From Scyliorhinus canicula (lineage: Eukaryota), in assembly GCF_902713615.1 (NCBI RefSeq), contig NC_052159.1, positions 29,253,709 to 29,317,708 on the forward strand: 64,000 nt of DNA. The letters run 5' to 3'. Of the stretch, positions 1 to 64,000 are shown piece after piece; position 1 is the stretch's first letter; each line of letters begins with the position of its first letter. The position numbers were made by a program, and so were the translations under genes. The notes beneath the pieces were generated by a model, which had not been told where the DNA came from, made no database searches, and saw only the letters and a program-made list of their open reading frames with translations.

Positions 1-2099
1 TGTTTATTGTTGGTGGGCGTAAATTCGGGAGAAAATGTGAAAAAGGAGAATAAAAATATTTTTTTTAAAAAAGAGCCTTTGAAAGGAGGGAGGGAAGCAG
101 TAAGGCATGATTATTGAGTGGAAACATGGTGCTAGGTAAACCTCTCTGGTATCTTGAATGCTCTAAAGAGGCCCTTTCCCTACAGAATATTAACCAGATC
201 AGTTTATAAAGAAGTGTAACTATTGTCAGGAAAATAAATCTTTATGCTTGAAATCTGCCTTTGATCAAATGCATGGAGAGAAAACAAATAGTCTCCGGAG
301 GAATACTTGGTAAAATAATCATGAATTCCTTTTGATACACTTGAAAGGTTGTTTTCATGAGGTATAAAAAGGATCTATAGCACTTTTCTGTTGAACCTTT
401 ATAAATTCGGTAAGATTCCCAGTCAGTTGTGCAATATAAAATAACTTGTAATCACTGGTGTTTACAAGATTTATAACAGCAAATGGATTTACAGGTAAAT
501 GTTGACTAATTGTGCTGTTGAATTGTAAGTAGCTTGACATTTAAAATGTCTGGCATGCCGGAACTAAGTAGTGCAATATCTTGCATTTATATAACTCCTT
601 TAACATAGGAAAAGTTGAAACACTTGATAGAAGCATATCAGAGAAATATTGATCCCAAGCCCAATGGAGATATTGAAAGGGATGATCAACTTGGTTAAGG
701 GAATGGATTTTAAAAGAGGAGAAAGAGCAAAGCAGCTGATGGTGCAAATTCAAGCTTAAGGCCTAGATAGCTCAAGGTAGCTAGCTGTGCCAGAGTTGTC
801 CTGTGAACTTTATGTGCACAGTTACTTCCTATAAATGAATGTACAAATCCTGGCATTCCTTGTGAACATAGAAATGAGTTGCTTGGTCATTATAAATATA
901 AGTATAATAATGGTGCAGTTCTGATTAAAATTTCAGTTTATGATCAACCTTGTTTATTCATGCATTGCTGAGTGAGCTTTTTTTCTAGCTCATAAATTGT
1001 TGATATCTAAAACATTTTATCTAATTGTAAATTGAGCAGAACATTAAATGTAATGTTCAAATTGGCTTTCCTCTTTCAATTCGAACTTGTGTTGCCTAAA
1101 ATATTTAAAGTTCTGATCTCTGTTTATTGTTGACACACACTGTAACCAGCACTTTGGGGCACTAAATTCGCAACATTCCGAATAGACAGGCTGAATGAAA
1201 AGGGGTTGAAGAGATACAGGAACACTGGGTAACTTGTGATTACAGCCATTTGATTACTTCTAGTTACAAGTTTGAAGGGATTGCTGAGAAACGCACTAAG
1301 CTTGGAGCAGCCAAACTCAATGGGGAAAGGACACATCTATGGTCTACCTGCCATAGTATACCAAGGGGCTGGAAACTGTAACTGGAAACTGGAAGCTGGT
1401 TGTATGTTTGTCATAGAATAGATGGTATAAATCTCATATTTTAGTTGTCTTCGCTACCTCAGAGTGCCGCATGTTGAATGGCAAGAACTTAAATTGTATT
1501 GCTCTTTTGGTAATTTCCCAAAATGAACTGTTCGGAAATGTACTTTTGGTGAATAAAATATATCTATGGAAAAAAAGACTGAGCCAAATAGCCTTATTCT
1601 GTAATAAAAGCAGATCTGAAATAAATAAAATGCTAGAGAAGCTGAGATCTGGCAGAAATAGTGAACATTTTGAGCCCAGTCTGATTCTTTGGAACCTTAT
1701 AACCTTATACGGGTCCTTTTTCTGTGCTGTATGTTTACATATTCTAGTTATAAACAAATTAGGAGGTAAATTGTTACAATTGAAAATATTTTTGAAAGTC
1801 CGAGCTATTCACTGTACGAAGATGTGCAAGGTGTAAATGACAACTCTTCAAACATTTAGATTGGACTCTGCATCGGAGACAGTGTGGTTCATTTGTGGCT
1901 TGATCCCGAATGCATTTCACACCATGCAGATGTCAGCTGCTAGATCAGCGCCTAATAATCTAATCTCACTGATCTCAACCTCTAATCAGCTATCATTGCT
2001 GGAAGTTAGGGACCAAAGGACTTCTGCAGAGCCACCTGATTAGAACAAAGAACAAAGAAAATTATAGCACAGGAACAGGCCCTTCGTCCTTTCCAGCCT

Positions 2100-5021
2100 G
2101 CGCCGATCCAGATCCTTTATCTAAACCTGTCTCCTATTTTCCAATGTCTACTTCCCTCTGTTCCCGCCCATTCATATACCTGTCTAGATGCTTCTTAAAT
2201 GATGCTATCGTGCCCGCCTCTACCACCTCCGCTGGTAAAGCGTTCCAGGCACCCAGCACCCTCTGCGTAAAAAACCTTTCCACGCACATCTCCCTTAAAC
2301 TATCCCCCTCTCACCTTGAAATCATGACCCCTTGTAACTGACACCCCCACTCTTGGGAAAAGCTTGTTGCTGTCCACCCTGTCCATACCTCTCATAATTT
2401 TGTAGACCTCAATCAGGTCCCCCCTCAACCTCCGTCTTTCCAACGAAAACAATCCTAATCTACTCAACCTTTCTTCATAGCTAGCACCCTCCATACCAGG
2501 CAACATCCTGGTGAACCTCCTCTGCACCCTCTCCAAGGCATCCACATCCTTCTGGTAATGTGGCGACCAGAACTGCACGCAGTATTCCAAATGTGGCCGA
2601 ACCTATACAACTGTAACATGACCTGCCAACTCTTGTACTCAATACCCCGTCCAATGAAGGCAAGCATGCTGTATGCCTTCTTGACCACTCTATCAACCTG
2701 CGTTGCCACCTTCAGGGTACAATGGACCTGAACTCCCAGATCTCTCTGCACATCAATTTTCCCCAAGACCCTTCCATTGACCATATAGTCCACTCTTGAA
2801 TTTGATCTTCCAAAATGCATCACCTCTCATTTGCCTGGATTGAACTCCATCTGCCATTTCTCTGCCCAACTCTCCAATCTATCTATATTTTGTTGTATTC
2901 TCTGACAGTCCTCCTCGCTATCTGCAACTCCACCAATCTTAGTATCATCTGCAAACTTGCTAATCAGACCACCTATACCTTCCTCCAGGTCATTTATGTA
3001 GATCACAAACAACAGTGGTCCGAGCACGGATCCCTGTGGAACACCACTAGTCACCCTTCTCCATTTTGAGACACTCCCTTCCACCTTATCCATCTAGCTA
3101 GTACACCCTGAACCCCATACGACTTTTTCCATCAACCTGCCATGGGAAACCTTATCAAACGCTTTACTAAAGTCCATGTATACGACATCTACAGCCCTTC
3201 CCTCTTCAATTAACTTTGTCACTTCCTCAAAGAATTCTATTAGGTTTTTGTAAGACATGACCTTCCCTGCACAAAACCATGCTGCCTATCACTGATAAGT
3301 CTATTTTCTTCCATATGTGAATAGATCCTATCCCTCAGTATCTTCTCCAACAGTTTGCCTACCACTGACGTCAAGCTCACAGGTCTATAATTCCCTGGAT
3401 TATCCCTGCTACCCTTCTTAAACAAAGGGACAACATTAGCAATTCTCCAGTCCTCCGGGACCTCACCCGTGCTCAAGGATGCTGTAAAGATGTCTGTTAA
3501 GGCCCCAGCTATTTCGACCCTCGCTTCCCTCAGTAACATGGGATAGATCCCATCCGGTCCTGGGGACTTGTCCACCTTAATGTCTTTTAGAATACCCAAA
3601 ACCTCCCCCTTCCGTATGACAACTTGACCGAGAGTGTTTAAACATCCATCCCTAGCCTCAACATCCGTCTTGTCCCTCTCCTTTGTGAATACCGATGCAA
3701 AGTACTCATTAAGAATCTCACCCATTTCCTCTGAATCCACGCATAAATTCCCTCTTTTGTCTTTCAGTGGGCCAATCCTTTCTCTAGTTACCCTCTTGCT
3801 CCTTACATACGAATAAAATGCTTTGGGATTTTCCTTAACCCTGTTAGCCAAAGATATTTCATGACCCCTTTTAGCCCTCTTTATTGCGCGTTTGAGATTC
3901 GTCCTACTTTCCCGATATTCCTCCAAAGCTTCTTCAGTTTTGAGTTGCCTCGATCCTATGTATGCTTCCTTGTTCATCTTAGCTAGTCTCTCAATTTCAC
4001 CCGCCATCCATGGTTCCCTAATCTTGCCATTTCTATCTTTCATTTTCACAGGAACATGTCTGTCCTGCACTCTAATCAACCTTTCCTTAAAAGACTTCCA
4101 CATTTCAAATGTGGATTTACCCTTAAACAGCTGCTCCCAATCCACATTCCCTAGCTCCTGCCGAATTTTGTTATACTCTGCCTTTCCCCAATTTAGCACT
4201 CTTCCTTTCGGACCCCTCTTGTCCTTGTCCATGAGTATTCTAAAACTTACGGAATTGTGATCGCTATTCCCAAAGTAATCACCGACTGAAACATCAACCA
4301 CCTGGCCGGGATCATTCCCCAATACCAGGTCCAGTATGGCCCCTTCCCGAGTTGGACTATTTACATACTGCTCTAAAAAACTCTCCTGGATGCTCCTTAC
4401 AAACTCTGCTCCATCTACGCCTCCAACACTACACAAATCCCATTCAATGTTGGGGAAGTTAAAATCTCCAATCACAACCACCCTATTGCTCCTACATTTT
4501 TCTATAATCTGTCTGCATATTTGTACCTCTACTTCATGCTCGCTTTTGGGAGGCCTGTAGTAAAGTCCCAACAATGTTACTGCACCCTTCCTATTTCTCA
4601 GTTCCACCCATATTGCCTCAGTGCTCGAATCCTCCATCGTGCCCTCCTTAATCACAGCTGTGATATCATCTCTGACGAGTAAAGCAACTCCTCCACCCCT
4701 TCTACCTCCCTCTCTATCCCTCCTGAAGCATCTATACCCTGGGATATTCAGTTGCCAGTCCTGCCCTTCCCTCAACCAAGTCTCAGTAATACCAATAGCA
4801 TCATATTCCCAGGTACTGATCCAAGCCCTAAATTCATCTACCTTACCTGCTACACTTCTCGCATTAAAACAAATGCACCTCAGACCACCTTTGCGTTCAT
4901 CGTCTATTCCCTGTCTACTCTTCCCCTTAGTCACATTGAGTTTATTGCCTCGTACCTTTTTAGTCGCTGCTTCTTTACTGACCTCTAACTTTCTAATCTG
5001 GTTCCCATCCCCCTGCCACAT
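2100..5021 (-). pseudogene. CR1 ORF2 (APE endonuclease + reverse transcriptase), disrupted
   Basis: Motifs FNARS, ITETW, GDFN, SDHN, KSPGPDG, NYRPVSLTS, GVPQGSVLGP, FADD and LEYCVQFWSP are spread over ORFs 3240-5039, 2827-3093, 2464-2823 and 2300-2590. There are frameshifts and a small deletion near 3088. Confidence 0.9.
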
Positions 5022-5968
5022 TAGTTTAAAACCTCCCAAACAGTGTTAGCAAAAGCACCCCCTAGGACATTGGTTCCAGTCCTGCCCAGGTGTAGACCAT
5101 CCGGTTTGTAATGGTCCCACCGCCCCCAGAACCGGTTCCAATGTCCCAAAAATCTGAACCCCTCCCTCCTGCACCATCTCTCAAGCCACGTATTCATTCT
5201 GACTATTCTTGAATTTCTACTCTGACTGTCCCGTGGCACTGGTAGCAATCCTGAGATTACTACCTTTGAGGTCCTACTTTTTAACTTATCTCCTAACTCC
5301 CTAAATTCTGATTGTAGGACCTCATCCCTTTTTTTACCTATATCGTTGGTGCCTATATGCACCACGACAACTGGCTGTTCACCCTCCCCCTTCAGTATGT
5401 CCTGCAGCCGATCGGAGACATCCCTGACCCGAGCACCCGGGAGGCAACATACCATTCGGGAGTCTCGTTTTCGACCACAGAAACGCCTGTCTACTCCCCT
5501 TACAATTGAATCCCCTATGACTATAGCCCTGCCAGTCTTTTTCCCGCCCTTCTGTGCAGCAGAGCTAGCCACGGTGCCATGAACCTGGCTACTACTGCCT
5601 TCCCCTGGTGAGTCATCTCCCCCAACAGTATCCAAAACGGTATACCTGTTTTGGAGGGAGATGACCGCAGGGGGCACCTGCACTGCCTTCCTGCTCTTTC
5701 TCTGCCTTTTGGTCACCCATTCCCTGTCTCCGTCAGCAATCCTAATCTGCGGTGTGACCAACTCACTGAACGTGCTATCCACGACCTCCTCAGTATCGCG
5801 GCTGCTCCAAAGTGAGTCCATCCGCAGCTCCAGAGCCGTCATGCGGTCTAACAGGAGCTGCAGCTGGACACACTTCCCGCACGTGAAGAAGTCAGGGGCA
5901 TCAGCCGCGTCCCTGAACTCCCACATTGCGCACGAGGAGCATAACACGGGTCTGGGATCTCCTGCCAT
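5021..5968 (-). CDS. CR1 ORF1p: N-terminal CxxC...CxxC zinc finger/leucine zipper plus SGNH/GDSL esterase domain
   Basis: Intact 315-aa ORF with CSSC...CGKC, a Leu heptad stretch, and the SGNH blocks IGDSIVR, HIGTNDI and DGLHL. Confidence 0.9.
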   Translation of the reverse strand: MAGDPRPVLCSSCAMWEFRDAADAPDFFTCGKCVQLQLLLDRMTALELRMDSLWSSRDTEEVVDSTFSELVTPQIRIADGDREWVTKRQRKSRKAVQVPPAVISLQNRYTVLDTVGGDDSPGEGSSSQVHGTVASSAAQKGGKKTGRAIVIGDSIVRGVDRRFCGRKRDSRMVCCLPGARVRDVSDRLQDILKGEGEQPVVVVHIGTNDIGKKRDEVLQSEFRELGDKLKSRTSKVVISGLLPVPRDSQSRNSRIVRMNTWLERWCRREGFRFLGHWNRFWGRWDHYKPDGLHLGRTGTNVLGGAFANTVWEVLN

Positions 5969-6441
5969 TTTTACCCTTTACCTTAACTGATTACAAATAT
6001 AGTATCAAATAATTAATAAGTGAAAGGAATAAAGATTTTACTTACCAATCACAATACTCACCAACACATGAAGAGTTAAATTTCTCCCAGCAACTGCTAA
6101 TTGGAGCACTTTCCTTGCCAGCCAATCAGGTCACTGCTTTGCTGCGATGTCACCCTTCAAGGTAAGTTTTTAAAGAGATAAACTTACCTTCCCTTACCTT
6201 ACCTTACCTTTGGAAATAAATGACTCTCAAAGAAAAAACAAAAAATGTGAATACATGATAGGATGGTCAATATCTGTAAGTGGAAAAGGTAGATAGATTC
6301 TTTACATTCTGGGGGTGTGAAATTTGCCTACATTATTGAGCTTCAGGGCCATGTTTATTATACTTAATTCCATTCCCTCCCGGTTCGTAAAGGTACTATT
6401 GAACACGAGTGCTAAAATGAGAATATAATTTGTATACCTAC

Positions 6442-6956
6442 CAGCGCCGGCCCTAGGGTTGCTGGCGCCCCCGGCAAGCTGAACTTCGGCGCCCTTGAGG
6501 GGGGGGGGGGGGGGGCGGGGGGGGGCGGGGGGGGCGAGGGGGGGGGCGGCGGGGGGGAGGGGGCGGGGCCGAGGGGGGGGGTGGGGAGCGGGGGGGGTGG
6601 CGGGGGGGGGGGGGGGGCCGGGGGGGGCCGAGGGGGGGGGGGGGGAGGGGGGGGGGGCGGAGGGGGGGGGGGGGAGGGGGGGGGGGGCCGGGGGGGCCGA
6701 GGGGAGGGGGCGGGGCCGAGGGGGGGGTGGGGAGCGGGGGGGGGTGGCGGGGGCCGGGGGGGGCGAGGCAGGGGAGGGGGGGCGGACCCGAGGGGGGGTG
6801 GGGGGCGGACCCGAGGGGGGTGGGGGGGGGGGGGGGGGGGGGCGGACCTGGGGGAGGGCGGCCACCGCGCATGCGCGGGACCCGAGTCTCTGGCGCCCCT
6901 TAGCACATGGCGCCCCGGGCGACTGCCCGAGTTGCCGGTGCCTTGAGCCGGCCCTG
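6442..6956. mobile_element. hAT-type MITE with internal G-rich minisatellite
   Basis: TIRs CAGCGCCGGC / GCCGGCCCTG (one mismatch). Perfect 8-bp TSD ATACCTAC at 6434-6441 and 6957-6964. Confidence 0.88.
6498..6856 (+). repeat. G-rich degenerate minisatellite (GGGGCGGACCCGAGGGGG-like units)
   Basis: Long G runs interrupted by C, CGA and CCGA. This tract produces all the Gly-rich and Pro-rich ORFs at 6302-7022. Confidence 0.9.
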
Positions 6957-7946
6957 ATACCTACCACTCTGGGGCAGGTTGGTGGGGATGGCAGCGGGAT
7001 TAAAATCATCTTGGGTTTGTGAACTTGTGTACTCTTTTCAAGCTAACAGACCACAGTCATGTTTGAACTGTTGGACACTTGAGGCATCGAGAATCACAGC
7101 CATAATTGTAGGACACTTTAATTCTGCCAATATACATGGAAAATGGTGAGAAGGTGGAGGGTTCTTTGCAATCTATTCAAGATTGTTTTTTTAGTGCAAG
7201 GGATGGATTTCAAATTTTTGGCCACATAGAACACTGATTTAGTATGAAGATAATATATTCCTGTTTATCCTGTAAATTCAGTTATATTTGCATCAGAATC
7301 AAACTAGTCTGTATAGTAAAGTAGAATATGTTACACTGTTGACCTGTGACCATATTGTGATATTTAAGCTGATCACACTGAAACTTGGTTTAACGCAGTG
7401 TAATAGTTGAACGAGAAAATGTGTGCATATCTGTTTGGTTCAAGTTGGATTTTTGGCAAAGTCTTTCATAGGACAATGTTACTAGGCAGCAGGCATCTTT
7501 CCTGCATTATCCAAAGAATAGCATTGGTCGTATGGAAAGTTGTTTCGGGTCATTGAGTATATTAGACTAATTACAGTGGACTGGTGTGGAGCAATAGAGA
7601 TCCGGGTTAAGTTCTGTTCATTGTGCAATGGAGTATTTATACCTGCTCTTGTAATTGAGTTGCATATCTGGAGGTAACTTAAAAGTAGGATGCATGATGA
7701 ACGTTCTGTAGTTAAACATGAACTACATATTTTTGAAGTTTGCCTACTTACTAGTCAGTACTTTGCCTTTTATAGAGATTTCTGTTGCGTTCTGTGTTAA
7801 TATCCAGGATGTGGCTGCTTGCTCCATAAGTCAACAATTGGAAAACAAGTTCTATAGTATTTAAATGCTTGCAGCAGAAAACTGAGTGAATGGATTTAGT
7901 TTATCTAAAGCTGTACTTTCTTTCTCAGAGTTCCTAGTCTTCCAAC

Positions 7947-8016
7947 ATGAACCCTGTTTACAGCCCCGTTCAACCTGGGACTCCTTATGGAAATCCTAAG
8001 AACATGGCTTACACAG
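7947..8016 (+). CDS. FAM168A: FAM168A first coding exon (exon 7929-8016; [24 protein letters not shown])
   Basis: Acceptor tttctcag ends at 7928, ATG at 7947, donor ACAG|gtaagt after 8016. The 70 coding nt end in phase 1. The peptide nearly matches the human FAM168A N-terminus as recalled ([24 protein letters not shown]). Confidence 0.95.
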
Positions 8017-8499
8017 GTAAGTCTGTTTTATTTCAACTGTATCACGGTTCACATATCCACTTGACTTGAGGAAGCATCAGTCTTTAGTGGCATCCTGTTC
8101 TGAAAGGAAAACTGTTTAAATGAAATAACTTTGCAAACATTAGCTTGTGACTATACCCTTGGTAGCCATGGAAGTATATGCTCTTTTCTGTAGATGAATA
8201 CTAAAGACAGGATTTCTATTGTGGTTCCAATGGCTCCGTTCATGAGGATCTACTTGTGTGCTTTAACAAGTGAATCACATTCTATCACTTCAAAGTACTA
8301 ACCTTGACATCATACTATAACTGCTTCCTTGGCCATATGAATAAAAAATATTTTGCTAAAAGGTATACATTTTTGTTTACTCTTTTGTAGTGCCAGCCCA
8401 TGTTTTAGATTTTGAATTTGGCTATTGGATTCCTCTTGTTATGAACAACTGCTGTATGGACCAAGTTGATCTTGAATTTTATTTAAGACTATAACCTAA

Positions 8500-9490
8500 G
8501 AAATAGGACCATTGAGCCTCCACTATTCAATATGTGGCTAATCTCACTGAATCTCACTTTTCTGCCTGATCTCCATATTCCTTAATTCCCTGAGATCAAA
8601 AATCTATCCATATTAGTTTTCATATATTCAACAATGCATCATCCATAACCTGAGGTAAACGATTCCAAACATTCCTAATCCTTTAAGTGAGAACATTTAT
8701 CCTCTGTTCTAAAATGGTCATCCTCTTATTCTGAGACTGTGCTTCTATTCTCTAGATTCCTGAGTCAAGGAAAAGAACTGTCCACCCAGTCAGACCTTCA
8801 GAATAGTCTAATGTTTCAATGAGATCACCTCTCATTCTTTTAAACCTCGGGGATGAAAGGCTCAATTTATTCAACACCTCATCCCAGGAACCAACCTAGT
8901 GGACCTTTGCTGTACTGCCTCCATCGCAACTATATCCTTCCTGATGCCAAAGCCGCTCAAGGCATTCAGGCATGGCTTGACCATAGCCCTATACAATTGT
9001 AGCCAGCCAGATGTCCTTATTCTTGTACTGCAATCTTCGTGTAATAAGCTCAACATGCCATTTACCCCCCCCCCCCCCCCCCCCTAATTGTTTTCTGTAT
9101 CTGCTTGCTGACATGTTCCTTATAGGAGTGAATGTAGATTCCTCTGAACATTCTGATCTAAATGTTTTAACACCTTTTGAAAAATACTCTTTTTGGTTCT
9201 TACTGTCAGTCTTTAACAGTTGTTTGTGGGATGGGGTACAGTATTTCCACCATCCCACTTGAATGGCAAGGGGTTGGGAATCTAAGCAGAGTGATAAGGC
9301 TAAGAGAAACAAGGACAGTAATAAAAGAAAGGACAGTAAAATGCCAAAACGGTAGACAAGATAATCAAGCGCAGGAAGCAAATAGGGCCACAGTAGAAAG
9401 AAAAGTTAGGATGATTAAACATGGCAAAAAGTCATGGTTGAAGGCTTTGTATCATAATGCACAAAACATTTGGAAGAAGGCAAGTCCTGA
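8500..9490 (-). mobile_element. Degenerate CR1 LINE fragments
   Basis: LQLYRAMVKP...VQQRSTRLVPGMR remnant and a CR1-like 3' end near 8500. Confidence 0.65.
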
Positions 9491-10221
9491 AGATGGTTGC
9501 AGACTGGCACTTGTGTTGCATAAATGTTACTTGCCACTTGTCAGCCCAAGGCTGGATATTGTCCAAGTCTTGCTGCATTTGGACATTGACTGCTTCAGTA
9601 TCTGAGGAGTTGCGAATGGTACAGAACAGTGTGCAATCATCAGTGAACATCCCCACTTCTGACCTTGTGATGGAAGGGAGGTCATTGATGAAGCAGCTGA
9701 AGATGGTTGAGCCTAGGACACCACTCTGAGGAACTCCTGCAGTGATGTCCTGGAACATGCCCTTCAGCAACCACATTCATCTCCTTTATGCTAGATGTGA
9801 CTCCAACCAGCATCCCTCCAAATCCCATTGCCTCCAATTTTGCTCGGGCTCCTTCATGCCACACTCTGTCTTGATGTCACACTCGCCTCACCTCTGGAGT
9901 TCAGCTCTTTGGCCATGTTTGAACCAAAGCTGTACTGAGGTGAGAAACTGAGTGGCTGTGGCAGAATTCAAACTGCGTGTCAGTGAGAAGGTTATTGATG
10001 TACAAGTGCCACTTTATCACTACAGGTGACCCCTTCCACCACTCTGGTGATCAAGTGTAGGCTGATGGGGTGTAAATAGCTGTATTGCATTTGTCTTTTT
10101 GTATGCAGGACATTACTGGACAATTTTCCACATTGGCGGGTAGATGCCAGTGTTGTAACTGTACTGGAACAGTTTGGCAAGGGGCACGGCAAGTTCCGGA
10201 GCACAAGTCTTCAGTACTATT

Positions 10222-10448
10222 TTTTTTTTTTTAAATTTAGATTAGCCAATTATTTTTTCCAATTAAGGGGCAATTTAGTGTGGCCAATCCACCTACTCTG
10301 CACATTTTTGGGTTGTGGGGGCGAAACCCACGCAGACACGGGGAGAATGTGCAAACTCCACACGGACAGTGACCCAGAGCCGGGATCGAACCTGGGACCT
10401 CAGCGCCGTGAGGCGGTTGTGCTAACCACTAGGCCACCGTGCTGCCCT
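10222..10448 (-). mobile_element. HE1/V-SINE, poly(A)-tailed variant
   Basis: tRNA-like head GGGCAGCACGGTGG..GGTTCGATCCC, V-domain core, A-tail, and TSD AGTCTTCAGTACTATT at 10206-10221 and 10449-10464. Confidence 0.9.
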
Positions 10449-10612
10449 AGTCTTCAGTACTATTACCGGAATATTATCAGTTCCCATAGCTGTTGCAATG
10501 TCCAGTGCCTTCAGCTGTTCCTTTATCTTGTGTGGAGTGAATCAGATTGGCAGAAGAATGGCATCTGTGATGTCGGGAACCTCCGGAAGTAGCAGAGGTG
10601 GTTCATCTACCC

Positions 10613-11300
10613 CAGTGTTCTTCAAGGTTGGGGGCGCAACCCACGGGTGGGTCGCAGGTGGGTGTCGGGAGGGTCGCGGAGCCGTTGTCCACTGCGCTCC
10701 CGATTGCGCAAATCCCCGCGCAGCAGCCAGCTTTTCATAACGGCAGCTGCAAGCGCCTGCGAACATGTTTTTAAAAAATAAATAAAAATTTGGCTGCATT
10801 GCGCACGCCGCATGATGATCGGACACGCATGCGCAGTGCGTCTGAATTTTTTAAAACGGTTGCAGTTTTTTTTGTTTTACAAGTTCTGTAGTGATTTTTA
10901 TTCATTTATTTAATTCATTTAATTTTTATATTTTTCAGTTATTTTATTCACAAGTTCGGGGGGGTTTTATTCATTTTTTTCATTTATTTTACTCATTTAT
11001 TTATGTTTTTACAAGTTTGGGGGAGGTTTTATTTGATAAAATTTTACAGGAAAGAAATTCAGAACTTTGGACAGATGGAGACTCCATACTTTCTGATACC
11101 AGAAGGCTTCACCTTCATCCAACAGGTTCCATTGGAGGAGCGTGTACGAGGGCCAAAGGGACCCAAAACCATTTCCTCCATTTTTGTCAGCAGCAAACAA
11201 AGTAAGAGAAAATGGTGGGTCGCGCAGGTCGGTCGGCGTGGGTCGCGCCGGTCGGCCGGTTGGTAAAAATGGGTCCCCAGAAAAAGTTTGAAGAACACTG
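10613..11300. mobile_element. hAT (Charlie-like) MITE
   Basis: Perfect 13-bp TIRs CAGTGTTCTTCAA / TTGAAGAACACTG. Perfect 8-bp TSD ATCTACCC at 10605-10612 and 11301-11308. Subterminal GGGTCGC repeats at both ends. Confidence 0.92.
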
Positions 11301-11980
11301 ATCTACCCTACACTTTTGGCTGAAGATTGTTGCATTGCTTCAGCTTTATCTTTTGCACTGATGTGCTGGGTGCTCCCATCATTGAGGATGTTTGTGGAAC
11401 CTCCAGAGCATTGTTTAATTGACCATCACCATTCATGACTGGCTTAAATGTGATCCATTGGTTGTGAAATCGCTAAGCTCTATCACTTGCTGCTTCTGTT
11501 GTTTGGCATTCAAGTAGTCCTGTGTTATAACTTCACCCGGTTGACACTTCATTTTTTAGGTCTGCCTGGTGTCGCTCGCAGCAAATACTCTGCACTCTTC
11601 ATTGAACCGGGGTTGATCCCCTGTCTTGGTGGCAGTAGGGGGTATGCCAGACCATGAGGTTATAGATTATGGTTGAGTACAATTCTGCTGCTAATAGACC
11701 ACATTGCCTCATGGATGTCCAGTCTTGAGTTGCTAGGTCTTTTTGAAATCGGTCCCATTTAGCACCGTGGCTGTGCCCACAATATGATGGTGGGTATCCT
11801 CAATGTAAAGATGGGAATTTGTCTCTACAAGGACCGTGCAGAAGTCACTCCTACCAATGCTGTCATGAATGGATGCACCTACAACAGGCAGGTCGGTGAG
11901 TGATGTGATCAAGTATGCTTTTCCCTCTGTTTGTTCCTTCACCATCTGCCATAGACCCATTCTAGCAGCTATGTTCTTTA

Positions 11981-12323
11981 GGGCAGCACGGTAGCACAGT
12001 GGGTAGCACGGTTGCTTCACAGCACCGGAGTCCCAGGTTCAATTCCCTGCTTGGGTCACTATCTGTGTGGAGTCTGCACATTCTCCCCGTGTGCGTGGAT
12101 TTTGTCCTGGTGCTCTGGTTTCCTCCTACGGTCCAAAGATGTACAGATTAGGTGGATTGGCCATGCTAAATTGCCCTTAGCATCCACAATTGCTCTTAGT
12201 GTTGGTGGGGTTATGAGGATAGAGTGGAGGTCTGGGCTTGGGTAGGGTGCTCTCTCCAAGAGCCCATGCAGACTCGATGGACCGAATGGCCTCCTTCTGC
12301 ACTCTAAATTCTACAATCTATGA
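11981..12323 (+). mobile_element. HE1/V-SINE, CR1-tailed
   Basis: Head GGGCAGCACGGTAGC, core GGTTTCCTCC..GGTGGATTGGCCATGCTAAATTGCCC, tail ATGGCCTCCTTCTGCACT..ATTCTA. Confidence 0.9.
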
Positions 12324-12589
12324 TCAGCTGAGGTTGGTGAGGGAGAAGAACGTGGTAATCAGGAGGTTTCCGTGTTCATGTTTGAACTGATGCCATGAGA
12401 CTTCATGGGGTCCAGGGTCAATGCTGACGATGCCCAGGGCAACTGTGACACTGCGCCTGTGAGGGTCCCTCTGTTCTTCGCTCTTCTACCCAATTTGGAC
12501 TCTTGTTTTTGAATTAACATTACTTGTTTAAGTCTGGTCACCATTGTTGAGCCTTAATCCAATAAGGCAGCACAGATTTATAGTAGTTT

Positions 12590-12860
12590 CTTCTGTGCGG
12601 AGTCTGCACGTCCTCCCCGTGTGTGCGTGGGTTTCCTCCGGGTGCTCCGGTTTCCTCCCACAGTCCAAAGATGTGCGGGTTAGGTGGATTGGCCATGCTA
12701 AATTGCCCGTGGTGTCCTAAAAAGTAAGGTTAAGGGGGAGTTGTTGGGTTACGGGTATAGGGTGGATACGTGAGTTTGAGTAGGGTGATCATTGCTCGGC
12801 ACAACATCGAGGGCCGAAGGGCCTGTTCTGTGCTGTACTGTTCTAAATTTCTAAATTTCT
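12590..12860 (+). mobile_element. 5'-truncated HE1/V-SINE with a second CR1-type tail
   Basis: V core followed by GGCACAACATCGAGGGCCGAAGGGCCTGTTCTGTGCTGTACTGTTCTAAATTTCTAAATT. Confidence 0.85.
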
Positions 12861-13599
12861 GCCTTGGGTGCTGTTGAAACTCCACATTGTTAATGTGGTA
12901 AGACTGACCTCTTTCTGGCTGATCAAATAACCAATTAAAATAAATCAAATAAACATGAAGGACAAGAAAAGGAGCAGCCCCTTAAAGGGATACTGCTTGA
13001 AACAAAAAGCAAATCACAAATGAAACTTAAAACATCAAATAAAAACTCGATGAAGAGGGTCGATGAGGCACCCCAATCTCGATGACCAGGTGCGGAAAGC
13101 CTTGACAGTGCTGGTGGGCACTGCTCCCTCTCCAGTGACACCCGACTGTGAATTTAGCCGCGGTAGAGGAGCAAACAGTCAGGTCGTCACTTCTACATTA
13201 ATGTGAAAAGATAGATTGGCAATGAAAGTAAACTATTCAGTGTAGTTGATGCTACCTCTGATTTGCTGACAAGCAGCTGATAGAGGATGATGGAAGCACA
13301 TTTATTTTGGAAACTTAAGTAGTTACCTGCAAGTGTGATTTGACACTCAAATGTTTAGATTGTAAGCTGATGAAATAGCATACTTTGGATCACATTTTCT
13401 TGAAAGGTAGGATCCATGATAGAGTTAATAGCTAACGAAAAGAACTTAATGGGCTAAATGATTGAATTTAAATATGTTAATTGGAGGTGGAAATAATGGA
13501 TGTTGACTTCCACAGGATGGAATAACCTACTTAATTTCCAATGTAAAACTGCTAGTGTGATAAACTGCCAGCTTCACCAAAGTTATGTTTTAGAACTGG

Positions 13600-14243
13600 T
13601 GTAATGATATGTATATGTGTATATAACTAAAGGTTTAATTATTTTAGTTATTCTTTTATTTTTTTCCTTCTACATTTAGAGTACCCAATTCATTTTTTCC
13701 AATTGAGGTGCAATTTAGTGTGGCCAATCCGCCACGCCTGCATATATTTGGGTTGTGGGAGCAAAACCCACGCAAACACGGGGAGAATGTGCAAACTCCA
13801 CACGGCCAGTGACCCAGAGCTGTGATCGAACCTGGGTCAGTGCCTTGAGGTAGCAGTGCTCTCCACTGCGCTGCCTGAAAAGGGTTAATTATAATGTCTA
13901 GCTGCAACACTACCACTAGAGGGCACCACTAGATCCACCTATAAGTATCAGCTCCTATAGGATCTTGGTCTCTTCCACCTAGAAGTGTTTAGTAAGCAGT
14001 TGTGTATAATAGTTAGCTCTCAGTATAGTTAGTATTTATAGTTGTGAATCAGTTAATACAATCATATTTAATTACTTGATTTCTAGAGATAGTTCTGTAG
14101 GGTGTTGAAGTCAGATATAATCAATCATTACTTTAATAAATTAGTTTGCTTAAGTTGAAGACTCGTGGTTTCTTCAGGATCACACCATCTGCATCAACAG
14201 CAACTAGTAACAAATAGATATTACTAGACCCAGTAATATAACA
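13600..14243 (+). repeat. Gypsy 5' LTR (contains a SINE insertion)
   Basis: TGTAATG...ATATAACA, a direct repeat of 23494-23902 once the SINE is removed. Confidence 0.9.
13643..13877 (-). mobile_element. HE1/V-SINE, poly(A)-tailed variant, inside the 5' LTR
   Basis: V core, A-rich tail, and TSD AAAGG(T/G)TTAATTAT at 13629-13642 and 13879-13892. Confidence 0.85.
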
Positions 14244-17200
14244 TCCTGCTACCAGGATTGGCTGCAGTAAACTACCTAGAATAGAACAGTAAAGTTAGAA
14301 AAGAAGAAAGAAATGTTACAGCTATTCGGCAACAGAAGCATCACCTTCTGAAAAACTTCGATCATTCCCAGCCCGGTGGACAGAACACAAGCTCCTTGAC
14401 ACCTCAGAATCACCGGTAACTTAAATGTAAACTCGCGTTTGTTTAAACAACAATTTCAGCTATACTTACAAGCTTCTGACTTAAATAATGCCACAGATGC
14501 TCATAAAATAGCTCTGTTATTAACTATGGCTGGTCTACACGCGATAGAGATCTACAATTCATTTCAATAAACTGCGGGTCAAGACAAAACAAAGTTTGAA
14601 GTAAACCTTGCAAAATTTGATAGCCATTGTAAGATTCAAACCAATGAAACGTTTGAGCGTTTCCTATTTAAGAAGAGTTTGCAAGGAAAAGATGAATCCT
14701 TTAACAGCTTTGTAACAGATCTTGGGCTACTAGCATAATCGTGTAACTTTTAAGCACTTCATGATTCAATGATCGTGACCCAATAGTGTTTGACATTACT
14801 GATGAACATTTAAGGAAAAGATTACTACGGCAAAAAGAATTGACTTTAGCAATCGCGATAGAAATGTCTTTGGTTCATCAACAATCAAAAAATCAGTATC
14901 AAGAGTATTTTTTTCCGTGAAAAAGGCACAAAAATTCCCCACGAGGCAGTGTGTAAAGGCAGAGACAGATGCAGAAGATGCGTGTTTCGGATGGCAGCCA
15001 TCTTGCGTGCACGCGCATTCCAGCCCTGCGCATGCGCACTTCGCTCAGAAATGTGATGCGGCCAAAATCCGACCTGTGCATGCGCGAAGAAGTGTCGTGC
15101 ATCATGATGTCAGCGCAATGACTTGTTCAAGGTGTGGAACCTCCCACTTTCAGAAAAAATGCCCTGCCAGAGGAAAACAGTGCTCACAATGTGGCAGATT
15201 CAATCATGCTACATAGTGCAGATCGACACTCGCATTTAAAACTTCCAAACCAATTTCAAGGCAGACTAATGTCGCAGTGTTGAATCAAAAGAAGAAGAGT
15301 TAGAGCAAGATTTTTCAACAGATTCAGAAAGTTACTCCCTGGAAAATACATTCTTTGTTGGGATCATTGAAAAATATGAAAACTCCATTGAAGTAACTTT
15401 GCCTACCAAATCAATTAATTCCATTATTTTAGGTACTGAATGGAACACAGTGCTCAAAGTAAATGGACACGGGCGCATCAGCTAATTTGTTATCCAAGCT
15501 CAACGTCTCAAGGCTCAAGCTACCTCCAAAAATTCTTCCATCCGCCTGTAAATGTAGACCATAATGGCAGTAGAAATCTTGTCAATGCGATTGTGCTATT
15601 CAGTTGTTTCCAAAAAGGATATTGAAACAAAACTAAGATTTGAGATTGTCAAGTCAGATAAATAATCACTCTTGGGTGCCCAAGCCTGCAAGGAGTTATG
15701 CCTAATACAGCAACTTCGCCTCATCCTGATCTACAAAAGGATATCCAAAGAGTCCTTGATCAATATCCAGATGTATTCAAAGGCAAGGGTACTCTACCAT
15801 TTAAGTACAAGATTTTACTTCAATCAGATGCTAAACCTGTAGTACATCCAACAAGGAGAATTCCTGCTCCCCACTAAGAGAAAGGTTGAAGTTGGAATTA
15901 GAAAGGCTACAACAACAAGGTATCATATCAAGAATCACTGAACCGACTGACCGGGACAGTTCGATGGTTTGTGTGAAGAAACCGTCAGGTGATCTGCCGA
16001 TATGTATCGATCCCAAGGATTGCAATGAGAATATCATGAGGGAACCAGAACAACATTTCCCGAGACTGAGACAACTCTTTTCAACGCATAGATGATTATG
16101 GCCTTAAGCTGAATCAAACGAAATGTAGTTTTGGCTACACTTAAGTTCTTGGGAGACCAAATTTCAGAAAAGGGTGTGCGACCTGACACTGACAATATCG
16201 CAGCCATTCAAGGAATTAAAGTCCCGGAGGACAAAAAAGCAGTTCTTTGTTTTCTTGGTGTTGTCAAACTTTCTAGGCAAATTTATCCCTAATTTGTCCA
16301 ACTGAACAACTGTTCTGAGAAACCTGATTAAAAAAGCGACCTCGTTTGAATGGACAAAGGTTTAATAAACAAGTGGTTTGACTTAAAATCACAATCACAA
16401 CTGCACCGATTTTAGCATTCTTAGATACAAGTAAGGAGACACAAATTTCGATTGACGCAAGTCAGAACAGAATTGGAGCAGTTTTGTTGCAGAAGGATGA
16501 CAGCTCATCTTGGGTTCCTGTCAAATGTGCATCGAGAGCGATGACACCAACAGAATATCGCTACGCTCAAATCGAAAAAGAATGTCTGGGTCTACTAACC
16601 GGAATATTAAAGTTACTTGACTACATGTATTGACTTTCACTGTGGAGACCGACCACAGACCATTGGTGCATATTATTAAAAAGGATCACAACGACATGAC
16701 TCCACAACTCCAAAGAATTCTAATGAAACTCCGAAGATATGATTTCAACCTCATCTACACACCTGGAAAAGATCTGATCATAGCAGATGCGTTATCACAC
16801 TCCATCACTCGGCAAAGTGAGCCACTGGAATTCATTCAACAGGTTGAATCTCGGGTACAGATGTGTGCAGACAATATTCCAGCATCGGATGAAAAAGTCA
16901 ACTTAATAAGCGAGGAGACTAAAAAGGATGCATTGCTGAAACGTGTCATTTACCACATCATGACCGACAATGGACCATGTTTCGATAGCAATGACTGGGC
17001 AGAGTTTGCAAGACTCTACAATTTCAAACATATAACTCTAGTCCACATTACCCACAGTCAAACGGGAAAATGGAAAAAGGAGTACATTGTTTTTTTTTGT
17101 GAAATAATTTTTATTGAAAAATTTTGAATTTATACAACAACGAACCATAATACAATACCAAAAATAACAATAATATTAGCAATCATAAACATTCGCCCCA

Positions 17201-17337
17201 CCTCCATGAACAACACAGCATTTTAACAACAACGCAAATTAACACAATATTAAGTTACATAATAGAAACTACAATACGTTACCCCCCCCCCCCCCCAAAA
17301 CCCCACCCCGGGTTGCTGCTGCTATTGACCAAGATAC

Positions 17338-20300
17338 CTATCTTTGAGCCAGGAAGTCCAGAAAAGGCTGCCATCGTTTATAGAACCCTAGTATTGATCC
17401 TCTCAGGGCAAATTTGACCCTTTCCAATTTTATAAATCCTGCCATGTCACTGATCCAGGTCTCCACACTTGGGGGGGGCCTCGCATCCTTCCACTGTAGC
17501 AAGATCCTTCGTCGGGCTACGAGGGACGCAAAGGCCAGGACACCGGCCTCTTTCGCCTCCTGCACGCCCGGCTAAACCGCCACTCCAAAAATCGCGAGTC
17601 CCCACCCTGGTTTGACCCTGGATCCAACCACCCTCGACACCGTCCCCGCCACCCCCTTCCAGAATTCTTCCAGTGCTGGGCATGCCCAGAACATATGGGC
17701 GTGGTTCGCTGGACTCCCCGAACATCTGGTGCACCTGTCCTCACCCCCAAAGAACCTACTCATCCTAGTCCCGGACATGTGGGCCCGGTGCAGCACCTTA
17801 AATTGGATGAGACTAAGCCTCGCACATGAGGAGGAAGAGTTGACTCTCTCCAAGGCATCCGCCCAAGTTCCGTCCTCTATCTGCTCCCCGAGTTGTTCCT
17901 CCCATTTAGCCTTCAGCTCCTCCACTGACGACTCCTCCACCTCCTGTATTACCTTATAGATGTCAGACACCTTCCCCTCTCCGACCCACACCCCCGAAAG
18001 CACTCTGTCCATCGTCCCCCGCGAGGGCAGCAAAGGGAATCCCTCTACCTGTCGCCTAGCAAACGCTTTTACCTGCAAGTATCTGAACATGTTCCCTTGG
18101 GGAAGCCCAAATTTATCTTCCAGTTCCCCAGGCCCGCAAACCTCCTGCCAATAAACAGGTCCCTCAATTTACTGATGCCCACCCTCTGCCACCCCCTAAA
18201 TCCCCCATCCCTGTTCCCTGGGATGAACCGATGGTTGCCACCCAGTGGAGCCTCCATCGAGCTCCCTGTTTCCCCCCTGTGCCGCCTCCACTGTCCCCAG
18301 ATTCTTAGGGTCGCCGCCACCACCGGGCTCGTGGTAAACCTCTTGGGGGAGAGCGGCAACGGCGCCGTTACCATGGCACCCAGGCTCGTACCTCTACATG
18401 ACGCCATCTCCATTCTTTTCCTCCACCCCCCCCCCCCCCCCCCCCCCCCAAATCACCCATTTACGCACTATTGACATATTGGCTGCCCAATAGTACCCCA
18501 GAAGGTTGGGCAGCGCCAGCCCGCCTCTATCCCTCCCTCGCTCCAGGAACACCCTCTTCACTCTCGGAGTCCCATGTGCCCACACAAAGCTCAAAATACT
18601 GCTAGTCACTCTCCTAAAGAAGGCCCTGGGGATAAAGATGGGCAGGCACTGAAAGAGGAACAAGAACCTCGGAAGCACCGTCATTTTGACGGACTGTACC
18701 CTCCCCGCCAACGATAATGGCAGCATGTCCCACCTCTTGAACTACTCCTCCATCTGATCTACAAGTCTTGTGAAATTATGTTTGTGAAGAGTCCCCCAGT
18801 CCCTGGCCACCTGCACCCCCAGGTACCTAAAGCTCTCCCCTGCCCGCCTAAGCGGGAGCCTACCAATTACTTCCTCCTGGTCTCCAGGGTGCACCACAAA
18901 CACCTCACTCTTGCCTAAATTTAGTTTATAACCTGAAACGGTCCCAAACTCAGCTAGCAGCTCCATCACCCCCGGCATCCCTCCCACCGGGTCCGCCACA
19001 TACAGTAACAGGTCATCGGCATACACCGACACCCTATGTTCCTCCCCACCTCGCACCAAACCTCTCCACCTCTCTGAATCCCTCAACGCCATTGCCAGCG
19101 GCTCGATTGCCAGTGCAAACAACAAGGGGGACAGGGGGCAACCCTGCCTGGTCCCTCGGTAAAGCCGGAAGTACTCCGACCTCCTCCCATTCGTGGCCAC
19201 GCACGCCATCGGGGCCTCATATAGCAGCCTTACCCATCTAATGAACCCTTCACCAAATCCAAACCTCCCCAACACCTCCCATAAGTACCTCCACTCTATC
19301 GAACGCCTTCTTCGCATCCAGCACCACCACTATCTCTGCCTCCCTCTCAATCGCCGGCAACATAAGGACATTCAACAATCTCCGCACATTCGTGTTCAGC
19401 TGCCTTCCCTTCACAAAACCTGTCTGGTTCTCGTGCACAACCCCTGGCACACAGTTCTCTATCCTGGTGGCCAGGATTTTTGCCAGCACCTTGGCATCTA
19501 CGTTGAGGAGAGATATGGGCCTGTGTGAACCACACTGCTGGGGGTCCTTGTCCCTCTTTAAAATTAACGAGATCAGCGCCCGCGATATCGTCGGGGGCAA
19601 AGTTCCCCCTTCCCATGCTTCGTTGAGTGTCCGCACCAGCAAGGGGCCCACTAGGGCCACAAACTTTTTATAAAATTCCACCGGGAACCCATCCGGCCCC
19701 GGTGCCTTCCCTGACTGCATCTGTCCGATCCCCTTAACTAGCTCCTCCAGCTCAATTGGCGCAACCAACCCCTCCACCTGGCCTCCTGCACCTTCGGGAA
19801 AGAAAGCCCGTCGAGGAACCTCTCTATTCCCCTCCTCTCCCTCGTTGGCTCCGACCGGTACAGTTCCCCGTAAAAGTCCTTGAAGACCTCATTCACCCCT
19901 TCCGCACCACATTCCCACTCTTGTGTCTCACTCCAGCAATTTCCTTAGCCGCATCCCGCTTGCGGAGCTGATGAGCCAGCATCCTACTCGCCTTTTCACC
20001 ATGTTCGTACACTGCCCCTTGTGCCTTCCTCCACTATGCCTCCGCCTTTCTAGTGGTCAGCAAATCAAATTTAGCCTGCAGGCTGCGCCTCTCCCCCAAC
20101 AGTCCCTCCTCTGGTGCCTCTGCATACCTCCTGTCTACCTCCAGCATCTTTCCCACCAGTCTATCCCTCTCGCTCCTCTCCCTGTGTGCCCGGATGGATA
20201 TCAGCTCCCCACGAATCACTGCCTTCGGGGCTTCCCAGACCACCCCCACCTGAACCTCCCCTGTATCATTCACCTTGAGGTACCCCTCAATACTTGCCCG

Positions 20301-21095
20301 GACCCTCCTACACACCACCTCCGCCAACAACCCCACATCCAACCGCCACAACGGGCGCTGGTCCCGCACCTCTCCCAGCTCCAACTCCATCCACTGCGGA
20401 GCGTGGTCGGAGATTGCAATGGCCGAATACTCGGCCTCCTCCACTCTCGGAATCAGTCCCCTACTCACCACGAAGAAATCTATCCGAGAGTAGACCCTAT
20501 GTACGTGGGAGAAGAAAGAGTACTCGCGTGCCCTCGGCCTCACAAACCTCCACGGATCCACCCCACCCATCTGGTCCATAAACCCTCTCAGTACCTTGGC
20601 CGCCGCCGGCCTCCTACCCGTCCTAGAGCTGGACCGATCCAGTGAAGGATCCAACACCGTATTGAAGTCCCCCCCCCCCCAATGATCAGACCTCCCGCCT
20701 CCAGATCCGGGACCGGTCCCAACATACGCCTCATAAAGCCCGCATCGTCCCAATTTGGGGCATACACACTGGCAAGTACCACCTTCTCTCCTTGTAGCCT
20801 GCCCCTAACCATAACATACCTACCCCCCTTATCCGCCACCACCTCCGATGCCTCAAACAACACATTTTTCCCCAACAGAATCGCCACTCCCCGGTTCTTC
20901 ACATCCAACCCAGAGTGGAAAACCTGCCCCACCCATCCCTTCCTCGGACAGACCTGGTCCGCCACCTTCAGGTGGGTCTCCTAAAGCATTGCCACATCTG
21001 CCTTTAGCCCCTTCAGATGAGCAAGTACCCTCGACCGCTTCACCGGCCCATTCAATCCTCTCGCATTCCAGGTGACCAACCGAATCAGAGGGCGT
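17338..21095 (-). pseudogene. L1 ORF2 (APE endonuclease, RT, C-terminal zinc knuckle), multiply frameshifted
   Basis: VTWNARGL, VYAPN, GGDFN, YSRIDFF, ISDH, KAPGPDGF, RPISLLNVD, GTRQGCPLSPLLF, YADD and CTRC..HMFWAC. Confidence 0.92.
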
Positions 21096-21790
21096 CCCGC
21101 CCCCCTCCCCCATCGACTAGCCATAGCCCGTCGACTGCGTGCCCCAGGCCAGCACCCCCTGCCTGACCCAGTCCCCACAGCGACAACACCTCACCTCTGT
21201 CCCACCAGCTCCTTCCTGACCCTACCAGCAGCAACCCGGTATTCCCCTTTTCCCACCCACCCCCCACCCCCCAAGGCTAGGAACCCTCCTAGCCGCGAAC
21301 CGTCCTCCATTGTACTTCCGTGGGTCAGCTAACTTCTGCAGACCCCGGAAACTCCCGCCAATAACCCGACCCCTCCCAAAGTGGGATCATCCCTGAATCT
21401 ATCCCCCCTCCAGGCACCGCTCCAGCGCGGGGAAGAACCAGTTAAGGCCCCGCCTCCCCCCGTCATCGTCTCCACCCCCCAGCCCTGCAGCGCGGGAAAC
21501 CAGAGGAAAGCCCGTGCTTTCGCACTGCCCCACCACACCCTTCTGGCGCAGCTCCCAAATACCAGCCCCATTCCATACCCCCAACCTGACATAGAATACA
21601 ACAAACCCCCCCAACCCTCCCCGCAAGATACAAAACTCAAACAATGCCCCACAGCAAAAAAAAATAACAGAACAACACCCCCATAAATAACCATATCAAA
21701 ATTGCAAAAGTACAAATGAAAGAGAACACAGCAACAGCAGAAACCAGCAATAAAGCATTACAACCGACCCCGCAACCCCCAACCCCTAGT

Positions 21791-22631
21791 TCAAGTCCAG
21801 TTTCTCCGTCCGCACGAAGGCCCACGCCTCCTCCGGGGAATCAAAATAATACTGTAATGCCGGTCCGAATAAGTTGCCCACAGGCGCGCGGGCTGCAACA
21901 TTCCGAACTTTATCTTTTTCCTGTAAAGCACCTCTTTCGTCCGATTAAATCCGGCGCCACTTAGCCACCTCCGCACTCCAATCCTGGTAGATCCGTACTA
22001 CCCCATTCTCCCAATTGCTGCTCTTCACCTTCTTGGCCCAGCGCAGCACACACTCCCGATCACTGAACCGGTGGAACCTCACCAGCACCGCACGCGGGAG
22101 TTCATTCTCCTTAGGCCTCCTGGCCAGTACTCTGTGTGCTCCCTCCAGCTCCAAGGGCAGATGGAAAGACCCGGCCCCCACTAGCGAGTTCAGCATTGTA
22201 GCCACGTAGGTTGTCAGGTCCGACCCCTCCAGCCCCTCCGCAAGGCCCAAGATCCGCAGATTTTTCCGTCTCATGCGGTGATCAAGCTCCTCGAAGCGTT
22301 CCTGCCACTTCTTGTGGAGTGCCTCGTGTCCCTCCACCTTACTCACGAGGATCCCGGCCTCCTCTCGTTCAGTGGCCTGCGTCTGCAACTCCTTGATGGC
22401 AGCACCCTGGGTTGTCTGAATCTCCGACAGCCTTCTGTTCGTTTCCTGCAGAGAGCTCAGTACCTCAGCCTTGAAGTCTGCAAAACAGCGCAGGAGAGCA
22501 GCTTGTTGCTCCAGGGCCCACTGCTTCCACTCCTCTGGAGCTCCGCCGGCCGCCATCTTGGATTCCTTCCCCTGTTTTTTCTGGGGAGCTGCTGCCGTTT
22601 TTTCCCCCTTTTGGCTCCGAGTTCGAGTCAT
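21791..22631 (-). pseudogene. L1 ORF1p (coiled coil, RRM, CTD), frameshifted near the C-terminus
   Basis: RRKNLRILGLAEGLEG, LEGAHR, PRAVLVRFHRF, RIYQD, then FGMLQPARL in a second frame. Confidence 0.88.
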
Positions 22632-23493
22632 GGACTGTGGGGAAAGTCGATCAGCACACCTTCTCCCTCCAGGAGACGTCGAAAAATTTCCGTTTTGCTC
22701 TCTAAAAAGAGCCGAAAAGTCCGTTTAAAACGGAAGCTCCCAAATGTGTGGCTTCCTACGTCATCGCTGCCACCGGAAGTCAGGAGTACATATTGTTAAA
22801 CAACTGATTAATAAAGCTCTGGATTCTGCGTCAGACATCCATCTTGTGCTGCTATCCTACCGAGCAACTCCATTATCAACAGGTCTGTCACCAGCACAAA
22901 TGCTAATGAATAGAGATCTGAGAACAATGTTACCTGCGTTGCAGTTTCCAAATCATAATCATCTTCCAGTGTTACAAAAAATGCAACAGCTACGGGATTG
23001 TCAAAGATTATATTATTACATGCATGCCATCACCCTGGACTCATTATCTCAAGATGACACCGTTTGGATCAAAATACCTGATGGAGGTTGGCCAACTCCT
23101 GCAAAGATCATTAGACAAGCAGCACTCAGATCATACATAATCAAGACAACTAAAGGTAACATCCTACGTAGAAATCGTAGACAACTCGAGAAGACTCGAC
23201 CACAGAATTTTTACGGATCTACATATCAACGAAACTATCTTTCAAGATACGCTAATGAACAATCAAAGCAACACTGACATGCAAAGAACTGTCAAGAAAT
23301 CAGAATCACCACCTCGTTCACTAAGAAAATCTATGAGAAGAAGAAAGCAACCTAATAGACTTGTAAATGCTTCACAGGCAATTTGTGTATTTGTTATTCA
23401 TTTTGTTCGATACAAAGTTATACATGTTTTGGTTTACCTATTCTACATTTTCGCTTTGTTAAATCAAGAAAATGTTTTTTTTAAAAGGGGGGA

Positions 23494-23902
23494 TGTAATG
23501 GTATGCATGTGTGTATATGACTAAAGAGTTAATTATAACATCTAGCTGTAACACTACCACTAGAGGGCACCACTAGATCCACCTATAAATATCAGCTCCT
23601 AGAGGATGTTGGTCTCTTTCAACCCAGGAGTGTTTAGTAAGCAGTTGTGTATAATAGATAGCTCTCAGTATAGTTAGTATTTATAGTTTTGAATCAGTTA
23701 ATACAATCATATTTAATTACTTGATTTCTAGAGATAGTTCTGTAGAGTGTCAAAGTCAGATATAATCAATCGTTACTTTAATAAATTAGTTCGCTTAAGT
23801 TGAAGACTCGTGGTTTCTTCAGGATCACACCATCAGACCATCTGCATCAACAGCAACTAGTAAGTAGTAACGATACATATTACTAGATCCAGTGATATAA
23901 CA
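23494..23902 (+). repeat. Gypsy 3' LTR (409 bp)
   Basis: Preceded by the PPT. TGTAATG...ATATAACA, with TATAAAT near 23585 and AATAAA at 23780. Confidence 0.9.
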
Positions 23903-24159
23903 CTTGGCAATTTGAAAAAATCATGAATGAAAAATCTCTGTGCCAATTGCAGCAGAAACTTGTGGATAATGCACAGTAAATCAACTGCAATGTGATGACC
24001 CAATAACTTCCACAATCCACACAATTCAGACGACTTGCCTCTGGTTCAGAACATGGTGTGATGGTGGAGGGATTATTGAGTTTAATTGGAGTAGTTTTTG
24101 GCAGTAGCATGCACCTTGTGTTGCACATATGATACTCATGCCATAACAAGATTATGCTA

Positions 24160-26530
24160 TTTGTAACTTTATGATCCTTGGCCAGACCCCAAATTAAGAG
24201 ATCCGGTTTGGGACCAATTATGTTTTGTTTGAAGGAGACAAAGTTTGAGATTTAAGACACCACCTAATAGAATAAAGTCACTATTCCACAGATTTTGAAT
24301 AAACAAAAATAAAAGTTCATGACCGTTATTTTTTTTTTACAGTATCTATCTTTAGTTCTAACATTATGGTAATTATGTAGTACACTTAAATTAATAGGCG
24401 AACTGCAGTCGCACACACCACAGTGTACAATTAATGACAAGTGACCAAAACAGATTTTGTGGATTTCTCGACAACCTGGCCAGCCATTTGTTACATTGTG
24501 AACCAATAAACCTCACAAACTTCGTCTTTCTGATGAGGATTTGAAGTCTCCCATGTTCAAAGATCCCAACCGGGAATTCTCTCCAAATGTTGATCCACTC
24601 AAACAGTATCAACGACGGCCCACCTCATAGACGGCCAGCCTCTCTTTCCGAGATTTCTTTCCCCAGGCTTTCTGCGTACACTTGAGTTTCATCTTACAAG
24701 CACAGTTTCTGCTCTTTGACTGTGCCAAACAGACCACTATCATAGAATTTACAGTGCAGAAGGAGGCCATTTGCCCCATCAAGTCTGCACCGGCTCTTTG
24801 AAAGAGCACCCTACCCAAGCCGACATCTCCACTCTATCCCCATAACCTAGTAACCCCACCCAAAACAAAGGGAAATTTTGAACACTAAGGGCAATTTAGC
24901 GAGGCCAATCCACCTAACCTGCACATCTTTGGACTGTGGGAGGAAACCGGAGCACCCGGAGGAAACCCACGCACGCATGGGGAGAATGTGCAGACTCTGC
25001 ACAGACAGTGAACCAATCCGGGAATCGAACCTAGGACCCTGGAGCTGTGAAGCAATTGTGCTAATCACCGTGCTGCCCACTACTACTTCAAAAAGTTACG
25101 TCTGACCTAACGGCCGACAGCAAGTAGTCACCGAGGTTTGGCTGTCTTCTCTCTTCAGGGCTTCTCCCAAGCCCGTTTTAAAAGTCTGCTCCTCACAACC
25201 TTTTTTTAAAATTGGGGATTGTTTCTCCTTTTCTTAACTGGGACCTTTCCCGCCCCCTTTTCTCTGCCCCTGCCTCTGGGACACTTCATGGGACCTCCCC
25301 CTGTCAGTCGGGCTTGTCCCTCTCCCTGTGATTATTTCTCCCTATTTGATTATGGTGCTCAGGACCCAGTCACCTGGCCTGGGTTTTCAAGCATGTTTCT
25401 TTCCTATGTGCAGGGCCTGTCCTGGCCTGAAGATATGAAATATCCAAACCGCACATGTGAAGCCAATTCCCAAAATTCGTCAGGACTTGAGTTCCCAACC
25501 TCCAAGCTATGTTTGGGCTTCTTAGCACTGTTGTAATGGTCCTTCCTGTTTGTTCCTGTTAATTCCCTTGTTTCCCTATTTATTTTAGCCATTACATTTT
25601 TGTTCCATGGATGATTTAAGGACATGTATTTCAGGCAGTCTGTATCATTCATTTAAGCAGAGGGAAGCAGTGTGTGTGCCTTTCAGATGAGTTCAGCAGC
25701 TAGAGAGACCACTCTGTTAGTCTGTGCTGGTTCAAACTGGAGCTGGCACCGAATGACTGGGGCTCAGTTTGTTGACTTGGCTGATGGCCAATGAATTGGC
25801 TGGAAAGGTGTGCTCTGCCCGGTAACATGTTGTGATTTGAACTGATCCCACTGGAATGTTTTCAGAGTCACGAAGGTTTGAGTTCCATTTCAGTTTTAAT
25901 TCCGGCAGCCTGGCTAAAGAGATCTAACTAACTCTTTCCAAAAAGATCTAACTCATCCTCTTTAGAGGGCCACGGTGAGGGCTGACTCTCTCTCTCTCTA
26001 AGTCAGGGTGTTGTTCTCGAGACTGCAGAGGCCTGAAGTCAAAATTAAGCTGGAAGCAAGGTTTGATGTGATATAAAGTGTCTCTCCAGAAAGCCTGCTG
26101 CCTGTGAGTACTGCATTATTTTTCCAAACTACAAGGGCCACCAATGAGTGACTCTACAAGGAAGACCATTACCGGCTGCAAACCAGACACTTTAATCAAC
26201 GAGCTTGCTAAAAGAACCACCATTTGAAGCAAAGACCTTCATCCTTACTATTTTTACCCATTTCCACCCTCTGTCTGGGTAGAGGGTGGGACAGTAAAGT
26301 AGGTATTTGCTTGTCATTAACCGATTGTATGTACTGCATATTGCATGATAGTTCTTGGTGTAAATCAACAATAATTGTGTTTCAACTACCTGGTGACTAA
26401 TTATTGCACAGCCAAGGGCCAAAGATATGGGGATTTTGTATATAAGTATTATTGGTTAATTCACTTGTGTTGTGACTTCGGGGCATATGGGGCTGGAATT
26501 GACCGTGCACTTGTCCAGGGTGGTGGAGAG
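24160..26530. repeat. Probable LTR-like or unclassified interspersed repeats
   Basis: The start TTATGATCCTTGGCCAGACCCC resembles the start of the element at 61305. No coding motifs. Boundaries and TSDs are unresolved. Confidence 0.3.
24739..25078 (-). mobile_element. HE1/V-SINE, CR1-tailed
   Basis: Full head, core and CR1-type tail ending ...CACTGTAAATTCTATG. Confidence 0.9.
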
Positions 26531-27790
26531 TATATTGTGACTTACCGTCTTGTTAGAAATTAACATGGATTGTTTTGAATACCCTTCAATCTGTTTTTGT
26601 AAACAATTAAAAATATAATTGAAGTGTTCCTCTAAATATGTTCTAATATTTCAAGTCCAGTAAAAGCAAATCGCTTAATAAACAAAAATGCTTAAAGCAA
26701 AGGTGCATTTTTTCCTTCTCTTCCAATCTCCCTATAGGACAGTGAGTTGAAGTCTACTTAATTGAGTTCCTATCCTACAAGTTGAAATGGCTGAATGTGG
26801 TCATAGCTAATTGTTTAAGGAACCTTGAGGGGATGTTTTCGACCCCATCCTTCAAATTGACATTTTGATGAAATGTGTGTTAAGCGAAGAAAAAGGACTT
26901 GTGCATTGTGAGGAGACCAAGATCTCACCCTGTATTTCCTTGGAGGCAACTCTCATGTGGCTGCACAGACACAATTCGGAGAGCCATCTGCAATTCATAA
27001 CTCAGTTTGGCCAACTGTGGTGTGCTTGTCTGCTCGGACAAAGGACCCTGCAACCTTCCTTTCAAGCCTTAATGGTTCAGACATTTAACCATCTTGCAGG
27101 CTCAGGTAACGGGTACACATCCCTTGTCAAAGATAACCTGGAATGGTGGGAATCGTGACATGGACCTCCTAGCTTATGGAACCAGTTATATTGTCTTGCT
27201 GTACTGTAAACTCGGCCTGCTGTTTTATCATATAATTAACAGCATCGCAGAAAAGGAACTCTGCCCAGGTTGAATATCTAGCCCCATGCACACTTTCTGT
27301 TGGAACTTTTGTACCATCACCTATAAGACTGATAACTTCAAGTGTGCCTCTCTCATCGTGTGAAGTTAACTCCACCAGAAAGTTGAATTAATCACATGGT
27401 TTGCAGCCCATCAACCTCCATGGAAGAATACCGCATTGGTCTTTGATTCTGGGCTCTGGAACCCTAATGAAACAATTATTTTTCTTTGTGGTTTTTGAAC
27501 TGTAAATATTTATTTTACCGTGCTTTAAGGAGAGCTCGAGTGTCTTTGAAGCATTTTTTGTCCCCTCCAAATCGTTGACCTCTCGTTGAGAGTTGAGAAA
27601 AAAATATGACCTTTTTAAGACGTGTTTTTAGGTATATTGTTTTGACATTCAAGGGCAGGCTGTGTTTCTTGCATGCAAAATTGAAGAGATCGAGAATGGT
27701 TTGCAAATCTGGTGCAGAATGGTCAATGACACTGCAGCCACCTGCAAATTGTAGTTCATGGATGTCTACGGTGGTCAGTTTAGTTTTGGT

Positions 27791-27975
27791 ACTTCCGGTA
27801 CAGCTCTGTAGGGGGAAGACGTGCAGCAGACCATCGAAGGCCTGGAAAGTGAAGTGAAAGCGCAGGAAAAAACAATTCTGGAGTTTCAGGGATTTTTCTT
27901 TTGTTTTGTTTGTTTGTTTAGTCCGGGGGGTATTTTTATGTTTTTTTATATTTAAAAAAAAGAAAACCCACGCAG

Positions 27976-28014
<39 letters not shown>

Positions 28015-31000
28015 AAGGTAGGTACAGGGGGGGAGAGCCACAAGGGACCATGGGAGAAATAAGTGTGCGAGAGGATCCGGAGAACATAAAAAAAAGGTGC
28101 GGGAGGAACCGGAGCCGGAGAGGAGCAGGTGAATTGAGAGCAGGGTAAGGAACAGCAGAAGGGAAAGAAAGAGACAGACAGATGGCTGGAGGAAAGAAAA
28201 ACACCAAGGTGACGGGACAGTGATACGCAAGCAGCAGCAACGGGGGTAAGGCACATGAATGCCGGGCGCGCAGGCAGGCAACCACACAAGATGAGACGGA
28301 TGTACAGGTGAGCCTGAAAGGGAAAACGATGGAGGACCAAGCAGCGGAGCGTGAGCAGAACGCAGCAAAGGAGTGCCAAGCAATGATGAAGGAAACGACG
28401 CACCAAATGCAGCAGACCATCGAAGGCCTGGAAAGGGAAGTGAAGGCGCAGAAAAAAACAATTCTGGAGTTGGAGAGGGCCGCCTTGGACCAGAGTGACA
28501 GGGTGATAACCCTAGAAGCAGAGGTCAAAAGGTTAGTAACGGCACAGGGGAGCCGAAGAGGGAAAGTGGAGAATCAGGAAAATAGGTCCAGATGGCAGAA
28601 TATTAAAATAGTGGGTCTGCCAGAGGGGATAGAGGGCAGAGACCCAGCAGGCTACATCACCCAAATTATGGGAAGCTAGTGGGAAAGGAGGTATTCCCAA
28701 ACCCACCGCGAGGTTCAGGTTTAGCACAGGGCTAAAGAGTTGGCTTTTAAAGCAGACCAAGGCAGGCCAGCAGCACGGTTCAATTCCCGTAACAGCCTCC
28801 CTGAACAGGTGCCGGAATGTGGCGACTAGGGGCTTTTCGCAGTAACGTCATTTGAAGCCTACTTGTGTCAGTAAGCGATTTTAATTTCATTTCAAATAGA
28901 CAGGGCGCACAGGTCGCTCCGACGTAAGCCCAAAGCTGGGGACCGGCCCAGAGCAATTATTGCGAAGCTGCACCAGTTCCAAGACTGGGAGAGAATCCTA
29001 AAGTGGGCCTGGCAAACGAAACAGCACGTGTGAAGGGCAGACCATAAGGGTGTATCAAGACATTGGGGTGGACCTAGCCCAAAAAAAAGAGCTGAATTCA
29101 GCAAGGCGAAATCAGCACTGCATAAAAGCAAGGTAAAATTTGGGATGTTATTCCCAGCCAAACGCTGGGTAACATTTGAGGGGAAAGAGCTGTATTTCAA
29201 CACCCCAGTGGCGGCTGATGAGTTGGTTAGAGCGAACAAGCTGGGGGACGAGCTCACGCAACCGCAATGAAAGACATGGGGGCGGAAAAGGAAGGGAAAA
29301 CTAGAACAAAGAGCGGAGAACAGACCGCAAACAAGGACATTGGACTGATGAACTGTGCACAAGTGTGTTATGCCTTGCACGGGACTGTGCTGTCTTGTTT
29401 CAGAACTTGTCTCCTCTCTCAATGCAATGGTGGGTGGGGTGGAGCAAGGGAAATGAGGGTGAGGAAAGCAAACAGGAGGGCGAGACAAGGGCCAGTAGGG
29501 GAAAGGTTAAACAGGGCTAGAATTGGGCGAATACTGGGAGGAGGGCCAGCGCGGGAGGGCAGGATGGAAGGAGGGCCACTGCGCCCCTCTCAGGGGAGGG
29601 GGGAGCATCTGACACAAGGAGAAGGGGGGGGGGGAGAAGCAGGAGGGGGACAACGGGACAGGGGCTGGGAGGGAGGGGGGAGAGAGGAGTCTGGGGGAGA
29701 GCGCAGGACAAAAGAGAAGGGTGAGATAGTGAAGCAGTACAGACGTAGGCCTCGGCGGGCATGGAACAGGGCAAGGAACCAAGAGGGTGCCGCAAACAGC
29801 CACTCGAGGGGGCGTCAGGGCGGAGGGAGACCCCGGAGCGCAGGGATGCACCCGTGTGGCGTGTACACAGCTGGTGACCTTATTGAGTGCCCCCTGGGTA
29901 AAAGGAAACCCCTGAGCACTGGGGCCCGATCCCATGGTGAGAGCGGTAACCATGGCCATTTTGGACGGCACCCGAGCAAAGGGGCGCGTCCACCAGGTAA
30001 GTATGGGTGATCCCACAGGACCGGGGGGTCAGAAACCCCCCAAAGATTGTTACCTGGAACATAAGGGGACTCAACGGCTCAGTGAAAAGATCCAGAGTGT
30101 TCGCCCACCTACGAAGCCTAAAAGCAGACATAATCTACCTACAAGAGACGCAGCTGAGGGAGAAGGACTGACTGCTGGTAAGGAAGGGCTAGGTGTGATA
30201 GACGTACCACTCATGCTACGGGACGAGGGCTAGGGGTAGCAATATTAATTAGCAAAAGGACGAACTTTATGGGAACCAAGACAGTTACGGACCCGGGGGA
30301 AGGTACGTCATTGTCAGTGGTGTCCTGGAAGGGACACCTGTCCTACTGGTAAATGCGTACGCTCCCAACTGGGACGACTCTGAATTCATAAAGAAAACCA
30401 TGGCGGAAATCCCCGACCTTGACACACACCGACTAATTATGGGGGGGGGGGGGGGCGCACGTGACTTTAACTGCGTGCTGGACCCACTAACCGCCCGATC
30501 AAACCCCAGAATGGGGAAAACGTCTGGTATGGCTAGGGAGCTAGGGGCCTTCATGGACAGATGGGGGCGGTGGACCCATGGAGTTTCCTGCACCTGGGAG
30601 AAAAGGAGTACTCGTTCTTTTAGCAGGTGCACAAGGTACACACTCATTTCGACTTTTTTGCAGTGGGGAAATCAGTGCTTCCAGGGATCACGGGAACAGA
30701 CTACTCCGCGATTGTTATCTCCGAGCATGCTCCACATTATATGGATGTCAGGTTGGAGACAGGCCGGGCCCAGCGCCCCACATGGAGGCTGGACCTCTTG
30801 GCTGACAAGGCCAGGACCTCCTGGCCGACGAGGCTTCCTGCCAAAACGTATCGCAGGCCATAGGCGATTATGTTAGTAACAACCAAAACGGGGAGGTCTC
30901 GCCCTCCCAAGTTTTGGGAGGCACTGAAGGCCGTGATCAGAGGGAGATCATAGCCTACAAGGCACGTAGAGATAGGGAAGAGAGGGTGGCCAGGCAACAG

Positions 31001-32567
31001 CCACTGGACTCCATTCTAGAAGTCTATAGAAAGTACTCCGAAGCAACGTCCATAGAGCTGCTGGCGGAGGGGAAAAAGCTGCAAATGGACTTTAACTTGC
31101 TATCCAATAGGAAAGCAGTGTACCAACTCCGCCAGACACGGTGGATCGTCTATGAACATGGAGACCAGGCTGGCCGCCGATTGGCTCACCGGCTGAGAAA
31201 GCAGGCAGCCACGAAATAGCACAGGTTAAGGATAGCAAAGGCAGACTAGTAACAGAGCCAAAGGAGGTCAATTGGGCATTTGAGATCTTCTGCCGGAGAT
31301 TGTAGACCTCTGAGCCCCCAGATGGGGATGCAGGAATGAAGCAGTACCTAGACAGACTGGAACTACCAGTTGTGGGGGAACACAGGTGGGGGGGAGCTGG
31401 AAGCACCAATAGACCTGGAGAAGTCTTGGAGAGCATCAGCTCCATGCAGGCGGGGAAGGCACCGGGACCCGACGGGTTCTCGGCAGACTACTACATAAAA
31501 TTCGCACCAGTCCTAGTCCCACACCTAAGGGACATGTTCGCGGACTCACTGGCAGGGGGCACCCTGCCCCCAACGCTAGCGCAGGCCACAATCTCACTAA
31601 TACCCAAAAAAGATTAAAGACCTGACAGAATGTGGATTATACAGACCCATTTCACTGCTGAACATGGATGTGAAAATGTTCACAAAGGTCCTAACCAAAA
31701 GGCTGGAGGGCTGTGTACCAGAGGTGCCGTTTGCAGAGGACCAAACAGGCTTTGTCAAGGGTAGGCAACTCATAGTGAACATCAGGCGGCTGCTGAATGT
31801 GATAATGAGAACACCAGAGGTGATCGTCTCCCTGGATGCAGAAAAGGCCTTTGACAAGGCCTATGATAGAGTCGAATGGAGCTACCTCCTTGAGGTACTG
31901 GAACGGGTTGGGCTAGAAGCGGGATTCACTGCCTGGGTGAGGCTCCTGTACATTGCTCCCAAAGCGAGTGTCCGAACTAACACCACCTGCTCTGAATACT
32001 TCCAGCTACAGAGAGGAACAAGACGGGGCTGTCCCCTCTCCCCACTCTTGTTTGCGCTAGCGAGCGAACCCCTGGCGATAGCCCTGCGGAACGCAAAAAG
32101 CTGGAAGGGAATCCGGAGAGAAGACAGAGAGCACAGAGTCTCACTCTATGCAGGTGACCTGCTCCACTATGTCTCAAAGCCACAGGAGGGACTGACGGCA
32201 ATACTGCAAATACTGAAAGAGTTTGGAACGTTCTCGGGCTATAAACTTAACCTGGGCAAAAGCGAGACATTCCCAGCGAACCCAAAAGCGAGAGGGACCG
32301 AGCTGAAGGTTCCAAACTCTTTCAGTATTTGCATAAGAAACCACGAGAAAAGGAAGGGTGCTGAAACCAATGTGGGGGGAGGAAAGGGGGATATCATAGA
32401 CTGATCCAGAGGGCAGCCAAATGTACGTACAGTTATTCAAATGAAGGACAAAACAAACCTCTCTATAAAATAAAGCAAATTAGCACGGGCAAGGAAAATG
32501 TAATGTATATAAGTAACAACTGTTGATAAATATCCGAAAAGCCAATAAAAAGATTTCCAAAACAAAA
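27791..32567 (+). mobile_element. L1/Tx1-like LINE, second family, with the 3' part of ORF2 deleted
   Basis: 5' end ACTTCCGGT, ORF1 (ENRSRWQNIKIVGLPEGIEG), ORF2 motifs (VNAYAPN, KAPGPDGF, GTRRGCPLSPLLF, YAGD, YKLNLGKS), AATAAA at 32544, A-rich tail, and 14-bp TSD AGTTTAGTTTTGGT at 27777-27790 and 32568-32581. Confidence 0.92.
28710..28894 (+). mobile_element. Short tRNA-derived SINE, second family, with (CATTT)n tail, inside L1 ORF1
   Basis: GGTTTAGCACAG..GGTTCAATTCCC..GGAATGTGGCGACTAGGGGCTTTTC..GAAGCCTACTTGTG..CATTTCA. Further copies occur in this window. Confidence 0.85.
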
Positions 32568-33869
32568 AGTTTAGTTTTGGTGTGGAGGCAATTTAGATTA
32601 AAGAGTTGTCTATCTCGATGATATTTATTACTCCCAGCAGAGGGCAAAATTATCTTTGTAGTTAATAGCCACTGTCAGGGAGATTTTAAATAGGATGGGG
32701 CCATTACAGAGCCTTGCTTGACACCGTTCCAAATTTTGGCGTTTGTTTTAGGTCTCCCACTCAAGACAGTTGCAGTCATATGATCGTGAAGCAGTATAGT
32801 GAAGCGTTTTTCATCCCTTTGTTGGCTTGTTGCAGCTCTCACCAATGGTGGTTTATTCATGGATTCTACGACATGGTACTGAAGGATATTATGGAAAGTA
32901 TCCGTTGCCACAGTGGATTCACATTTGAGTTGCTGCTGAAAGTGTTCTTTTCAATGTTATGGATGGTATTGTCACCCAGCCACCATCCTATGAGTGAAAG
33001 GGATTTTGTCTATTTGACCTTGGTCCATAGATGGTCTAGGTGATTTCAAAACAGTTTTGCACCTTGTGACAGCCAACATATTGTTGAATCTCTTGGGCTT
33101 TCTCTTCCCACCATATGTTCTTTATTTTTTGGATTTGTCTCAGGGTGTCAGCCTTGTGCTGTTGGAATACTACCGTAACTTGTGACCTTGGATTGTTCTG
33201 CAAGTCAATGAAGGCTGCTTGTTTTTGTTCCACGAGATGTCATATTTCAGCACTGTTTTTGTTGAACCAGTCATGGTGAAAATGATTCTCAAACCCAATG
33301 GTCTGGACACAGGATTCTAGTGCAGCTAACTATTGGACTTCACTGTTCTGAAGTTGACATGGCGGTGTGAAGGTTTTCCAGATTGGTTGTGAGCCGCAGT
33401 TAGAATTTTTCTCTTCAGTCAGGCTGAGACATCAGTCCTGCACTTTAGGGTTGTACAATATCTTGATGCTAAGTGGATGTTCATCACTGATCGGACAAAT
33501 TGATGATCTATCTGGAAGGCAATCAGTCTCCACATGGGCCAAGTAATATAGACATCAATTAGACCGTTGGAATGAACAGTCAGATAATCCAGGGGGTGCC
33601 AAAATTTTGGTCTAAGATTCTTCCATGTGGTTTTGTACTTGGCCTTTTGGCATAGAGGGTGTTTTTTATAACGAGGCCAAGCTGAGCACATTTTGTCAAC
33701 AGGAGTACACCATTTACATTGACTTTTTCCACCCAGCTTTTCCCAATGGATCCCCTCGAGACATTGGATTTTTGTCCAGCCCTGGCATTCAGGTCCCCCA
33801 GAAAGATCTCCTTCTGGATAGTAGCGAGGACTTCAAGGTCAAGTAGAACTTTTTCTTAATGTCTTACTA

Positions 33870-34600
33870 CAATTGTGTAGGGGCATAGTTTTGGTCTCCT
33901 TACCAAAGGAGTAACATAGAAACAAAAAGGTAGGAGCAGGAGTAGGCCATTCGGCCCTTTGAACCTGCTCCAGCATTCACTGATCATGGCCGATCATCCA
34001 ACTGAGTAATCTGTCACTGCTTCTCCCCCCCCCCCCCCCCCCCCCCCCCAATACCCTTTGATTCCCTTTAGCCCCAAGAGCTATACCTGACTCCTTCTTG
34101 AAAGCATAAATGCTTTGGCGTCATCTATTTCTGTGATGGAGGATTTCTCAAGGTCACTACTCTGGGTGAACAAATTTCTCACCTCAGTCCTAAATGGTGT
34201 ACTCGTATCCTCAGTCTGTGACCCCAGGTTCTGGACTCCCCGCCTGTGGAAACATCCTTCTTGCACCTGCCCTGTCTAGTCCTGATGATCTTTTTCTCTC
34301 GCTCTCAGATTCAAAACTGAATGCACTTTTCAAGGTGTGGTCTCACCAAGACTTTTTATAACTGCAGCAAGGCCGTGGTAGGGTGGTTCCTCAAATGAGG
34401 TGGTTGTCCTGAGAGATTTAATAGACTACTGTTATATTTCCCATGAAGAATGGTAGTTGATCTAATGGAAACTTAAAATTCTTAGATTCTGAGAAAATGT
34501 TTTCCTTGGCTGGGGAATCGAGAACCTGGGATCACAGTCTCAAAATATGGGTCAGGACTGAGCTAGAGAAATTGCTACGTTGGTTGTGAATCTTTTGAAT
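33870..34600. mobile_element. CR1 3'-end fragments in both orientations
   Basis: AGGAGCAGGAGTAGGCCATTCGGCCC tail on the - strand, inside an older + strand CR1 remnant. Confidence 0.65.
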
Positions 34601-35016
34601 TCAATTCAATGTTGAATTTATAACTCTGAAACTGATCATTTTGTAATTCAACATTCTCAAAATTAACGTAACATTTTAAAATTTCAAGTTTTACGCTATA
34701 AAAAATTTCAATGGATTAAGTTGAATTTTAAAATTTCTGTTCCATTGCACAAAAGAGAGGAGTGTTCAGAATGCAGAACCTTCAGTTTAAGATCACTTTC
34801 TATGCTGGTGAATAAAATTTATCTGATGGCATTCAGCTGTGGGCACTTGGAATGTGTGGCAGAAGCAGATCTGTTTCAACTATTTCTAAAGTTATTTGTA
34901 GCTTGCTGTTAATGTGCTGAGAATGTAAAAACAGTTTTTTAAAAACAAAAGTATTTATGTGTATCTAATTGACTTGTTCCTGGAGATCGAGTAATTAGCA
35001 TGCCAGTGGCGTGGTG

Positions 35017-35030
35017 GTTGCTATGGCAAT
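35017..35030. promoter_or_regulatory. RFX X-box-like palindrome in unique sequence
   Basis: GTTGCTATGGCAAT compared with the consensus GTTGCCATGGCAAC, flanked by TAATTG/TAATTA motifs. Confidence 0.4.
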
Positions 35031-36932
35031 AGATATCAGCAATATAATTGATGCAAGTAAGCCCATTTAAAGTTGCGGACGGCAGGGGCAAGTTTTGAAC
35101 CTGTCTTGGTTACATTGAACCTTGATCATCCCCACCTAAGCAGTGTGTGCTGGTTTTAATTTTCTATATGAAATTATTTTCGATATAATTTTGAAGTGAA
35201 TTTAATAACAAAAATTACTTTTATGCTGCATTTATGTCTCAATATATAATCGAGGGGGTCATTGAGAGTGGAATGCATGAATTTGAGTGTTAGTACACCG
35301 TTGATAGCTAGAACCATCCTTCTATACAATACAAATGAATTCACATACCCAAAACAGCTGAGAAACTACAAAACCAGCAACTGTTAACCACCGGAATCCA
35401 TTGTATCTGAATGCAAGGTCAGACATAGTAGCAGATGAAGTAGCATGTAGCGGAAAGCAATTTTGAAAGCTGCTAGCATAACTATGTTTAAGAAATTCAG
35501 TTTGAAAGTTAGGCTCCTATGCAAGTTAGGCTCCTATGCAAGGAAGAGAGCTCTTGTTTTGGATAACAACCTGGAGGAGGAACCCCGAATGAAGCAAGGA
35601 TAAACAAAATCAATCCAAGTTTGAAGATTTTGTATTTTAGGAAGGAGTTGATGGAAATGATCCATTAATTAAGCAGATTTTTTTATTTTGGCCACACAGG
35701 CAACAATGAGAGAAACTAGCTTTTTTTTTTTGAAGGTGGTGATTAAGGAAGAAATGTTGACCAAAACACCAAAAGGTTTCCTCGCTCTTGGAATAGTGTC
35801 ATTGGATCTTTTAATATCCATCTGAACCAAGAGAGAGTAAAGGCAGTTAACACCAACAAAAAATTGTTCCCTTGGTACTAAGTGGAGAATCAACTTTGCT
35901 AATGTTTTGAAAATTTGAAGGCAAGTGTGCTAAAAGCTAAGCCGAGATGACGGGCATAAGATGAATTCAGCCGATGGTTCTTGATGGCAGGACGGTAATT
36001 ATACATGATGTAATCTTCCACGAATGAAGTCTGAACTAGCTGACCTGAAAAATAATAGTTTAGGATACCTGGAAAATTGTGTTAACCAAGGAAACAGACC
36101 AAATCAATCATATTAAATGCACTGTAGGTGTTTGAAATGATCAGGTAATTTAGATAACATTATTACATATATGTGCAACTCAGTTCAATCTTACATTGAT
36201 TGTTCCACAGCAATTTCCAGGTTCTTAAAACTTCAGTCCATTCAAACAGAAATTCAATGAGTTGCAGTCAACTATTTACTCGGCATTTTAACATAGTAAA
36301 GACACTCGGGTTCATTTTTAGTGACTAAATTTCAGAGCTTTCAGTTGAGTATTATTTATGGGCAGTGAGCCAAACCTAGGCACATTTAAATTAATGTATG
36401 TTTTGCAGATTATGCATTTACAAGGCGTCCAACCTTTAGGTAAATTGGGTTTATTAAGCAACTGCACTTGTGAAGACTTGGTTAATCTGTGTTGTAAGCA
36501 CTAAAATAGAGGTCTTCAACAGGTAGATTGTATGCAGGGAGTATATTCCTGGCACTTTTTCATTTCCTGCAACAAAATACGCAAGCTTACAAAATTGATG
36601 TATAAATTATATTATTATGTGAAATCCATTCCATTTAAGAGTAAAATTAGAAGTACCTTTTTCACCAGGAGTACTAGAAATATCTTCCTACCTTTCATAA
36701 CCCCCCCCCCCCCCCCCCCCCCCCCCAATCCCCTCAACAGCAGGATCAATTACAATTTTAAAGAATTAGGTGGAGAGATTTAGGCAAGGCAAGGATATGC
36801 ACTGATCAACCACGATGCAGTGGAAAGATGGAATAGGTTTAGAAGGCCTACTCATGTCCTTGTGTTTTGAAAGTTCTGTAATAGTCTTCAAGCTCCTGAC
36901 TAGATAAAATTAAATACTTGAATTACTCATTT

Positions 36933-37225
36933 GGTCAGCACGGTGGAACAGTGATGAGCACTGTTGCCTCTCAGCGCCAGAAACCCCGGTTTGCTTCCGA
37001 CCTCTGTGACTCTGACATTTACACATTCTTTCTGTGTCTGCGTTGCTTTCCTCCGGGTGCTCCGGTTTCCTCCCACAGTCCAAAGATGTGCAGGTTAGGT
37101 GGATTGGCTATGCTAAATTGCCCTTAGGTGGGGTTACAGAAATAGGTAGGGTGCTCTTTCAGAGGGCTAGTGCAGATTCGATGGGCCAAATAGCCTCCTC
37201 CTGCACTGTAGGGAGTCTGTGATTG
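36933..37225 (+). mobile_element. HE1/V-SINE
   Basis: Head, core and CR1-type tail. Confidence 0.85.
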
Positions 37226-37459
37226 ATAGTGCAGGAAATTGCTGAAAAGACATGCATGTTGCTGCAACTTTCCATTTTGAGCTCTTCAGGACAAATGCAA
37301 GAATGCCAAGTTTCAAACAATCACACAGTTTATATTACATGAGAAAGGGTGCTGATTGGTTGGCATATTGTCTCTGGCTGCGGTGTTGCAATGGAGAAAG
37401 CAATGGTAAATTGTAGGTTCCCATGGTCCTGGGTAGTTCAAAAACGGCACAAGGCTTGA

Positions 37460-37790
37460 CATAGAATCATCCCTGCAGTGCAGAAGAAGCTATTCGGCCC
37501 ATTGAGTCTGCGCCAACTCTTTGAAACAGTGCACTACCCAGGCCCATTCCCCCACGATCACATTCATTGATCATGGCCAAGTCACCTCTGCACGTCTTTG
37601 GACACTAGGGGGCAATTTATCATGGCTAGTCCATCTAACTTGCACATCTTTGGACTATGGGAGGAAACCAGAGTACCCAGAGGAAACTAAATCCAGAAAT
37701 GGGGAGAATGTGCAAACTTAGACAGTAACCCAAGGCCGGATCGAACCCAGGTCCCTGGCACGGTGAGATAGCAGTGCCACCAGGCCAACC
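37460..37790 (-). mobile_element. HE1/V-SINE
   Basis: Reverse-complement core and tail (CATAGAATC...). Confidence 0.82.
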
Positions 37791-38519
37791 CATATTCCTT
37801 TTGTTTGCTGAGAATTCGTCTCTGCGAATGAATGTACACCACTTCTAGCATGTGTAAATGTGTTTTGCGCATGTGCTTCCAGAATGTTTCTCGTTCGACT
37901 GATTATCTTGAATTGGTTGCTCGTGTAGCTATTAGGGTGGGGCATGTGCTGCCATTCACACCAATGGTTGTTTTGAGTTTTGCAAGTGCAGGCTGGTGGA
38001 GTACAATCTGTTCTCTGCCTATTACCCACCATCGCAAGGGATCGACTGACCTGTGCTGTATCCATTTGATGATTCTAAAGCTGGATAGATTTTTGATTTG
38101 TCGGGAATCGAGGGATATGGGGAGCAGAAGGAAAAGTGGGGTTGAGGTTGAAAATCAATCATGATTGTATTGAATGGTGGTGCAGGCTCAAGAGACAACA
38201 TGGTCTATTATAGTTCTGTGTATAATTCTGATTTATATTTGGAAGTAAGAATTACACTTCAAGATTTTTAAGATCCCTGGAAATGACTGAATCACAACTA
38301 AACAATTGAACACTGATTTCAGAATCTCACCAATTATTTGTATTCTGCTTCCCATCCCCTTCACCTCCATCCCTGCATCAAATAGATAGAATTATGCCCA
38401 TTCCACCTGATAACACTCTAGTTGAACTGTGACTAACTGTGAGTTTGTTTTTTGAGACTTTTTGAAAGGCTCCAGATCTTTCTGTAATTGACCCTCGAGG
38501 GAAATCAGTTCCCTCTAAC

Positions 38520-39320
38520 TGGATGGAATTGAAAAGCAAAGAAGTTATGTTCAACTTGTGTAGAACCTTAGACCATGCGTGGAATACCTTGTGCAGTTCT
38601 TATGGTCTTATTGTAAAAAAAGATATGGAGACACTGGAGATGTTGCCTAAACATTTACTAAAATAATGCCAGAACTGTGAGGTTGCGAAAAGATGGAGAT
38701 GACAAACACGAGGGGACACAGCTTTAAATTGAGGGGTGGTAGATATAGGACAGATGTCAGAGGCAGTTTCTTTACTCGGAGAGTAGTAGGGATGTGGAAC
38801 GCCCTGCCTGCAACAGTAGTAGACTCGCCAACTTTAAGGGCATTTAAGTGGTCACTGGATAGACATATGGATGAAAATGGAATAGTGGAATAGGTCAGAT
38901 AGGCTTCAGATGGTTTCACAGGTCGGCGCAACATCGAGGGCCGAAGGAAGGGCCCGTACTGCACTGTAATGTTCTATGTTCTATGGGTTTGATCTGAGAA
39001 GTCTTCAAGGTTATTGAAAAGTTTGATGGGGATATATGTAGATCAGATATTTCCACCAATAGGGGAGACCAAAACTAGACGCCTTAAGATGGCCCTGTTG
39101 GGAATTGGGAGTGAACTACTTTGTGTATTCTAACCATTTTTTGGTGTAATATACTTGTACAAAGAGTAGTTGAGGCGAATTGCATAGATGCATTCAAGGG
39201 GGAGCTAGATAAACACCTGGCAGGAATGTTATGTTGATGGTGTTAGATGAATGGTGAGCAGGCTTGTGTGAAGCATAAAAGACCATTTACTTTACTGGCT
39301 TGAATGACCTGCTTCTGTAG
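38520..39320 (+). mobile_element. Old CR1 remnant containing a younger 5'-truncated CR1 3' end (~38690-38985)
   Basis: TRGHSFKLRGGRYRTDVRGSFFTRRVVGMWNALP followed by the tail GTTCTATGTTCTATG. Confidence 0.8.
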
Positions 39321-39682
39321 AGCTGTCACTCCCATTGTTTTATCTTTTGCCATGTGCCATTAGCGCTAATTTGAGCAAATAGCAGGAGGTATGCATTTTT
39401 TACTAGCCCTTGGGATCCAAGAAAGTTAAGGCACGCTAAAGGACCTGGAATTTCCTCCCTTTAATATTGGGTGCTGCTGGCAGAAATGCAACATACACAT
39501 TGTCAACAAAGTATTAATATAAAATTGCTTAAATGGAATAGGAGAATTCTGGAAATCACAGTTTTTATTCTGATGTAGGATAATAAGTGCTGAATATTAT
39601 TTGATTGTTATAAAGTGTTCCTCTTCGGTCATTGAGTTCATTGGTACTTAGCATTCATCCATTCTGTCTTATTCCTTTCCAG

Positions 39683-39763
39683 GTTACCCTGCAGGTTACC
39701 CGACAACTGCTCCTGCCTATACTGCCAATATGTATGCTAGTGGCAGTCCTGGATATCCTCCTG
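39683..39763 (+). CDS. FAM168A: FAM168A coding exon 2 (G-YPAGYPTTAPAYTANMYASGSPGYPP)
   Basis: Acceptor tcctttccag, 81 nt, phase 1-1, donor CTG|gtaagc. In frame with the previous exon. Y/P/A-rich peptide resembles human [27 protein letters not shown]. Confidence 0.93.
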
Positions 39764-40216
39764 GTAAGCTTTCTATATTATTTTTAATCCACACTTACTA
39801 CTTTAAATTAATCAAAACACAAATCTTTTGCATTGTAATCCAGGCGATAGATTACGTAATTTCTTATTGCTTGAGTATGCAACTACTTCCAGTTGGACAG
39901 AAATTGATATTTCTATTTTATTATTTTTTTTTTTACCTCACTTTAGTTGCAGCTAGCAAGTTGAATTTATTGAGTAGAAAACTGACCAAGATTGGGGGTG
40001 GTGGGGAGGAAGGATCTCATGGTCATGAAACTGAGGGACGAGGAAAAGGCATCTGTTTCAACACATTACTGTGGCAAAGATTCCTAAGGCATAAATTAAG
40101 GTGGAATTACAACAACACATTGGGAATATATCAGTCTTTCAGTTTCATTTATGTAATTTCTAAGTTCACTCAGAATCCAACAGTTGTTTCCCATTCTTCA
40201 AATAATAAAAAGGCGA

Positions 40217-40461
40217 TACATAGAATCATAGAATTTACAGTGCAAAAGGAGGCCATTCGGCCCATCAAGTCTGCACCGGCCAATCCACCTAACCTGCACA
40301 TCTTTGGACTGTGGGAGGAAACCGGAGCACCCGGAGGAAACCCACGCAGAAACAGGGAGAAAGTGCAAACTCCACACAGACAGTCACCCAAGCCGGGAAT
40401 CTAACCTGGGACCCTGGAGCTGTGAAGCAACTATGCTAACCGCCATGCTACCGTGCTGCCC
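40217..40461 (-). mobile_element. HE1/V-SINE with internal deletion
   Basis: The core joins the tail directly at GCACCGGCCAATCC. Confidence 0.87.
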
Positions 40462-40894
40462 ACAATACCTGTAATTGTTAACCATAACATGTACTTTTTG
40501 TACTTTAGATGTGGAAAATACTTGGTAGTGAAATAACTTCTCCCATTGCAGCATATGTAAGAAGGATTGCTCACTATTCTGTAATATTTAACCGCTGTCT
40601 CCCTTATTAGTTTTCATGAGTTAAATCTCATCATCCAGCACCAATGGGTAATCTATTTCTAGCAGAAATGCTTCAACTCCCTAAGTGCTGATGGAAACAT
40701 GAGCTTCAGTTTCTAGCTGTGGTTTATTTGCTTTAATTTCCTCCAAGGGCCATAGGGACCAGTTTGAAAACCATGGAAACGTCTGGGATTCAGGTGGAGT
40801 TCCAAGGCATTTCACACATGATTCCATTATCACTCTTAGACAGATTTTCGTTGGAAACTCATTGCTTTTATTATTATCAATAAAGTGAGTATAA

Positions 40895-41325
40895 TCCCTG
40901 GCTTGGTTGGTAATATTCTTGCTTCTGAGTCACAAGGTTCTGGCTTCCAATTCCAACTCGAGGGCTTGAGCACAAAATGCTAGGCTGACTCCAGTGCAGT
41001 ACTGATTGAGCTCCAGATGAGGAGTTAAACTCTGGTCCCATCCAACTGCATGGAAGGATGTAAAGTATCTCATGGCACTATTTTCAAAAGAGCAAGGGAG
41101 TTTTTCCCCAGTGTCCTGGCCAGTATTTAGTCCTGTTGCAACATCACAGAAAACAGATTATCTGGTCACTATCACATTGCCGTTTGGGAGTTGGCCATGT
41201 ATAGAGTGGCTGCAGCATATCCTAAATTACAACAGTGACTACACTTCAAAAGTACTTAATTGGCTGCAAAGTACTTTGAGGTGTCGAGTGGTTGTGAAAC
41301 ATGCTGTATAAATGCACGCTTTTAT
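40895..41325 (+). mobile_element. Deu-domain SINE (SacSINE1-like)
   Basis: tRNA-like head, Deu-like core GATGTAAAG.ATCTCATGGCACTATTT..AAGAGCAAGGGAGTT..GTGTCCTGGCCA, and 3' end ...TATAAATGCA. Confidence 0.78.
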
Positions 41326-41904
41326 TTATTTCAAGCTATTTATGATGTTAACTGTGCCTACATTTTGGGCTCCTTATGCTGTCTGTATTTTACGAACCAC
41401 TGCTTAAAATGGCCACTATTTGTAAGGGGTTCCCCATGGGAACATTTCAAAAATACATTTAATTTTATTCATTTAAAAAAAATTAAATGCATATACCAGA
41501 TGAGCTATTACTAAGGAATAGTGATTAAAACAAATTTTTAAAATATTTCAGAAGTGATTCGTTTGTTACTGGTACTTTTTAAAAAAACCAGGTTTTTAAA
41601 AAAAGTTTTAAAAACTTTTTAAAAAACCTCCCATCATGGCAAATAGAGAATTCTAACCATTGACAGTGTATGAGATACCAAACTTGATCTCCACAAGCAA
41701 CCTTAGTAAACCAAAGTTTTGAGGGTACCTGGGAATGTGAGATGGAATCTCCTGCAGCAAAAGATGGATGTGTTGGTAAAATATCTGCCACCAACATTAT
41801 GCTCACGATTTTGAGGGGAGCTCATACTTATTAAGCAGTTTAGTTCAGAATATTGCTATTACTTCGGAGTAGGGCTAGGCCATTCAACCCCTCAATCCCA
41901 CTCG

Positions 41905-42597
41905 GCGGTATGTGGCACAGTGGTTAGCAGTTAGCACTATTGCCTCAGTGGCAGGGACCCGGGTTCAATTTCAGCCTCTGGTGACTGACTGGATTTTGCC
42001 CTTTCTCCCAGTGTCTGGGTCACTATCTAGGCAGAGTCTGCACGTTCTCCCCGTGCCTGCGTGGGTTTCCTCTGGGTGCTCCGGTTTCCTCCCACAGTCC
42101 AAAGATGTGTAGGTTAGGTGGATTGGTCAAGATAAATTGCCCCTTAGTGTCCAAAAGGGTAGGTGGGCTACTGGGTTACATAGAATCATATAATTTACAG
42201 TGCAGAAGGAGGCCATTCGGCCCATCGAGTCTGCACCGGCCCTTACAAAGAGCACCCTACTGAAGCCCACATATCTACCCTATCCCAGTAATCCCTACTT
42301 AACATTTTTTGGACACTAAAAATCCACCTAACCTGCACATCTTTGGACTGTGGGAGGAAACCGGAGCACCTGGAGGAAACCCACGCAGGCACGGGGAGAA
42401 CGTGCAGACTCTGCCTAGATAGTGACCCAGCCGGGAATCGAACCCGAGACCCTGGAGCTGTGAAGAAACTGTGCTAACCATTATGCTACCATGCTGCCCA
42501 CGGTTACGGTGATAGACTGGAGGCATGAGCTTAAACACTGTAATCTTTCCACGGGCCGATGGGTCAAATGGCCTTCTGCACTGTAAATTCTATGATT
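41905..42597 (+). mobile_element. HE1/V-SINE interrupted by an antisense HE1 copy
   Basis: Head and core 41905-42179. The tail resumes at 42502. Confidence 0.85.
42180..42501 (-). mobile_element. HE1/V-SINE nested antisense in another HE1
   Basis: Full element flanked by GGTTAC at 42174-42179 and 42502-42507. Confidence 0.88.
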
Positions 42598-43577
42598 TAC
42601 TACTTGATAGGATCATGGCCAATCTGATTGTGATATCAACTCTACTTTCATATCCACCTCAGAGTCTTGGTTAAAAAAGGAAGTAAATCTAACAGCGTTA
42701 AAATATATTCAGTTACCTTGTTTACACTGCTTTCGGGCAGAGAATTCTACAGGCTAATGACCCTCCAAGAAAATATTTCTTATCCTAAAAGGGAGACCCC
42801 TTTGTGTCCTGGTGGTGCTAGTTTCTCCCACAAGGGAAAACATCCACTTAGCATCTATCCAATGATAACCAAAACTTGTTTGTTCTCAGCCCCCTCCTGC
42901 ATTGATTTCCACATGAGAATCAAAAGACTTGTGTCAAGGGACACAGAAACATGGTATTTATGTAATGGCTCAAAATGCAGTGACTATTATATTATTTGAA
43001 ATGAAAATCGCTTATTGTCACAAGTAGGCTTCAATGAAGTTACTGTGAAAAGCCCCTATGTAAGCACAATCGTCATTTTGTGTGCAAGAAGGTTCCACAT
43101 ATATCAAGATGAATAATGGTTGGTCTTTGTTCATACCAGTTGAAGGAGGAATATTGGATAGGAAGTCTAGAAGCACTCTTTTGAATAGTTCCAACCACAC
43201 TAATAAGATGGCAACTGTTTAATGATTTCTCTGCAGAAAGGTAGTTGTAGCCAATGTCACACCCATCAATCTCTTATGACAAATAAGAGGACTCTATCCT
43301 GAGCCATTGTTAAGAGAATAGCTATTAGCTTAAATGGCATTCACCATAAAACTTCACTTTCAGTTTCATGGTTTTATGATCAGTAACGATATTGAAGAAA
43401 ATTAGTTTCAAACCGGGTCCAAAATTAGCAGTGCAGCTATGATCTACTCTTGTGTTCATGCAATCGAGCTTGGCTGTTACCTCCATGGTGAATGAAAGCT
43501 GTTTTTAAACCAGCGAATTATCAATTAGTAATTAATTTGTCCCAAATGGGCTAGCTGAATTTAAATAATTGCTAAAT

Positions 43578-46500
43578 TATTTTTTTGGAAATGTTTTTAT
43601 TAAGTTTCTAATATTTTGTACAAAATTACAAAACATACAGACACCTTTAACAAAACACCGACCTTCCAAAAACAAATCAGAAAAAAGATGAGAAATCCCA
43701 CAGCTACACATCACACCCCCTCCAAAAGCAGCTAACCGTGACAAATATAAACGGCCGCCAACTCTGGTAGAACCCTTCAATCGACCCCCTTTGATTTTCT
43801 CACGGTGCAAAAATTTCATCAAATCCCCTAGCCACACCGAAGCACTCGCAGTGTTGCCAACCTCCAGCCCAACAGGATCTATCTGCGCCACCAACGAGGC
43901 GAAGGCCAGGACATTGCTCCCACACAGATCCACAGCTCTGGCACATCCAAAATCCCAAAAATAGTCAGCAGGGGCAGGGTTCTAGCTCAATATTTAGGAT
44001 CACTGACATGGTGCCAAAAGTACCTCCGTGTGTGTGTGTATAGAGCAGTGCTTGCACCTATCGTCCCCACCCACAAAAACCTTTCTCATCCTCGCCTTGG
44101 TGAGGAGCACTCGAAACACTAACTGGATACGGCTCAGTCTCGCACACGACAACATTCACCCTCTGCAGCGCCTCACTCCACACCCCTTCCTTCAGCATTG
44201 GCCCCCAACTCCTCCGCCTATTTCTTTCACCTCTTCTACCAAACTCAAATCTTCCCCTGCTATCTACGCATTTATGCTAGGCATTGGAAGATGGCTGCAC
44301 CACCAGGAAAGCAGAGGAAAACCTCTTAAAGCTCCGCACCTTGAGGTACTGAAACATGTCCGAGCCTGACATCCCAAATTTCTCCTTCAGTTTCCCCAGG
44401 CTGGCAAATCAACCCTCCCAAGAATAAATCACCCACTGTCTCCAGTCCTTTCTCCCTCCATGCACAAAATATGGCATCCAGCCTTGCCGACTCAATTAGG
44501 TGGTTAGCACAAATGGGAGCCAGCCTTTAAGCGGCACCCAACTTAAAATGCAGGCAGAGTTGCCTCCATATTTTTAGCATGGGCACCACCACTGAATTCA
44601 GAGTACTTTGCCGGTGCCAATGGAAGTGCGCTGTTACCAATGCCCCCAAACCTGTCCCCCTACATGCCCCCAACTCCATCTGAACCCAGAGAGCTCCCAG
44701 GTTCCCACCCCAACCCAACACCACCTCTGTTAGCAGCCCAATAATAATACAGCAAATTTGACGACGCTAAGCCTTTCTCTCCCTCCAAATCCTTGGGGCC
44801 TTACCTGCCCAGATAAAACAGAAAATAAGCTGCTCGACCTTTCGGAAAAATGACTTGGGCAGATGACCAGGAGACACTGAAATAATAATCGAAATCTTGG
44901 CAAGATGTGCATCTTAACTGTTTGGACCCAGCTCACCAATGAAACCAGGAGGCTATCCTACCTCTGCAAGTCCACCTTAGCTCTACCCACCAGGCTTGTG
45001 CAGTTCAACCTCTAAAGCTGCCCTAATCCCCCGCTACCTGAACCCCTAGGTATTGAAACTAGTCCATGCCAACCGAAACGGCAAACCCCCCCCAAAAATC
45101 CGGCTCCCCTCCCTGATAACCACAAAATATTCCCTCTTTCCTATGTTCAACTTGTAAACGGAGAAGGCACCAAAGCGATACAAAATACCCATAATATTCA
45201 CAGAGGGCAACCCTAGATCCCTAAATTACGGCAGCAAATCATCCGTATGTAATACCCTATGCTCCACCCCATCTCTAATGATCCCAATCCATGCATTTGA
45301 GGCTCTCAAAGCAATGTCCAATGGCTCGATTGCCAATGCAAACAACAAGGGAGGCATGAGACACCCCTGCCTTGTACCCCTTGCAACCAAAAGGACCTGG
45401 AGCTCATGTTGTAGAATACGGAGCAACTGCACCCACGACACAAACCCAAGGCCAAACCCAAACTTCTCCAACACCGCAAAAAGGTACCCCACTCCACTTG
45501 TTCGAGCGCCTTCTCCGCATCTAGTGATCCGGCCACAGGGGTAGAACCACATTCGGCAACCGACGCCCATTCGACGACAACCTCTGCTCCTTCACAAACC
45601 CATCTGATCTTCCTTACTACCTCGGGGAGGTACGGTTCCAACCTTGATGCCAATACCTTGGCCAGTAACCTGGCATCCGCGTTTAACAGGGAGATTGAAT
45701 GATACAACCCACACTCTTTGGGGCTCTTATCTCCTCCTTCAGGGGCAACGAGGTGCGCATTGTCTCTGGAAGGTGCCCTGTGCAAAGGAATCCCTAAACA
45801 TGCCCAACAACAATTGACCCAACTGATCCGAAAACATCTGATAAAATTCCGCCTAGAACCCATCTGGCCCCGGTGCCTTCCCTGCCTGCATGTGCTTCAA
45901 TGTTGCCTGAATATAATCCAGGCGCAATGGTTCCTCCAGCAATGTCTTCCCCACCTTGGGAAAATCCAAACTCCCCCCAGAAACACTGCCATCTGTTGTT
46001 CATCCTCCAGTGGCTCCAACCTATGCAATCTCTCCTAAAAGGTTCTAGACAACCATTCACCTTCTCCGTGGCAGAGACCATCCTACTCTTCAAATCCCTA
46101 ACCTGAACAATCTCCCTCGCTGCCTCCTGCCGCCTTAATTAGTGAGGCAAGAGACGACAAACATTCTCTGCCCCTTTCGCCCGCCTCAATTGCCAAACCA
46201 TCCTATCAGTGGACAGCAAGTCAAACTGCATTTGCAGTTTTTTTTCTGCACCGGAGTCGGGTTTCTCGCATACATACAATCCATCCCTAGAATCGCATCT
46301 ACCAGTTTCCGTCACTCCTCCCTCGACTCCACGTCTTCCACATGTGCCTTAAACACTATGATCTCTTCCCTGATTACCATCTTCAATGCCTCTGCAAAAT
46401 AGAGGGTGAAACCTCCCGTTAGCATTATTTTCCACATACTCCCGTATGGCCCTCAATATCCTCACACAAAACCCCAAGTCTGATTGTAGCTGTCTGTCTA

Positions 46501-47190
46501 ATTGCCATCCCCTATGGTGCTCCCGACTGACCTCCAACACCAATGCACCCAATGATCTGAAATAACCACTGAATACTCAGCCTTCCTCACTCCAGCATGA
46601 AGAGTCCGAATCATTTAACAATAAATACATTTAGAGTATCCAGTTCATCTTTTCTTCCAATGAAGGGGAAATTTAGCATGGCCAATCCACCTAGCATGCA
46701 CATCTTTGGGTTGTGGATTGTGTGTTTCATAAATGATACATCATCACAATCTGGGGCATACACGTTCACTAGAACCATCTGCTTCCCCTCCAATGCCTGT
46801 ACTACCATCGCATATTCTGCCCCTCCGCCCTGATATAACCCTCCCCACCCAGAACCAAACCCTCTTATTAATTAGAATCGGCACCCCACCCCGGGGCCCT
46901 ACTATAAAGTGAAACACCTGGCTCACCCAGGTTTTCCAGCACCTATTCTGATCCCGTTCCCACATGAGTCTCTTGTAAAAACACCGCATTGGCTCCCATG
47001 AGTAAAACCCCTCGCCCTTTTTACCCAGGCCTCGCACGTTCCAGGTGATTAACCTTGTCGGGAGCCTCTCAACCCCCCCCCCCCCCTCCCCCCCCACATT
47101 ACCACTGTAATGCGCCAAACCTTCACCACCAATTCCCCGGCCACAGGCCCACCTCAGGTGGTCGCCTGCCCCACCCAATGAGTGAGACAA
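43578..47190 (-). mobile_element. Degenerate 5'-truncated L1/Tx1-like LINE (third copy)
   Basis: LITWNVRGL, VNVYAP, SISLLNADARLLAKVLA, GTRQGCLMPPLLFALAIEPL, HTDDLL, and an A-rich 3' end near 43578. Contains a partial HE1 SINE at ~46640-46720. Confidence 0.85.
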
Positions 47191-47486
47191 AGAAAATCCC
47201 CATCCAATGATTTAGAAATTCTGTTGGAACATAAACTCCATTTGGTCAGCAGTAGAACCTATAGCTTTAATCTGTTGTTTCCCAAAACCACCGTACTAGT
47301 AGCTCATCGCTTCCAGGAAAATGCATTTCATAAAACAAAGAACATGAAAAATCTTTATTGGGGATTTCAGAAAATTTGAAACACAAATACCATTTGCTGT
47401 CGGGCATGTATGCATATTGTACTGTTCATTTTGTCGAATATTCTTGGTGACCAGGGTAAATGCTGATGATAGCCAAGCTACTTAAC

Positions 47487-47815
47487 ATAGAATTCATAGA
47501 ATTTACAGTGCAGAAGGAGGCCATTTGGCCCATCGAGTCTGCACCGGCTCTTGGAAAGAGCACCCTACCCAAGGTTAACACCTCCACCCTATCCTCGTAA
47601 CCCAGTAACCCCACCCAACACTAAGGGCAATTTTGGACACTAAGGGCAATTTATCATGGCCAATAGAACCTAACCTGCACATCTTTGGACTGGGAGGAAA
47701 ACGGAGCACCCGGAGGAAACCCACGCAGACACGGGGAGGATGTGCAGACTCTGCACAGACAGTGACCCAAGCCGGAATCGAACCTGGGACCCTTGAGCTG
47801 TGAAGCAATTGTGCA
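47487..47815 (-). mobile_element. HE1/V-SINE, CR1-tailed
   Basis: Core and tail (CATAGAATT)x2. Confidence 0.88.
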
Positions 47816-48255
47816 ATTTTAAAAAGTGCGCCATTGTTTATCATTTTCATTTCAAGGTTTCTACCATGGTCCTGAATATTTAGGAAACGAAAGCTTTATT
47901 TCCTCATTGACCTGATGAAATGCAACACAAAGCTGCAGTTCGATATTGGATTCAACATGTTAGTGTAAATCTGCCTTCTAAATTCATGCTTCTAAGCAGC
48001 GCCATTGGGTATTGGCATTGTCAAACCCATCTACTGTGTCAGTTTCCCCAACATAATATGAAAATTCCTGGTAGCACATACACACACAAAAGTATACTCT
48101 TGTTTTATAGATATCTACCAATGACTCGAATAATCTGGCCGCCTGTCCTCCAAACTGTTTCCCTTTTCTAAAGAAAGATCCTTGTGTCATTCTATGATTG
48201 TGTCATTCTATGATTGTATGACAGTGTTTTCTCAGTTTTAAATGCCTTCCCGCAG

Positions 48256-48267
48256 AACAGATTTGTG
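48256..48267 (+). CDS. FAM168A: Candidate 12-nt FAM168A microexon (adds EQIC)
   Basis: Context aaaTGCcttcccgcag|AACAGATTTGTG|gtaatt. Symmetric phase 1-1 with no stop. TGC lies just upstream of the acceptor and TGCATG lies downstream at 48371. Confidence 0.5.
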
Positions 48268-49751
48268 GTAATTGTGGTTCACGTACAGTCACAGTATTAA
48301 TGATATGCTGAGCTTTCCTGGATCTGTCATGCTGTATGCATTTTATTGTGGCTCTTGTTGCAGGCCCGGGTGCATGATTTCTGGTCCACACTAAATCCAA
48401 GCATATTCAGTGACCTTGTAGGCTTGTTTCACTCTCTCTTTAAATGTTTTATGTTCTCTTTTGTGCTTTCATGAGCTGCATTATGGAGCCACAATGTTAA
48501 CTGAAATTAAACTCAATTGTTGGGAGAAACTATATGTCGTAACCATCAATGTTTGAATTTGCTTTCATTTGTTAATATAAAAAGATGAGATATCTAGGTT
48601 ATTTCAATGAAAGAAAGAAATATGAAGAAATTATACTCGTAAGCTTAAATAATCAAAGGTTACCTGTCACAAATTCTGAGCGTAGATTAGAGACAAAGGA
48701 TTGCATAATCAAAATTGTATTGGCATCCAAATTTTTTGTTTTAAATATGAAGGCTGAAGAAACCATTCCTTTTCACCTCTGGGTTTGAATACAACCTAGA
48801 TTAATTGGATAGAACCATACCAACTATATGGGCTATAGGAATTAGGGCATTCGTAACCAAGGTATGCTTCACTGCCTTTAATCAATTGGATACTCGACCG
48901 TTGGTGTTTGATGCTGACATTGAATGTCCAGTATTAATACTTTTTTCTGGCTTAACCATTGATGGTTACTGTACCAGAGAATGGTAGGGTTCCCATTCTG
49001 TTTTGTGCATACCCATGTAATGAATTGGTAACCTCCACTTGAACCATTTGCACCTCCCCAACAGTACAGAGAAAAGGAAAATATAAATTTATCGTAAATA
49101 TCATAAATTTATTCATTAAATTTCATTAAATTTATCATATGTATGTACTTTTGGTAGGACTGGCATTAATTCGAAATGGGTTGCCTCACCGTGCTCAGTT
49201 AAAAAGCAAAAGCTTGCACTCCTGAGCCCTTTTCACATTGGTAGGGTGTTGACCGAATAGTTCACACCTGTCATCACCTAAGAGAATGAGATGTAGGTAT
49301 GGAACTTGGGGAGCGAAACTGAGGTTCTTGAGTACATTGGCATAGGGAGTTACGGCCTTAAAAGGCAGCCTTAAAAGTGCGCTAATCTTCAGGTCCAGAT
49401 GAATTGCGCCCCACGTTGCTGTGGGAGGTGAGGGAGGAGATTGCAGGGGTTCTGACCCAAATTTTTTATTCCTCTCTGGCCACTAGGGAAGGTGCCAGAT
49501 GACTGGAGAACAGCTAATTTGGTTCTACTATTCCAGAAGGATTGTAGAGATAAGCCAAAGAACTACAGATCAGTGAGTCTCACGTCAATGGTAGGGAATC
49601 TATTGGTGAAAAATCTGAAGGAGAGAATCCAATTCCACTTGGAGAGGCAAGGTTGATCAGGTTTAGTCAGCATGGCTTTGTTAGAGAGAGGTCATGCCTA
49701 ACAAATTTGATTGTATTTTTGAAGAGGTGACCAGGTGTGTAGATGAGGGTA

Positions 49752-49933
49752 ATGAAATGAAATGAAAATCGCTTATTGTCACAAGTAGGCTTCAAAATGA
49801 AGTTACTGTGAAAGGCCCCTAGTCGCCACATTCCGGCGCCTGTTCGGGGAGACTGGTACGGGAATTGAACCGTGCTGCTTGCCTGCCTTGGTCGGCTTTA
49901 AAAGCCAGCGATTTAGCCCAGTGTGCTAAACCA
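49752..49933 (-). mobile_element. Short tRNA-derived SINE, second family
   Basis: Reverse complement of 28710-28894, with an (ATGAA)n tail. Confidence 0.85.
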
Positions 49934-49965
49934 GTAGTGCAGTTGGTGTAGAATATTTTTGGTTT

Positions 49966-50174
49966 GTTATATAAATTTAGAGCATCCACCTTTTTTCCAA
50001 TTAATGGGCAATTTAGCATGGCCAATTCACCATCTTTGGGGTGTCGAGGTGAGACCCATGCAGACACTGGGAGAATGTGCAAACTCTGCAAAGTCAGTGA
50101 CCTAGGGCGGGGATCGAACCCGGGTCCTCACTGCTGTGAAGCACAGTGCTAACCGCTGCAGCACTGTGCCGCCC
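49966..50174 (-). mobile_element. HE1/V-SINE, poly(A)-type
   Basis: Head GGGCGGCACAGTG, core, and tail ...TCTAAATTTAT with a degenerate TSD (GTTG.TGTA.A.TAT). Confidence 0.78.
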
Positions 50175-50217
50175 TGTTGATGTAAATTATGTGGATTTCA
50201 GCAAAGCCTTTGGCAAA

Positions 50218-53200
50218 TAAGAACATAAGAATTAGGCGCAGGAGTAGGCCATCTGGCCCCTCGAGTCTGCTCCGCCATTCAATGAGATCACGGCTGATCT
50301 TTTGTGGACTCAGCTCCACTTTCCAGCCCGAACACCATAACCCTTAATCCCTTTATTCTTCAAAAAACTATCTATCTTTATCTTTAAAACATTTAATGAA
50401 GGAGCCTCTACTGCTTCACTGGGCAAGGAGTTCCATAGACTCACAACACTTTGGGTGAAGAAGTTCCTCCTAAATTCAGTCCTAAATCTACTTCCCCTTA
50501 TTTTGAGGCTATGCCCCCTAGTTCTGCTTTCAACCACCAGTGGAAACAACCTGCCAGCATCTATCGTATCTATTCCCTTCATAATTTTATATGTTTCTAT
50601 AAGATCCCTCCTCATCCTTCTAAATTCCAACGAGTACAGTCCCAGTCTACTCAACCTCTCCTCGTAATCCAACCCCTTCAACTCTGGGATTAACCTCGTG
50701 AATCTCCTCTGCACACCCTCCAGTGCCAGTATGTCCTTTCTCGAGTAAATTCCCAGGATACTGGAAGTCTGCAGAGGGGTTTGAATAGGTTAAGTGAATG
50801 GGCTCGGGTCTAGCAGATGGAATACAATGTTGACAAATGTGAGGTTATCCATTTTGGTAGGAATAACAGCAAACGGGATTATTATTTAAACGATAAAATA
50901 TTAAAGCATGCCGCTGTTCAGAGAGACTTGGGTGTGCTAGTGCATGAGTCACAGAAGGTTGGTTTACAAGTGCAACAGGTGATTAAGAAGGCAAATGGAA
51001 TTTTGTCCTTCATTGCTAGAGGGATGGAGTTTAAGACTAGGGAGGTTATGTTGCAATTGTATAAGGTGTTAGTGCGGCCACACCTGGAGTATTGTGTTCA
51101 GTTTTGGTCTCCTTACTTGAGAAAGGACGTACTGGCGCTGGAGGGTGTGCAGAGGAGATTCACTAGGTTAATCCCAGAGCTGAAGGGGTTGGATTATGAG
51201 GAGAGGTTGAGTAGACTGGGACTGTACTCGTTGGAATTTAGAAGGATGAGGGGGGATCTTATAGAAACATTTAAAATTATGAAGGGAATAGATAGGATAG
51301 ATGCGGGCAGGTTGTTTCCACTGGCGGGTGACAGCAGAACTAGGGGGCATAGCCTCAAAATAAGGGGAAGTAGATTTAGGACTGAGTTTAGGAGGAACCT
51401 CTTCACCCAAAGGGTTGTGAATCTATGGAATTCCTTGCCCAGTGAAGCAGTTGAGGCTCCTTCATTAAATGTTTTTAAGGTAAAGATAGATAGTTTTTTG
51501 AAGAATAAAGGGATTAAGGGTTATGGTGTTCGGGCCGGAAAGTGGAGCTGAGTCCACAAAAGATCAGCCATGATCTAATTGAATGGCGGAGCAGTCTCGA
51601 GGGGCCAGATGGCCTACTCCTGCTCCTAGTTCTTATGTTCTTAAAACTGAACACAATACTCAAGGTGTGGCCTCATTAACACCGTATACAATTGCAGCAT
51701 AACCTCCCTAGTCTTAAACTCCATCCCTCTAGCAATGAAGGATAAAATTCCATTCGCTTTCTTAATCACCTGTTGCACCTGTAAACCAACTTTTTGCGAC
51801 TCATGCACTAGTACACCCAGGTCACTGCATAGCAGCATGTTTTAATATTTTATCATTTAAATAATCCCGTTTGCTGTTATTCCTACCAAAATGGATAACC
51901 TCACATTTGTCAACATTGTATTCCATCTGCCAGACCCTAGCCCATTCACTTAACCTATCCAAATCCCTCTGCAGACTTCCAGTATCCTCTGCACTTTTCG
52001 CTTTATCACTCATCTTAGTGTCATCGGCAAACTTGGACACATTGCCCTTGGTCCCCAACTCCAAATCATCTGTGTAAATTGTGAACAATTGTGGGCCCAA
52101 CACTGATCCCTGAGCGACACCACTAGCTACTGATTGCCAACCAGAGAAACACCCATTAATCCCCACTCTTTGCTTTCTATTAATTAACCAACCCTCTATC
52201 CATGCTACTACTTTACCCTTAATGCCATGCATCTTTATCTTATGCAGCAACCTTTTGTGTGGCACCTTGTCAAAGGCTTTCTGGAAATCCAGATATACCA
52301 CATCCATTGGCTCCCTGTTATCTACCGCACTGGTAATGTCCTCAAGAAATTCCACTAAATTAGTTAGGCACCACCTGCCCTTTATGAACCCATGCTACAT
52401 CTGCCCAATGGGGCACTTTCTATCCAGATGCCTCGCTATTTCTTCCTTGATAGATTCCAGCATCTTCCCTACTACCGAAGTTAAGCTCACTGGCCTATAA
52501 TTATCCGCACTCTGCCTATCTCCTTTTTTAAACAGTGGTGTCATGTTTGCTAATTTCCAATCCGCCGGGACTACCCCAGTCTAGTGAACTTTGGTAAATT
52601 ATCACTAGTGCATTTGCAATTTCCCTAGCCATCTCTTTTAGTACTCTGGGTTGCATTCCATCAGGGCCAGGAGACTTGTCTACCTTTAGCCCCATTAGCT
52701 TGCGCATCACTACCTCCTTAGTGATAACAATCATCTCAAGGTCCTCACTTGTCATGGCCTCATTTCTATCAGTCACTTTTTTGCCTTGCTATTCCTGATT
52801 TTCACCCAAATGGATTCAACCGTATCGCCCATAGCACCGATGTCACCCCTCACTACTGTCCGAATGTCATCCTTAAATAACATAGCTACACCACCTCCCT
52901 TACCATCCACTCTGTCCTTCCGAATAGTTTGATACCCTTGGATATTTAACTCCCAGTTGTGACCATCCTTTAACCATGTTTCAGAAATGGCCACTAAATC
53001 ATAGTCATTCACGATGATGTGCACCATCAACTCACTTGCCTTATTCCGAATACTACGAACATTCAGGTAAAGTACACTTATGTTGGCTTTTTTACCTCTG
53101 TTTTGAATCTTACCTCTCCAAAGTTATATTTCCTCTTCACTTTTCTCCTAATTTTCCTTGTCGTTGAACCCATAGCTTCATGTAACAACCTGCCGCGTCG

Positions 53201-54765
53201 CTTACCAATAATGTTTTTACTTCTCGTTTTATTCCTTTTAGTATTACTGGGCCTATTTACTGAGCTCCCCTCAGTCACTGTACTGTCACCCTTTTTGATT
53301 TTTGACGATGGCTTCTCTGCGTTACACTGTCCCCCTTACATCCTTTTGCTTCTGTCCCTGTTTTACTACCTTCCAACTTCCTGCATTGGTTCCCATCCCC
53401 CTGCCACATTAGTTTAAACCCTCCCCAACAGCTCTAGAAAACACCCCCCCTAGGACATCAGTTCCAGTCCTGCCCAAGTGCAGACCGTCCGGTTTGTACT
53501 GGTCCCACCTCCCCCAGAACCGGTCCCAATGCCCCAGGAATTTGAATCCATCCCTCTTGCACCATCTCTCGAGCCACACATTCATCCTATCTGTCCTGAC
53601 ATTCCTATTCTGACTAGCTCGAGGCACTGGTAGCAATCCTGAGATTACTACCTTTGAGGTCCTACTTTTCAGTTTAACTCCTAACTCCTTGAATTCAGCT
53701 TGTAGGACCACATCCCGTTTTTTTAAACCTATATCATTGGTGCCTATGTGCACCACGGCAGCTGGCTGTTCATAACCCCGCAGAATGTCCTGCAGCCACT
53801 CCGAGACATCCATGACCCTTGCACCAGACCCATACCATCCTGGAGTCTCAATTGCGTCCGCAGAACCGCCTGTCTATTTCCCTTACGATTGAGTCCCCTA
53901 TCACTATAGCCCTGCCATTCTTCTTCCTGCCCTGCTGTGCAGCAGAGCCAGCCACGGTGCCATGAACCTGGCTGCTGCTGCCTTCCCCTGGTGAGCCATC
54001 TCCCTCAACAGTATCCAAAGCGGTATATCTGTTTTGCAGGGAGATGACCGCAGGGGACACCTGCACTGCCTTCCTACTCTTGCTCTGCCTTTTGGTCACC
54101 CATTTTCTATCTCCCTCAGTAACTTTCACCTGCGGTGTGACCAACTCGCTAAACGTGCTATCCATGCTGTCCTCAGCATCGCGGATGCTCCAAAGTGAGT
54201 CCATCCGCAGCTGCAGAGCCGTCACGCGGTCTAACAGGAGCTGCAACTGAACACACTTGCACGTGAAGGAGCCAGGGACAGTGGATGTGTCCCTGAGCTC
54301 CCACATCGCACACGAGGAGTATGACACAGGTCTGGGATCTCCTGCCATGTCTTAAACCTTAGGTAAACTTATACAACTACAATTACAAAAAAACGAAAGA
54401 AAAAATAAATAAATTAGACACTGAAAAGAAAAACTACTTACCAGGGTTAAAAGCACCTCCTCCCCACCCAGCTTCGAATTCCCACCTAGCTTCAAATTCC
54501 CAAGCTCACTCTTGGTTGTGCCTCACTCTGGCTGTGTCTTGTCTGGCTCACTGGGAGAACTCACCCAGGGTCTCAGATGCTGTCTGGTTCTCTCCCTGCA
54601 GATTAAAAGTTACCGGCCAGAAGAAAGAAAGAGAACAAAACAGTAGGGGAAAAGCACCTTCTCCCACTCTGTACCAAATTACCAAGTTCCAAATTTCCAC
54701 TCTGGATGTGTCTCACTCCGGCTGTGTCTCCTCGACTTGCGCAAAGCTTACTGAGTGCGCTTTCT
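50218..54765 (-). mobile_element. CR1 LINE copy 2 with ORF1 and internally deleted ORF2, interrupted by an antisense copy
   Basis: ORF1 53409-54348 (frameshifted; GDSI, HIGTNDI, DGLHL), ORF2 fragments, and tail TTCTTATGTTCTTA. An endonuclease/linker deletion joins at ~52773. Confidence 0.92.
50755..51643 (+). mobile_element. 5'-truncated young CR1 of the same subfamily, inserted antisense into copy 2
   Basis: Uninterrupted 244-aa RT C-terminal ORF (50817-51551) and tail TTCTTATGTTCTTA. The host sequence resumes at 51643. Confidence 0.92.
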
Positions 54766-54865
54766 GTCTGTCTTTTATACAGACCTTATAAATAAGTCAA
54801 GGAAACTTGTATATAAATCAAATACACATAGGATGCAGGGTAATTTGATAGGGTGGATTCATATT

Positions 54866-55133
54866 GGGCTGGTTTAGCTCAGTGGGCTAGGCAGCTTGTT
54901 TGTGATGTAGAACAAAGCCAGCAGCGCGGGTTCAATTCCCGTACCAGCTTACCCGAACAGGCGCCGGAATGTGGCGACTAAGGGCTTTTCACAGTAACTT
55001 CGTACTTGTGATAATAAAAGCTTATTATTATTATTAAAATTGGCTTAGTTGTTGGAGAGTACGATGATAGACGGCTTTTCACAGTAATTTCATTGAAGCC
55101 TACTCGTGACAAGTGATTTTCATTTCATTTCAT
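54866..55133 (+). mobile_element. Short tRNA-derived SINE with (TTA)n tail, plus an isolated tail fragment at 55073-55133
   Basis: GGGCTGGTTTAGCTCAGTGG..GGTTCAATTCCC..GGGCTTTTCACAGTAAC. Confidence 0.82.
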
Positions 55134-55886
55134 TAGTAACTGGAAGCCAGTGTCCAGTGGTTTAAAACGGGGATCTGAATTAGGTCCCTTATTATTTGTC
55201 ATTTATATAAACAACATTGATGTCTCATAGATGACTGTGGGGGTAGGATCAGAAGTTTGCGGATGCTGCAAAGATTGGCTGGCCGGGTGGTTAACAGTGA
55301 GGTTGAGTGTCTTGGGGTACAGGGAGATATAGATGGGATGGTCAAATGGGCAGATAAGTGGCAGATGGAAATTGGCCCTGAAAAGTGTAAGGTGATACAC
55401 TTTGGCAGGAAGTATTCAATGAATGGCATGACACTAAAAAGTTTTGAGGAACAAAGGGCCCATGGCATGTTTGTACCTGGATCTCTGAAGGCGGGAGGGA
55501 AGGTTAATAGGGTGGTGAAAAAGGCATATGGGACACTTACCTTTATCAATTGGGCATAGATTACAAAAGCAGTAATGTCATTTTGGAGTTGTATAGAACT
55601 TTGGTGAGGCTGCAGCTGGAGTACTGTGTGTAATTCTGGTCGCCACATTATAGGAAGGATGTGATTGCACTGGAGGAGGTGCAGAGGTGATTCAGCAGAA
55701 TGTTGCCTGGAACTTTAAATTATGAAGAGGTTGGATAGGCTTGGGTTATTTTGGTTGGAGCAGGGTCGACCTCGGAGGTGTACAAGATTATGAGGGGCAT
55801 GAACAAGGTGGATAGGGAGCAGCTGTTCCCCTTAGTATAAGGGTCAGTTACAAGGGGACGCAGGTTCAAGGTGAGGGTCAGGTGGT

Positions 55887-55920
<34 letters not shown>

Positions 55921-56874
55921 GTAAGGAAAAACCCTCTTAATCAGAGGATGGTGCCGGTCTGGAATGCACTGCCTGAGAGGGTGGCAGAGGTAAGTTGCCT
56001 CACATCCTTTGAAAAGTACTGGATGCATACCTGGCATGTCATTAATTTAAGGCTATGGGCCAAGTGTCTCCCCTACCGCCTGACTACATTCGATAGTTGC
56101 AAACTTTTCAAACGGTCCCAGGAAGCTGGAAAGTTGCCACTGAAAGTTCAAATTTCCTGAGCAATTTCCATGGAGTCAATGTACTGGAATTGCCGAGGGG
56201 GTCTCATAATGCATTTCCTTGGGTACTTCGGTCTCTGCCTGTCTGGCCACCAGAATATCTGGTTTAAAGCCAAGAATGTGCAGGTGCCAATTTAGCTGAC
56301 TCTGCTCCTGAATCCACGTGCAGAACTTGTTCACTTTCCTTGATACAAAGCCATATTTTGCTCAATCAGCGTTTTAAATGTTACGTTCCAGTGAGTACTT
56401 GAGGAAACTAGGACTGTCAACTGGAGGAAACTGAACACATTGTGCAAATATAAAGAAAGACGAGATACAAATTTCTTGCAGCTACTGTATTAACTTTAAC
56501 TTTTTCATTGGCTTACCTGATTGACTAATAAAATTGAGGAGCTGTTTCACAGATGCCAGATCTATGCTATATTCTTACGTAGGAGAAATATAGAAATTGT
56601 CGATGGGAAGTGCTCTTTTCCTTCCATAGCTGTGTGTTTGTACAATACCTTTCAATGGACTGTTTTATTGAGAATCTTTGAAAAACAATAGTAGGAATGA
56701 CTTCATGACACAGGGCTCTAAGAAGAAAATAACAGCACTGATTAACTGTACCAGAATTGGTTGCTGGGGCAGGTAATGATAGTTCTCACAATGCGGAAGA
56801 GTCATGAATCATTGCACTGTTAAAATGTTGAGACTAGTTTTGTTTTGTAACACCATTTTCTATCTCTGTGCAAG

Positions 56875-57000
56875 CTTTATTCATGATGAGGCAGAGCTGG
56901 CCACAGACATCGACTTCTGCTGCCTCTGAGGGTACTTATGATCTCCCAGTCGATGCTGGCACTGAGAGCAGAACTTTCCAAGCTTCTTCTGCATCATTCA
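56875..57000 (+). CDS. FAM168A: FAM168A coding exon 3 ([42 protein letters not shown])
   Basis: Acceptor tctctgtgcaag, 126 nt, phase 1-1, donor TTCA|gtaaat. Homologous to human [42 protein letters not shown] as recalled. This segment points to FAM168A rather than FAM168B. Confidence 0.92.
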
Positions 57001-58928
57001 GTAAATAAAACACATTTTTCCCTTTTATATATTAGAACTTGATAGAACTGATTTATATGATGTTTAATGTGCGGAAGAGTCTTGGGGAATAATGAAGTAT
57101 CCACTGAAATCATAATCTCACATTTGGGTTAGGGAAAGCAAATTGTGATGCCAGTCTATTTTAAGGTAGAAAACAGTTTACTGTGTATGCTAAATATGAA
57201 GTTAGGATGTACAAGTGACAAAGTGGATTATGAAATAATAGATAATTGTCAAAATCATAGTAATTTCACCATCTGTTTTTCTAGATTTCCAAATAAATTA
57301 AACAAGATCATTAGAAAATAGGCTGAAATGAACTTTATTTTATATTCATGAGCTAATTAAATTGCTTGGGGTTTTTGTGCAATGTTTTAAAAATATATTT
57401 GAGTAAGAACCATGGAAGATAAATAATTTTGCCTCCCTACAAGCTATCTAAACTTAAGATGAAAATTTTGCCCAACCTCAGTCAGTCCAAGTCTCTTCTG
57501 CACATGTTAGAGATGGTAATTTATCTAGTAGAAAATTTGTGTATAAATAGGATCTTGAGAACAGAAATGACTAAGAATCTCAAACTACTTTCTGTGCTGC
57601 TATATGCCTAACTGCAAATATAAGCCTTGCTTTCTTAAGTAAACCTGAAGCAGAACAAACTCAATCCGTTGCATAAGTTATACTTTGCCAAACTGAATTT
57701 TTCATATTCTGCATTAAATGCTTACATTCAGTATATTCAGATATATATTGTATCAAGTAAAATAAAATTATTTTAATAGTACAATTTTAATTGTGGAGCA
57801 GCTTTGTCTATGGGGATTTAAATTGAGATGACTCCAGAAAACTACTGCAGCTCTGGCAGAACAGACAACATCAAAGTCCACAGTTGATGGGAAAAGAAAT
57901 CTCGTACCATTCTCGAGATGCAGACAGTTACCTGATTTGGTGAAGAGCGTAATTTGCTATGATTTACTCTGTTAACTTTCCTAATTATAATTCCCAGTCT
58001 TACCTGACCAAAAGAGCATCTTGTTATGTAGAAGCGGTACAGTATTTGTTTACCGTTGTGCTCTAATTTACTAGTGAGTCTGCAAAGAAATTTGCCCTTA
58101 AAGCCTCATTTTCTATTTGCCCGCAATCTCCAAGGATTCGTTCTTTTCACCAATGTATGTGTGAAGCACAAGTGAGAGGAAATTGCTTTGCAGTGCCAAC
58201 ACAGTGTGAATTTAAAAGAAAATCACATCAGTTCACATCTTGAGTTCTTAATAAAGGCAAGAAGCCGCTTCCTAGTGCAATATTTGTAAATTTATATAAT
58301 TTTCACTAAAATGTGATATTTGTAAAAAGAAAATTCAACCTCAGAATAAAGTGAGAAATTAAACCTGATTTTTAATTTGGCAACATTAGTAAATGCTGAC
58401 TGGAAATGGGACTGCATACCTTCCAAAGTAAGAATTACAGTATCATTTTCTTTATAATGTCTTTCCTCAACTTGGATATTAAACCTGGTAGGAAATATTT
58501 GTATTAATCTGCTTGTTTGCTCTGTCTCCCTTTCCCATTCCCATCCCTGTCCACCCTACCTCAACAGACTCCTCCCTATTTCACGTTTAAACAGTGTACT
58601 GCCCCACTGAACTAGTTGGTGCGCAGTCCACAGGAACTTACTCCTCAATGTCAGGACACATCAGAGCTGCCATTGGAGGAGCGCTCTCCCTATTGTGGAG
58701 AGTTTTGCACAGGAAAAACATTGGATATATTCACAGCTTCCAGATTGAAGGGTCTCTATTTTTCTAATTTCTTTCAGAATACCTACCTGGCGAAAGCAAT
58801 TTTATATTGTCTGACCTAAATTCCATTTTCCCTAATTTAATGAAAATTGGTCAGGGCCAAATATTTTAAAATGATTGTAGATTATATTTGTGGACAGGTT
58901 GTACTGTACGCATGACTTTTTCCAAAAG

Positions 58929-58961
58929 GCTGGCCACGTCCAATTTCTCTACACGAAGCAG
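58929..58961 (+). CDS. FAM168A: Candidate 33-nt FAM168A cassette exon (S-WPRPISLHEA-G)
   Basis: Context tttttccaaaag|GCTGGCC...GAAGCAG|gtaagt, with a perfect consensus donor. Symmetric, stop-free in the phase-1 frame. TGCATG at 59025. Confidence 0.45.
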
Positions 58962-61304
58962 GTAAGTCCTTTTTAAGAGGCAAGGTGATTTGCATTACCT
59001 AGTTAGTTGGGGTGTGGATGTGTATGCATGCGTGAGAGATTGGATATTTTAAATGTAAATTAGCAGATAGACTAGTTGCTGAATTATATTCGGCCAGAAA
59101 AGTATAATGACATTGAGTCTGGGTGCAATGCTCTGAAGTCTCACCCACCCCAAGACAAAAGCAGATTTATTGCAGGAAATATGAACTTAATATATAAAAT
59201 TATGTAAAATATAATTTTAAGTGTATAAATGCATATTGCAGTAACTTCCAAGTTTCAAAGCACTTACTGAAGATTAAGATAAAGCTTTGACCTGGTAACT
59301 TTTAACCAGTAGAAATGAGGAAAATTCCTGGTACAGCTGATATAGGGCTCTTAATTCCTGACGCGCAGCAATAAGGATTAGTTTAAAACCGTAGTAACTT
59401 GGTTTCTGAGAAACTCGAGTGACTAGTTTTCTCAGTCGCTTGTAATGTATTGGTAATTTGTAATGCAGAATTTCACAGCAAGAGAAAATCATGCTCCGAT
59501 AACTTGGGTTGGTTCATCAGTCTCCAGATAATTATTAGGTTGAACTGTAATTAACAACCTTCCTCATACTGATACCAATCTTAAAGTTTTTTTGAAGGAC
59601 TTTATTCAGCCTTGGAGCACTGTGAAACATTGGGTCTAGGTGCCAAAATCACCGTTTACAGTCAAAATGGGATCAACATTGAATGTAATGGTAATTAACC
59701 AGAGTTAGAACTGCTGTACAATTAACTTTTTGCAGGTTTTTATGGTTGAAAGACCCAATAATATACATACAGAAGGGCAGTTTTTCCTTAGAAGGGAATT
59801 ATTTTGTTTCCCCATTATTGCTTGGCAATGGCGCAAGGACCGTGGATTCAAATTGCTATGTTCCTAGAGTGATATTTTATTTAGAGACGTGCATGTAACC
59901 AAGGGCCTCCATTTATCCCTGTTATTATTCTCCGCTATCATTTTTCTCTCCCAAGTTTCCTCAGGCCACAATTCCTAACAATAGTAGTGGGTTGGTCTGC
60001 CTTCCGACATCTATTAATACTGCTCTGTAATCATCCACTGATTAATGCAATTTTTCCTTTTAGGGAGAGGGGGGAGAGAAAGAGACAGGTGATCTCCATT
60101 CATTGCCACATATGACAGATGCATAACTCAGTTTGCATCCTGTTGCTTTTGAAATGTAGATGTTCTGTATAATTTTTGTGTAAAGGTTTTGAATATTTTT
60201 ATTTTGCAACGCAGTAAGTAGTTTGAGATGTTAGTCATTAAAAGATATTGCAGACCTTTCTAATGAAGATATATAGATTAGAAACTCTGGCTATATAATT
60301 AATTGTAGAATTATCTTGCGTGAAGTACACGTACAAGTTTATCCAATATGTAGGATTCAAACTAAAACGCATGCACAGATGACCTTTATCAAACTAATGT
60401 AAATTTCCCGTGTTAAAATTATTTCAGCTGTAAAAAGTTCAGACATGTAGAATAAAACTGGAATGAATGTGGGATAAAGCAGTAATGCAACTTAAAAAAA
60501 ATAAAATACTTATTTTGAACTAAATTTACAATAGGGGCAAATAGATAGTTCTCATTTTATGACTAACACACTTTACCAAATTGCAGATACTATATTAAAC
60601 AAGCAATTCTTATAACAACAAAACTTGTTGGCCATTATTCCACTTGTATCTTGGTTATGCAGGTTATGCAATCTGATGAGGTTGTGAACTTGGGTTCCCA
60701 TATTGGCCCAGAATTTGTTGGGATAATAAAGGCCTTGCATTATTTGAATATAAATATTCCTGCAATTTGTCGTGAGGTATAGATACCAGGTGAATTTCAA
60801 AAAGCAACGGGTTGCTGGATTTGCCACTCCACCGTTAGCTTAAAAAAACAACCTCTCCGAGTTCCAAGAAGTTGCTGCATTGACGCTGATAAAGCAAATT
60901 AAACTCTGCAGAAAGTTAGGAATGGGGTACTTGTGGCATAGCAGCCCAATAAATGACGAGATTTAAATGCATGCAATGCCACTCAACCTTTCTAACCCAG
61001 AATGTGAAGTATTGAAACTATAGAACCTCATTTCTGCAGGTAGTAAATTGTTCCTAGAGATTTTAAACATATTTATTTTATTTTTTAGTTTTCTCCTTGT
61101 CTCTCTTTCTCTCTGAATCCAAACTTTTTCTTCTCTATTGCTCTCCGTATCGAAGCTGACTCTCATTCACTATTTCCTCCTTGTCATTCCTATTTCTTTA
61201 TCCTTGGCTAAGGAAAAACACTGCTGCCTTACGTTCCTCTGGTACCAACTTGCACTTCCAGTAATCTACAACACAAGGCTGGGGAGGGGTGTGTGAATGC
61301 TGGT

Positions 61305-61911
61305 TGTTATGGGCCAGGCTTCAGAGAGCCCCAAAGTGTATCATGGAGTTCACCTGACCCACAACTTTTAATAGATTGTGGTATGGGGAGCACACGGCCC
61401 ACTCTACAGGTGTGGTACAGCAGAAATGGAAAAGTATTTTTTAAAGCAAAACAATGTTTATTCTATGAACTCAGTTAACCTTTTTAAAACCTAGTGAACA
61501 TCTTAGCAACCATTAATTCAAATACAACCCCCAAAGAATACAACACTAAGTAATCCTTTAAGCTTTCCTTTTAACATCCATAAGACTTAAAACATCTTTT
61601 ACCAGAAGCACATCAAGTTAAAGTCACTACTGTTATTAGTTTTAAATCACCAGGATCGATTTGCAGTTTTTAGGTTACAGAGAGAGACTCTAATACATCT
61701 TCTGGCTGTGACTGCAGCTATCCAGGTCTGAAAACGAACCTAAAACACATCCTGCAGCAAACAGCCTAAAACGAAAGTAAAAAGCTGACAGACAGCCCAG
61801 CTCTACCCACTCTCTGATATCACTGCAGCAATAAACACCCATTTCTTAAAGGTACTCTCATTACAGATATTTATATACACACCCATTTCTTAAAGATACT
61901 CTCACATGACA
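61305..61911. mobile_element. Probable solo LTR
   Basis: TGTTATG...CATGACA imperfect inverted termini, ~607 bp, non-coding, internal duplication ACACCCATTTCTTAAAG.TACTCTCA. No TSD found. Confidence 0.5.
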
Positions 61912-62411
61912 ATCTACACCCGCACGACCCAAACATCAATTAGTGAATTCTGGGCCAGTATCTTTCCCAGCTAAATTGTATCAGCGGTTGTCTGAAATAT
62001 GGTAAAATTGTGAACAGCAGTATCCTTCGGAACGAGTAGAATTTTTTGTTTTTGTTTCAGATTCCAGCATCCGCAGTAATTTGCTCTCATCTTAGTCATT
62101 TTGCTGCATGCTTTCCATAAGTTAATGATTAATGCTTTCTCTATTCCTGTCATTTGATTATTTTCAGTTTATTGGGGTGTAGCTTTTTAAATCTTGACCA
62201 TTCAGCTTTTGATTTCTGATTTTATGCAAATTGAGGGTCTGATGCTATGATATGATTCTAAAGATTTTTAACAGAGGAAACCTATTATTTGAGTTGAACA
62301 CTAATAGTGGTAGTTGGAAGATATGACCTGAGTTAATGCTTTGGAAAGATGTCAAAACCATCCCTTGTATTGATAGTTTGAGTCATTAAAATTATGTTTT
62401 TATCTTTTTAG

Positions 62412-62554
62412 GGTACACTGGAGGAACCCCTTACAAGGTAGCACCTACTCAGAGTAATGGTGCACCTCCCCCATATTCTCCATCCCCAAACCCATACCAG
62501 ACTGCCATGTATCCCATACGAAGTGCCTATCCACAGCAGAATCTGTATGCACAG
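62412..62554 (+). CDS. FAM168A: FAM168A coding exon 4 ([48 protein letters not shown])
   Basis: Acceptor tctttttag, 143 nt, phase 1-0, donor CAG|gtaaat. The peptide [30 protein letters not shown] matches human FAM168A as recalled. The gene continues past the window end. Confidence 0.95.
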
Positions 62555-63389
62555 GTAAATATTGTAACAAATAGTCAAAATGTAGTAATGTATTGTGTAA
62601 TGTGCATATCCTGTAAATTAATGGTTGGTATTAGGTACTGTGCTGAAAGATGTGTATCTATATAATAGACAGAATTGTTGGGAGTTAAATTATCAACTCT
62701 CCCTTTTTTGTTTATTTCATACTCCATACTCTTTCATTAGCTGTTTTTTGTTCTCTATCTATGGCCTTCTTCAACACAACAAGCCATTCTTGTGGGTTGT
62801 ATCTCTGGATATGGCATATTGTGCGCTATAGCCTCCTTTTGCCCTGCACGTTCTTGCACATAATCTTGGCATTCTGAGATCCACCATGATTGTAAATTTT
62901 CACCATGGCTTTTATTAACTTTGTCACACATTCTTCCCCTCTTCAGTTCTGACAAAGAGTCAAAGGAACATGAAATGTTAACTGTTTCCTCTCCTTATAG
63001 ATGCTTCCAGACCTGCTGAGTTTTCCCAGTATTCTCTGTTCTTGTTTCAGATTCCAACATCAGCAATACTTTGCTTATTTCAGGGTTCCATCTTGTTCAG
63101 TTTAGTTGCAAATATATTTTAATCTATCACTAGCATTCTCGCACACAACTCCATATAGCGCATATGTTGAAGTAATGACTTGATATCTGTAATTGCAATG
63201 TAGTATTGTATAATTATTACAGCTCTGCCTTCAAGACTGTTTCAAAAATTCTCCCCCCCCCCCCCCCCCCCCCTCAAATATAACCGACTTATAATATTAA
63301 GAATTATGTAATTCAATCATGGGACTTCTTTTTGGACAGGAGTGTTGATTCAATCATAAAATCAACATTACAACATGTCATTGGTTTGG

Positions 63390-63571
63390 TATAATAATAA
63401 TAATAATCGCTTATTGTCACAAGTAGGCTTCAATGAAGTTACTGTGAAAAGCCCCTAGTCACCACATTCCTGCGCCTGTTCGGGGAGGTCGGTATGGGAA
63501 TTGAACCCGGGCTGCTGGAATTGTTCTGCATTGCAAGCCAGCTATTTAGCCCACTGTGCTAAACCAGCCCC
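63390..63571 (-). mobile_element. Short tRNA-derived SINE, second family, with (TTA)n tail
   Basis: Reverse complement of the same head and stem-loop tail seen at 28710 and 54866. Confidence 0.85.
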
Positions 63572-64000
63572 TATCTAGGGACATCTAATACTGAAGGAAG
63601 GAGGTAATATTCAGCTTGTAAAGTTTGCATTGGATTGGATTTGTGTACCGAGGTACAGTGAAAAGTCTTGTTCTGCATGCCGCTCAGACAGATCATTCCG
63701 TACATGAAAAGAAAATATATAATTGGGCAAACATAAAATAAACAATATAAATACATAGACACGGGCATCAGGTGAAGCATACAGGTGTGTAGTACTACTC
63801 ACTAGAGAAAATGTGTGAAGAGATCACATCAGTCCATAAGAGGGTCGTTTAGGATTCTGGTAACAGCGGGGAAGAAGCTGTTTTTGAATCTGTTCTCAGA
63901 CTTTTGTATCTCCTGCCTGATGGAAGAAGTTGGAAGAGCACTCCTAATCTATTTTCATGCCCTCTTTGATTTCCTTGTTTCCTTTTTTACTTTGTCCCTG

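What the first reader, a model, noticed from the sequence alone, without database searches (positions are those of the whole stretch)
5000..5040. Dual recoding cassette at the CR1 ORF1/ORF2 junction: -1 slippery UUUAAAC fused to a UAAUG stop/start
Seen: on the - strand ORF1 ends ...GAG GTT TTA AAC TAA and ORF2 is in the -1 frame (TTT AAA CTA ATG TGG CAG). The heptamer T TTA AAC (5030-5024) is correctly phased as X XXY YYZ in the ORF1 frame. The stop overlaps the ORF2 ATG as TAATG (5023-5019), followed by G-rich GTGGCAGGGGGATGGGAACC. Established: UUUAAAC is the coronavirus -1 frameshift heptamer, and UAAUG drives termination-reinitiation in influenza B M1/BM2 and the Bombyx SART1 LINE. Inference: this CR1 family may make ORF2 as a free protein by reinitiation, as an esterase-endonuclease-RT fusion (gag-pol style) by -1 frameshifting, or both. 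I do not know of this being described for vertebrate CR1.
Basis: partly seen in the sequence, partly recalled or inferred. Interest (0 to 1): 0.78.

Follow-up and report, generated by a model that had tools for sequence, protein, structure and literature searches.

The report
Ancient slippery site in CR1 LINEs
This jumping gene (a CR1 LINE) ends its first gene on a seven-letter slippery sequence that related elements keep from sharks to crocodiles, so its second gene is likely made when ribosomes slip back one base, whereas the overlapping start codon beside it occurs in only some shark families.

Summary
In detail: T TTA AAC (5030-5024) is in phase with ORF1, TAATG follows, and ORF2 is in the -1 frame. 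The two halves of the proposed cassette fare differently. The heptamer is deeply conserved: 53 of 57 near ORF1 homologues end Leu-Asn-stop, and all 8 published consensus junctions found through an independent upstream anchor read T TTA AAC. Distant esterase ORF1s end in peptides that fit the other two most shift-prone heptamers (protein evidence only). TAATG is present in 3 of 18 consensus junctions; sister shark families have TAGTG, TAGTT or TAATT. No hairpin or pseudoknot follows; a G-run about 10 nt downstream is kept instead (14 of 18, by eye). Best reading: -1 frameshifting makes an esterase-endonuclease-RT fusion (0.68); reinitiation is at most a lineage-limited extra. No protein product was observed. 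Ten library searches found no report for vertebrate CR1, but older CR1 papers were not held, and a review states a -1 shift for Dictyostelium TRE5-A/TRE3-A. The scan noted the same idea before on other DNA.

The parts
2040..6200 (-). Near full-length CR1 LINE, copy A (ends approximate); dead copy
   Evidence: 5' UTR matches the published consensus ScyCan_CR1-16 by eye
5021..5968 (-). ORF1, 315 aa: Cys-rich N-terminus, long helix, linker, SGNH esterase with GDS, GTND and DGLH motifs; ends Leu-Asn-stop at the end of the last helix
   Evidence: PF13472; 4C1B, E 3e-42
5024..5030 (-). Slippery heptamer U UUA AAC, phased X XXY YYZ in the ORF1 frame
   Evidence: conservation
5019..5023 (-). ORF1 stop TAA overlapping an ORF2-frame ATG (TAATG); weak Kozak context; not conserved across families
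5004..5017 (-). G-rich element GG-CA-GGGGG-AT-GGG; first GG 6 nt and the five-G run 10 nt after the heptamer; candidate stimulator, predicted two-tier quadruplex
3240..5045 (-). ORF2 frame (-1 to ORF1): variable linker, APE endonuclease, start of RT; broken at about 3250
53387..53418 (-). Junction of a second CR1 copy (copy B): 32 nt identical to 5030-4999
53409..54348 (-). ORF1 of copy B (broken), 78-79% amino-acid identity to copy A ORF1

Best explanation
This is the ORF1/ORF2 junction of a CR1 LINE, where a conserved U UUA AAC heptamer likely makes a minority of ribosomes slip back one base just before the ORF1 stop, which would yield an esterase-endonuclease-RT fusion beside abundant free ORF1 protein. 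Shown: the phasing, the open -1 frame, the conservation of the heptamer and the absence of an overlapping AUG in most families. Inferred: tandem slippage of tRNA-Leu and tRNA-Asn onto UUU AAA. Inferred and weaker: the pause comes from the G-run 6-10 nt downstream (a two-tier quadruplex, a bound protein or rRNA contact), perhaps helped by the adjacent stop. Speculative: the fusion co-assembles with free ORF1p through the N-terminal coiled coil, setting a gag/gag-pol-like ratio. The AUG is one of several Met/Val/Ile codons tolerated at that position and is not required.
For: ORF1 ends Leu-Asn-stop in 53 of 57 near homologues and 55 of 103 representatives at 50% identity, down to 28% identity in a bird. 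The ending sits 25-39 residues after the catalytic Asp, so it follows the stop, not the fold, and the solved ZfL2-1 esterase chain ends before those two columns. The residue before Leu-Asn is E/K/Q/M/W (codons that cannot end in T) in 1 of 55, against 17 of 55 one position earlier. In DNA, 8 of 8 junctions found by an upstream anchor have T TTA AAC, and synonymous alternatives never hit a CR1 junction (0 of 14, 0 of 13, 0 of 22 shown hits). Stops vary (TAA, TAG, TGA). [quoted passage not shown] Gln precedes Gly-Asn in 9 of 10 and never precedes Leu-Asn. A review names those three AAC heptamers among the most shift-prone (PMC5009743). Ray gene models read through as GFKL-D-V and GFKL-N-L, with no Met.
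Against: No product, reporter or ribosome data. No stable hairpin (z -0.27 to -1.12), no 3' pairing partner for the G-run within 400 nt and no Rfam match, so the usual second element is missing. Two-tier quadruplexes are weak: the tested stimulators were G3 tracts whose effect tracked stability (PMC3919603), and GU/GA repeats did not stimulate shifting without ligand (PMC12710887 abstract). The profile was built from Leu-Asn-ending proteins, which favours such hits. 22 of 48 non-LN representatives fit no class, and the Phe-Leu/Phe-Phe classes were added after seeing the data. No DNA was obtained for the Gly-Asn and Lys-Asn groups. Buried helix positions -6, -7, -9 also lack E/K/Q/M/W. The 32-nt identity between copies A and B is not exceptional: a 47-nt run lies in ORF1.
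Confidence: 0.68

Rival explanations
1. Dual use in the shark families that have TAATG: frameshifting makes the fusion and termination-reinitiation at the overlapping AUG also makes free ORF2p.
For: TAATG occurs in both window copies and in two different shark lineages (ScyCan_CR1-1a; SquAca_CR1-17a and -6c), while TG follows TAA in only 4 of 63 places in copy A. It is the only Met ahead of the endonuclease. Some substitutes (GUG, AUU) are near-cognate starts, which TURBS-type reinitiation tolerates (PMC10275272). No variant row among the 40 of 103 shown falls at 4993-5030.
Against: Absent from 15 of 18 consensus junctions, including a sawfish family identical downstream but reading TAGTT and catshark CR1-14 with TAGTG. 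UGGGA lies 96 nt upstream in both copies on Trp-Asp codons; the one at 15 nt is private to copy A. No downstream structure of the kind SART1 needs.
Confidence: 0.2
2. ORF2 is made only as a free protein by termination-coupled, largely AUG-independent reinitiation as in L1 and SART1; the conserved string is a termination or pausing context and the G-run a reinitiation element.
For: Reinitiation is the described route for L1 and SART1 (PMC2881922; PMC5009743). The heptamer always abuts the stop in vertebrate CR1, and no classical frameshift stimulator was found.
Against: It does not explain why the alternatives in distant ORF1s match other X XXY YYZ sites, nor the Lys-Asn group where 10-15 codons separate the site from the stop, nor the fixed first base of the heptamer.
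Confidence: 0.15
3. The string is kept for a reason other than decoding: a C-terminal Leu-Asn peptide motif, an RNA signal for packaging or template switching, or shared ancestry through ORF1 swapping at this point.
For: Leu is the last residue of the final helix. Copies A and B share 78% in ORF1 but 40-55% in ORF2, and identity collapses at 4999, so swapping can explain the shared block within sharks. The same string occurs in two dogfish CR1 5' UTRs.
Against: A peptide motif cannot fix synonymous bases; the solved esterase lacks these residues; swapping does not explain conservation from sharks to crocodilians at 28-40% protein identity.
Confidence: 0.1
4. The frames are joined in the RNA, by splicing or polymerase slippage, rather than on the ribosome.
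For: Gene models that join the two frames exist (P0035, P0096), but they can be copy-level lesions or prediction artefacts.
Against: Among 3226 RNA reads laid, none supports any of the 15 of 16 joints shown, and none of the 12 of 16 indel rows shown lies at the heptamer. The T4 and A3 runs are short for slippage.
Confidence: 0.03

Closest known systems
Viral and retroviral -1 frameshift at U_UUA_AAC (coronavirus 1a/1b type; gag-pol logic)
   Same: Same heptamer and phasing, structural ORF followed by a polymerase ORF in -1; U_UUA_AAC, G_GGA_AAC and A_AAA_AAC are named among the most shift-prone sites (PMC5009743, passages).
   Different: No predicted hairpin or pseudoknot 5-9 nt downstream; the stop follows at once; a G-run takes the stimulator's place; the host is a non-LTR element.
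Dictyostelium TRE5-A and TRE3-A (APE-type LINEs)
   Same: A review figure legend says both need a -1 frameshift for ORF2 (PMC5911963, passage), so frameshifting in a LINE has precedent.
   Different: Different clade, host and ORF1; the primary papers and their shift sites were not seen.
Bombyx SART1 and influenza B BM2 UAAUG stop-start
   Same: Identical UAAUG overlap with the second ORF in -1 (PMC3894237; PMC10275272).
   Different: Here the overlap is not conserved across the family, and neither a SART1-like downstream structure nor a well-placed TURBS motif was found.
Synthetic G-quadruplex-stimulated -1 frameshifting (Yu et al. 2014)
   Same: Quadruplexes 6-8 nt after UUUAAAC gave about 7% shifting in vitro (PMC3919603, passages); the predicted quadruplex here begins 6 nt after the same heptamer.
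   Different: Those were G3 tracts in engineered constructs; this one could form two tiers at most and is untested.
Vertebrate esterase-type CR1 and ZfL2-1 ORF1p
   Same: SGNH esterase ORF1 plus APE-RT ORF2; all canonical vertebrate CR1s encode or cluster with esterase ORF1s (PMC13343379).
   Different: The 2026 survey's main text has no occurrence of frameshift, overlap, stop codon or translation; L2-type esterases end without Leu-Asn.

Membership tests
Vertebrate CR1 LINE (esterase ORF1) | ORF1 with SGNH esterase | tested here: met
   PF13472 E 5.5e-14; 4C1B E 3.4e-42
Vertebrate CR1 LINE (esterase ORF1) | ORF2 with APE endonuclease then RT | tested here: met
   PF03372, PF14529, PF00078
Vertebrate CR1 LINE (esterase ORF1) | Match to named CR1 consensus sequences | tested here: met
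   5' UTR matches ScyCan_CR1-16 and the junction matches ScyCan_CR1-1a, compared by eye
Vertebrate CR1 LINE (esterase ORF1) | RT phylogeny places it in the CR1 clade | not tested
   No RT tree was built
Programmed -1 ribosomal frameshift site | X XXY YYZ heptamer phased in the upstream frame | tested here: met
   T TTA AAC at 5030-5024
Programmed -1 ribosomal frameshift site | Downstream ORF in -1 and open through the site | tested here: met
   Frame open from 5045 to 3243
Programmed -1 ribosomal frameshift site | Heptamer conserved beyond amino-acid needs | tested here: met
   8 of 8 independently anchored junctions; no synonymous variant at a junction; TGA-stop variants were not searched
Programmed -1 ribosomal frameshift site | 3' stem-loop or pseudoknot 5-9 nt downstream | tested here: not met
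Programmed -1 ribosomal frameshift site | Alternative 3' stimulator (quadruplex, protein site) | tested here: inconclusive
   Two-tier quadruplex predicted in both copies; 15-nt G4Hunter score in the top 0.1% of copy A, 25-nt score in the top 2.9%; G-run in 14 of 18 consensus rows by eye
Programmed -1 ribosomal frameshift site | Transframe product that depends on the heptamer | not testable with these tools
   Needs reporters, ribosome profiling or mass spectrometry
UAAUG termination-reinitiation (BM2, SART1) | Stop and start overlap as UAAUG | tested here: met
   5023-5019 and copy B
UAAUG termination-reinitiation (BM2, SART1) | Overlap conserved across the family | tested here: not met
   3 of 18 consensus junctions; TAGTG in ScyCan_CR1-14
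UAAUG termination-reinitiation (BM2, SART1) | Upstream TURBS element (UGGGA core and its usual distance are recalled, not from a call) | tested here: inconclusive
   UGGGA 96 nt upstream in both copies on Trp-Asp codons; flanking stem not tested
UAAUG termination-reinitiation (BM2, SART1) | Downstream RNA structure as in SART1 | tested here: not met
   No fold beyond shuffles
UAAUG termination-reinitiation (BM2, SART1) | ORF2 output depends on ORF1 termination | not testable with these tools
   Needs a reporter

The most novel reading that the evidence does not exclude
The dominant LINE of sharks, reptiles and birds decodes its RNA like a retrovirus: a -1 frameshift older than jawed vertebrates, swapped among all three top slippery heptamers in its relatives and driven by a natural short G-quadruplex instead of a pseudoknot, makes an esterase-endonuclease-RT polyprotein, while some shark families add free ORF2p from an overlapping AUG.
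Probability: 0.2. Interest if true: 0.85.

Novelty: new variant of a known kind. Interest (0 to 1): 0.64.

Why it matters
How LINE ORF2 is translated is called an open question (PMC3894237), and the described routes are reinitiation in L1 and SART1. CR1-group elements are the dominant retrotransposons of most vertebrates (PMC13343379 abstract). A conserved frameshift would mean that their RT carries the esterase at its N-terminus and that current ORF2 annotations start in the wrong place. It could also explain how an ORF1p without a defined RNA-binding domain (PMC3905857) joins the particle. It offers a 30-nt cassette that a dual-luciferase assay can test directly, and a candidate natural stimulator that is neither hairpin nor pseudoknot.

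Tried and rejected
No whole genome is held for this window. DNA scans for relatives failed: metagenome contigs, viral contigs (one search gave 3 distant hits of about 25% identity, not examined), plasmids; genome contigs gave 24 prokaryotic loci of 22-35% identity, not LINEs by their titles and not examined. No listed run that holds the stretch is on record as RNA: no RNA holder listed. The 32-nt identity between copies A and B was rejected as evidence (47-nt run elsewhere; mosaic ORF1/ORF2). The 18 junctions were found with the heptamer as search term, so they were not used to show heptamer conservation; the 8 are a subset of them found by another anchor. ORF2 N-termini from gene callers (37 hits) were uninformative because start choice is arbitrary. 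A search for longer ORF1 forms gave 4 hits, two fused gene models and no proof of a natural fusion. Hairpin, pseudoknot and Rfam searches were negative. The tree is the quick search only. Kojima 2005 and Kapitonov 2003 were not held. Sequence look-ups in earlier findings returned nothing.
Full report
Observation. On the - strand, ORF1 ends GAG GTT TTA AAC TAA, with T TTA AAC at 5030-5024, TAATG at 5023-5019 and a five-G run at 5013-5009. The -1 frame is open from 5045 and encodes an APE endonuclease and the start of RT. ORF1 is an SGNH esterase. The copy is dead, with ORF2 broken near 3250. Its 5' UTR matches the catshark consensus ScyCan_CR1-16 by eye. A second copy at 53418 has the same junction. 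That 32-nt identity is not strong evidence: a 47-nt run lies in ORF1, and the copies look mosaic, 78% alike in ORF1 and 40-55% in ORF2.

Protein evidence for the heptamer. Of 93 homologues, 58 aligned over the catalytic His block and 57 ended 22-42 residues later; 53 of these 57 end Leu-Asn. Named ones include sharks, rays, a chimaera, frogs and a bird. Of the 150 best representatives listed from 9814 profile hits, 109 aligned, 103 had such a tail and 55 end Leu-Asn. The profile came from Leu-Asn-ending proteins, which favours them. The ending occurs at tail lengths 25 to 39, and the solved ZfL2-1 chain stops before those columns, so the fold does not need it. The residue before Leu-Asn is E, K, Q, M or W in 1 of 55, against 17 and 20 of 55 at the next two positions; buried positions further up are also poor in these residues, so this is suggestive only.

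Covariation in distant relatives. Ten representatives end Gly-Asn, nine of them after Gln, which never precedes Leu-Asn. A clade carries Lys-Asn after Ser, Thr, Ala or Arg just past the last helix. These are the zero-frame readings of G GGA AAC and A AAA AAC, which a review lists with U UUA AAC among the most shift-prone sites (PMC5009743). Of 48 non-LN representatives 26 fit one of five classes and 22 fit none; shuffled tails give a mean of 6.7 and never 26 in 5000. Two of the five classes were chosen after seeing the data, relatives share labels, the proteins are unnamed (10 checked), and no DNA was obtained for them.

DNA evidence. The supplement of PMC13343379 holds about 1000 consensus rows, visible here to 400 nt each, of uneven quality and read by eye. 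A search for the heptamer plus stop gave 23 hits; 18 of the 22 shown are junctions, from sharks, rays, chimaera, bowfin, a teleost, coelacanth, frog, lizard and crocodilians, with TAA, TAG or TGA stops. Because that search selects for the heptamer, I anchored on the upstream Gly-Leu-His codons: of 17 hits, 8 show a junction and all 8 read T TTA AAC. Synonymous alternatives gave no junction in 14, 13 and 22 shown hits (3 hits unseen; TGA variants not searched). The chance value per lineage is 0.015. In reads laid on 4930-5190, none of the 40 of 103 variant rows shown lies at 4993-5030, depth in two DNA runs peaks there, and loose ends pile up at 4999-5000; the 63 hidden rows could include the block. 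RNA reads run about 15 to 1 in the element's sense if the library is stranded as usual, but internal priming could cause this.

The UAAUG. It appears in 3 of the 18 junctions, all in sharks. A sawfish family with the same downstream sequence reads TAGTT, a stingray family TAATT, elephant shark and catshark CR1-14 TAGTG. Ray gene models read through the site without Met. In favour of some role: TAATG is in two shark lineages, TG follows TAA in only 4 of 63 places in copy A, and this is the only Met before the endonuclease. UGGGA lies 96 nt upstream on Trp-Asp codons, and no downstream structure like that needed by SART1 was found.

The stimulator. There is no hairpin beyond shuffles, no pairing partner for the G-run within 400 nt and no Rfam match. 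A run of four or more G starts within 14 nt of the heptamer in 14 of 18 rows, and six rows have five G after a 10-nt spacer (by eye). ViennaRNA with quadruplexes allowed folds a two-tier quadruplex 6 nt after the heptamer in both copies. Engineered quadruplexes 6-8 nt after UUUAAAC gave about 7% shifting, scaling with stability (PMC3919603); GU and GA repeats did not without ligand (PMC12710887). A protein-bound or rRNA-pairing element, as in arteriviruses and alphaviruses, fits as well. The run also encodes Gly-Asp/Glu-Gly, so a protein role is not excluded.

Mechanism. Most ribosomes end ORF1 at the stop. A minority likely slip from UUA AAC to UUU AAA and continue into ORF2, giving a fusion of about 1300 residues (estimate from a 315-aa ORF1 and ORF2s of about 950-1000 aa). 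The esterase ORF1p class lacks defined RNA-binding domains and self-associates through a coiled coil (PMC3905857), so a fusion could tie it to the RT-bound RNA; this step is speculation. Confidence 0.68. Additional reinitiation in TAATG families 0.2 (not exclusive); reinitiation alone 0.15; a non-decoding role 0.1; RNA-level joining 0.03.

What is known. Ten searches found no paper on frameshifting at the vertebrate CR1 junction. The 2026 survey's main text lacks the words. The library omits most subscription papers; Kojima 2005 and Kapitonov 2003 were not held. I recall, without having seen them here, that 1990s descriptions of chicken, turtle and pufferfish CR1 noted closely spaced or overlapping ORFs, and they may have suggested a shift. 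A review legend states a -1 shift for TRE5-A and TRE3-A. Seen: passages of PMC5009743, PMC3919603, PMC10275272, PMC3894237, PMC2881922, PMC2734521, PMC4120745, PMC5006619, PMC5911963; passages and the Discussion of PMC3905857; abstract of PMC12710887; listing only of PMC12809536, whose title reports quadruplex-promoted frameshifting in human genes; passages, supplement parts 1, 29, 40, 43 and six supplement searches of PMC13343379. The uncut supplement could change the counts. Three earlier scan notes reach the same idea on other DNA; they are not counted as support.

Verdict. A real, deeply conserved slippery site at the CR1 ORF1/ORF2 junction, probably a programmed -1 frameshift, with an unusual G-rich element behind it. 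The UAAUG is a lineage-limited feature, so 'dual cassette' overstates it. New variant of a known kind; interest 0.64.

Noticed in passing
window 4999 and 53387 (- strand): Copies A and B are 78% alike in ORF1 protein but 40-55% in ORF2, and identity collapses right after the G-run; read loose ends pile up at the same place. This suggests ORF1/ORF2 swapping between CR1 families with a breakpoint at the junction.
   Followed up: partly
proteins P0185-P0273 (profile hits): Unnamed esterase ORF1s end in Gln-Gly-Asn or carry Lys-Asn, Phe-Leu or Phe-Phe after the last helix; sister proteins P0214 and P0259 differ as Ser-Lys-Asn versus Ser-Gly-Asn.
   Followed up: partly
PMC13343379 supplement rows SquAca_CR1-3 and SquAca_CR1-18: Two dogfish CR1 5' UTRs also carry the heptamer followed by a stop triplet and a G-rich string, about 130 nt ahead of ORF1; unexplained.
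   Followed up: no
window 52740-52780 (- strand): Copy B jumps from the endonuclease to the region just before RT, an internal deletion of roughly 950 nt.
   Followed up: no
window 6430-6960: A GC-rich insertion with long C-runs on the - strand, flanked by a 9-nt direct repeat seen by eye; the inverted-repeat search found no clear terminal arms.
   Followed up: partly
window 17500-23300 (-) and 27500-32400 (+): Two further non-LTR elements with endonuclease and RT matches, L1/Tx1-like by eye; their ORF junctions were not examined.
   Followed up: no
window 39652-39800 (+): A short stretch matches Pfam TCRP1 (PF14944), probably a host exon, so the window may lie within a gene's introns.
   Followed up: no
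proteins P0010 and P0100: CR1 ORF1 and ORF2 proteins are filed under Pseudomonas aeruginosa and Carnobacterium maltaromaticum, probably host DNA in bacterial assemblies.
   Followed up: no
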